Source of the DNA: Lingula anatina
Lineage: Eukaryota; Animalia; Brachiopoda
Direction of reading: 5' to 3'
DNA length: 64,000 nucleotides
NCBI GenBank assembly: GCA_051362555.1
Contig: CM120648.1
Location: forward strand, 3,158,587 to 3,222,586
Shown: positions 1 through 64,000 of the stretch, in pieces
How positions within the stretch are numbered: position 1 is the stretch's first letter
Layout of the letters: each line of letters opens with the position of its first letter
The notes under the pieces: generated by a model
What the model was told of the DNA's origin: nothing
Databases searched by the model: none
What the model saw: the letters and a program-made list of their open reading frames with translations, nothing else
Made by a program: the position numbers and the translations under genes

Positions 1-763
1 ATTTACTTCAATCTCGTCCTCTCCCTAAGGGGAAAAAGAACAACTAAATAAATGGTCGGATATTGGAGATAAAGTTTCTTTAATCGGCCCATAGTCGGTT
101 TATTAAACTGTTCTGTTCAGCCGCTCCGGTGATTCTGCTGCAAGCTGACGGATCTTTGTGGTTCTGTAGTAACATTAAGAAGTCTTAAAAAACCCATGTA
201 ACAACGGACTGATACCAGCTATATCTATAATATATTCCTATTGTTGTAATGTTTGAAAAGCGTCTATTTTTTCTACTTTTTGTGGTGGCTTCAACATGCG
301 GCCGCATTTACTATTGATATAGGTAAGTGATTTATTGTACATTTTCTTTCATATTAATGATCATTTTATTTCTATTCAGAAAAGCGATTGGAACCCAACG
401 AAGTGCTATTTGTTTGGTGTTGTAACTGCCAATTCTTTAGCAGACAAATATACAAATGATTTTCTCGTAATTCAAAGCGCATACAGACATAATGGTGATA
501 TTAATAATAAGCGTAATTATAAAATGGATATTTTTTTTACATTTTGTAGATACCATTTGGTATATTGTCAGATTTAGTGATCAAACCAATAACTGCTTTT
601 ATTGCAGTGGCCTGGGACCTAGACTAAATTTGTAGACCAAACTATATTGTCCTTTTCAGCGCAAGATGAATTAGTTGTAGTTCAAAGAAATGAAATACTG
701 CGCCCGGCCATCTTATAACCGGAGAGACAGCTAACGTTTCAGACAAACACTTTCGTTATTTAA

Positions 764-1110
764 AGGGATGACAACTGTTCATTTTGGCCAAAAATTGATT
801 TTCCTGAATAAACGAATATTTCTCCATACTTACCGATGGTTAATAAATCCGTTCCGAGATTCAAAGCAAGTCCCTGTTTTCTTTTTCTAAAAAGTTAGTC
901 TTTTTTGTAATAATCTCTTATGAGATTTTAACAGAGGGTAGCCATCCGTTGAGGTCACATGGTTCGGTGGCAAGCACAGATTCCAGAATAATTTCGAAAA
1001 ACCCCGTTTTGGTAGCAGAATAGAATTTTAATTAAAATTATATTTCTATCACTTGTTAACAATGCATTTATTCATGTATATATTAATTCATTCGAAGAGT
1101 TGTTATCCCT
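764..1110. mobile_element. Non-autonomous DNA transposon (MITE) flanked by TTAA, Kolobok/piggyBac-like
   Basis: TTAA|AGGGATGACAACT ... AGTTGTTATCCCT|TTAA terminal inverted repeats. A second diverged copy in the opposite orientation lies at ~6055-6404. Confidence 0.75.
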
Positions 1111-3447
1111 TTAAGTAGACTGCTAAGAATTTATCTTAGATAGAAGTAGACGAAACAAAAAGTTTAGCCCGTTAGGTGGGGTTATAGGTATTTTGTAAGG
1201 CCGCCCCTTCGGTTTCTTCGTTCATCTCACGTCTCACGCAATAATGTTCACTTTGCATGCCGCGTTTTAAGTATTTTGTATGTTAATCGATGCTTTCTCG
1301 TTGATAATAACATGAATGGAGTCTTGAGTTAGGCAATATTGGCAATGAAATGGCAGTTATCTCGAAAACGAAACCGAGAGAGTTTCCCAAATAATCCCAG
1401 GGGTGTCTTTACTGTAATTAATATATCCAGATAGCATTTACACGCACATTAATAACGGCATGGTTGGTTTCGATAGGAAATGGTATAATGTCCCCTCGCA
1501 TGATTTTTCTTTATCTTGTTGCGGGTTATGATCAGTTTTGACATATATTTACCTGTACTGTTCTATGAGAAGCAGGTACAGGCATTTGCTTCTAATCTAT
1601 TGAAGGTGATCAGTTTTGTTTATAAATCAAGAAACCAGGCGGTAAATGTGAATTTCTGTAATAAAAGAAGACGGTTTGGCACTGGCAAGTGTGGTATGAC
1701 ATGTCAAAAGCCTTTGAACTCGTGTCGATGTTAAAGTATTGAAATAGTACATTACTTACAGATTCTCTTAATGGTGATAGAAAGAAAGAAAGGCAAATCG
1801 AGGACAAAAAAGGGAATGTGTCATTTATGTTGAATTTTCAGTAATAATCCCAATCAAAGCACAAACATTTGAGAAATTCGTGATGAGATGCCTTTCCGTT
1901 AGACCCGAAACAAAATTTTTATAAGCAAAATGAAAAATAAATAATAAATAAATAATAAATACAATTAAATAAACAAATAAACTTATTAATTAATTAATAA
2001 ACTTATTAATTATATCCGTTTTTTACTGTTTAGATTAAATCGTATCAAAAATAAGCCGTCAAGATGATGTACCTGAAACGACACTCCAATGGCCTGGTCA
2101 CGCGGTACAGCCTTGAAAACCAATACAAGGTCAAAGTATCTGTATACACTTGACACGTGCGTTCAGATTATTCATATTAAAACAATTCATTGTGGCTATA
2201 ATGATCCACTTATATTTAGTGCATTTAATTACCGCAACTGTGTTTACAAAACGTTTTTGGGTAACCTGTCTTGAATTCGTGAAGACCATCATTAAGTTTA
2301 TTACTAGTAGACTTTTTAATAATGTGTGTCCGTCAACTTGAATTTGACCTTAAATTTGTTGTTGGTCTATATAACGTGGGCCCCATGGCCAGAAAGGGTG
2401 GTGTTTACTTAGATTACTACGTTCAGTGTTATGGAGTCCCTAAAACATCCACTGTAATGATCGCCGTAGGTGAAAATGCCTCTTAAAGGTGGATCTTTTT
2501 GTACATGTGTTCTGTGAGCTACGAGTAGATTAACAAACTAGGAGCTCACATGGACCCTGAGTTTCAGAGTTGAATTAAGACATGACGGTGGTCCGACGTT
2601 GGCACGGTTGACATCTGATTGCCGATGGCTTTTCGGCGTTGGGTTAACGTTCAGTTGGCCTCCAAGCTTATATGCCGCCTTGCTTCCTGGGAAATTGTAT
2701 CTACATGTAGTGTCAGCTCCGTATACGTGTACCACCCTGATAAGGCAAGGTATAATGGGCAAAGACGAGATATTGCCAGCACCCCTGCCGAGACCCGCGA
2801 AACTCGGGGTGATCGTCAGCTGAAAGAGATCATCTTTACAACAACACAGGGATTCATTATTTTTTAGTGTACTTTGCCATTGACAATAATCTAATTTGTG
2901 TTTCTTTACTCGTAAATGTTACTGTTGGTGCGATTTGATGTATCTGATAAACGATATCGTTTCTTATGTGTGTTTAAATGTTTGGAAATTGGACAAGAAC
3001 TATATCAATCAGAGACGCGGTGGCTTGGTGAAAAATATTGATACGGTGGTGTAAGCGTCCTTTTTAATCAACTAGTGTTCTGATTAACTTTCGAGTCAGT
3101 TGTGTTGTACATTTACTCTGTAAGATACGACAAATAATATGCTTCCAAACATAAGTGGCATTAAAACGGACAGCGGGCACCGCGTTGATTTGTTATTGAC
3201 TTAACGACAATATTTATTATCAGTTAAGTTCAAGTGAGATACACTGCATTCCTTTGAGTTGATCTACGGGTTCTCGGCAGGAGAACGGTTTCTGTTAATG
3301 ATATGGGCGTGTCAAAGACCACAAAGAACGTTGATTACATATCGGACCTTGTAGACACGTGGTTTGAAATACTAGCTCATTATGCGAACATGTTTATTAA
3401 TCTAGTGCTCGCATTCACAATGCACAGTTAAGTTTCATTTTCCAGAG

Positions 3448-3448
<1 letters not shown>

Positions 3449-3515
<67 letters not shown>
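3449..3515. repeat. (TA)n microsatellite
   Basis: Pure TA run. Confidence 0.95.
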
Positions 3516-3517
<2 letters not shown>

Positions 3518-6054
3518 CCGGAACATCGAAAAATACTCCGTGACTTAAAGTAAAATGTGATGTCATGGCCATTTTAATGACAAATATAAATCATTTGGGA
3601 CATTATAAGGTGAAATAAAAGAAATGGACTGAATTCAGTCGGTATATCCGGTAGAACTGGATGAAGCATTTGGGATACATGATGATTTAGTTAGTATATG
3701 GGACGAATGTCACCTGTACAAAGTAATTGGGGAAGGACTATAATTCAGATTCCTGTTACACCGGTATAATTTGTATCACTAAGAATACCGCTCGATTTTA
3801 ACAGAGATTCTGACTCAGGGTGTTACGAGTGTGTGGGACTGAATGTAATACACTTATCCCCACACATACCAGCTTCGAAATATATTGCCTTTCACATCCC
3901 ATTTTAGCTGAATTGACTGACGCCAATTGGCATTTCTATACCATTCTTTAGCTGTCAATACGTGATGCATGCCGCTGTCATTAGGGGTCCCGTTTTAGTA
4001 ACCTAGACTGGGTTATTTGGTGGATAAGGGGGACAGAGATGCACGCGCGAGGCCATTAGGAATTGAAAAAAGGTTCAGTCTAACTATCATTCAACTCGAT
4101 ATTCCTCATGCAGCGCTGAGAGTGATCACTCGGAGTTAGACAGATATTATAACGTCACAGCGAGCCCTCTCTCTAGCCCATGTGTGAGGCCATTCTGTTA
4201 CAAAGATTCATGTTATCGGTGACTGTACTCGATCCACTTCCACATGTGAGAGGTGGTTTTCCGATACATTTTGAAGCCCAGGATGGCGCCTGTCAATTGA
4301 CCGAATCAATTTGTCTGTCTGTGTTTCGACGAGAGCTACAATGCAGAACTACTCACAGAGGCACATTCCACCACATTGCACACGCCAAAATGAACGATTT
4401 TCGTGACTTGCCATGGATGCCAAACTTTGAGTGACAGTATGGTCTGCTATTCCATGACTGACATATAACATATAGTGTCTAGTTAATGAAGTTTCGATTC
4501 ATTTCCGATTGTGGAATGTATTCATGAATGGTCCATTTATGGTCCATGATATGACGGATTAAAAAATATATATTTCTTAATTTTTTTAGCAAATTAAACA
4601 CAGCTTTTCTCGACTAGAAAAACATACTTACGGCCAATGAATAAGTAAATGCAATGGAATACAACGTAAAAACTGTCCACAAAATCGGAACATCTCGAGG
4701 TGCTTTGCTGTTACTTAATGTACACACAACAAGCCTTTTTTCACTATCAAGATTTTACGCATAAATCTAGTATATCCATATGCACTATACTCATTGAAAC
4801 TTGATTAAGGGGTTACCTTTCCTCAGAACAGAAAGAATACATATAACCCATACCCGTGTGATAAAAAAAAGATACAGAGAAATTAAATGAAGTGACACAG
4901 GGTTTGTAAAATGAAGCAAAAAAGTTAATAAATAATTTAAGAATAACAGAGAAATAGGGTGAGGTTTCATCACTATGCTATATCATATCCACCTATACGG
5001 TTACAGATATACAATTATTAGTACTCATTGTGCAAAATTAATTGACTTAATAATCAGGTAATAATCTGTCTTGCGTAACGGATTTATTAGCCTAGTTTTA
5101 AAGTAATCAATCGTGATGGGCTTGCATTTAATAAAGACGGCCTGGATTGGCCAGGTTACTAGCTTTATAGTTTATGTCGTTTGCCTTGCCAATTTTACGT
5201 GTATTCGCCTTGATGTGTGTTGTGTGGGATAAGATGGAGGAGACATATACACGTAATTTCTGTAACACGTGAAACGCTGGCACTCCATCATAATCATCCA
5301 GCAGTTTCAATCTCTATCGTATTCCGATCCAACGGAGTATTTGAAGCGACTTGGTAATGCAATTAGATCCTAGATCCCCTACTCGCAATTCGTCTGTATC
5401 GGCGCGATTAAAGTGGATTAGAATGTTATATTAAAGCAACAATAGCAGAAATAGCGTAATGTCCTGTTTTCCGTGAAAAGTGGCAGAAATAGACAGAGGC
5501 AGTGTTATATCATATGGCCTAGCATGGATGAAACAAAAGCAACTAGATAGCAAAATGTCTTTTGGTTGACGTATTTGCGTCATTAAATACGTGGCTTGTC
5601 AATCTTTGTCAGTGTCTGTTGAGTTTAGCACGTTTTTACAAAGGGTATCTGATACGTTTGTGACCTATGGTTATGTATAAAGAAGATATAATTACACACA
5701 TCATACAATTAAAAGTACATTTTTGAACACTGAAAGCGGCGAGGCATGTAATATTAGAATTGTGTCGTTAGGCAAAATAGCAAAGTAGCTAAGAAATATG
5801 ATGGCGATCTAAAATGGACTAGTTGATATAGGACCTATGGGTATGGCACTGAGATAGGTCCATGGCACGCCTTTAAATGACGTATAAACTGCAAGCAAAA
5901 GTTGGATTTATAGACATACATATATATCCTCGATAAACAAGGTCAGGCTGGTTAACAATTTTGGATCTGTTCAAACCTTCAACGACCTCACCTCCCTTGA
6001 AAGCATACATGTACAACCCAGGCAGCGGAATAGATCGAGTTCGAAATCGTGATC

Positions 6055-6404
6055 TTTAAGAGATAAGAGCTCTTTTTATGAGATCCATATTTCACAATAA
6101 ATACATTGTAAACAACTCAAAGAAATATAATGAGTTCTATTTTACCACCAAATCGGCGGTTATCGCAATTACTTTGGAATCTGTGCTTGCCATCGAACCA
6201 CGTGACGTCCATAGATGGCTACCCTCTGTAATAATCTCTTAAGAGATATATCAAGAAAAAAACAAGAAAAATAATAGGGACTACATGTGTAACTTTAAAT
6301 TTCGGGACCGATTCATTAAACACCGGTAAGTATGGAAAATTGTCGTTTACCCCAGGAAAAGCCATTTCGTGGCCGGCCAAATGCAGCAGTTGTTATCCCT
6401 TTAA
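6055..6404. mobile_element. Second, inverted copy of the TTAA-flanked MITE at 764-1110
   Basis: GGAATCTGTGCTTGCCATCGAACCACGTGAC..GATGGCTACCCTCTG is a near reverse complement of 930-985, and the copy ends AGTTGTTATCCCTTTAA. Confidence 0.7.
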
Positions 6405-7317
6405 CTTTTCACCGGCTATACCGGGGCCAGGGCTTACATGTACATTGTATGAGGCGCAATAAACACGTATGTTTTACTCCCTTCTCCACCTATTATATCA
6501 CCTTTCAACCTATAACGGTGCGGAATGGGACAACAGTGGTGTGTTGCACAGTGTGACGTGGTCCAATAGCGTCACCAATAGCTATTACCTGGGCAATAAC
6601 GATGCTATTAAGCCCTGTTTATTGCCAATATGATTTACAAAAGCTTCGATAACGATGAGGCTTCGATATATGTAATGCGCTTTGATTATTTTTAAATTCC
6701 CGGCAAAAGGTTTTATAGTTCGAAAAAGCTTCGAGAAGTTTAAAAAACTGGTTAAGTTGGACACCCTTTTGCTGGAGTATATGTATGGGGTCGGTCTAAA
6801 GTTGTGGAATTTATTTGGATGATGATTGGTTTTAGCCGTCTGTTGAGGGAAAGTTCAATGGTACATCAGGCGATATCAACCAAAGAAAAGATGCCTAACA
6901 GATTTTACCTAATGCTTATTAAATGTTCAATGAAAAGAGGCCATGTGGTTGTCGGACCCGTTTCATTGTTAATTTTCCCAACATGTTTCTAATTTAGCGC
7001 TAGGGTTTTAATTAACATTGCTTATGGACAATCGGCTATATGATTTCCGGAATTTATAAGCAATAGATCTGCACGGAATGATAAGTACAGTACAAAAATT
7101 GTAATGTCCGGCTGTCTAGACAGATAATGTGGTAAATGTGACACGCTCCAGCAAGCCAAACTGTGGAACCTTTTAGATCTCGTGCACGCGACCTTTTGTG
7201 TTGTCTCGAGCTTCGGATTGTTCCAGGAAATGTCTATGGATTTGGGACTTTGCCTGGGCTGGTAAATGTCTGTTGGTAATGTCTGTTGGTAATGTCGACA
7301 CTGCCATATTGGCTTTA

Positions 7318-7569
7318 GAGCGCAATCAGAACAAGTTGATCCGCGGACTAAATATGGCCGACCAACATAAAAGCGATGCCGCTTTCCCCCTGATGGTCTC
7401 CAACGCCTCCACACGCGACATCGCTGCTGGGGCCTAGCAATTAAACCTCAGAGCCAAGATTTGATCCGGGGTGACCCTCAGGGAATTAAGCGGCTTGCTT
7501 TTAAGCGGGATTGGTCCTTTTCAGTCGGCGGATCAGTTAGTCCGCGGATCATCTGTTCTGAATGCGCTC
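7318..7569. mobile_element. PIF/Harbinger (Tourist-like) MITE
   Basis: ~34-bp TIRs GAGCGCAATCAGAACAAGTTGATCCGCGGACTAA ... TTAGTCCGCGGATCATCTGTTCTGAATGCGCTC, flanked by TTA on both sides. Confidence 0.8.
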
Positions 7570-9232
7570 TTAGACTACAGTCGGTTGTTTTTGTTTTAAC
7601 TTAGTCGGCCACTGTCACCGTTGAAAGTGAAGCCATTTCCAAGATAATCAAAGTCTTCTCCGTTGGTTAGTTAAAAGCTTGAGGAATTGACATAAACGAC
7701 CTCTTAGCTTTTTTATGAAGTTATCTTATAAGTTAGCCGGGTAATATGCTTAGCAGTCTTTGCTAAGACCGAATGCTGGCTTTAATTCTTTTGTGAAGTA
7801 AGATCTGTGACGTATCTTCGATATCAATTAATCAAAGATAATACTGCATTCCCCGGGGAAACGTCCGGAATAGCAGTGAAAACCAAATAGAGAATATATT
7901 CAAAGACAGGACTCTGCTGTGAAAATAGGTTTCGATAGCGTTTAGATTGATTAAGATAACGTTTTCTCCCTTGCGTTGGTCAGTTGAATGATTAATGCTG
8001 CCAGATTTCGTGAAACCTGTCAGATAATTAATTTAATCATCCTCTGGGTCAGTTTTAACGCCATTAGTTAAATAAAGGCGCATTCAGATCACACTTATTA
8101 TCATTGCAGTCTTAGTGACGTCATCTGATTAAAAGATGAAAATTAATTGCCGTCGACAGAAAGCCATAACGTAATTCTTGTAAAACACGTGCAGTTGCAC
8201 CATATGGTTTGGTAAATATATTTGATCGTCTCTGGACAAAATAAAAAGAGTGATCCGAACTCCCCTGAGATACTTACGCTGTGTGAAAGTCAAAAAGCTG
8301 TGATTAAAATTCCAATTGTGGCATTAGGTAAGGTGGTGTTTCGCTAGTCGGTCAGTTTGCCCCAATAGCGGGTACACCGTTTTCGTATGTTAATCATGAA
8401 CAGCACTGTGTTTCGTGTGTGAACTTAAGAATAAAAAACAAACAGGTAATTTTAAAATAGTACAAGTTCTATATATTGTAGCGTATTTGTGTTGGGAAGA
8501 TTTACAAATCGGCATACGCACAAACATAACCGGTAACTCGGGTCATTCACTCTGAAAACGTCATCCGTCTCAGAATAAAATAAGAACTTGAATCTGGGCT
8601 GAAATATGTGACAGAGATAGGCATTTATTCCACGGTCTGTTGGGGATACTGTGACAGAACCTATAGATATCGTCATAACTCGGAGACTCTTGAAAAGAAC
8701 AACGGAGGCTCATGCTATTGCTATGTACAACAGGAGTCCGTTTCAAACGAGAAAAAAAATTGGTCTACTCCAGTTCCAGATGAATCCGTAGTAGTCCCGT
8801 GGGTAAAGTAAGTATTGGTCTAAAACATGCTTGCATAATGTTGACCATAAAGTATCTGTATTGGATGAAATAGCTTGATGTTTTGTAATGATTTCATCCG
8901 ACTTCTGGAGGTTTCTATAGAGCTGTTGAGTTCACAGGGTTACATTTAGGTTTAGATGATGTGTTTATCGTACACTTACAGATAAAAAATTTTTTGTCAC
9001 AAAAATCGAAGTTTGTTTCTGGCAGCCTTTTTATAATTTACAGATGTAATCCTGCTCTGTTTGTATGTTCTGCGGCGTAAAAATTCGATATCAAGATTTC
9101 GTATGGAGGCATAAATGAAATAAATAAAGAGGTCAATAAATAAACAAAAAGATTCCGAATATGGTTTTAGAATTTGTGTGAAAGGTGAAGGCCGAAGCTG
9201 ACAATAGACACGTTAAAGCACAGGGATCAAAA

Positions 9233-9452
9233 TAGCACCCCATTTCCAGAGATTAGATCGACCTACTTTAGATCGACCTAACTCCCTGGGGGTTCACGCT
9301 AAATAGCTGTCAGCCGGGCGGACACGAAAGTTAATTATCCCCTTACAGCTTGTAGTAGGTGGGACGGACATTTAAGTCAGATTATCTGAAAGTAATCTAG
9401 TGAGACTCCCCGCGGGGATAGATCGATCTAAAATCTATGGGAATAGAGCCTA
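9233..9452. mobile_element. ~220-bp MITE, copy 1
   Basis: Imperfect TIRs (TTTCCAGAGATTAGATCGA ... TAGATCGATCTAAAATCTATGGGAA). A near-identical copy lies at 47160-47379 and a degenerate one at ~33575-33735. Confidence 0.75.
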
Positions 9453-12400
9453 AGTCTCATTGGTTTCTTGAACCAGTCAATGATCCAATATGTTTTGAAT
9501 TCCGTGGTAATATCTTAATCATAAAATAAATTTAATCATTTCGTCATGGTCACTTGTCCAAACCCATTAGTTTTGACATATACCCACGGCGATCTGCCAT
9601 ATGCAATTTATGGCAATAGTAATGTTATACAATTCCGTGTTTCTTTTAATTATCAAATAAATTCGTATGAAGAGTATTTCCAATCAGCGATAACAACGAC
9701 GTGGACTGGGACGATAAATCAACTCCAAGTCATTATTAAATCTTGGAGAAAATTGCAAGACAGACAGAAAAAACTAATTAATGTAATTTTGTGTTTTACA
9801 GAGCGTGTCTGATATCAACTGTTTATTATCAAAGACATGCTCGAGTGGTTAAAAAGAACACGTCGTTTTCACTGCCGGTTTTTCAAAAAGCTGCATATCA
9901 TTTTTTTACATGTCTGACAGATGTTTGCATTATGTTCACTCAGATGTTACGTATGGAATTTTACTTTATTTCAAAGAGGTCGTCGTCCAATATTTTTGAC
10001 ATAGATTCGAATATGTTTCTTGCTTTTTTTCGGCACTTTTCAAATGTGGTTCTTTGGCATCATTTTGAAGGAGTTGTTCAGTTTTATCATTTGAAATCAA
10101 AACGCAATGTCTAAATACTGTATGAAAACAACCTAATTAAAAAAAACTAGTGCCTGGCAACTGAACGTTTCTCCTTTCTCTCACTGTTGAAGCTATGTCT
10201 TTGCATGGTAAGGCACTAGATTCGCCCATGCATGACCAGTTTGCCAGAAACAATTCTTTGAGTAATTTCATTACCTGTAATGGTGGGCATTCCATCATAC
10301 AGCTGTCACGCTTGGCATTGCCCGGCAAACCGTAACAAACAATTCCAGGAGTTCACCTGCTGTGTCATTGTTTGAATCAGTTATTTAGGAAATGTGTAAT
10401 GAAGACGTATGTCCATGTCCCATGTTATTTGAATCCTACGCCTCGTGTTCATATTTACGTCTGTTTTTTTTTTTTCTTTTTGCAAAAAGTAGCTAGGAAA
10501 ATATGAAGTCTTTGCATTATCGTTCACACACAAAACAGAGAATCCTCTCTTAAGAGCGTGATTCGTGCGCTTTTGTTTTTCTGTGTCTTTGTGTGCATAC
10601 GCATGTGCATACACGTAAATGCCTGTTAATCCCCGCACACACACACACCCGCGCGCACGCACAGTAATAATAATAATAATAATAATAATAATGAAGACAA
10701 ATGGCGACCTCTAAACGTTACTACTTGTGTAGTTTCTACTTATTTCCAATGCAACTTCATGGAATGGATGGTCACCATCTTACATCGGAAATATATATAT
10801 ATTTTGGCAAGTTCGGAACAAGTCGTATTCACACCCGGATGAACCTGACCCTCGCTCCTGTGTTTTTAATAGCTAAGGTACTGGCACGACCAGTCTGTTT
10901 GAGTGGTTTTTACTACAGGATAATCACTATCAACATTTTATGGATTCTAATGGCTATGCTACGGCATCGCGATCTCGGCCATTTATCATTACCAGCTGAC
11001 GAAAACCGACATTCCGCCGAGAAGATTAAAGCGTATTCGTGTTCTGCAATATTGCCAGTGCAGTCTCTCTCTCACTTCAGAATCAGATAAAATATTACAA
11101 TAACACGTATGTGTCTCAGGTTTCGAGTCGGTCACAGCATGCACAGAGAGATTTCCCATGTCGGCCGTCAGTGTCGCGTATATGGTTCAGGACCATAACA
11201 ATACATGGAGAGGCTGTTCACTCTCCCCCTCCTCCCTCTCTCTCCCTCTCTCTCCCTCTCTCTCTCTCTCACACACACACACTTTTAGGGGAGGGCGGAG
11301 ATAAGGACACCTCAAACACTAAGGAGGGGTACGAGACACAGCCCCCCCCCCCTCCCCGCGGGGTGTAACATTGCAGTCACCACGTATCACTGTTTTAATC
11401 AAAATATATACTCTGTAATGATGACGGGGTTATCGAGTACATTCAACACTTTATAGGCCATCTTTGCTGGTTTTCGAGGACAGTCTCTCAGTAGCCTCTG
11501 TAGCAAAGGTTTACTTCCGCTGAACACGTCACCGGGCTATTCAGTCATTCAGTGCAATTATAATTTACCTCCGATTAGATATGTATTTTATTCCTGAGTC
11601 TAGTTAGCACTGTGCCTGTACGCCTACATGGGTTTATTTACATGTTAAAGAGAACCCTGGAACCTGGTAATTAGCTGTAATCCATCACCCGGTGTGATTC
11701 GTGAAAGAAAATCTTCTTTTTTTTCTTTTGGCAACTTTGAAAAACGATTTCTCGGATTCTAAGTTTTTTTTTTCAGATCATGTCAGAGTGAGAATGTCAA
11801 ATAACCAACGGTTTTTTCCTTATCTTTTTTTTTCTTTAGTTGTACATAGTGCGACTCAAGAACAAGTTATCTGGTTCCAGATTCATTTAAATAATACACA
11901 CAGGAGTGTGCAGGAATGTGCGCGTGCGTGTGTCAATTCAGAACTCGTATAACTCTACTCCTTTTTTAAACTCCTTTTTTTCCACCACCATTTCTCTTGG
12001 ACCCCTTCCAAAGAAGCAAATATGATACACCTTGAGCGTTAGTATTCTTAGTAAGTCACGTTCATATCTACTGCGCTTGCAATATTTCAAAAATAATCAT
12101 GCTAATTATTGGGTTTTGGGGTGGGGTCAGATCAACCTCCCGCTTGTCAAAATCCTTACTTGCCAGTGGTTCTTAACACATTGTCTACCTCGTGCAGGTT
12201 TTATGTTCGGTACCATCAAGTTAGTCTTAGTGTCGGTGATAAAGTGAGTATCAAAATATAATAACAGCAGCTGCGGCGTTGGGAAACATGTAAAGGGTTG
12301 GAAACAGTAATGTCATGGCAGCAATGTTTATCAGCGCCTCTAGAACTGTGTGTATGGGTATGGTTGTTGCAGTTTTCTTTTTGAATAACCTTTTGATATA

Positions 12401-12519
12401 TTTTGTGTTGGTTAAAGGAAAGTAAATGATTACGCCCTTTACCTATGAAAGACTTAATGTGTCAATTATTGATTTGTATAATCTGTCGAACATCTATGAT
12501 GAAATTCAGACTTGAAATG

Positions 12520-12564
<45 letters not shown>
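12520..12564. repeat. (AAT)n microsatellite
   Basis: Pure AAT run; a similar one lies at ~10665-10692. Confidence 0.9.
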
Positions 12565-12566
<2 letters not shown>

Positions 12567-15500
12567 CACGACCGTCTAAAAGCACTTTAAGAACCACACC
12601 CGATGAAAGACGGAGGCGTGCACATAAATTGATTTTTATTCTATTCTCTAGGGGTAGCCAAGGAAATGTTCAATGCTGTTACGAAGTAAAAAAAATCAAG
12701 ACTAACAGCAATCTCAGTGAAAAAAAGTAACGGATACTTCTTTCAATCAGCAAGTACGTCTCAGATACATTGCATATCTAATTATGTGCACCATAAACCA
12801 CGGGCGCCTTTGACTTACTGTTGTGACCGCAGACTGTTCAAATTCTGAAACTTTGGATTGAATGATTCGCTAGTGCAGCCCCTTAATTATTAACATTAGT
12901 ACAATTTCCAGCATAATTAGTGATATTAATCAAATGAATTATATGCTTCCATTTAGGACAATCAGGCATTATCAAATCTATTTCAGGGCCACCCAGTGCA
13001 CCCGCACTTGTATTCTTCTCATCATTACAAATTAATTTCAATTCACTTAATAGCGATCTGTTCCTGATAAAGTCAGTGTCCTTTTAAAGGCTATATGTGT
13101 CATTATTTCATCTAATAAAATTATTTCAATGAGCAGATTCGAATGGAACACACGATAATTCATCTCTCCTAAGGATTGCCCTCTAATTGAATTTCCAAGC
13201 TGTCATATTTGATTATATTTTAGACGTCACCACGCAAGACGTCGCCGCGCAGAATTTCCCAGTCGCGAAGTCTGTAGGAACACGTGCACACCGCGTGTGA
13301 GTGCGAGCTGGAAACGGAAACACGACTAGCTACCGATGTCACGTAATAGTCCAATTATCTTGTCTCATCTTGTCATTTATGGTGCGACCCCATCTCTTAA
13401 CGTTACTCTTTTCTGAGGATAATTGTTCCGCTTCGGTGCTCTCAACACACTGGCCTATCTCAAATAGATAACATTAGTCGTGGAAGTTATTTATCCATCA
13501 TTCCCTAATCGGCGATTTGCTACTAGGTTTTGGAACAGATCGCTGGTGCATCACGCATGATAATGAAAGCAAACTGTCATTTTTCAACTATAAAGTTACT
13601 GTACTGGCAACACACTTGGATAAAAAAAAAACAGATAAAAATATGGACTAAAAGTAGGTAAGGTTGTCCGAAGAATTGAACCGTTATTTGGTGCAATTAC
13701 CTGTGCTAATGACATTTTTCTCACGAGGGAGCAAGTGATTTCAAAGGTGTGGTTTTTGCATTAGTTTTGATTGAGAAAAAGAAAAAGAGAGATTCTAAGT
13801 TTTGTGTAACTAGTTGCGTATATACTCCAAATACTTCAATGGGATTTTGAAGGGAAGCGGGGACATTATGTTTAAAGAAAAGGCGCTGATTGATAACTAT
13901 GACATGACTTCAATGTCCTATGTTCAAGATATGTATCATTCTTTGGTATTAAAAAATCACGTGGGTATTTGATACAGCACAAAGAGTCTTCTTCTGGTAA
14001 TATATAATAACACAATGCTAACAGGACCACAAATTTTAATAATACAGATTCAGTGGTACGACAGGCAAACATTTGCAGACCAAGTTTCGACCTAAAAAAT
14101 AAGAAAGGTGAGGTGAAGGTGACATTCATTCGAAAGAATTGAAACTGCGATCAAAATAAATTATTTCACGGAGTAGTCGGCGGCATTGATTCGTCCTTTA
14201 TGTCTCTGAGTAGAAAATAAATACAAACAGCCCCAGGCTGTTTCTGTCCGAACGATGGGCTAGCTCCACCAAACCGAGTATATGATTCAATTAATGGGCA
14301 AAGAACACATGGGATATGTTGGTCTGTTACTGTGCCGGTTTCTTTGATCATTGGGATCTCTCAAATATGGAAAAACTGATTATTGGCAATAGATAGGGCT
14401 CGCAGTCAGCAATGTCAGTGTATTATTTGTGTCTTACTCCCGGACAACGCAATATTACACAAATGTTTTATGATTTTATTGTGGTTATAAAGCTCATCAC
14501 ACTCGGAATAAAAAAGCACGTTACCTTGGGGACATAAATGAAAGTTATGGGCTTTGGAGATGTAAATTTCAATGTATTTTGTATTATGGCTTCGCTCATT
14601 GTTTCTGTATTCCAGAATTGTAAACAAAACGCATAGGAAAACACATCCAATAAGACAGTATCTGCAAGTGTGGATTATACAGTGGCTTTGTATTTCCATC
14701 TTTAAACATATACCTGTCCGAAAACCCATTCAAATGCTCTATGCCTTATTGTGGTCGCAGGCAAATGAAATTCTTCTTAAATGGTTTTATTTTAAAAGAG
14801 AACATCATTGTCCTCAGGCAAGTTTTTTCTTGCGTGCCAACCAATAGCATTTCATATTTGGTCATTTTACATTTAAATCTTTTATGTTACTTGAACTTGA
14901 CGAAATTTTGATAGAATAGATATGAATAAACCCCTTAAGAATATAAATTCATTCTGAATATCAATTTGTGTTATTTTTTAATGCAGTTCTTCTTATAATT
15001 ATTGTTTGAAAACAAAATACAGAGACATACTGAATTACTAGTACAAACTTATATCAGTAATTTTATACTAAAGGTCGCTCTTTTAAGTCAAATTGGCTGA
15101 AGACAAAACTGATGTGACCACATCCCATAATAACCGTAGCGATAACAACTTGAAGTCATTATAAACTGACGGCGTCATAACATTTCATATTATATACGGA
15201 GGAAAACAGATGGGCGGTCAATTAAATTCAACATAAACGGAATACTTCAAGTGATCCAGCGTGCACATGCATATAGACCTACTCACCTTTTCAGAAGCGG
15301 GTGAAAACGCATCCTAGTTCTCGAGTACTTGAATACAGAACTTAAAAGTGGGTCAAAAATTCTGTAGAAAATTCTGTACAAAAAGTAGTACATGTGTATA
15401 TTGTCCAAATTAAGGAAATAATTAGAAAAAACACGTCCTTCATACATTTCAGGTAAAAGAAGTCAATAGGACAACCTACAAACAAGAGTTGACACGGAGC

Positions 15501-16384
15501 AGTCTTTTAACACACACTTGCTGACCAGAGGCAGAATGTTCTGGATAGAATGTTCTGACCAAAAATGACTGTATTAAGATTGATGATTGATATGATTTAA
15601 GCACCGTTATGTCGTATTAGGGTCAGTAGTGAGCCGAAATCGACGAGCTTGTTTTACGCTTGCAAGAAAACATAAACGGAAAGCAGATTGATTATGTGTT
15701 TTAGCCCAAAATATTTTTCTTACGATGATTGACAGCCTGCAGTTAGACTCGGACAAATTGCACATCTGAATATAAAACATCACACCGGCGTACGAAAAAA
15801 AAATTTGCCCAACTACGAAAACGCAGGGAAGTGAATATTAATTCATTTATATTAAAAAAAGACTTTTGAATAACTTCCTACATGTGCAGGACATAGATCA
15901 GTACTAATGGAATTGAGTTTTGACAGACATTACGTCACGGATCTATCAGCCGTTCGTCAGAGCAAGTTTCTAAGCAAAGGAATTCTAATAATAATCTAAT
16001 AATCTTCATCCACGTGTCCTGACACAGAATAGCTCTCTTGGACAAACGGGGTCGCTGTTTCTCGATCTCCCTGGCAGAACTTATGAAATTTGGTTATTTT
16101 GTTCGCCAAAAATATGGAACATTTCCCTGGCTGTATCTTGGTGATGCAATGTGTTTTCTATCCCAAAAGTAGCCTGCTGACAGACACCAAAAGCAAAGAG
16201 CGTGGAAAAAACTGGATTTCTTGTTCGGTGTATTAGAAATACAGAGGCTCATCGTTGAGGACATTCACGCAGGGATTATCTGTGGGTTTTTCTCTCGGAA
16301 TTCTATATCTATATCGGATTATCTGTCGGGTGGTGGTGGTGGCCTCGGGACACTGAAATCTAAGCGGCGATTCCAATTCCTACC

Positions 16385-23975
<7,591 letters not shown>

Positions 23976-26062
23976 TGATTTAGCTAGCGTAGCTCAGGAT
24001 GGTGCAAGTGTCCGATGCACAATGTTCATATTGCCTACACGCATTATTGTTGGATATCAATAAAGGTGAACGATTATACCAACATCGTTAATGGACAAAA
24101 TCGATCGATAACACTGACGAAACAAAGAAAGCGCACCTGATCACAATAAAAGAAAAAAAATTACCCAGTTATGGCATGGGTTTTTCTTGAATCAGATGCA
24201 TTCTACGATACTAGAGAATATTGACGTTTTCGGTGTATTTTACTTTGCGGTGATTAATGGTGTAATGTGAAGCGTGTAGTGATGACGTTTACGGAAAATA
24301 AAGCTTTATTACGTAACGGATATGCTGATGACGTAAAAGGGAAATAAGTATGAAGAAAACCCCATGGTTGTGTAATTTTTGTTAAATTAAATGATAGCAA
24401 AGTATGAAGGAAAAAGCAATCAGTTTATTTGTACGTAGCATGCAATGATGTTTTATATGGTGTTGGTGAATGTAAGATGTATTTGATCTCTACTTAAGAT
24501 AATAATTTGATCTATGATATACATGATCTACCTATTCATAAATACAATTAATATCAGTCATGAGGTGGAGATCTTTAAGTTTCTTTAAACCACATCTGAA
24601 GAATGGGCTGTCTCTTATCTCAACACCAGATGGAACATTGTCGTGTTTTTATTCTGCATAATCGTGTTTAAATTTCCTTTTTTTAATTCCTCTGTTTGTA
24701 TTGTATTATTGCTCATACAATTAACGTGTTAACTTGGAAGGAATTATTCATCAGTTGCAGTTGACTTATAAATGTATGAATAGCCTATTTAAAGGATTGT
24801 TTAAATCACAGCTATATTTGCACAGTTGGTGGCTGATACGTCGTCACATAATTATAGACTTAAAGGCCTTAGGTCTAGCTTCGAAAGAAGTAAATTCTAC
24901 TACTTCTATAATAATCATTATCAAAAGAAGAACATATATTTATTGCCGTTATTCAACATTTAAATCCGCACAAAATAAACGTCATTTTTATTTTATGAGC
25001 AAGGTATATTATGATTCATTGCCTTGTTTTTTTATTTTGAGTATTTAGTTATTAGTTCATTTTTCCTTTGTTTTTACCTTATTGACACAGCATGAAAACG
25101 CCAATTCCATTCATGCTACATAGTGATGTGCTTTATTTTAGTTGTTTGTAAATTAGTGGACATGGACGGGCAATATCATATCAGCTGTGACGTCACAATT
25201 AATACATGTCTATTCAAAATCTAAGGTCTGACAGTATTAGTAAAGGACCGTTCAAAATGAGTGACGTTGCAATGGCTACTGAGCACCAAGTCTGCAGGTA
25301 CTGTAGCTGAATGCCTTACTGCGACTGTTGAGATAACAAGATCCCGCCTCACTGCGGCAGTTGAAATCCCACAAAATATCTACGTAGTAAATAATGCACT
25401 GTCCACGAGCCCGATATCACGATAGCAGGCCGAGCTCCAGCGAGGCATGCTATCGTGGATATCGGGCGAGGGGGTAACAGTGCATTATTTGTCATACATA
25501 CAAAGGGAAATCGTGCGTGTTCCCCACCCAAAACCCCTAACTTTGAATAGAACACGCTGATATCACCGCGCATGGGGTGATATCAAAAAATGGACTTTCC
25601 CCGCGTTTACTGCCTAATTGCGGTCACCGTCCAATCATCTTCGTTTGCGTTAGTGGTTTTCTGAGTAGTTGGCCGATTTCCTGCCCATCTTCCGCACGTG
25701 GCAGTCACTCCGTCTCATTCATTGTATCGGTCCCTGCAATCCTTTTGTTTTGATATCAGCCCCGTGGTATGTATTGGGAAATAATGTACATAATTAGTGT
25801 ATTTATTTTCTGTATCACCAAACAACTCATTCCCTACAAACTGCAGTCAAAAAGAATTTCCAAGTGAACACGGAACCGTTGGTTTGCAGGTATTTTTTAT
25901 TAATAGAAACTAAGTGGAACTCTGTTCATTTTGACCAAGAGGAACAAAACTATAACCAAATGTGAAGATATCCATCTATTTATTTCAATAATATATAAAA
26001 CGATGCGAAAGAGTAATAATTTCTCTAAATTCTTGCCGTCACAACTGTCTACACATCGTGTC

Positions 26063-27980
26063 TTAACCCACGAGGGGTCCTGTTCCCTGAGAGGAGCACT
26101 GAGTGGCAGAGCAGGGGTACGTTGGTCTGTCCGTTGTCGTGCGAACAGGACAGGAGACGCACACCGTTTTTTTATAGCTGATCCCCAACCAGCTCTTGAA
26201 CCTGGTATTGACCTCCCATGTTGCGCTGACCTCCCCGTCCCCAAGCGGTATCCCCTGCTTGAAGCCACAAGCACACTTACTGCCTTTCAAAGCGCTAGAG
26301 GTAGCCACCTTCTTCGTCATGACGCACGTATGAGCAGACCAGTCATCGAATATGTCATCGGGGCACGTGACGTCATATGTTACCCCAGCAAAGTCTATTT
26401 CAAATTGGGCCTCTTTTTCCCAAAAGTATATCGGGAACTGCATGTTACGGCAACTGCACTCGGAAAAGATGTTAATTGGGCGGACCGTAGATCGGGCAGG
26501 GGCAGGGGAAAACGTGTGGGAACTTGAGGGAAGAATTGGGCCTGGTGTCCCCTTCGTCACCCCGGGCACTTCAGTGGGCGATGTTGGAACCGAGATTTTG
26601 CCAGGTTTTGTCACGCCAGTGACGTCAGGAACAAAGGCGTTTCTACCATAATATGCAATAGTTTGTCGACAATTACCGGCAGATGGCGACTGCTGTGGTG
26701 GTTGGCTGGACGTACCATAAACGGCTAGTTTCAGGTCATACAATATGCCTATAACAAATGACATGAGATACATTAAATTCCAGGCCTTTAGCACTAAATT
26801 TAATTTTAATTATATCCCACTAAATAAAAAACGAACTTAACGCCTAACGGGTTCATACTTCTTCTTCAGCCTTCACAAAAAAAAAAAAAAAAAAAAAAAC
26901 TAGCATATTAGTTTTATATTCAATAAGACTTAAGCTTTGAATTAAGTCTCTTGGTCGTTGGCTGCCTTATATTACAAGTATTCCGTCCTTTACATATATG
27001 ACCTGGACATGGATCGCATACCTGAATGACCTTGACCTGGATACAAGCTGTCCACGTGCACCTTCCAGGCGCCTTGTGACCGCTCTCCCCAAAACTGGAC
27101 AGTTGAGACGTTTAGCTCAAGGTAGCGAGACCATTGGTCATTTGGTCGTCCTGGTATCAATATGGACCGCGTTCCCGAAGGAGATTCCAGGTCCACTTTG
27201 ACGTAGCCTCTCTTGGTGAACCTGACCAGCACGTAAACCTGCACGTGTTCTACGTAACTGACGTCACAATCGGCTGGGATTTCCATACCCAGGACATCGG
27301 GGACAGTGCTACACCGGTTAAGAATCAGATATGTGGATGTTCAGGAATGCGAATAATACATTTTAATTTAATTTGGGAAGTACAGTATAGCAATGAAAAC
27401 CGTTCACAGATACGGAAGAACAGAAGTAAGAAACCGGTTGCACCTGTATATACTGTAGTGATTTACATGTTGTACGTGAGTGCTTATGAATAATAGTCTT
27501 TTTTTCATTAAATCACAGAAAAGGAAGAATTGACCACCATGCACCGTCTTAAAATCTGCGCCAATTGTGTTTCCTTTGAAAGGGAATCATAGGACCAAAG
27601 ATCGTTGTTTTGATTTGGACTATCCAACTTACGTGTTGATGTTTCGTTTACTGAGGATACACATCGTCAAAGACGGTACATGTTTCCAGTTCTCGGCGAA
27701 CTTTACCATCTTTTCTGCGTCCAGTAAGCCAAACCCGAATGCACTGCTTACTGTAAGATAAAATGTTTGTTAACACATTAACTCAGTGGTCAGCGGCGGG
27801 CCGGGAGAGGGACACAGCAGGACCCGGTTTCGCGAAAAAAATTAGTCTGGTTCCCTGGCTTAACTTAATTACATGTGCCAACGTTACATGGTCGAATGCG
27901 CACATCTTAACTTATCAGGAACAGTGTTACTGCCCTCTCGTGGAAATCCTAGTCAACTACTGTCTAGGGTAGGGAATTAA

Positions 27981-28014
<34 letters not shown>

Positions 28015-30206
28015 CAGCAAGCCGTGCGCCCCCAAACTTAGTTTCGGAGGAATCCCCTTCTGCCCAGGACAAATTCTGAACTAAACGAAACAAGTCCAAA
28101 CCAAGTCATTTAGCATCCATGTTTCATAAACGGTACAGTATAAATATAATTAGTTGTTATCGTTATAATAAAGCGAGTGCATAATGAAGCGAGGCGATGT
28201 TTTACCCTTGCCCCCTTCCCACGAGATCCAGGATCATCCATTAGTGGCATATCTAATTTTAGCACTCCTTTAACAATTGCAAACTTCATATGGTGTCATT
28301 ATTTAATAATTCAAATATTTTAATCCGAATCATTACAATTTAATAAACTTGAAAAAATTTGAAAATAAAATAAGAAAGGGGGGGGGGGGGGGGGACCCAG
28401 TGGACCTAACCACGTGTGCAAGTATAATATTGGTCAGTTCACCGTACCTTTAACTCCAGCGCCATTCGTATTCCACAAGTCCTCCTGACCAAACTGGTTA
28501 TTGGCCGTGGTCACTATCAGGTGCTGGACATCACGAGCGGTCAGTGAGGGACTGGTTGAAGAATGATATCCTTCCGTTAATGTGATGATTGACTTAACTT
28601 TACTTAAAATGTCTTAAAATCAATGGGCAAGTACTAAATAGAATTAATGGCATACACACACAAGTAAGTGCCACTGGCTGAAACATAACGATCATTTAGT
28701 GAGTTTATCTATCGCCCAAGTGGATTATAGTTAACTTACTTAGCTTCCAAAGCCAAGGCAAGGATGCCCGCGGCAAGTGGTGCCGCAGCAGACGACTCTC
28801 CGAAGTCATCCAGACAAGAACTTGAGTACCCCGTACCTGGAGCGATCTGGAAATATATAGACTCCATGCTAAGAATATGATACCTGTACATGTAAATATC
28901 ATACTCACAACAACCATTCGATGAAAATGCATACAATGAAAATATTTAGGAAAATACGTGCGTAGGTTATGTCAACAATACGAAGTGTGTGTGTGCGTTT
29001 GTGTGTGTGCGTTTGTGTGGGTGTGTGCGCATTTTTTCTACAATACAATTTTTTTACAATAATATAAATATAACATTTAAATACAATTTTCTCCCAAGTC
29101 CAGTCATCGGTAGAATCTCGCGAGAACGCGGTCGCCATCATGGCCCCACACTGTTCCCCATTTGTCAACTTTTCTCCGCGTGACGTCAGTCCACTGACTG
29201 GGATGGTGTAGATGCTGTTGGCAAACCCGTCATATGCGCAGCTGTCTTTGCCGCCGGACCCGCCATTACCGGAAGCGAACACATAGACTGAACCCTTTCC
29301 GTTGCGTCCCTGAAAAGAAAATAGAGAAGTAAAATGATGCAAAAGTATGCTCGTGAATGTCAGCACTATGCCACATTATCACAACTGACACAAGGATTTA
29401 TTTTCACCGCCAGCGCAATGTCACATGATCACAGCCAGCGCAATGTCACATGATCACAGCTAACGCAATGCGCAATGCACAATGAGCCATTGGGGTGGTA
29501 ATAACTCTAAGTTTATCTGTTGTTTAAAACTTTCTAGTTGTTTTGAAGGAATAACAGGGCGTTTAAGATCATTTTCACAACGTACACGAACCCTGCTATC
29601 ATATAACAACATTCTACCTTGATCGCGCCATCTCTTAAGGCCGCCGCAGCCATCGGTCCTATCTCCTTAAGATCGAATCCCGTTCTGGCCATACCCCAGC
29701 TGCAGCTGTAGATGCTGACATCGTTCCCGAAGGCACCCAGAGCTCTAGCCTCCATGAGGTCTGTCGTGGGGGAGTCTCCGTACAGGCGGATGCCAACTAT
29801 TCTGGCATCAGGAGCCACGCCCACTCCACAGACAATGTTAGCAGCGGCGGCAATTATACCTGCAGCGCTGGTGCCGTGACTGAATGAAAAGTGCGGGTTG
29901 ATTTGATTTAAAGACCGTGTTTGCATTTATGATAGGACAGCCATTCTTATTTACTATAAAAGGTTGTCTGATCTGTGTTGGATAGTTATTTTTATATACG
30001 TCATGATAATCTGACCAAGCTGAGTTAAGAAATGTTAACCCGTCTCAATAATTGCTCAACAATATTTATTATAAGCATCCCTGTAAGAAATAGACAATTG
30101 TGATATCTTACCTGTCACCAAAATTGGGATCGGAAATACCTTATTGGTCTTTCTGGAGGTCAAGGCTCAGGCTCAAATCCTAGAAATAACGAAAGGTAAA
30201 CAAATA

Positions 30207-30260
<54 letters not shown>

Positions 30261-30591
30261 GTGTGTTGCGAGTGTGTTTATGCCATCCGTTCTGCGCTCC
30301 TGTATGCATAGCTGCGTAAATTGCGTGTTAATAAGAAAATTTTCTCTGCCAGATTCAGTCAATGCTGATTTGACAAGAAGGTGCTGTTCAAATGTATATT
30401 TATGCGTTACAACTCACTATTTTGTCGCTCAGGTCTCTGTGAGTCGAAAGCACGCCATCGTCGACGACAGCCACTGTCACGTTCTTCCCTGTTCTGCACA
30501 GTGACCATGCCTTAGCTATGTTTGTGTCAAGCGTCTTGCCGCTGTCCTGCGAGACAATAAAGCGATACCGTATTATATATATATTCAATGC

Positions 30592-30644
<53 letters not shown>

Positions 30645-31489
30645 GATACCGTTAAAGGAAACCACTCAAATTCAAAATTGGTATCTAAGTTCCTAACCAG
30701 TTTGAGTACTTTTATCTATGAGATATCTCTAGAAACCCTCTCATTAAGTTGCCGTCAGTCACAAACACCAACTATTTATGAATTTTTGTAGAACATTATA
30801 ACAAAATAAATATTTATCAAAGTTTAATGTCCAAACAATGTATATCTACGTATCAATAAAAATACCCTTAAGACACCAGTCCGAGCTCAATAATAATGAT
30901 AATAAAATAATAACAATAGACAGAGAGATAGCCATGTATTTTGACAAGTGTACAATACAGTAAGGACGTTCAATTCCACTCCTACCATATACCACCGTTG
31001 GTTGTCCCATCTTGGGTCTGCTATGTTGAACGTGCCGGAGGCTGACCTGGCAAACAGTGCCCTTGATTCAGTTCCCTGTCCCTTCACGAGGCTGAGAAGA
31101 TCGAAACACAAAATGTATCCTGTTTTGCTACATTGTACGTACGTGTATCGAGGTAGTGTTAATTGTGATTAAAGGTGCATGACTACCTTTCATGTACAAA
31201 TGCTTGGTTTTTTTCTACTCATTTTTTTTTCATTTGCGTTTGGCTGAGAATAATTTCAAGCGACCTGAAACGGTTACGCACTCTTTATCAGAACACGTGC
31301 TACTTTTAACTATTAATCTGTGGTTAGGTCATTCTAAAAATAAAGCAGGGATTAAACATTTTTTCCAAAACAATGTTCTCCTCAAATGCCAAATTGACCC
31401 AGCGATTCAAAATCATACCTTAGTCCTAGGACACAAAACACCATTATAGTAAAGTTGACCACACCGTTTGCCATTGTTCGCTGTTCCAT
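26063..31489 (-). CDS. PC-A: divergent kexin/furin-family (S8B) proprotein-convertase-like gene with signal peptide, S8 catalytic domain, P domain and Cys-rich tail. It has no prodomain and one in-frame TAA (possible null allele, young pseudogene or sequence error).
   Basis: Exons (-): 31489-31419, 31091-30986, 30546-30418, 30179-30112, 29879-29618, 29309-29085, 28846-28740, 28551-28448, 27750-27633, 27308-27022, 26748-26063 (2163 nt, phases consistent). Motifs VAVVDDG, HGTSAAG, CGVGVA, ASGNGG, ESSAAAPLAAG, RDVQHL, FGFGLLDA, VEHVQV, SPSGTRS, FWGE..QGAW. TAA at 30143-30141. Confidence 0.88.
30211..30256. repeat. (CT)n microsatellite
   Basis: Pure CT run in a PC-A intron. Confidence 0.9.
30594..30640. 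repeat. (AT)n microsatellite
   Basis: Pure AT run in a PC-A intron. Confidence 0.9.
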
Positions 31490-32516
31490 GTTTCAACCGT
31501 GAGATACGATAGATCTCTTCCATCTGGCGCATATGACCGCTGCTAATATAGAAGTCGGTTACATGAATTGGAAGCGTAGGTGTGAATTGATCATATTGCA
31601 TTTGTTTCTCTATGCAGAACATGCATGTTCATTAGTGCACTCAAATGATGGATCCTGGGTGGGTGGGGGGGATGATGACTGACCACGTACCCCTCATAGC
31701 TTTGAAGATAACCCCTATTCTCATCTATCCCTCTCTTTAAACCAGTAAATAAGCGACATGAGTTAAAGCCAATCAATTCAATGGAAAAATGTCCTCGTGT
31801 ACTTATTTAAATATATATAAGAGAGCGAAGCGAGATACTCCTTTTTTATTTTACGCTCCCTCCTCCACTCCTTGTTTTAGGTATATCCTGGATCATTTGG
31901 TGTAACGGGTGAAAAGTTGCTTCTGGGCGTTTGTTGCTTGTTCCGGTTGCTTACAGTCTGTTCAATATATACAGTGATAGAAAGTAAAATGTGTGTTGTA
32001 AAGTAGGTAAAATACAAAAGGGGTACCCTTTGTAACAATTCACTGTTGGTTTAGAGAAGATGCCTGTATGTATGTGTATGACAGTAAAATGAAATTTCGT
32101 AAGACCATAGGAAAATTGATGCAGAAAGGGACTTTTCTAAAAATGAACCAAAAAATGTCAGTTGAGAAAGGAGGGAAGGGACGAACCCCCCCCCCCCCCC
32201 TGTTTAAGGAATTAACAGCCCTGATATGCCACCAGCACCTTTGAAGTCACGATTAACGCTTAATACCACGAACTAATATTTTTTATGGACATATTGCACA
32301 ATTATAATTGAAGCCACTTCTTCGGTAGATCCTGGATCAACAAGGACACGAGGATCACGACAGTGCGAACTAGTGCTGGAGATATAAAGACGTGGGTGTC
32401 GATACAGCTCAATCTGTCCTCCCGTTTGCCAACAGATAAGGAAGCCACAGAGCTTACACGGTAGCAAACAGGTAACTTGTGTGGATCTCAGCAACGAAGA
32501 AAGAGTCAGAGAGAAG
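31490..32516. promoter_or_regulatory. Candidate bidirectional promoter between PC-A and PC-B
   Basis: About 1 kb separates the divergent start codons. TATAAA lies at ~32384-32389, about 130 bp before the PC-B ATG. Confidence 0.45.
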
Positions 32517-35500
32517 ATGGTGTGGTTCTTCGCACTATGGTCGTTGTGCTTTATTATTACTGCCGAATGCAGGTAAGCCGAGGGATTAAATTTATTCTTA
32601 CACCAACGACCGATGTTATACTGTAGTTTCAATGATTTTTTTTCTGTTTCTTTTTTTTTTTTTTTTTTTGTGGGCATTTCGCAAAAGATTTTTCACAATA
32701 TTTGATGTATAGTTCTGGAACGACAGTTATTTAGGAGAAAAAGATGCGTTTTTAGGTACACCCAAATTCGAATCTCTTAATATTTTAGAGTTATTTAAAT
32801 TTTATTGTTATCTATATTTTGTCTTAGTTGTGGCGGAGTCCTGCGTTGTAGGAGGCTTCCAAAGTATATGAATCTTTTAGGCATGAAAACGTGTTGACTA
32901 GGTCTTCCAATAACCAACAACAGGATACTTTGTTACTCTTATTAAATTTTGCCTTGTGGAATTTGGGTTTGTAAACGTATCGATAAAAAACATAAAAATA
33001 AAACCAAAACTGTTTTTAACGGATATAGGAAACTGCCGGGCGGTATATGTTCCTGTTCCACGGCCCAGTTAAAAAAAAAAAAGGTATCCTGCTTTCAATA
33101 CTGTTTCGAAGAACATATGAGCAAAGTTGGTGAGAATTGCTCATTCAGTTATGTCAACAACATAAATTGTGAGCCAGCCATTCGTAAAAAGTTTCGTTAC
33201 CAGCATCGCAAATTAAAGTTGACTTCGCATAGTCGGCTATCTGATTTTAGACATCTCAGCCAAGTCTTAGTCCTTGTGTGAAGTCTGCTACAACAGATTT
33301 TCCCTTGACTTTGACATGCATGAAAGATAATACCTGTAGAGCTGTAATTTGCCTCATTTTCTTACAGATATCCATACTACAGGCCTTCTTACACCAACCA
33401 ATGGGCTGTAAAAATTCTTGGAGGCAATGAGGGGGCTAGGCGCCTCGCCATCAAATATGGGTTTGACTACGAGGATAAGGTTAGTAATTATAATTACAGT
33501 ATGGGGCAGAAATTGTTGAGTATTTATTTCATCAGAAAGAAAGTACAATATTATAGACCTAAAGTAATTTGGTAGGGGATTCTCGCTAAATTGCCCTCCG
33601 TTTAAGTAGCTTACATATCTGGCACGCCTAATGAAGCTGCTAATAGTTAATTACCCCCTAACAGCTTCAGTAGGCGTGTCAGACAAAAAAAATCCCCTCC
33701 GCTAGATCGAACAAGGTATGGGAATGAGGTCTTAGTGATGTAGATTCAAGGAACATTAAAATAAGAGCAATCCTCGGCCAGAATGGGCTCAGAACTGTAA
33801 TTGGGTCAAAAAAACCCTGTAATTAAGTTGCATAATAATGGGTCTTATGGTCATTTTTCGGTCCCCAAAGCTTTTAACCTGAACCCACCCATGCAGTGTA
33901 AATTTAAAATCAAGTGAATATTACTGAAGGATTTCAAGTTATGATTCAGTTCAATTCAATTCAATTCAAACTAAGCCATCTTATACCATGCGATCTATCT
34001 ATCTAAGTATCAGTGGGCGGCCGGAGGGATAAGTTACACTGTTTATGGTGACCTGATCGTAACCAGGTCACTTGTGAAGATGGGGTATATGTACCCTCTG
34101 CCAGGGTGGCAGATATTATAGAGAAAAATGGGGGGAAAAAACAAATAACCGTCAATTTATTTAAAGACATATCTGTGATTATCTTGTGAAAAATCAATCT
34201 GTCGCCCTGGTAGAGGGTAAGGCATATGTGCCGTGTTCAGTCGAACCAACTTCAGTAACAACACATCTTAAGTCTCACAACCAAAGAAACTATGCCATAT
34301 CATCCTTTAAGCTGCTTACTTGATTATGTTGATTACGGAGTCATGACATTTAGTTTACTAACCACGATGTGTCAGATAAGAAAGGGCTGTAGTATGTAAG
34401 ACGAGAGCTTAAGACAAGGTTAGACGATCGGATAGGAGTTTATATATTACAAGAAATGCCCAATTCATAAGCAGAAAGGGCGCCATTTTGAAGAGAGCAC
34501 CTTACCTAGGTTAAAAAAAACTGGCAACATTTTCAAGATTTTTTTTGTCCGTAGGTATTACTTTCAGACTAATGTGATAATATGGTCTAAAGTTTCAGCT
34601 CTGATCAATAGCAGTCTCCTTCCCGTTATAAAATGCAGACAAAAGAGTTCCTAAACTCTCACCTCATTACATTTGTTGAAAAATTCACAATTTTGCCTTT
34701 GGAAACTCGATCGCCTCCTTTTCCTTTTCCATATATCAAAGTAATACTGTAGGGCAAAATACTCGTATATCAACCAATCCGAATAGTTCCAGATCCTCCT
34801 CAGTGTTCCTAATCTACCAAGGCTGCATTTGATATTTGGAACGATCCCATCTCTAAAAAAAAACGCCGTATTATTACAGATGTGTATTTCTTGATATTCA
34901 TGCCCAGACAGGAGCGGATCCAGAAATATTTGAAGGGGGTGTTATTTAGGCATGGGAGTGCTTGCGGGTATGAAACCTACTTTTTAATTGTTACCTATGA
35001 AGTGGAATATAATATATTATATCTATAGATATTCGAGGACATCTATTCGTTCACATCATGTTCAAACTCCATCACCAGAAAGACGCTACCGTCCATCGTA
35101 AACTGAGTGAAGAAGACAGCATAAGTAATTAAGAAGTCTGAGACGTTTTTCCTGAATCATATATGCATTCAAAGAGTGAAGTTCAATATAACAATATATA
35201 ATCAAACACAACTAAATTATGTCACTTCTGTTTTCTAGTGTATTCAATCTATCATTCCCGTTCACTAGCCAGGTATGTGCCTTCGTCATTTTTCAATTAT
35301 TCCCAGCGAAGGTACCACATACCATGTATGCCACAAGTGACTTTGCCTTTAGGCACGTATGCAGTAAACAAAGCCAATACATGTTTCACTTTTGCAGTGG
35401 ACGCAACAGCAGACAGCAGTCAAAAGACAACTAGCGAAATATGGAAATCTCAACGTGAACGACCCATCTTGGTACTACCAGCAGTGGTACATGGTAAGTT

Positions 35501-35741
35501 TGACCTTTGACCTTCAAGGTTGACCTTGGGGAGTGTGTCAAGCGGTTCTGGGTTTGACAGATAAACTTTTTGGCAGGTCACACGTAGAAGAGTGTGAAGC
35601 ATATGCGTGCGTATGTGCGTACATACAGTGTACGTAGGGATTTCAGATTCACGTATACACGTACGATGCATTCAGATACCAGTAACAGCGCTTTGTGTTT
35701 TCAGTATTGCTCGATACTGCGAGTACCACACGGTCCACTTA

Positions 35742-35783
<42 letters not shown>

Positions 35784-38700
35784 GATGATGATGATGATGA
35801 TGATGATGACGATGATGATTTCAGGGCAGTGGGAGGAATCTAGACAGTAAGATCACACAAGCTTGGTGTATGGGGAAAACTGGACAGAACGTTCTTGTGG
35901 CGGTGGTAGACGACGGCGTGTGGTCTAGGCACAGAGATCTCAAAGACGCAGTGGTGAGTATCGTGCCACCCTTCCTGGGCTATTCACTGTCCCTAAATTC
36001 CCAGACATAAAATTTTCATGGCAAATCTGACTGTGTACTTAGTATGTATTTGAACCATAACTTTCATCAGTTGGTTAAGTACATGTAGTCTATTTGCTGC
36101 AGAACAGAGGGCAATCTTCTTGCCTACGATGGATATACAGTTGTAATACGAAAAAGTTTTGTACGGCCAACTTAACAATAACCATTTAAAGAAAAGCAAA
36201 AAAAAAGTCAATACATTATTTAAGGTTACAAGCCTTGACTCATATCAAACGCAATGCTGCAATTACAGAATTCGATTTTTTTAAGAATCTAGATAAGAGT
36301 TACGACTACCAAAGAAACTGGGCTGGATCATCCGATCCCGGGAACCTGTGGAGCGACAAGTGAGTGACATGTACAGTCGGGTGAATAAGTAACTTTCCGA
36401 TATTATCCGGATAGGCCTACAGTATTTTAATCCCCATGTATCTGTGATGTTACAACTAAATTCCATGTCATTTTAAACCGTCAAAACATCTAAGCGGATT
36501 CAGCATTCAGCCCTTCCCAAATGAAGAAAAAACACACTCTAGCTGTGAGTGTAAAAGATATTGCTTTGTTTTGTCACTGGGGGGGGGGGGGGGGGGGGGG
36601 GTCAGTGCAGACTTCATATTTTGTTAATTTCTTATTATCTAATAGAAAATATTATTAAGTTGTATAGAATGTAGTTAATTTGGTTAATTTGGTATTTTAT
36701 ATATACCAATCTTGTTTCAGTCATGGTACCAGCGCTGCAGGCATCATAGCCGCTGCACCTAACGGAGTATGCGGGGTGGGCGTGGCACCCGGGGCTAAAA
36801 TAGCAGGTAGGAGACTGCTGGGGTGTATGAATCGGCTGGCCCAGCTTTGGTTACATTCAAGCATAACTTAGGTTGGTCCAGCGTTGATTATAATGCATAG
36901 TATTCCTAGGGTGGCACAGTGTTAATTGATACAGCATTACCTTAAGGCCCTAGGTTGGCATACCGTAGGTTACCCAGCGTTGCCCACAGTTGGCTACAGC
37001 GTGCCATACAGTGCGTTGACCCAAAAATTGACCCAATGCTTGCTAGGGTGTCATATGGTATTTGACTGAACATCCAACTTAGGGGCCACAATGAGGGTAT
37101 GAAAGAGAATAAAGTCCAAAAATGTTGAACAAATTTTCTTAATCTTTGACGAACTTTCAATTTTCTGCTACAGGTATACGTCTCTATGGAGACAACCCTA
37201 CCACTGATCTCATGGAGGCAAACGCTCTGACGTCATCCATGTATGACGTCAGCATTTACAGCTGTAGCTGGGGGTCTGCAAGGACCGGGTTTGACTTAAA
37301 ACCTCTTGGAGCACGTGCAGCTGAGGCCCTGCAGAGGGGGGCCACACAGGTACAGGATGGCCCCCAGTAGGGGTTGAAAACTTAATTGTTATTCGTCTAA
37401 AAGAAGAATTCCTGAAAAGCTACTTATCTTTTCCAATTCAGACCTTAAAAAGGAAGGTACATCCCGTAAACGTTAACGATTGTGAATCCCTTAAACGATC
37501 CAGCTTTTCCCAATGGCGTAGATGACAAATTCCAAAAGCATCTCCTTTTAGGGTCGAGGAGGCAGGGGGTCCATATACGTGTTCGCTTCGGGCAATGGCG
37601 GCTCGAACGGGGACAGTTGCGCTTATGACGGGTTTGCCAACAGCATCTACACCATTCCGATCAGCGGAGTGACAGCGGACGGAGAAATGATGTCCAGCGG
37701 AGAGCAGTGCGGGGCAATAATGGCGACAACGTTCACGAGGGATTCCAGTAAAGACTGGACACCGAATAGAATCGTAAGATCATGCTCTAACAATAAGCTG
37801 TTATGCTGGATACCTTTAGTGTGATATTTTGACACAGATAATATTAAGCTTTTGACAAACGGGTTTCAGGAGAGGTTTTACTGAGTTTGAAATTAAAATC
37901 ATAAGACTTCACAATACTATAAGGTGAAACATACCCCAGAAACTAAGGTAAAATGTGAACAAAAATTCAGATTTGTAAAAAAAAAAAAAAACGGAAGTGA
38001 ATAAAAGATAAATTAAGAAAAAATAGATTAGCATGAATGCTCACTGCACTGAATCTACCGGATATTGGTATAATAACTGAAATATTTTCCTCGAAAAATT
38101 TCCAGATTACACCAGGAACCACAGGCAGATCATCTTGCACCAGCGATTTTGGGGAGACCTCGGCGGCAGCGCCCCTGGCGGCTGGTATAATTGCCTTGGC
38201 GCTGGAGGCGAAGTAAGCACAGTATGAATAAGCACAATGATTTTTTTTACGATAGAGGGTTTTAAATCATTTCAGCTACATGTTATCAGAAATGACGCGA
38301 GTTATTACTGTTATTGCTATTGATTTGTAAATCTTCATTAATTATCTTATTTGATTTTAACATAACAATGAGAAAAAAGATGCTTTACCTTCATAAAGTA
38401 AATAGATAAATATGTGTTTTAAGTTTTAAAAATGTAACATATAATAGGCCTACTAATTCATTCTTCTTTTCTGTTTCAACAGCCCTCGTCTTAGTGCCCG
38501 TGACGTGCAACATCTGATCGCAGAAACTGCCAACAACAACTTTGGTAGAGGCAATCTCTGGTCCTGGAACGCGGCAGGGAAAAAAGGTGACGTCATAACT
38601 GTACACGCTCCTTAAGCCCCCCCCCCTCCCCTTTACACTGGACGACGTTCTTTCTGCGTCCCGAAGTACGGCCCCGTTTGAGAGTTTAAAAAAAAGTTGT

Positions 38701-40249
38701 TATTATTTTTTCCATCCTATAATTTCTGATTGTTTGTATGTGTTTTTCTAGTGAGTCGTGCTTTCGGTTTCGGTTTGCTGGACGCCGAGAAGATGGTGCG
38801 CTACGCTGAGAAATGGCGATCAGTACCAGCCTTAAAGTCCTGCGAGGTAACTCTGCGCAATATTAACAGGTACAAAAGTAACAAATATATAGAGATAATA
38901 TTTATAATTCCATTCTTGGGATCTTTCTTTTGCTGTAATATTTGCAAAATATGTTGTTTGGCATGGTCTGTATGGTTTGCCACAATATTAACAGTGCGAA
39001 TGCTCCAGTAAAAGAAGGCCTAATTACACGTATAACCTCATTCTCCTAATCTTTACTGTAATGTTGGCAAGATTGTAAGTTTGGTATTGTGCAGCGTAAA
39101 TTATTATATTATATTATATTATATTATATTATATTATATTATATTATATTATATTATATTAAACAGAACCATTCCTGGAACCGTGTCCCTAGATCTTCCA
39201 AGCTGGAAATGCGCTGTCAATCACGTGGAGCACGTGCAGCTGTACGTGTTGACGAAATTCACCAAGCGCGGCTTTGTCAAGGTCAACCTGCGTTCCCCGT
39301 CCCGCACGGAGTCCGTCATGATCCCCGGTAGACCCAATGACCAGTGGTCAGCGTATCTGGAGCTGACAGTGTCCAGCGTCCAGTTCTGGGGAGAGCAGGG
39401 CCGAGGCACGTGGCAGGTGGTCATCGATAGCCTGTACCCTAACCAAGGCCATTCTGGTAAGGTGGACAAATTTTGAGAAGATGGTTGAGGTGGCGACGTT
39501 AAATTTTCTTGTTTGGATATACATGTACAAGCATTTTGTGATATTGATAGTAAGCTGCATGCCCAAGCCAAACAAAAATTCAATCAGTATTTTTTTTACT
39601 TATAGTTAGGATCCCCTTACCCCCTTTTAATATCTTAAACGTTGCCTACAAGGCCCTTTTCCAATAAAGTTCATCAGACAATTTTAAGGCTTTTTTCTCA
39701 GAAATATTTACATACATTCCTATGATATCCTCGTTTGTAGGTACCGTGTACGACGTGAAGCTGGTAGTTTACGGAACCCAACAGTCCCCGCCAAGTCAGA
39801 CGCCATCTTCTGTCAACAGCGGGTGCGCCAACCAGCAGCAAGTGACGCTACCACCAGTCACCAAAGCCACTGTAAAACCCACTCAACCCCCTGTCACCCA
39901 ACGGCCAGTGACATCCCCATCCTGCTCGTGCAAGACACTGACCAACCCTTACTGGGGGTCGAATCTCAAAGTTCAGCTCCAGCAGGGTAGCGAGATCTAC
40001 GAAATCCAATGCCCGCAGAACATCGTGAGTTCGGATATGTCGATTGACTGCCAGATGAAGAAGAAAACGTACACAGTTCAGGGCAGCAGCTGCGGATGCG
40101 ACTTTAGCCGGTGGAGTTACAATGGGGCTTCGTGGTGGGTCACCGTTGGCGGAGAGAAGTTCCTCATTTCCTGCACGATAAGCTCACCCTGGACAATGGT
40201 CAGTTACCCCTGTCGGGGAATCAGGAACAGTTCGCCGTTGATTGGTTGA
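32517..40249 (+). CDS. PC-B: divergent kexin/furin-family (S8B) proprotein-convertase-like gene with signal peptide, prodomain (exon 3 disrupted or shortened), S8 domain, P domain and Cys-rich tail; no transmembrane segment
   Basis: Exons (+): 32517-32572 (MVWFFALWSLCFIITAEC), 33368-33479 (YTNQWAVKILGG..KYGF), 35029-35097 (end uncertain), 35398-35493, 35825-35953 (VVDDG), 36286-36359, 36721-36806 (HGTSAAG), 37174-37349, 37552-37773 (ASGNGG), 38106-38212 (ETSAAAPLAAG), 38483-38586, 38752-38869, 39167-39456 (P domain), 39741-40249. About 715 aa if the 35097 donor is used. Confidence 0.9.
35743..35819. repeat. Compound (TAT)n(GAT)n microsatellite abutting a PC-B splice acceptor
   Basis: The run ends about 5 nt before exon 35825. 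Confidence 0.9.
39101..39160. repeat. (ATATT)n pentamer microsatellite abutting a PC-B splice acceptor
   Basis: The run ends 6 nt before exon 39167. Confidence 0.9.
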
Positions 40250-41543
40250 TTCTGTAAGTCTAGCGCGATGTGATTGGTAAAAAAAAACTTTTAACGCCGA
40301 GTTCATTTTTGATGGCAATTTTGGACGCTGTGCCAAAATAAAAAAATCCTTTCTGAAATTAAAGTAGCGCTAAGTGATTGTACTGGATTTTTTTGACTGA
40401 AGTCATCCTTTTTAACTTTTTGTCTCAATAAAATCACAACGAAAACGTTTAACAGTGGTGTTATGCATATATTATCACGAAGCCGATTTTTGTATTGGTA
40501 ATGAAATCATACGTGTCCATAAGTTTTCTTCAAAAATGCCAAAACTTAACACTTTATCACCAAGGGCCTACACCTTGCCCAAAATTGTTGAAAAAAATAA
40601 CAATCTGCAAACCCGTTTTTGAGTTATAGGTTTTTTAAATCTTCTGTTGTTATTGTAATGGAAATTGTATATGGTTAATTCTCTCGTACATGTAATTATA
40701 GGCCTTAACGGTAAAATTAAAACTTAAAACATGAAATCGGACTGTAGATCTTCATTTTCTGGTAATCGAAATTTCCAGAAAATTCATTATTTGCTTTTTA
40801 AAAACCGAACTTGCATTACTCTAAGTAACAAGTTAATTTTAAGGCTCTGGGGGTCATTGATGTTAAACTCAAAAAAAAAAAAAATAAAAAATAAAGAATA
40901 AAAAAAAACACATCGTAGAAACTAAAGGCTATAGGCCTACACCTGTACACGTACATGCGCTAGATCTTTGTCGTCTCTAAAAGAAGTAAATTGTGGTCGA
41001 CTCTACACTAATACGGAGTGTATTCCTCAAAGACGGTACACTGAAATATTGGAGAGTAATATTTCAATAAATCAAAATATTTTTTATATTCTGGTAGGCC
41101 TAGGAAGGTAGGCCTAGGCCTACATGAAAGTCAAAATGGGCTACTAAGCTAAACTGAAACTAAACTTAGACTGTGGTCTGAATTTTTAACAATATTATTT
41201 GTAGATCGTTTATCTAAAGTTGGCTGGTCTATTGAAAAAAAAAATTCCATTTTTAGGGGCCCTTAAGCGGGTCCCAAACCCCACGCCAAGGGGGGGGGGG
41301 GGGGCAGCTTCGCATCCTCGGACCCCCCCCCCCCCCCCCCCCCTCAAATAATACTGGATCTGCCCTGTAGCATCAGTTTGGATGCATTGATCCAAATATG
41401 CATATATGATACAGACTTAAAAAATGATTGCGAAGTATCCGCTTCACTAACAGACTGTCTGGACTCCGTAGTAAGCCTACCCCTTTTCTGTGCCCCGTCT
41501 CAGTCCCGTCTCGAGTTAGTGACCCAGAATTTGACTGATTAGT

Positions 41544-41609
41544 GTCACGTGACCACCACAACAAAGATGGCTGACGTCAAAACAAGAAAATCGAGATTGC
41601 TTCTTTGAG
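41544..41609 (+). promoter_or_regulatory. Probable promoter and first non-coding exon of the DISP3-like gene
   Basis: Palindromic E-box/CLEAR GTCACGTGAC (41544-41553), YY1-like AAGATGGC (41564-41571) and CRE TGACGTCA (41572-41579), followed by donor GAG|GTGGGC at 41609/41610. The DISP3 coding exon begins at a splice acceptor (53016), so an upstream exon is expected. Confidence 0.5.
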
Positions 41610-43813
41610 GTGGGCTTTTATCTTTATAACATCTTAACGAATTTAGTCTTAAGATGCGATGATAATCATTTTAAGTCAATTAGCATTTTTAGTGGTAGGT
41701 AGCTATTTGAATCTATCTTTAAAGAAGCCTGTTTGAAGAAATGCAATTCTTTTCAAAGTGACGTGCTTGCAAACAAAGAGCTGTAGAGCAAAAATGGCTT
41801 CATGCAGTCTGACTCATAACTTGTCACGACAGCCGTCGTGATCTGAAATAGAACACCAAGGTGTAAAAACAGTGTTGCACAGCTTATTCTTGGCATGTTT
41901 TTTAGCTGTTCTACTTTACCGTGATTGCCTCAGGGAAGCGATTTTAATTTGTATTTTTGCTCATGTACGACTGACAGCTGATCGCATCTTAGAAACCAGC
42001 CACAATATAACACAGAAGAAAAACGAGTTCTATATACCTTAGACATACCAAAGTTCCATGATCGGATGGCTTATTTGTCTTTAAAAATGAATGTAATGCT
42101 TGAAAACATTGATAATGATAGTTTAATTTTAAGTCTAAACATGTGGGTAAACATGTTAGTGGCTTCACGTTGCAAGCACTTGTTGAAGACAAAATAAGTA
42201 TAAAAACTGCCATGCCAGGGACAGCAGGAGAGTTGCAGGAGTAATTAACCTCTCCCCCCCCCCCCACCCCCCCCCCCACCCCCACACACACACACCTACA
42301 GTTCTCTCTAACTTTTGTATTCATCCTTTGTTAACCCTTTAGATTCAGTCGTCATGTTGAGGATCAATAATGAGTAGGATTTGCTTTCACATTAAAGGGT
42401 CGACAGTAGCATTAAAGACATTTTAAGGAAAGTACAAGATTTTATACACATGTCAAAGCTGTTGACACTCTGCGGCACCACGAGACTAGAAAACATGGGA
42501 GATTGAAGTGTGAGGTAGGTTTTACTGTGTTCCTGGATAATGTTGACAGGTGTGTCTTTTTAGAAAGCAATACAAAAATGACACCCAAAACATGTTGAAT
42601 TTCATAGACTATAATTCAACAGAACATATGAAAAAACAAACAGAGATATACCTATAGATAAATAAAGTGAACCTTTGTTTTGGCTGTAGTAGTTTGCCAT
42701 TATTTCTGACCTCTCTGTCCTCCAGATTCTGTGAAAACTCACTTGATTTTATGCCAAGTCGTCATTGAAGTTTTAGTCTATCTCCAATGATTTCCACTGG
42801 TCTAAAGACTTTATGCACACTGCAAGTATTGTCCTCCCATTGTACCGAGAGTGGCCTCCATATCTGGGTCACTACCCTGGGCTGGGACAGCTATTATTTT
42901 GCGAAGACAGTTTAAGATTTATTGTGTTCGGTCAAAAAAGTGAAATGTTCAAATATGTGCTGTGTACTTTTTTGGCCATTTTCAGACTTCGGTTCAGGTA
43001 TTCCTATACCAAATGCTTGCTTCTTAAAGTACCGCAATGTAAATTTATTAAGCACTCGGGTATTAATTGAGGTTTAAGAGCATGAGTTATGATTGGTTTC
43101 TTTTATTAAGTTAACGTGGAAAAGATATTTCACAAGTGACGTGATGCAGCCACAGACACAAAAAGCAGCATTCAAATCAATATTAATGGAATATGGAGTA
43201 TGATAATGGAATGTGAAGTAGGATAATGGACTATATTGAGTATGATAACTGATCATGAATGAGTTACTGGAGCAGGAGGATTTCCTCACTACAAATAAAT
43301 GGTTTGACTTAGATTTTATGATATTCAATTCTGTTTTTTTTTTTTTTCATTGTATGTACTGTTGATAGTTGATATTATGAATTTCATATGTACATTATAA
43401 TCCTGCATTACTTAGGTTTTATGATAATCTCACCATTCATAAAAAGCAAAACTCTTAGCCTTGGTCCAGCTTAAAGATTAAAAAAAATACTGGAATTCTT
43501 TAAGAGTTGTTACAAGAACACTGATTGTATAAAAAAAATTGTTCAAATGTAGATGAGAATTAAATGGAGACTTTTCAGTAAAGGCTGTTAAAGCTGGATG
43601 GATGTCAAATTCATATGACAGTAACAACAACGGTGCCGAAGGACATATCTTAACTTGATTTGGAAGACAACAGTAAGAAATGCTCTCTTCAGTTGAAGAC
43701 TGTTGCACAAGATAATGCTTTGTAAGAAATGGCAAGGAAAGGTTATTTGAAAGCTTTTAAAAGTGAATTGGCTTTTTTCCTGTTTTTTTTTTCTTGTTTT
43801 TTTTTTCCTTTTT

Positions 43814-46800
43814 ATGTACAGACACAGATGTGTCTGTACATATAGCCATCACCTGCGTCTGTCGTCGCCGTCGCCGTCGTCGCCGTGCACTTTTACCGAT
43901 AACACGATAAGTGGAAAACCGTTTTTTCTTTTGGTTTGAAACTTACAGAATTGATGAATATTCATAATACGCAGGTCAAGTTCGAAAATCAGCATGATCG
44001 GGCCATTTTTAGGGTAATTATGCTGTTTTTTCACTTTTTTCAGCATATATGCAGCACCGATAACACGATAAGTGGAAAACCATTTTACCTTTTGGCTTGA
44101 AACTTACAGAACTGATGAATATTCATAATACGCAGGTCAAGTTCGAAAATCAGCATGATCGGGCCATTTTTAGGGAAGTTATGCTGTTTTTTCACTTTTT
44201 TCAGCATATATGCAGCACTGATAACATGATAAGTGGAAAACCATTTTACCTTTTGGCTTGAAACTTACAGAACTGATAAATATTCATAATACGCAGATCA
44301 AGTTCGAAAATCAGCATGATCGGGCCATTTTTAGGGAATTTATGCTGTTTTTTCACTTTTTTCAGCATATATGCAGCACCGATAACACGATAGATGGAAA
44401 ACCATATTACTTTTTGGCTTGAAACTTATGAAACTGATGAATATTCATAATACGCAGGTCAAGTTCGAAAATCAGCATGATCGGGCCATTTTTAGGGAAG
44501 TTATGCTGTTTTTTCACTTGTTGATATTTCCCTGTAAACTCCCAAAGGTTAAGCTCTCTGCTAGATAACATAGTGTCCATAATAAGGAAGCAGTGAATAG
44601 CAGCTTCATTGGAATTATATTTTTGTTGTTTTCTTTTTAATTTTTTCTCCAACACTGGCATTTTTAAGATGTGATTTTTAACGTCTATCCACCTGAGGCT
44701 CTGCACATTTTCAGTATTTCCACATAAGCAGTTGTATTGGTATTTATGTCTTTAAACACGCTGTAATATTATTTTATGCACTGTCATCATTTTTATGTAC
44801 AGACACAGATGTGTCTGTACATATTGCCATCACCTGCGTCTGTCGTCGCCGTCGCCGTCGCCGTCGCCGATCATGTCGCCGTGCACTTTCAGCGTTAACA
44901 CCATAAGTGGAAGACAGTTTTACTTTTTGGTTTTATATTTACAGAGCTGATGAATATTCATAAAACGCAGGTTAAGTTCGAAAATCAGCATGATCGGGCC
45001 ATTATTGTAGAATTTATGCTGTTTTTTCACTTTTCAGCATATATGCAACACTGTTAACACATTTCAAGGAAAACTGATAGGCCTGTTGTCATGAAACTCA
45101 CAGGAGTAATCAATCTTACTAAAACGCAGATCAAGTTCGAAAATCGGCTTGATGGGGCCACTATTTTAGTAGTTATGCTGTTTTTTCACTTTTCAGCATA
45201 TTTGCAACACTGTTAACACATTTCAAGGAAAACCCATAGGCCTGTTGTCATGAAACTCACAGGAGTAATCAATCTTACTAAAGCGCAGGTCAAGTTCGAA
45301 AATCAGCATAATCGGACCATTATTTTATAAGTTATGCTGTTTTTTCACATTTCCTCAGATTCAATTCTTAGGCATGTTAACAGTCTCATTATTTAATTAA
45401 TAAGATACGTAAAAGTGTTTGTTTGACATTTCCTGCATCTTTACAACATTGTTAGTTGATTTTGTAAAAATGATGGTAAACTTGTTATCGTGTATTGTGT
45501 AATAAGGTATCAAAAATGGAAATAAACTCATATCATTGCAGTTTGTAAGATTCAATCATTCACTATGTTCAGAAACTCAGAATGGAGGAAATTGGACATT
45601 TGACACTGTTCTATTGATATTTTTCACATCTCATCAATTTTCTTAGTTGATCATATAAAAATGGCAGTAAACTGTTAATTTTGTTTTATGTTAAAAAAGT
45701 GTTAAAAATGGAAATAAACCCATTTCAGAACAGTGCTGTCTTGTTTACATTTTGGCATTTTCAAGGTGTGACTTTGAAGTTCCATGGGCCTGAAGACCTT
45801 TGCTAGTCACATTTTCTGAATATCCATAATACTAATATTTTATCATTAAAAATTGATGGTCATTATGCTGTTAAACGTTATGTAATATTGCATCAAAATT
45901 TGGAAAAAAAATATTTTGGGCACTGCTCCCATGATGACCATTTAAGAAAAATCATGTCACTTACTGTTCTCAAACTTACAGGAAAGAAACACGGGACTAA
46001 AATACAGCTTCAGTAGGCAATGCAGTGTGTTTGGTAATTCTTTCTGCTAGTTAAACAGTTTTTTTTTTTTTTTTGTGAAAATTTAATTTTTCACATATTG
46101 GCATTTTCAAGGTGTGACTTTGAAGTTCCATGGGCTTGAAGACCCATGCTAGTCACATTTTCTGAAAATCCATGATATGTATATTTTATTATTAAAAATT
46201 GACGGTCATTATGCTGTTAACCATTATGTAATAATGCATCAGAATAGAAGAAAACACAATTTTGGGTGCTGCTGCCATGATGACCATTATGGGAAAACCA
46301 TGTTACTGATGATTGCCAAACGTTCAAAAAAGAAATACAGGACTAAAATGCAGCCTGAGTTGGAAAAGCAGTCTGATTGGCTTCTTTTTCTGGAAGTTAT
46401 TCATTTTCAAAGTGTGAACTTGAACTGCCATGGGCCTGAAGCCTTATGCTTGTTACACATTTTACTTACATTGGTATTACCTGTTGAGCATAATTAAAAT
46501 TTGATGTTGAATTTGCAGTTTAACATAATGTACTTTTGCATCAGAATTGACAGTAGCCTATTTTGTGCATAGTTATTTCCTGCTTTTTGTCTGTACATTT
46601 GACAGCTTTGCTGCCTTGTTCATATATTGGGACTTTCATCATGTGAATTTTAACTCTCATGGTCCTGAAACTGTAATCTTATTGAAGGGGTGGATTGAGA
46701 CCATTTTCTGGGTCTCCTGGAAGACAGTCAGATTTTAAAGTTTATATTTACGGGTTTCTGTTGGAAGACCATCAAAATGGAGGATGGATCAACAAAGATA

Positions 46801-47002
46801 CTTTGGAATACTGTCAGAAAATATCTCTGAATCTGCTCCTGTTATTGACCATGTTACCTGTTGTGCATGATTAAAAATCAGTGTTGACTGACTGTGCTAT
46901 TATAAGCATATATTATTGCATCAAAATTGACAAAATGACCTATTTTGCATCTTTTTTTTTCTGTTTTTTTGTCTGTACATTTGACAGCTTTGCTGCCTTG
47001 TT
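43814..47002 (+). mobile_element. Two nested Helentron-associated (HINE/DINE-1/pearl-like) non-autonomous elements with ~160-bp internal tandem repeats
   Basis: Two 5' ends (43814, 44795) consist of a T-run, the hairpin ATGTACAGACAC-AGAT-GTGTCTGTACAT and a (GTCGCC)n microsatellite. Two 3' ends (46589-46620, 46971-47002) consist of GTCTGTACAT, a short hairpin CAGC-TTT-GCTG and a T-rich flank. Tandem units have period 161 (44041/44202/44363). Confidence 0.7.
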
Positions 47003-47159
47003 TCTTTCTTTTTTTTTGTACAAAAATGTTTGATGCCTTGCCATTTTCATCTCTTTGCTCAGGTGAGCTTTGCTATGGCTTCTTTATCAGTGCTTAATTT
47101 CAGTGATGATAATATCATCATGTTAGAACAAATAAGGTGGTGAAAGCAGCATTGACTAT

Positions 47160-47379
47160 ATGACCCAATTTCCAGAGATTAGATCGATCTACTTTAGATC
47201 AACCTAACTCCCTGGGGGTTCACGCTAAATAGCTGTCAGCTGGGCGGACACGAAAGTTAATTACCCCCTTACAGCTTGTAGTAGGCGGGACGGACATTTA
47301 AGCCGGATTATCTGACAGTAATCTAGTGAGACTCCCCTCGGGGATAGATCGATCTAAAATCTCTGGGAATACAGCCTAA
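47160..47379. mobile_element. ~220-bp MITE, copy 2
   Basis: Highly similar to 9233-9452 along its whole length, in the same orientation. Confidence 0.75.
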
Positions 47380-48783
47380 ACGTGAGGCAAGACATGGTTC
47401 CTCTGGTATGTCATAGAGACAGGATGTTAACAAAGAAGGAAGCCATTATGGATCAGCAAGGATTGAAAGCATTTCCTTTGTCTGGCTTGGATTTTTATTG
47501 CTGTAGAACTCACAAAGAGAAGTCCACACTGCTCAAAATTGACCACTGGCATTAATGTCTGCAGTCTAGCTAGGTACTAGTAGTAGCTTTGTTGTCCTTT
47601 TTGTTGTAAAACTCTCAGGAGATATGGAAAGTCTGTTGTCATACTTGAAATTGGCCAAGACATAAATGCCTCCAGTGGTTTTTTTATTAGCTTTTAGTGT
47701 ACAGTACTTGAAATATTGTTTCAAGTCGGTGATTCATTTTCCTCAAGGTAAGTTTACAGACTAGAATGTGTGCATCAGTTGACAAGATTTCTGGTGAACA
47801 AAGAAGCACAAATAGTCATGTGTTAGCACATTTATTTGTGTTTTTCTATGGTGTAGATCTACAAGAGCGTATGTGCTTTCTCATGTTGTTGTGAAAAAGG
47901 TAGGTAAGTACTGACGCATGATGATTTGTGCTAGTCAGTGTTTTATTTACAATTTGGAACTAGAGAGTCAGATGACTCGCTGACACTGCAGATTACGAGT
48001 CATTTTTTATTTTCAGGAGTCAAAATTTTCCCGCCTTTTTGGAATGGGTAATTTTAACTAGTAATGATGCATACAACCATATATTATGTAAATAGATTGT
48101 ACATGAATTGAGGTTGTTTATTTGTAATTGTTGTATTCCAGACTTAAAGTATAGAATTCTATCTACAGGAACTGAAGAATACAAAAAAAAAAAGAAAAAA
48201 AAAAACAGCTTTTGTATAAGTGTATTCAACATATGACAACAAACACACTAATAGTCATACAACTTCAAAATGATATGGACAAAAGTATGCATTTTGATTT
48301 TTTTTTCTAACAAAAACCGTTAAAACAAAGGATTATTAACATGATTAAACCTAAAGGTAGATATATGAACAAAAAATCACCAAGATAAACGATAAATTAA
48401 AATTGATATGGATAAACTTTGTGTTGACTAGTATGTAAAAAAATATTTTTTAAAAATTATATGGACATAAATGGAAAACAATTTATATAGGAGGGAATAA
48501 GATTGTCAAACACAAAAAAGTAGATAAATGAAGACAAGGAATTTCAATAGATAATTACTACGGCAATAACAAATTATATTCCAATCTGGAAAAATTATGT
48601 TTTGACTATTAAACATAAAAACACAATACTAGACATTTCACCTGCGATTTTATACACGTAGTGTAACATATTTTAACCATTTAGAGTAATCTCTGTCACC
48701 AGTTTGCGGACTAAACTGTTTTTTATGTCAAACCAATTACATTTGGATCTTAAAACACAATAAAATATTTAAATTGAATTTAA

Positions 48784-49950
48784 GGTAGTAATTAACAGTA
48801 AATTGTCAAAATTTGGGTGTTTTTCTGAATTTGTCAGTATTAGATAGATGAAATATCAACTACATATCAGCCTATCTTAAAATAATGGAAGTTTACAAAT
48901 AAACCCGTAATTTTAGCCTAATTGCTGATTTACCCCTGTGGTAGCGTGTCTGAGTTTTAAAGTAGGTCACACTTGTCCATATATGTGTTTGATTGGCAGC
49001 TCCACTGTGCAGCTGTATATTTCCCCGTACTAGATTGCTGCTAAGCCTTTCACATTCTGTGAGTAACGTCGCGCTTTCACTTGCCAAACAATACTTTTCA
49101 TTTTGAATTTATCAGTGAACTTAATTCTGACGATCTATTAAAGCTTTAAAAAGCAGACATATAGATGAGACGTATATGGGCAAAGGCACTCCCCCTAGGT
49201 GTCACGTGGTGAAGAAGGCTGACGTCACGACTAACATGGTGGCTGCTGTCAATGCATGGAGGGGGCCTCCGGTTGAAAATGTTCAATATTAATGTTGAAA
49301 ATGGATGAAAGACATAGTGACAGTTACATAGGCAGTGAGTAGAGGGCTGAACCAGTATAAATAACTAAATTTCTCAGCTTGCCAATGCAGCTCACTGATT
49401 ATATAACGTTGGAATCTCCGGGGAGCACTAAAAGGCTGATTTCTCTGCTTCAGTTTATGGCTTCAAGAGAACGATATAGACCAGTGTCAAAATTAATTAG
49501 AACTTTCAACCGATGAAAGCTGGTATTCATTCGTTAGATCTAAGGTTTGTCTGAAAGTATGTGTCTGGGATTTCATAACATCAGCTCCGTTTTCAACTTA
49601 GGCATGCTGTAGTTAGGCTAGGGGGTCTCGTTGAACTGGAAACCAAGTTTATTTTGATATCTCTGCTAATTTAACACATATCGCTAATTTGAGGCGCATT
49701 CTTGTTGATCCCTATGAGGGCTCACGAGTCAAGCTGTCTACACATGTCCATTTGTAGTGGACTTCTAGTTTTTAAGGTGTAAAGATCATGTTGAGCACAC
49801 CTATTAAGCATTATATCTCATTACGTAACGATCACATAATAAAATAAGGATATGAAATGAAGAGCTGTTGAAATAAGCTTTCTATTGATATGTAACATGT
49901 CGGTATATCTTGGCTGGTTTAGAAGATAGCTACCCCTGTTATCTACATCC
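48784..49950. mobile_element. Possible Kolobok-like non-autonomous DNA transposon
   Basis: TTAA|GGTAGTAATTAACAG ... CTGTTATCTACATCC|TTAA imperfect TIRs with TTAA flanks; no ORF. Confidence 0.45.
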
Positions 49951-50443
49951 TTAAAAACCCGTATTGTGCCTATAGCAGCATTGTACTAGTAGTGTACTAT
50001 CGGTGGCAAGTTGACATACTTTTTTGCAACACAACAACGATCGGGAATAGGCCTACTAGTACATGTAGGATTAAAAACCTACATGTACTAGTACATGTAG
50101 GTTTTTAATCGGCAATATTACAACACTTTTGAAAGTAATTAGTTGTGGCTGTCATACATTAGGGTCAAATGACGCACTAGATCATATTTTTTTGCGTCAA
50201 TTTTAGGATTCATGCGTTTTTTACGCATGACGCAGAGGTAAATAAAACACTGCTAGTTGATATCGTTTCTGTACATGATTGATGCATTAAAGGTGAAGTC
50301 GTATGTATATATTTCAGACAAAGGTTTCGATGTTAAACGTCTGCTCACATTACATATTAGATAAGAATAAATGATTTTTTCAAAGGTTTTATTTCCTTCA
50401 CCAGATGGTTGTTATGTGTTTATATTACTTTCAAACAGACATT

Positions 50444-50485
<42 letters not shown>

Positions 50486-51542
50486 CTAAGGTTGAAACCT
50501 CCTTCAAATTGCACATTAACTTTGAGCTTACATTGTCAGTATAGAGTTAGGTAAAGGCAATTTTTGTGTCTTCACTGACTAGTGTCATTGTTTGTCACAA
50601 GGATGTGATTTGTGTTCAGCGACAGGAGTGCACTAGTGTCAATTAACTGATTTATGTTTTTGTTTTATGTAATGTAAAGAAGTGCACTCAGTTAGGTTCC
50701 AATTGCAAGTTAACATTAATTAAATATCTCTCTCACTCTCTCCCCCCCCCCCCCTCCACACACTTACATTTTCTCTGTATGCTCACAGACACTGGCACAG
50801 TAACAACATACATAACCTCAATACCTCATTAACCTTTGAGAAAACTAGGTCTAATTCTTGTCACTGCTAAATTTCCCATCAGGATCCGGGCCTTAGTAAA
50901 GTGTTTTTAAAGAAGGTCATCCATCACCATCAGCTGCTGTGGTTTTGGCTCTGTGGTTTTAATTTTCATATCAGATATGTCCCCACTAGAGGGTTGTATT
51001 TGTGAGGACAAATTTATAAGTGCTCAGTAACCCTTTTTATCATTTGACAATTCTAGTAGCTATTGCAGGTCATCTGAATCTGTGACTTCACTACAAAATT
51101 TGTTGACAAACATGTACAGTAGCTACTGTGCATTAACTCCAAGGGGACTCTTGCTGAATGCAATCAGATTAACAGGCTAACATGCTTCCTCTCATTTCCA
51201 ATGTGCTTCTCTGTATTCTACTCAATGCAAGGCAGAGGTGTGGAGTTAAATTATTTCAATGTTAAGCTGTTGATTGAAGAAAAAATCACTTTATTTTTGT
51301 AACTGTTACATAACACATCGGATGAAATTCTTCTGTTGTGCTTAATTTTGCCTTTTGTGATGATGGTCTTAAATTGCTTGGTGAACAAATTATCCTGCTT
51401 TGACTCACCAGTCGAGATACAAGTGCTAGTGCCTAGATATTCTATTGTCACCAGTGAGAATGAAAATCTTTGTCAGATACTTAGTCTAGTAATCACGCTT
51501 TGCTCTCAGGGTTAAAAAAAAAAAAAGCCACCTGGGAAGCAT

Positions 51543-51590
<48 letters not shown>

Positions 51591-53044
51591 TGAAAGGCAC
51601 TTTTTTTAATGGGCCCCAGGTGTAATAATTTCCCATTAACTTAGAACAGTGCACTGTAAATGGTTTAAATATAGTTTTACATTTGCAGTGTGATATGTAA
51701 CATTTGTCAGTTAATGGGCTATAATGGTCTGAGCTGAGGTGTATCATACACATACTTAAATATTTCTGTGGGCTATTTAAAGACAATCACAGATGTATCT
51801 TGTGGTTGTTACATCTCTTATCTGTAGAAGATACAGTGTGATAGCTTGAAAACAGCTGTGCACTATTACATGTTATACACCAGTTAGCTTTAGAAGTTTT
51901 TTTCTAAGCCAAATCATTCCTTTTCTTCAGTTTCTTTTCCAAATGGTTTAAATTTGACCAAATAAGTCAAACCAACTCTATTTTGTTTAGCCAATTTAAG
52001 TCATTTTTAAATAAATAGCATTTGGCTAAATTAGTAAGTGTTAGTGCTGTCCCAGATAAATGTTGTATAATATTATATATCACAGAAGACTAATGGCTTG
52101 CACAGACTTCTGGGCAATGATGTTGTACATTTGTATAGTTACCAATATATGAAGTATGTGTTTTAGTCTATTAGACCTCCTCTTTGTGACTGAATTATTA
52201 ATTTACCTTAAAGTTTGTTACACTTAAATAGAATAAAATGTCATTGGCTGAAACCAGGTCCATTTTCACAATGACTAAAATATATGACATATATAAACAG
52301 CAAAACTTTCCTTTGTTTAAATCTAAACCAAATTATTATAGGAATAAATAAAGAGAGAATTGAACTGGGATATAACTTAAAAATGACATGCTAAAAACAA
52401 TTTGACTTCACAATTGTTAAAAAAAGGAGGATTAGGATTGAAGACCATGCTTGTAATCTATTATATAGGAGAGACAGTAATAAATAGTTGTCAGAACCAC
52501 AGTCATTAAGATCATATTATATACTGCTTGTATTCCATATTTTGGATGAAGAAAAAGGTTGAATTTGACATTGGATAAAAGAAGTGTCAAAAATTATTTT
52601 TGTGCCACATGTTATGTCTTTTGTTGGATACATAGCTCTTACCAGCTTGTTTTATGTACTAGTAATGGAACAATTTATACAATTCGCCGTTTTTGTTCAG
52701 ATTTGCTATATTGACAAACAAAAACCTTATCAATTTCTTTTAATTTCAAGTACTTGATTGCTCTGTAATAAAATAGAAAGACTCAAGTTTTCATGCTAAT
52801 AACTGATGTCAATTCTGATGTCAATTTATATGTAAAATCAGAGCAATATGAACAAAACTCAATTGTTCATTTTTTCCAAAACTAGTCATGAAAAGATAAA
52901 CCTTGATTTATGCAAAAATAAATTATATTTAGAAAAAAAGAAAAGAACTCCCTGCAATGTTTTTGTTGACAATTAGTATGTATATCAATTTTGACTTTTG
53001 TTTTATCTTCTGTAGGCTGTTGGAGTAGCTAAAATCCTTGCAGC

Positions 53045-56000
53045 ATGACTTCAGTGCAGTCTGGCGACTATACTCTGCTGTCACAGTATGACACGGGCAA
53101 CGAACTGCTGCCATTGGAAGATGGCTACCTGGATGACCTTGACTCCTCAGGTGAAGGTCACGGCTCAGAATCTCCAGAACTGTCAGGACATCGGTCAAGC
53201 GAGGAACTGTCCTTAGGTTCCACAGATGGCAATCAGCAACCACAATCCCAGTTCTTTTTTTCTCTATCGCAGAGTGTCTGTTATACCAAATTTTGTACAG
53301 TCAGTCGTAAACTTGCAGTGTTTCTTCTTACCAATGTGATTGTCTCTGTGTTCACCATACTGTTAGGGTTAAGCCTCACAGGAGGGTTGCTATACTACAC
53401 TATATTTGTTCACCAGCCAAAGCTGGTCATTGACAAGTCGCTGAATTCTTTCAACATTCCCAATCATGAAGTGTCAATACGAGCTGACGGCCTGCGCACT
53501 GCCATTGAGGATATGTATTCCAAGAGCAGGCGACGGCGAGATCTTCAATCTGGGGGCAAGACCCAGCTTAACCAGGCTGGAATGCTTGATGAAATGCTCT
53601 CGAGAAAGAGACGGAATGCTCAAAAGTTTTCTGATATGACATTAAGTGATGGTGGGACAAAGTTACGCCACAGTCGCCATGTTGATTTTTTTCTTGATTA
53701 TTATATACAGGGGAAAACCAGTAGAAACAATCATGTATTAAAAACCAGAAATGTGAGTAGAAAGAAACGAAAGTCACCAGGAGAGATTTTCTATGAAAAA
53801 CACTTTGAACCACATCTCAAGCGAGAACAGAGGAGTGCAGAAGGTGGGACATTTCTGGGGCGTGTCCTCAATCGAATACGACGTCACACATCAGGCACAG
53901 GCTCGCAAGTGGTCAACTCATATGAACAAGTGCATCTGACTTGGAGGATGATGCTAGTTTATATCGCCAAAGGTGGGGACGAAAATATATTCTCCAAAGA
54001 CCGCATTGAGACGGTCCACAAAATAGAGAAAGACATCATGTCCAATAGTAAGTTTACGGATTTTTGTTGGAGGTACATCAACCAGTTAAAGCAAGACCCT
54101 GCCCTTGCTCAAATCCAGGGCTGCATGCCTCCAAATTCTCTCATGACCTACTTTTATCCGTCAGTGACACCAAATGGCGATGTGCACTATGACGGACTTG
54201 GAAATAATATCATTGAGAATGTCACTGATGGACTGAAGAGGGCAATGAGTAAGGAAACATTCTATTGGTTTGTTGATGAAACCATGAACCATACGAACAT
54301 GAAGAGTAGATATCTTAGGACGGAAGTTTACTTTGGTACCCCTCTCAAAGGTGGGTTTCCACAAATGCTCCCATTCAGACTGTTGAACTCAAGATAGTAA
54401 ATATTGTGGCCCAAAAATTAGAAATTTAAAACTCAAGAAAGGTGCAATTTTCTGGGTCGCTTTAGATATGGTCCACTTTGGGTCTCAACAATCACCAAGA
54501 CGATTACCGAAATGAGCTCAGTTCTTTAAATCGCTCTCTTTAATGGTACATTTAAACAGTAATTAAAGACTTTTGTTTCAGGAACAACAATTAGACAGTT
54601 GTCTTTGTAAAAAAGAAGCTCTGTATTTTCATTTTCAATATTCAGGCTATGCATCTCACATGGACAGAAGACCAGAACAAAATGCAAAATTCAAGGAGTT
54701 TGTTGTAACCTATGTGAACAAATTGGACAGGAGTTCCACAAGGTGACTCATTCCTTATTACTAGAACTTACCTGAACCAAGACATTGCTCATATTGCCAT
54801 TGTTTGGAATATGTGCACATTGATTTAAAAAAAAAACTTTTATCGCTTAGTTTCTGTAAAATTTCCTCTAACTTTCTCGACAGAGTCATTGGTCAATGTG
54901 ATATGTTTTTCAATTGTGCACATTCTTTTCAGTATGCATATTCTTTTCAAGGAATTGACTCTAAATGCATCTCAACATTTCAGCAAAGTTCAAGTGCTCT
55001 ATGGCGGCAATGAGATATTCGACTATGAGGTTGACCAGACTTTCAAGAATGACATGTTTCTGGCCATCAGTTCTGCCTGCGCCATCTTCATCATGATGCT
55101 AGTGCTGACCTCTTTCTCATTATGGCTCTCTTTCATTGGACTGCTCAGTGTTGTGATGTGCTTTCCAATGGCCTTATTCTTCTATCATGTTGTCTTTGGC
55201 ATCGAGGCTCTTGGAATACTTAATGGTGCTGCCAGCTTTCTTATAATTGGGATAGGTAGGTGCTGCCACCTTTCTTTCAATTTGTGTAGTTAGGTGTTCC
55301 CACTTTTGTTATATTTGTTAATATAGGTGATGTCATCTTTCCTACAGCTGAAATAGGAAGGTGCTGTTACCTTTCTTATATTTATAAATGTAGGTGCTGC
55401 CACCTTTTTTGCAACTGATATGGTTAGGTGCTGTCACCATGCTAATAACTAGTTTAGGTTTAAAACTTGTAGTCTCTTAGATTGAAAAATATTTTAGAAA
55501 TTGATGTGGTTGAATTTTCTGTAATTTAATCTTTCAAATTAAAATCTTTCAAATTATTTTAGGTTGTGACGATGTGTTTGTGTTCATCAACACATTTCGT
55601 CAGGCTCACCACATGAAGGACGTAGGAACCAGATTCATCCATACTGTCACCACGGCAGGACTGGCGACATTCTTTACTTCCTTCACCACTGCTGCAGCTT
55701 TTGCTGCAAATGTGCCATCTTCTGTGAGTATTAAATATAGTTTTATTTAGGTGTTGTATTATATTGCTGTTTTATATATCTTTTTTGTTATCATCATTTA
55801 TATATCATTAGGGGTTGCTTCACTTACTGGAAATTGTGAGAATTTTCTTCAGAGAAGCCAATTGCCTTACATAGGGTTTGCCTTTCTGAAAAGCAGGGGT
55901 GTGGGGGAGGTCCCTGCTGAGTAACAATATTCTCTGTGACAGTATTCTGCTTTAGGATATTTGTAACTGAAAAATACTTCTACTTACAAGCCACATTTTT

Positions 56001-59000
56001 TCTGTCATGTTGTATTTTTTTCCTATCATGCTTACTGTTATCATTTCTGCCCTGTTATATTTCTAGATCCCTGCGTTACACGAGTTTGGTTTGTTCATGT
56101 GTCTTATCGTGGCATGTTGCTGGGTTGTGGTGATGATTATGCTGCCCCCGGCTCTCAACATCTGGTACCGCTTCTTCTCTAAATGTGAGAGACTCATGTG
56201 CATATGCTGGTAAGTTGGTACAGAGGGAAGTTACTAGTACTTGATATACATTTTCTGGTAAGTTTGATTCAGGTGAAGATAACTTAATGTGTAATTGCTG
56301 GTAAGTTGATTTAGTGAGGTTCTCCGTGTAAATGTATTACCAGTCTGATAAAGTTCAACCAACAGCACTGTCCTTCTCCAAGTGTGAAAGACTTACAATA
56401 TTTGCTGGGAAGTTTATTCATGTGAAGAATATTTGATGAGTACTTGTTGGAAAGTTGGTTCAAACACAATCATAATCAGTTGCAGATCTAATCAATTAAC
56501 AAATCATCCAGCAACATTCTGATACCACATGGTGTTGAAATAACTGTGGAAATACATACAAATTCATGCATTTCTTTGTTTTTATTTCTAACCTACAGTG
56601 CCCACCAATAGATGAGTTATAGTACCATAATAATGATGTTGTTGTGGTCTCCAGGAGCACAAGTTGTTCACTGAAGCACTGATGTTATAAGTCAGAAATT
56701 AGAGATGTTTGCAGTTGCATGTTATTTTTTTTATTGGGTCTTTTTAAACTTATTACAGTGGACAAACATGCAAAGGTCACTCCAGTGTCCAGCTGCCCAC
56801 AGATGTCCAGCACTTCCTGTCAGGTGACCAGACCTCCACAGCAGGCAGCCAATCAGAAGACAGCAGCAACGATGTTCCTTTGTTACAGCTGGATGATGGT
56901 AAGATATTGGTCTAGTTACCTCCACTGATGATGTGAAAGAGGTTCGAACTTCATCTTCGTGGGTTCAGTTTGTTGTGGATGAGTTAGTCGGAAACTCTGG
57001 TAAAATATAGAGGAGGACATTGTCAAGTTTTTCACAGATTTTGTTAAAATGTTCCAAGATAACAGATGTTCATGAGAGAAGTTTAAAATGCTTAAATTTC
57101 AATTGAATCTGTTTTACAGGCGAACTGACTCCTGTCCGCCCGGCTGAAAATGATGAGGATAATGATGAAGATGATGACATGTTGCTGATGTTGGAGGAAG
57201 AACTGCACCAATCTTTAATAGAAGAAGGCAGGACCGCGGAAGGCTGTGGCCTCACTGTCAGAATACAGGCTATCCTATACCACTACGTCGCTGTGCCTGT
57301 TATACATGCCAGATTCTTTGTGATAGGTAAGAGTGGCAATTACTCAACAAATGTCAGCAACATAAATTGATGCCCTTCCCCCCCCCCCCCAAAAAAAAAA
57401 AAAGAAAAAATTTGCAAGTAATACTTTTGAAAAGATTTGAAAAGTTATTAGCTTTATTGTCAAAAAATGACAGTTTTGTGTCTGAATAGTGATACATTTT
57501 GAAAAAGTAGTATGTGAAAAAGTGTGGCATTTGAAGATGTCAAGAAAAATTATGGCATATCATTTAAACAATACCTGTAAATGTCATTGTTCAGATTTCT
57601 AGTTCAGGAAGGTTGGCAGTATGATACATCCAGGCAAAAAGTCAATATAAATATCACCTTAGCAACTAGCATTGGGTGCAGTCCCAATGAAGCATGGCCT
57701 CCGGGAACTTTTTCACTTCATTGTGAGAAAGACGGAGGGCACTCAAAAGTCTATCACCCCCTAGCTGCTCATGGAGGAGTGTCATTCAGTTAATCTGATT
57801 ACATTCAGCATGAATCCCCCACGGAGTTGGATCGATGTACCTAGTGCAATAGTTTCATTGTAAACACAGCCATAGGCACATTGGTCACAGTTTGTCTCCA
57901 TTTCCAGGTGGTTTTCTGATCATGTTAGCTGTGTCTATAGGCCTGATAACCCAGCTCACACCAGCAACAAAACCTCCCCAGCTATTCAAGGAGAACACCA
58001 ACCTTCAGCAGCTCCTGGACCTGAAGGCAAACCTCAGTGCAGATGGCATCTCATGTGTCACCTGTTCTGGGATATTCAAGGTAAAGGGGTGGTTCAAATA
58101 ATAATAATAATAATTGTGAAGTTTATTCAACCATTGGATATAAGTTATAGAATGCACATAAAATTGAAATTGTTTTACCATCTCATGTTTCTGAAATATC
58201 AAGTAAAAATAATACTGAAAAAATATAAAAGCATAGGAATGATGTGTTTGTCTGAGACAATATAATTATTTAGTTAGTTATTTATCAATTAAAGTTATTG
58301 TTTTGTATTTTTTGTATCTGTTTAATCATATTTATTAAAACTGAAAATGAGCAGCTAACATATTTTTTGTACCTTTTTAGGAACAAACCGATCAGATCCA
58401 CAAAGCTCCAACATACACCACGCCCCAGACACACCACAACCCAGCCATGAACCCAACCACTGCCAGGCCAGCTCTGCCACCAGGGGGAGCCACACCAGCC
58501 CATCAAGACACTCCAGTCACCAGAGCTCAGCCAATCATTCCGTACAAGTCCACCCCAAAACCCAAGATAACACCAAGTAGGAAATTCAAGACAACTGGTA
58601 GTAGTACAAGTGCCGTTAAAACCACTACTGCTACACCAACTACAACTACTACTACTACTACAACTACTAGTACTTCTACCAGTACTAGTATGGTGATAAG
58701 GAGAGCAAGTAAGCACAGTATAGTGAGAAAAGGGACCTGGTACTTGGTTGGCTCTTTAGGTGTAGAATCGAACAGATACAGCTTGATAGCTTTATGGAGC
58801 GTATCAATGTAGATGTAGAAAATATAGCATTGTAGGTGTTGGGAATTGTAGGCAACAGTATGAATGCATAAACAGTAGTTTTGGTGTTGGTGAAGCGTGG
58901 GATGCACCTAGTCACTGAACTGGCAAAATCTGGCATGCACCTAGTTACTGAACTGGCAAAATCTGGCATGCACCTAGTTACTGCACTGGCAAAATCTGGC

Positions 59001-62000
59001 ATGCACTTACTTACTAATGATATTTTGTAGCTTGGTATGCACTGCATCTATTTGTCCACATATTGATAACACAAAGGTATTTTAACATTTACCTAACCAC
59101 CAAACTTCTAAATATGGCATGCACCAAGTCAGTATTTGGGTTTTACTAAGACATTGCATTCAGCTTTGTAAAATATTAAAATATGCCTCCCTGAAGGTAA
59201 CTGTTAAAGCATGGCGTTTATCTTATTTCATTAAAGATGAGATATGCCTCACATTCAGTAACTGTGACTATACTTGATGCATGTGCCTTGCTACCATATT
59301 GATAAAGATATTGCATGAACATGTTCATCGGACCATAACTTATAGAATCGAGACATCTAGTAGAGAGTATGATTGTAGTGCATTGCATTGCATGTACCTA
59401 GTTTGGCATTGAGTCTGACTATGGTGCCTTGCATGTACCTAGTAGGGAATTGTATGAGATCATGGTGCCTCGCATGTACCTAGTTTGACACCGGGTCTGA
59501 TTGTGGTACCTTACATGTACCTAGTTGGGCACTGAGTGTAATTATGGTGTCTTGCATGTACCTGGTTATGTTTTGAGTGTGTGGGTTTTGAGTATGATAA
59601 TGGTTCTTGGCATGTACCTAGTTGGGCACTGTGCCTGATTATGGTGCCTGGCATCATCACATGTGCCTAGTTAGGCACTGATTGTAATAGTGGTGCCTGG
59701 CATATACCTAAAAATGTAGATATTGTGATGTGTGCCTTACCGTAAACGATTTATTATTATCCTTAAAATTTGGCATGCACCATTTAGCATGTTACCTTGG
59801 TATTGTGCACGTTACCATACCAACCAAGTACCAAGCTCTTTTCACACTTACAGTAGAGGGTAGGTGCTTGATGGGGAATATAAAGCAATTCTGATTGATG
59901 CTCTGGGTGATGATTTTATAAAGAATCACACTTCTGATTCACATTTGTTTATGAATGAAAATTATATTAACATAATTGGCAAATTATAAAAGTTTTATTT
60001 TCACATGTGGTAATTATTTCCTTAATTAAAACACTGAAAAAATATTGAATAATCATATTTCTCATCTAAAATTAAAAAGTAGAAGTTAAAAAGAATAAAT
60101 TTAATATTATTTATATTTATTAAATACCAAGTTGAATTTATGTGATAAAAGTATGATTTTGTGGATTCATAACAGATTTGATTTTAAAAGAATTTAGATT
60201 ATGGATAAATGTTTGGTGTTTGCAATTTGTAAGTAATTACCATAATGACATTTTATTTTGTTTTATTTGGTTGGTGATTTGTCTTGATTCTGTTAACCTG
60301 TAGGGGGCAAGGGTGTCTCTGGCATAAGAATTCACTTATAAAAGAGGGTATCATTTTGTTCCTGCCTGCTTTTATGTAACTTTTGGTAACAGCCTAATAT
60401 CCACATTTACCAATGATTTTTCATTTGATTTTTTTCTTTTCTTATATCCAAAACCCAATTTTCAATTATCACCAGCATTAACAATAAATCATGTTTTTGT
60501 GCATGAGTAAGTAGACATTTTTCTACCTCCACCACCTCCCCAATTTGTCAGCTTTTAATAATATTAATCTACCTCATCTTCTCTCCTCCTGTAGCCACAG
60601 TATACCCAATACTGCCAGTGAGACCATCCCATGCCACAGAAGCCTCTGTGGAAGACCTTGACCCCTGTGCCAATGGGAAATGTGCCAAAGCGGCCAGCAG
60701 ACCAGTGCTGGAGTCCTCGGCCACCGTCTACGTGGTGTTTGGGATCAGGGGACTGGAGAGGACTGGCGCCAGTGCTGAACACGTGTTGTCTTCTAAGGTA
60801 CATCATTTACTCGATCTTTTCAATAAGGAAAATTATGAATGTATGTACAGGCACAGATAAACACACACACGCACGCACGCACGCGCGCGCACACACACAC
60901 ACACACCGTGACAAACACACCATATCCAAATAACTAAATATGTACAGAATGCTCACTTTCTCATTTTGATTTCTTTTAGGATACTCCCATATATGATGAA
61001 GACTTTGCTGCCGCCTTCAACATGACTGGAGGAATTGATCATATCGACACTGCCGCCCTGCGAGACCTGTGTAAGATCTGCCATCTAGTGGCCAACAACA
61101 GTGAGCTGGTGAAGCCAGGGTCTGCTCAGTGCTTGCCGTCAGGGTTTAACCATAACAAAGCTACTCGGGGTTAGTAAGAAAGTCAATTTTTTCTTTTCTT
61201 TATTTTTTCAAGTAAGATATGTAATAACATTACATTTGATAAAACCATAAGAAAAGCTACACAGGGTAAGTGTGAAAGCCATTTTTGTTTTTATTTTATT
61301 TTATTTTTTACAATTTAGATAGAACAATACTACAAGGTACATTTCATGTAATAGTCAACCAAAAACAATAAATTGTTATCCATACAAAGTCATTTTTCCC
61401 AGAAGTGTTTACATTTGTCAGTATTCAGTAAATATTTCTGTTTTTGTATGTAATTTCAGTTCTGAGATCTGGTCTTCAGCTGTTTCCAGAATGTGCCAAC
61501 CTCCCAGGCACCAAGTATGTCAACAACAAGGCAGTGCCGCAACATGCTTTTGCCAAACTGAACTCCTCTGGTCTTTTTTGGATTGCCTTTGCCTTTGAAT
61601 CAGTATGTTTTCTCATTCTGGTTATTTTTTTTACTACTTTGAATGGATTTGAAAAAATATTTTTTGATATTTGAAAGGCCATCCCATAGTGCTTTCTGCT
61701 ATACAAATTTTGAATTTGTCTTCATCTTTTTTTTTTTACATATTTATTTCTTCCATTTTAACACCTTTACAATGAACAGTGGGTGTAGCTACTGATGTAA
61801 GGGAATGGGGATTTTCTTTTTCCATAACCAAGGGGAAAACGACTTCAGTAAGTAAAGAATGAAATGTGGAATGGTCTACTGTATTGAAAAAAGTAATTGA
61901 CACACATTGGCGTTATTCTTTGTCAGTGATAAACATTTAATTGTGGATACTCTCTTAATACATGTAAACAATACATCTTTCTTTTCTTCAGACGACTGCT

Positions 62001-63734
62001 AAAGGCCAGTCTTACTATGGAGCATACAAACAGTATGAGAAATGGGAGAAGTTCATCAATCACATCAAGACATTAGTTCTTCCCAAAGACTCTCCACTGA
62101 AAAACATGTATCAGACGTCCGAATTCTGGACCAAGGTGAGCCCATTTTACTGATTTAAAAATATGTTCTATTTTTAAGGAAATTGTAAAGTTTCTTTCAT
62201 GACATAATTAAGCCCAATCAAACCAGTTACATATTTCATTCAGTCTAATTATAATGTATTTTGACTAGAATGATTTGTCAAGTTTATCATTTCAACAAGA
62301 AGGGCAAATGTTTTGCCTTGTAATAGAGATATAACTTTTGTGCACTCTCTCTTTTAATACAAATCCCCCTCTCTTTTAATGCAATTTCCAAAGAGAGCTC
62401 TTAAGTGTTGAAAGTCACACGAACTTTTGGCTTTAGGTATTCATGGAGCGTGTTGCAGTTGGGAGCGCCATCTATGGTCTGGTTCTGTCCATGTTGATAT
62501 GTATTGCTGCGGTGGCCGTTTTCACGGGACATGTTCTGTTGCTTCTCATCATTTGTCTTACGATATCTGGTAAGCTGGTAATTGTTTTTAAATTAGTGAT
62601 TTTCTTTTTGTGAGAATTCAGATTAAATGAAAAAAAAATAATAAAGGCAGTTCATTTGTTATCCTGAAGAAAATTATATTGATTAGTGTGATTCATTAAA
62701 CGAACCACTGTACTATGTCTTATAGACTCTTTTAGAGGGAATTGAGGCATCTAATTATATGCACCTCTTAGGAGGGGGTGAGGAAGTGAAAAAAACGGAA
62801 GTTAAGATGAGAGCACATACCCTCTGTGCCTCCCCCTTCCCTCCTCTCCCCCTGCCCCAGACCTACCACTTAAGACTTCTGAAAATACATTTTTGTTTCT
62901 GTTCCAGGTGTTATTCTCCTTGTGGTCTCTGTGTTTTACCTGTCTGGGTGGGAGCTGGGGGCAGTGGAGGCAGTCTCTCTGTCCATCCTGGTGGGCTCCT
63001 CAGTGGACTACTGTGTCCATTTGGTGGAAGGATATCTGCTGGCTGGTATCCACCCACCACACAATATAAGAGAGGTATGCATATATTTATGGTTGGATTT
63101 TTCCCATGTGTAAGTTATTTTGATGGGTTATGTGTGTATATGTTTAATAGAGAATGGACTTTGGTAGAAGGCTAGATTCGTCTATGTTACCAAGAGGAAT
63201 TCAAAACTTTTAAATCAGTAGAATTTTTTGTTCCATTCCCTAAACACTTCAGAGTGTCTTGATTGATTTTTACATGCCATTACATACTTGTTCAATTAGT
63301 GTTTCATTCTTGATGCTTCACTCTGAAATATGTTGTGACAGGGCATTATTGTCATATTACAGAATACCAAAAGTCTGCGACAGTGGCGAGCCAAGGTAGC
63401 AGTCAGCCATATTGGATCCTCCATCTTCAGCAGTGCCGTCACCACAATCGTGGCGGCCATCCCGCTCACCCAAACCACCATACAACCCTTTGCCAAATTT
63501 GGAGAAATTGTAGCCATTAACACCTCCGTGGCCATACTGTACACGTTTACTGCATGCACAGGGTTTTTGAGCTTATTCGGACCAGCCAAGTTCAAGAGGA
63601 ATGCGAAATCATCTCTCCTGTCCTTTGTTTGTACTGGCATTTCTATTGGCGCCATTGTCCTGGTGGCTTATTTGGTGGATAGGTTTGGTGGCGTCACCAT
63701 CCCTGGGCCAAGTGGAAAGTCCCTGTTTACTTAA
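53045..63734 (+). CDS. DISP3: Dispatched homolog 3 / PTCHD2-like RND-family, sterol-sensing-domain multi-pass membrane protein, ~1385 aa, 16 coding exons
   Basis: Exons 53045-54350, 54646-54742, 54984-55255, 55563-55723, 56067-56209, 56759-56898, 57120-57326, 57908-58080, 58381-58687 (or 58708), 60595-60797, 60980-61169, 61460-61602, 61992-62135, 62437-62569, 62908-63074, 63363-63734, with consistent phases. Motifs GILNGAASFLIIGIGCDDVFVF, ATFFTSFTTAAAFAAN, WELGAVEAVSLSILVGSSVDYCVHLVEGY and FAKFGEIVAINT resemble recalled DISP3. Confidence 0.88.
55225..55440 (+). repeat. Exon-end-derived ~33-bp tandem repeat running into the intron
   Basis: GGTGCTGCCA[G/C]CTTTCTT-like unit occurs in the exon and about 6 times in the following intron. 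Confidence 0.7.
58901..59006. repeat. 33-bp minisatellite, ~3 copies, in a DISP3 intron
   Basis: Unit GGCATGCACCTAGTTACTGAACTGGCAAAATCT. Confidence 0.85.
59388..59712. repeat. Diverged ~41-bp minisatellite in a DISP3 intron
   Basis: CATGTACCTAG-like cores at 59391, 59432, 59473, 59514, 59555, 59611, 59660 and 59701. Confidence 0.8.
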
Positions 63735-64000
63735 TTTATGTCCTTCGCAATTCCTCAGTTTTGCGATTACTGAATTAAGTTGGGAATGGCTTCATTGTGA
63801 CAGCCTGGATTTCCATGCAAAATTGATGCCATAATATTTTTAACTGCTCTTGAGAATGTTATTGGAAAAAAAAAGTTCCAGCATTTTTATGGAACCACAT
63901 ATGTAATGGTTCAGGTTGGTGAAATTTGTTAGCGTTTACGGAAGCCAAATTTCATGGTCAAAACATTTAGCATATGCCTTTGTTGATGCATGAGGACCAT

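What the first reader, a model, noticed from the sequence alone, without database searches (positions are those of the whole stretch)
26063..40249. Head-to-head pair of rewired proprotein convertases, a candidate new secreted PC subfamily
Seen: two divergently transcribed paralogues with near-identical exon sizes (129, 262 vs 86+176, 107, 104, 118 nt). Each has a signal peptide, S8 domain, P domain and Cys-rich tail, and no TM anchor. Their sequences differ considerably, yet they share the same non-canonical residues at the active site and specificity pocket. Known: kexin/furin/PC1/PC2 enzymes cleave after paired basic residues using an acidic pocket and activate at R-x-K-R. Inference: the shared changes were kept by selection and define a lineage-specific PC with non-basic specificity or a binding role. 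This is loosely reminiscent of PCSK9 (non-basic autocleavage, repeated Cys-rich C-terminal modules) but built on a P-domain-containing kexin scaffold.
Basis: partly seen in the sequence, partly recalled or inferred. Interest (0 to 1): 0.85.

Follow-up and report, generated by a model that had tools for sequence, protein, structure and literature searches.

The report
Rewired furin-like proteases missing their prodomain
Two back-to-back furin-like protease genes of a lamp shell (brachiopod) keep their catalytic residues but have a reshaped binding pocket that likely cuts after bulky hydrophobic rather than basic residues; both have lost all or half of the prodomain that furin needs to fold, and one carries a premature stop codon in this copy.

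Summary
The head-to-head pair is real and both genes are spliced in RNA. Gene B matches a named Lingula anatina protein at 589 of 605 residues. Gene A has an in-frame TAA before the catalytic His. A has no prodomain. B skips the middle third of its prodomain. Both keep Asp/His/Asn/Ser but share D258R, D264K and G366E (furin numbering); D258R occurs only in Lingula among 279 domains. Intact Lingula paralogues end their prodomain in RSLF, CELF or RELM. They nest in a wider invertebrate group (corals, amphioxus, nemerteans, molluscs) where loss of the acidic S1 pocket goes with a non-basic prodomain end (19 of 21, versus 0 of 7). Divergence is synonymous-dominated, so both genes were conserved until recently. 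Best reading: secreted kexin-scaffold proteases that likely cut after Leu-Phe/Tyr and fold without their own prodomain, with A a recent null allele here. Activity is untested; a pseudoprotease role remains possible. The 8-Cys tail module has no match found. New variant of a known kind; interest 0.6.

The parts
26063..31489 (-). Gene A: 11 exons (31489-31419, 31091-30986, 30546-30418, 30179-30112, 29879-29618, 29309-29085, 28846-28740, 28551-28448, 27750-27633, 27308-27022, 26748-26063); signal peptide, no prodomain, S8, P domain, Pro/Thr linker, one 8-Cys module; 720 codons with one internal stop
   Evidence: RNA joints 27750/28448, 29879/30112, 30545/30985, 26744/27018 and 31078/31419 (2 reads)
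30141..30143 (-). In-frame TAA in gene A exon 4 (codon 115), upstream of the catalytic His; the only acceptor after it within the exon shifts the frame; next Met at 167
   Evidence: whether RNA reads carry it was not among the 40 of 289 differences shown
30986..31091 (-). Gene A exon 2: signal peptide joined straight to a short stretch holding RALF and the start of the catalytic domain; no prodomain
   Evidence: joint 31078/31419
31490..32516 (.). 1,027-bp spacer between the two start codons (shared upstream region; promoter function not tested)
32517..40249 (+). Gene B: 13 exons (32517-32572, 33368-33479, 35398-35493, 35825-35953, 36286-36359, 36721-36806, 37174-37349, 37552-37773, 38106-38212, 38483-38586, 38752-38869, 39167-39456, 39741-40249); open 692-aa frame
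   Evidence: RNA joints up to 37347/37550 (reads were laid only to 37900); RefSeq proteins P0001 and P0009 give the same joins
33368..33479 (+). Gene B exon 2: first third of the S8 prodomain
   Evidence: Pfam PF16470 positions 1-28 of 79; own profile positions 1-30 of 80
35029..35124 (+). Likely relic of the middle prodomain exon of B: begins after an AG like the paralogue exon, runs into a stop, skipped in RNA
   Evidence: weak tblastn hit to P0011 at the expected residue (E 0.30); stop in that frame; joint 33477/35397 in 11 reads of X6 and zero X7 depth in bin 34654-35060; RefSeq P0009 skips it
35398..35493 (+). Gene B exon 3: last prodomain strand, junction RQLA at the P4-P1 positions (reads of run X7 lack two codons here, giving RQLY), start of catalytic domain
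   Evidence: table 4 (83 of 84 reads)
37174..37349 (+). Gene B exon with the rewired S1/S4 loop (P256S, E257A, D258R, D259T, D264K); counterpart in A lies in exon 29879-29618
38106..38212 (+). Gene B exon with the nucleophile motif FGETS (H364F, T365G, G366E, Ser368 kept); counterpart FGESS in A exon 28846-28740
39914..40246 (+). Gene B 8-Cys tail module, predicted all-beta with 8 strands; counterpart in A at about 26455-26108
   Evidence: no match

Best explanation
These two genes are an old inverted duplication within a Lingula expansion of furin-like (kexin-scaffold) proteases; they keep the catalytic residues, are likely secreted, likely cut after Leu-Phe/Tyr-type hydrophobic sites instead of paired basic ones, and have lost their own folding prodomain, with gene A likely a recent null allele in this copy. 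Shown: gene structure, splicing, residue changes, prodomain loss, the stop, synonymous-dominated divergence. Inferred: Arg at 258 removes the acid that binds a P1 Arg and may pair with the kept Asp306, leaving a shallower neutral pocket; Glu at 366 alters the primed side rather than catalysis; intact paralogues would self-activate after RSLF/CELF; A and B would fold either unaided or with a prodomain supplied in trans by an intact paralogue; the 8-Cys module would tether the enzyme to an extracellular target.
For: D153, D154, H194, S253, N295, T/S367, S368, D301, D306, E331 kept in both. D258R in 6 of 279 domains, all Lingula. Furin P1 contacts include Pro256, Glu257, Asp258, Asp306; P4 contacts Glu236, Asp264; Gly366 is listed under P1'/P2' (PMC2820236, passages). 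The equivalent Gly is not named in the catalytic-core passages read (PMC11593635) and borders the S2' region (PMC7921005). Non-Gly at 366 in 29 of 258 domains with intact D/H/N/S. Inside the divergent group 19 of 21 proteins with an altered S1 have a non-basic prodomain end and 7 of 7 with an acidic S1 have a basic one (Fisher p 3e-5). Uncut AF2 model of paralogue P0010 puts R112-L114 in a strand followed by a low-confidence linker at 118-127. Prodomain-catalytic complex of P0010: score 0.90, best of 3 controls 0.00, contacts agree 96% or more, pLDDT 91 or more (mark reached by 51 of 78 solved and 2 of 108 mismatched pairs; 39 of 65 and 2 of 126 for eukaryotes); its interface holds D165, H203, S382, R267 (258) and E380 (366). 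pS 0.75, pN 0.22 over 455 codons; 26 A-specific against 45 B-specific changes. Read differences are synonymous in 12 of 22 A codons (p 0.004) and 8 of 9 B codons (p 1e-4). Nine coral relatives also lack the prodomain yet keep D/H/N/S. A propeptide-deficient kexin-like protease with an external chaperone is known in Aeromonas (PMC5638518, passages; 3WQB).
Against: No activity data. The furin prodomain is a required folding chaperone (PMC11394684, PMC9296861, passages), and B lacks paralogue residues 68-102, which include much of the predicted interface (65-74, 83). The complex was cut by me at F115 and resembles solved furin-PC1/3 prodomain structures (9FIE, 9FID), so its register is partly imposed and the pass may come from likeness. 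The covariation test is not tree-corrected, and two proteins with a changed 258 keep a basic P1 (P0014, P0136). The A and B junctions themselves are irregular (RALF out of register; RQLA versus RQLY between populations). The wider group could partly be long-branch attraction; PC2, S1P and PCSK9 were not deliberately sampled. Only 40 of 289 read differences were shown. No protein for gene A was found.
Confidence: 0.5

Rival explanations
1. A and B are secreted pseudoproteases or binding proteins: the cleft and the 8-Cys tail bind a partner, and catalysis is lost or limited, as in PCSK9.
For: No complete prodomain; Glu at a position that is Gly in 248 of 279 domains; new Cys-rich tail repeated up to five times in P0002; prodomain-less relatives with a broken triad exist in the same group (P0208, P0178).
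Against: All catalytic residues stay intact across a synonymous-saturated divergence, whereas relatives that stopped cutting lost His or Ser; PCSK9 keeps its prodomain bound and lacks a P domain (PMC9296861); the same pocket changes occur in paralogues with an intact prodomain and a matching non-basic junction.
Confidence: 0.25
2. Both genes are decaying duplicates: prodomain loss crippled them and the stop in A is one step of ongoing pseudogenisation.
For: TAA in A; skipped, degenerate exon in B; two-codon indel at the B junction between populations; low read depth in 3 of 4 runs; no A protein in the databases searched.
Against: One stop and no frameshift in 720 codons of A, none in B; low pN with saturated pS; A has fewer lineage-specific changes than B; synonymous excess among read differences; B well spliced in X6 and X7.
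Confidence: 0.15
3. They are ordinary basic-site convertases with a relaxed pocket, cleaving at K-R (VKR in B, VVKR in P0002).
For: D154, E236, D301, D306 and E331 are kept; a KR pair lies just upstream of the junction.
Against: D258R and D264K put positive charge where P1 and P4 Arg bind; the KR pair aligns to furin P5-P4, not P2-P1; paralogues P0011 and P0180 have no KR there.
Confidence: 0.1

Closest known systems
Furin / kexin-like proprotein convertases (S8B)
   Same: S8 + P domain, Asp/His/Ser triad and oxyanion Asn, fold (paralogue model to furin 5JXG, E 4e-50, TMt 0.91; P0001 to furin chains E about 1e-81), second-calcium-site acids D301 and E331
   Different: D258R, D264K, P256M/S, H364F, G366E; no RxK/RR junction; prodomain absent (A) or internally deleted (B); no anchor; new 8-Cys tail
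Lingula 'multiple furin-like genes', long-branch groups and PCSKX of bioRxiv 10.1101/802215
   Same: That survey notes several furin-like genes in Lingula, long-branch amphioxus duplicates and an invertebrate-only group; our wider group has a similar spread (cnidarians, spiralians, amphioxus)
   Different: In the section and passages read it gives no active-site or junction analysis and drops five incomplete Lingula models; it suggests PCSKX works like furin; its supplementary gene table could not be seen, so identity with PCSKX is open
SKI-1/S1P (MBTPS1)
   Same: Cleaves after non-basic residues (PMC9296861); its R-x-L-x preference (recalled, no call) resembles RSLF, RALF, RQLY, RELM
   Different: Distant scaffold (rank 49, 14% identity); these carry a P domain and a kexin-type core, so any likeness in specificity would be convergent
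PCSK9
   Same: Secreted, hydrophobic P1 self-cleavage, Cys-rich C-terminal region (PMC9296861)
   Different: PCSK9 is proteinase-K-like, lacks the P domain and keeps its prodomain; here the P domain is present and the prodomain is lost
Aeromonas sobria serine protease with external chaperone ORF2
   Same: Kexin-like fold without a propeptide (3WQB, 3HJR; PMC5638518)
   Different: Bacterial; has a dedicated adjacent chaperone gene; none is identified beside the Lingula pair

Membership tests
Kexin-like proprotein convertase (S8B) | Peptidase S8 domain followed by P domain | tested here: met
   Pfam PF00082 and PF01483 on exons of A and B and on P0001
Kexin-like proprotein convertase (S8B) | Asp/His/Ser triad and oxyanion Asn | tested here: met
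   in A the His, Asn and Ser lie after the stop codon
Kexin-like proprotein convertase (S8B) | Complete S8 prodomain | tested here: not met
   A none, B positions 1-30 of 80; met by paralogues P0002/P0010, P0011, P0180
Basic-residue-specific convertases (furin, PC1, PC2, PC4, PC5, PACE4, PC7) | Acidic S1 and S4 pockets (D258, D306, E236, D264) | tested here: not met
   D258R and D264K; D306 and E236 kept
Basic-residue-specific convertases (furin, PC1, PC2, PC4, PC5, PACE4, PC7) | R-x-K/R-R autocleavage site | tested here: not met
   RQLA/RQLY, RALF, RSLF, CELF, RELM
Basic-residue-specific convertases (furin, PC1, PC2, PC4, PC5, PACE4, PC7) | Cleavage after paired basic residues | not testable with these tools
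   needs an enzyme assay
PCSKX (bioRxiv 10.1101/802215) | Nesting with the labelled PCSKX genes in a tree | tested here: inconclusive
   Trees built but no labelled PCSKX sequence was available; supplement not seen; similar taxon spread, though a sea spider protein falls in our group
SKI-1/S1P | S1P-type catalytic domain without a P domain | tested here: not met
   P domain present; fold search ranks furin and kexin far above site-1 protease
PCSK9 | No P domain, proteinase-K-like core, retained prodomain | tested here: not met
PCSK9 | C-terminal Cys/His-rich domain fold | tested here: inconclusive
   Tail model pLDDT 79.8; no clear match, best Z 5.5, rmsd 5.3, 105 aligned
Propeptide-deficient kexin-like protease with external chaperone (ASP/ORF2 type) | Dedicated chaperone gene next to the protease | tested here: inconclusive
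   The prodomain profile hits only B exon 2 in the six frames of the window; a chaperone of unrelated sequence would not be seen

The most novel reading that the evidence does not exclude
An old, uncharacterised invertebrate branch of the kexin family (corals, amphioxus, brachiopods, nemerteans) has switched from basic to hydrophobic (Leu-Phe/Tyr) cleavage by at least two routes (D306N/S, or D258R in Lingula), and has repeatedly shed the prodomain while staying an active protease; the Lingula pair are prodomain-free members that fold alone or borrow a paralogue's prodomain in trans and carry a disulfide-rich beta module with no known match.
Probability: 0.35. Interest if true: 0.8.

Novelty: new variant of a known kind. 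Interest (0 to 1): 0.6.

Why it matters
Animal kexin-type convertases are known as basic-site cutters that need their prodomain to fold. A natural series in which the S1 pocket and the prodomain end change together gives a direct way to test how this scaffold sets specificity, and natural prodomain-free versions with an intact triad would test whether the chaperone requirement is universal. Practically, these genes are annotated as 'furin', 'bli-4' or 'neuroendocrine convertase' and likely do not do that job.

Tried and rejected
No whole genome is held for this window, so the paralogue count comes from public proteins only. The run index listed no RNA holder; runs were added by species label. 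Reads were laid on 25700-37900 only, so the last six joints of B have no read support here (they agree with RefSeq P0001), and the state of the A stop in RNA was not among the rows shown. Candidate uses of the 35029 exon with or without a mini-exon at 35239 were translated and rejected because RNA and RefSeq skip the region. Searches for relatives of the tail module found nothing: Pfam, Atlas, word-based protein search, Foldseek, VIA-align; these blanks do not show a new fold, and neither PCSK9 nor resistin appeared in the listed rows. No prodomain remnant for A was found by tblastn or profile search. Inverted repeats are just the paired exons at 70-76% and simple repeats, so no recent gene conversion is evident. 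dN/dS with correction is unreliable because pS is saturated (only 262 of 500 bootstrap samples computable, range 0.05-0.14). Ten literature searches found no paper describing these residues or this group's junctions; the library lacks most subscription journals. A jellyfish venom proteome lists a 'PC3-like endoprotease' (PMC4848628, passages), but I could not link it to this group. Three look-ups of earlier findings returned nothing.
Full report
Observation. The region holds two kexin-like genes facing away from each other, with start codons at 31489 (gene A, minus) and 32517 (gene B, plus). Introns are GT-AG. B is an open 692-aa frame. It matches the named protein XP_013412170 of Lingula anatina at 589 of 605 residues, so the window is from this brachiopod or a very close relative. 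A and B share 306 of 455 aligned catalytic+P residues. Both have S8 and P domains, a hydrophobic N-terminus, no C-terminal hydrophobic stretch and one 8-Cys tail module.

(1) Gene A has an in-frame TAA at 30143-30141, codon 115, between catalytic Asp88 and His126. It is a substitution, not a homopolymer slip, and the only acceptor after it in that exon shifts the frame. (2) A has no prodomain: its signal exon joins a short RALF stretch and the catalytic domain (2 reads of run X7), and neither a prodomain profile nor tblastn finds a remnant. (3) B keeps only the first 30 of 80 prodomain positions and the last strand. RNA joins 33479 to 35398 (11 reads of X6), as does RefSeq P0009. A likely relic of the skipped exon lies at 35029-35124; the homology is weak (E 0.30) but it starts at the expected residue after an AG.

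Expression. Four RNA runs were laid on 25700-37900 (15 of 26 joints and 40 of 289 differences were shown). Both genes give spliced reads on the expected strands. B joints have 22-106 reads in X7 and 4-20 in X6. A joints have 6-11 reads in X7 and 2-3 in X1. X1 shows A joints and no listed B joint; X6 the reverse. Co-expression therefore looks loose. Tissues are not given. X7 reads lack two codons at the B junction (83 of 84 reads), turning RQLA into RQLY.

Active site. With furin numbering anchored on a lizard furin, both genes keep D153, D154, H194, S253, N295, S368, D301, D306, E331 and E236. Both change P256 (M or S), E257A, D258R, D259T, D264K, Y308F, R197S, C198A, H364F, T365G and G366E. 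In furin, 256-258 and 306 contact P1, 236 and 264 contact P4, and 364-366 contact P1'/P2' (PMC2820236, passages and table). D258R occurs in 6 of 279 aligned domains, all Lingula. Position 366 is not Gly in 31 of 279, and in 29 of 258 with an intact D/H/N/S set, so G366E alone does not mark a dead enzyme.

Family. Public Lingula proteins show at least three more paralogues: P0002/P0010 (full prodomain ending RSLF, four full and one degenerate tail module), P0011 (CELF, C-terminal hydrophobic anchor) and the more distant P0180 (RELM). FastTree on 196 non-redundant domains of the 279 and IQ-TREE on 74 of them (450 columns, SH-aLRT) give A+B 99.6; A, B, P0002, P0011 100; with two nemertean proteins, P0180 and a sea spider protein 95.9; with coral and amphioxus proteins 98.2; with bivalve proteins 99.9 (names). 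The trees were rooted on furin, the sample is the top hits of two searches, and long-branch attraction is a risk.

Specificity. Among 28 members of that group with a prodomain end and intact triad, 7 of 7 with acidic 258 and Asp306 have a basic P1 at the junction, and 19 of 21 with an altered S1 have a non-basic one, mostly x-x-L-Y/F (Fisher p 3e-5, not tree-corrected). Outside the group 82 of 86 are basic. Corals and amphioxus change D306 to N or S; Lingula keeps D306 and changes D258 to R, which suggests a second route to the same switch. Since convertases first cut their own junction (PMC9296861, passages), the junction is the best available guide to specificity. An AF2 model of uncut P0010 (pLDDT 81.2) places R112-L114 in a strand followed by a loose linker. 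A two-chain prediction of its prodomain and catalytic+P domains scored 0.90 against a best control of 0.00 (contacts agree 96% or more, pLDDT 91 or more; mark reached by 51 of 78 solved and 2 of 108 mismatched pairs), with D165, H203, S382, R267 and E380 in the interface. I cut the chain at F115 and similar furin-prodomain structures are solved, so this shows compatibility only. It also shows that the segment B has lost (68-102) carries much of the predicted interface.

Selection. A versus B: pS 0.75 (saturated), pN 0.22 over 455 codons; P domain ratio 0.13. With P0002 as outgroup, A has 26 and B 45 private changes in 446 columns. Among the read differences shown, 12 of 22 A codons and 8 of 9 B codons are synonymous, against about 26% expected (p 0.004 and 1e-4). 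A was therefore conserved long after losing its prodomain, and the stop is likely recent. No A protein was found, which fits a pseudogene annotation or a missing model; I cannot tell which.

Prodomain loss recurs. Nine coral relatives lack a prodomain hit yet keep D/H/N/S, five of them with RVKR or RVRR just before the catalytic domain; two octocoral and one nemertean protein also lack it, two of these three with a broken triad. Some such cases could be truncated models, but several start with a signal-like peptide. The furin prodomain is a folding chaperone (PMC11394684, passage). A bacterial kexin-like protease without a propeptide uses an external chaperone (PMC5638518, passages).

Tail. 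The module has 8 conserved Cys in two similar halves, each with C-x-C, and was found only in Lingula proteins among those fetched. It is predicted as eight beta strands (pLDDT 79.8 from 6 sequences). No family, Atlas, sequence or fold match was found.

Mechanism and odds. Most likely (0.5): secreted proteases of shifted, hydrophobic-P1 specificity that fold without their own prodomain, A being null in this copy. Rivals: pseudoprotease or binder (0.25), decaying duplicates (0.15), ordinary basic cutter (0.1).

Prior knowledge. The one survey found that covers Lingula convertases (bioRxiv 10.1101/802215; section 7 read whole, other passages by search; supplement not seen) notes multiple furin-like genes and long-branch groups and names PCSKX, without residue analysis in what I read. 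Whether our wider group is PCSKX is unresolved. Ten searches found no description of these residues or junctions. Other papers were seen as passages only: PMC11593635, PMC7921005, PMC2662429, PMC4848628. The S1P R-x-L motif, the furin exon sizes and the name Dispatched-like are recalled.

Verdict. Real, and odder than reported in one way (prodomain loss) while weaker in another (A is broken here; the switch is older than Lingula; nothing is assayed). New variant of a known kind, interest 0.6.

Noticed in passing
P0019, P0026, P0029, P0030, P0035, P0040, P0042, P0047, P0088 (coral or coral-like proteins): A group of nine convertase-like proteins with intact triad, D306N/S, no prodomain hit, often RVKR/RVRR before the catalytic domain and TSP1 or ShK tails; an independent prodomain loss.
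   Followed up: partly
window 36689-37900: Run X1 has low-depth reads on the strand opposite to gene B, including intronic sequence near 37779-37849; possible antisense transcript.
   Followed up: no
window 33433-34246: Intron of B covered in all four runs by reads that run on unlike, with strand-switch joints at 33594-33685 and 34165-34171: a dispersed repeat or small mobile element.
   Followed up: no
window 23196-23975 (+): Last exon of a TMEM26-family gene (Pfam E 3e-30), convergent with gene A.
   Followed up: partly
window 53033-63734 (+): Multi-exon membrane-protein gene with weak MMPL and DUF7023 hits; looks Dispatched-like (name recalled).
   Followed up: partly
P0002 and P0011: Both lie on a RefSeq contig of the same length with close accession numbers, likely a second tandem pair of this Lingula family.
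   Followed up: no
P0131, P0132, P0134, P0141, P0142, P0200: Proteins with two to five tandem kexin-like domains, many with broken triads.
   Followed up: no
P0186 (Anabas testudineus): A teleost kexin-like protein that falls outside the furin, PC1 and PC7 groups, in a group (FastTree 0.994) with a nemertean protein; might be a vertebrate survivor of an invertebrate group such as PCSKX.
   Followed up: no
window 43852-44751 and 45748-46497: Near-duplicated non-coding-looking segments seen as repeated translations.
   Followed up: no

Follow-up and report, generated by a model that had tools for sequence, protein, structure and literature searches.

What does a kexin-type protease cleave when an acid of its S1 pocket has been replaced by arginine? 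The question is raised by a window of Lingula anatina DNA, the whole stretch of 64,000 nucleotides analyzed here (contig CM120648.1, positions 3,158,587 to 3,222,586, forward strand). The DNA is eukaryotic and intron-rich, and it carries a head-to-head pair of kexin-family genes, PC-A (minus strand) and PC-B (plus strand). According to the available text of the Seidah review (PMC8551645), kexin-like convertases are specific for basic residues, and the non-basic convertases, S1P and PCSK9, are both built on other scaffolds. The sequence evidence given below suggests that PC-A and PC-B are kexin-family proteases that probably cut after the aromatic residue of an R-x-L-(F/Y) motif and not after Arg. 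The two genes were modeled as follows.

32517..40249, plus strand: PC-B gene, 13 GT-AG exons, 692 amino acids; signal peptide, coreless prodomain, S8 domain, P domain, Pro/Thr linker, Cys-rich tail
32517-32572, 33368-33479, 35398-35493, 35825-35953, 36286-36359, 36721-36806, 37174-37349, plus strand: PC-B exons 1-7
37552-37773, 38106-38212, 38483-38586, 38752-38869, 39167-39456, 39741-40249, plus strand: PC-B exons 8-13
26063..31474, minus strand: PC-A gene, 11 GT-AG exons, 715 codons, prodomain reduced to its tail
31474-31419, 31091-30986, 30546-30418, 30179-30112, 29879-29618, 29309-29085, minus strand: PC-A exons 1-6
28846-28740, 28551-28448, 27750-27633, 27308-27022, 26748-26063, minus strand: PC-A exons 7-11

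The PC-B model was 97.4% identical to L. anatina XP_013412170.1 (P0001) and 98.1% identical to XP_013412169.1 (P0054), which are two distinct RefSeq models, and PC-A and PC-B shared 58% identity. An S8 catalytic domain with the Asp/His/Ser triad and the oxyanion Asn was present in both; both genes have P-domain exons, and the P domain (PF01483) was matched in P0001 with an E value of 1.8e-11. Both products are likely secreted proteins. The start codons lie about 1 kb apart, head to head (31474-32517), and a shared promoter, or a prodomain supplied in trans, is possible. A Pro/Thr linker and a Cys-rich module form the C terminus (39741-40249, plus strand; 26748-26063, minus strand). The Cys-rich module had no match in Pfam, and modules resembling it seem, by eye, to be repeated several-fold in Lingula P0002. 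Elsewhere in the window, an ORF at 23289-23975 (plus strand), convergent with PC-A, matched the C-terminal part of TMEM26 (PF09772, E 2e-19). Another ORF at 53045-54397 (plus strand; 450 codons) had no Pfam match but encodes one hydrophobic stretch together with a number of furin-type polybasic sites, and it may resemble Dispatched-type proteins. A tandem array of ~160-base units at about 43900-45330 was noticed as recurring reading frames.

In furin, P1 is contacted by Asp258 and Asp306 and P4 by Glu236 and Asp264, and Gly366 is situated at S1'/S2' (available parts of PMC2820236, Table 1, and of PMC8453481). Furin numbering is given here as 1p8j chain position plus 107, anchored at His194. 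The pocket features of the two genes are listed below.

37266-37310, plus strand: PC-B pocket loop SWGSARTGFDLKPLG, read from the window
29701-29657, minus strand: PC-A pocket loop SWGMARTGFDLKEIG, read from the window
37281..37283, plus strand: PC-B Arg at furin position 258, also in RefSeq XP_013412170.1
37299..37301, plus strand: PC-B Lys264, furin numbering (S4)
29684..29686, minus strand: PC-A Arg at furin position 258; no differing letter in the spliced reads of X7-X9
29666..29668, minus strand: PC-A Lys264, furin numbering; codon unvaried in the reads
37612..37704, plus strand: PC-B Asp301, Asp306 and Glu331, retained; putative partners of Arg258
38154..38162, plus strand: PC-B Glu366 to catalytic Ser368 (FGETS; Gly366 in furin)
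28790..28798, minus strand: PC-A Glu366 to catalytic Ser368 (FGESS)

As evident from HMMER alignments, the loop aligned without a gap with furin (1p8j) and kexin, and MAFFT L-INS-i gave the same register. The Asp of the GFD motif thus occupies position 262 and not 258. A register with this Asp at 258 was absent from both kinds of alignment and was discarded. The sequence-only reading, which had placed Arg at position 258 and Lys at position 264 in both paralogues and had proposed a multiple alignment as a check of the register, was confirmed in this respect. An assembly artefact as the source of Arg258 was ruled out by the RefSeq paralogues and, for PC-A only, additionally by reads.

Arg258 was found in 4 of 391 domain matches (394 proteins fetched), all from this Lingula group, and in none of the 387 others; Asp was present at this position in 369 of the 391. 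The four Arg258 paralogues are PC-A, PC-B, XP_013391412 (P0002, with its near-copy P0055) and XP_013391428 (P0056). They are 47-58% alike, and each retains all four catalytic residues. A canonical furin is present in Lingula as a separate gene (P0337). Three of the four paralogues carry Lys264, and P0056 instead combines Glu264 with Gln236. PC-A and PC-B retain the catalytic residues Asp153, His194, Asn295 and Ser368, and with Asp258 changed to Arg their S1 acid pair, Asp258 plus Asp306, is incomplete. The other pocket acids had been thought to be conserved. This was correct for Glu236, Asp301, Asp306 and Glu331, but Asp191, Glu230, Glu257 and Asp259 are lost, and Gly366 is replaced by Glu. 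Among the 391 domain matches, Glu366 occurred in all four Arg258 paralogues and, outside them, in just two genes, one from an octocoral and one from a ribbon worm. Relatives from octocorals, the ribbon worm and the sea spider also included genes with Glu, Gln or Lys at position 366.

The final prodomain residues of PC1/3 occupy the S1-S6 subsites of furin, according to the available text of PMC12405487. Other convertases cleave the prodomain tail in cis while it occupies their cleft. If PC-A and PC-B do likewise, the tail would report the specificity of the enzyme. The tail register was set by counting eight residues past the conserved Gln (furin Q99).

35425..35442, plus strand: PC-B tail R-Q-L-A-K-Y, self-cleavage register
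31052..31063, minus strand: PC-A tail R-A-L-F, self-cleavage register
33480-35397, plus strand: prodomain core missing from PC-B, Leu-aromatic tail retained
31418-31092, minus strand: nearly the whole prodomain missing from PC-A, Leu-aromatic tail retained

In this register the Lingula tails read R-A-L-F (PC-A), R-Q-L-A (PC-B), R-S-L-F (P0055) and C-E-L-F (P0056), and furin reads R-A-K-R. The R-x-K/R-R prodomain end typical of PCSK1-7 was absent from both PC-A and PC-B. In the RNA reads of run X7, which stems from a related population several percent diverged from the window, 6 nucleotides were missing from the PC-B tail (23 + 17 of 40 reads), and either placement of the gap gave R-Q-L-Y. Because the X7 reads give Tyr, the Ala of the PC-B tail is peculiar to the haplotype of the window and RefSeq. 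A small P1 residue had been suggested earlier; its sole support would be this Ala, produced by a length difference of two codons.

A complete PF16470 prodomain was not found in PC-A or PC-B, and it was whole in P0055, P0056 and P0117. PC-B matched profile positions 1-28 only, below the cut-off, and its exon 2 was joined to exon 3 without a prodomain core (3 reads; the RefSeq model concurs). PC-A passes from the signal peptide directly to the tail, nearly the whole prodomain being gone (2 reads). A search for a hidden prodomain exon in the window by tblastn returned PC-B exons 2 and 3 only, and X7 read depth over 34374-35375 was nil, which argues against a hidden PC-B prodomain exon. Since the prodomain fold is mostly lost in PC-A and PC-B, their tail register depends on the Gln anchor. 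The loss of this chaperone is the main weakness of the aromatic reading for PC-A and PC-B; the full-length paralogues are unaffected by it.

Relatives were gathered by homologue searches plus a profile-library search and were found in stony corals, octocorals, amphioxus, the sea spider Nymphon and the ribbon worm Tubulanus, together with another Lingula gene. The clade was defined from an initial FastTree tree and then retested with the pocket columns removed. So pruned, it formed a single branch with an SH-aLRT of 96 in a quick tree (28 of 57 rows) and a support of 95/94 in a careful tree (15 of 31 rows), and cnidarian, protostome and amphioxus sub-branches were each recovered. Long terminal branches are common, and some mutual attraction between clade rows may have occurred. 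Forcing the Arg258 genes into the furin group was rejected (AU p 1.8e-6), and by this test PC-A and PC-B as furin duplicates were ruled out. The sister group consisted of divergent mollusc kexin-like genes with Asp258 and Asp306 retained, P0052 (Solemya), P0085 (Dreissena) and P0199 (Mytilus). Catalytic residues are missing from some clade members, namely Tubulanus P0145/P0319 (T194/K295/G368) and the octocoral Dendronephthya P0115 (R194), which are likely pseudoproteases as judged from these residues. Short prodomains were apparent also in some coral members (P0065, P0066, P0335).

The clade was compared with the groups of Tao et al. (10.1101/802215), whose available text counts six ancestral kexin-like groups and describes PCSKX, an invertebrate group in sea anemone, spiralians and amphioxus. 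Long-branch duplicates are noted there for amphioxus, and more than one furin-like gene for Lingula. Neither 'substrate specificity' nor 'D258' nor 'S1 pocket' is used in that available text. Constraining the clade to join the presumed PCSKX genes, whose membership is a guess, was not rejected (AU p 0.12). These presumed members (Owenia P0090 and oyster P0136, again a guess) differ in having Asp258/Asp306 and R-x-K-R tails, and they were placed elsewhere in the tree. A shark sequence, P0186 ('PC3-like endoprotease variant B'), stood beside presumed PCSKX in the FastTree tree (0.985) and was unresolved in the quick tree; its placement would bear on the claim that vertebrates have lost PCSKX.

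Pocket and tail were then set against each other across the clade. The clade set comprised 47 rows, alleles and isoforms counted; 12 unanchorable rows were dropped, leaving 35. The residues at 258/306 were D/N in 29 of the 47 rows, D/D in 5, R/D in 4, D/S in 4 and other pairs in 5. P2 was Leu in 30 of the 35 anchored tails, and P1 was Tyr in 18, Phe in 4, Leu in 3, Arg in 3, Lys in 2, His in 2, and Ala, Met and Pro in 1 each. Of 35 reference rows picked by hand, 26 were anchored, with P1 Arg in 25 and Lys in 1. The register was examined in a second way: the last position of PF16470 is furin R107, and ungapped extension of the Pfam match to this residue gave the same P1 (F/M/Y/R/L) in all 8 of the clade proteins examined, each of which has a whole prodomain. 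Because the candidate self-cleavage sites of the clade relatives end in Leu-Tyr/Phe, aromatic cuts are predicted for PC-A and PC-B.

None of the 30 anchored clade rows whose P1 is non-basic had the Asp258 plus Asp306 pair. Basic tails accompanied the intact pair in an amphioxus gene ending in Y-L-R (2 alleles) and in the dead Tubulanus gene (2 isoforms). A single basic clade tail occurred without the pair, that of Nymphon; this gene, P0064, is a counter-case, having P1 Arg despite Gly258. Another is Xenia P0139, an unanchored row with a basic-looking junction despite Asn306. In an unselected set (194 of 318 rows anchored), rows with an intact pair had 163 basic and 6 non-basic tails, four of the latter appearing to be one residue out of register, and rows that had lost the pair had 23 non-basic and 2 basic tails. 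The association between S1 and P1 is largely one clade-level event.

These tails also bear on the idea that charge reversal has made S1 specific for Asp or Glu, for which granzyme B is the analogy and which takes its appeal from an Arg standing in place of Asp at the position of P1 contact. An acidic P1, as the sequence-only reading had envisaged, was found in none of the 35 anchored clade tails, and the P1 residues of the four Arg258 enzymes are F, F, F and A/Y. Moreover, Asp301, Asp306 and Glu331 remain, so the pocket is not net positive. Asp/Glu specificity is therefore scarcely credible.

For the S4 subsite, Glu236 was present in 21 of 21 clade tails with a basic P4, and P4 was non-basic in 9 of 9 clade rows without Glu236; five clade tails kept Glu236 with a non-basic P4. 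The comparison contains only 4 independent pairs (2-3 in the same direction, none opposite; p 0.25-0.5) and is not significant. Such a correspondence between P4 and Glu236 is expected if the tail occupies the enzyme's own S4. An acid at position 264 showed no association with P4 in the clade and was ruled out as its determinant. The proposal of a charge-reversed S4 is weak: P4 Arg persists in PC-A, PC-B and P0055 alongside Lys264, and clade-wide a basic P4 goes with Glu236 and not with an acid at 264, albeit in too few independent pairs.

The tails would reveal nothing of the enzymes' own specificity, which could then be broad or still basic, if another protease released them in trans, either site-1 protease acting at R-x-L-x or furin acting at an upstream K-R. 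R-X-aliphatic-Z is indeed the S1P motif in the available text of PMC8551645, and three S1P-like genes are reported for Lingula in that of 10.1101/802215. PC-B and P0055 have a K-R ahead of the tail, in several tails K-R lies three residues upstream, and R-Q-K-R occurs in some corals; these upstream basic residues, however, align with the P6-P4 basic residues of furin itself. In addition, 14 of the 35 tails lack a basic P4 and 9 of these still have P2 Leu (for example C-E-L-F, N-E-L-Y and Y-K-L-L), and P4 tracks residue 236 of the enzyme's own chain. Cleavage in trans is thus considered quite unlikely.

How Arg258 could produce an aromatic preference is proposed as follows. Arg258 would pair with the retained Asp306, Asp301 and Glu331 in place of the substrate guanidinium. 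Asp258, which we take to be a ligand of the S1 calcium in furin as well, is gone, and Arg258 probably also replaces that calcium. By plugging and neutralizing the S1 floor, Arg258 would leave a shorter, neutral pocket fitting Phe or Tyr. Phe or Tyr is found at position 227 in 36 of 47 clade rows and in 0 of 35 references, and together with the loss of Asp191 it may render S2 suited to Leu. Glu236 alone could still hold the P4 Arg, which would make Lys264 a side change. Corals and amphioxus may arrive at the same outcome through D306N. The suggestion that the Arg fills or charge-reverses S1 was thus upheld insofar as Asp258 is lost and the pocket rewired, and Arg258 may indeed fill S1.

Filling of S1 could also be taken to mean a self-occluded or one-shot enzyme, in which Arg258 occupies S1 and which cuts its own tail or nothing and acts by binding, as PCSK9 does. 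An Arg beside Asp306, Asp301 and Glu331 would mimic a P1 Arg, dead members exist in the clade (Tubulanus P0145 and octocoral P0115), and the prodomains of PC-A and PC-B are eroded. On the other hand, the four Arg258 paralogues have kept all catalytic residues in spite of their divergence, D306N relatives without Arg258 have Leu-Phe/Tyr tails too, and PC-A and PC-B are missing the prodomain core needed for a lasting inhibited complex. We regard self-occlusion as unlikely.

An aromatic specificity presupposes genes that are intact, and the assembly contains one feature that calls this into question.

30141..30143, minus strand: PC-A in-frame TAA in exon 4, codon 110, in the assembly; TAT (Tyr) in reads

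RNA runs were chosen by species label. TAT was read at this codon in all four runs (10 of 10, 25 of 25, 27 of 27 and 2 of 2 reads), which rules out PC-A as a fixed pseudogene; the TAA is either a null allele or an assembly error. The predicted PC-A splice joints were seen in the reads, with the Arg258 and Lys264 codons unchanged. PC-A variants were analyzed from 19 of 36 difference rows, those showing the difference in almost every read, and mixed-letter rows, located mostly where paralogue reads cross-map, were dropped. The catalytic exons of PC-A had 17 variant codons, 13 synonymous, 3 amino acid-changing and 1 stop, and look to be under purifying selection by this measure. PC-B was well covered in X7, where the joints of exons 1-2 and 2-3 were supported.

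Nevertheless, PC-A and PC-B might be decaying duplicates whose pocket changes are relics of a formerly working paralogue. The stop codon in the PC-A assembly and the prodomain loss in both genes would fit decay, as would the finding that, among the variant rows listed, 10 of 17 variant codons in the N-terminal exons of PC-B change the residue and the fact that PC-B exon reads were lacking in three of four runs (X1, X3 and X4). Against this stand the Tyr codon and correct splicing in all four runs, one of which, X5, was identical to the window over the 30 letters of PC-A exon 3 displayed. Differences in the catalytic exons are mainly synonymous, and the full-length paralogues have Arg258 as well. 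Decay is very improbable in our judgment.

The aromatic reading was finally compared with known convertases. With the furin/kexin-like enzymes (PCSK1-7 and Kex2; S8B), PC-A and PC-B share the signal peptide, the S8 D/H/N/S residues, the P domain, a predicted furin fold and the acids Glu236, Asp301, Asp306 and Glu331, and the PF16470 prodomain is whole in the paralogues P0055 and P0056. They differ from furin by D258R, E257A, D259T, loss of Asp191, L227Y/F and G366E, by R-x-L-F/Y in place of the R-x-K-R tail, by shortened prodomains and by their position outside the furin group. A kexin/furin fold is predicted for P0055, which is 50-52% identical to PC-A and PC-B. Its model, built on a deep alignment, had a pLDDT of 80 and matched furin with an rmsd of 1.8 Å and a TM score of 0.93 by target; the catalytic and P domains were confident, and the tail (110-119) had a pLDDT under 50.

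SKI-1/S1P (PCSK8) has a motif, R-X-aliphatic-Z, resembling the R-X-L-Z cleavage predicted for PC-A and PC-B, but it is pyrolysin-like and without a P domain (both points from the available text of PMC8551645), whereas PC-A and PC-B have one. In the fold search with P0055, S1P ranked 49th at 14% identity, and the best matches were furin and kexin; the likeness to S1P would be convergent. PCSK9, likewise a convertase, processes its prodomain itself at a site whose P1 is not basic, as predicted for PC-A and PC-B. It differs in being proteinase K-like, in lacking a P domain and in remaining bound to an intact prodomain; the scaffold here is kexin-type.

The odds lean slightly toward the Lingula, coral, amphioxus, ribbon-worm and sea-spider enzymes being an overlooked ancient animal orthologous group with Leu-Tyr/Phe cuts, in which S1 was disarmed separately by D306N in corals and amphioxus and by D258R in Lingula. 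That reading, held with the same slight preference, includes the rise of an S1P-like motif on the scaffold of furin and kexin and the loss, in some members, of the greater part of the chaperone prodomain. No description of the clade's pocket, tails or specificity was found in the open-access literature, and its genes are currently labelled furin-like or PC1-like. Since each enzyme bears its own candidate substrate, the prediction is directly testable. If true, an aromatic-P1 group of kexin fold would break the rule that kexin-type convertases are strictly specific for basic residues, and cleavage-site prediction in precursor proteins of corals, amphioxus and brachiopods would change. The clade would also supply natural templates for single S1 changes, D258R and D306N, that redirect a furin pocket.
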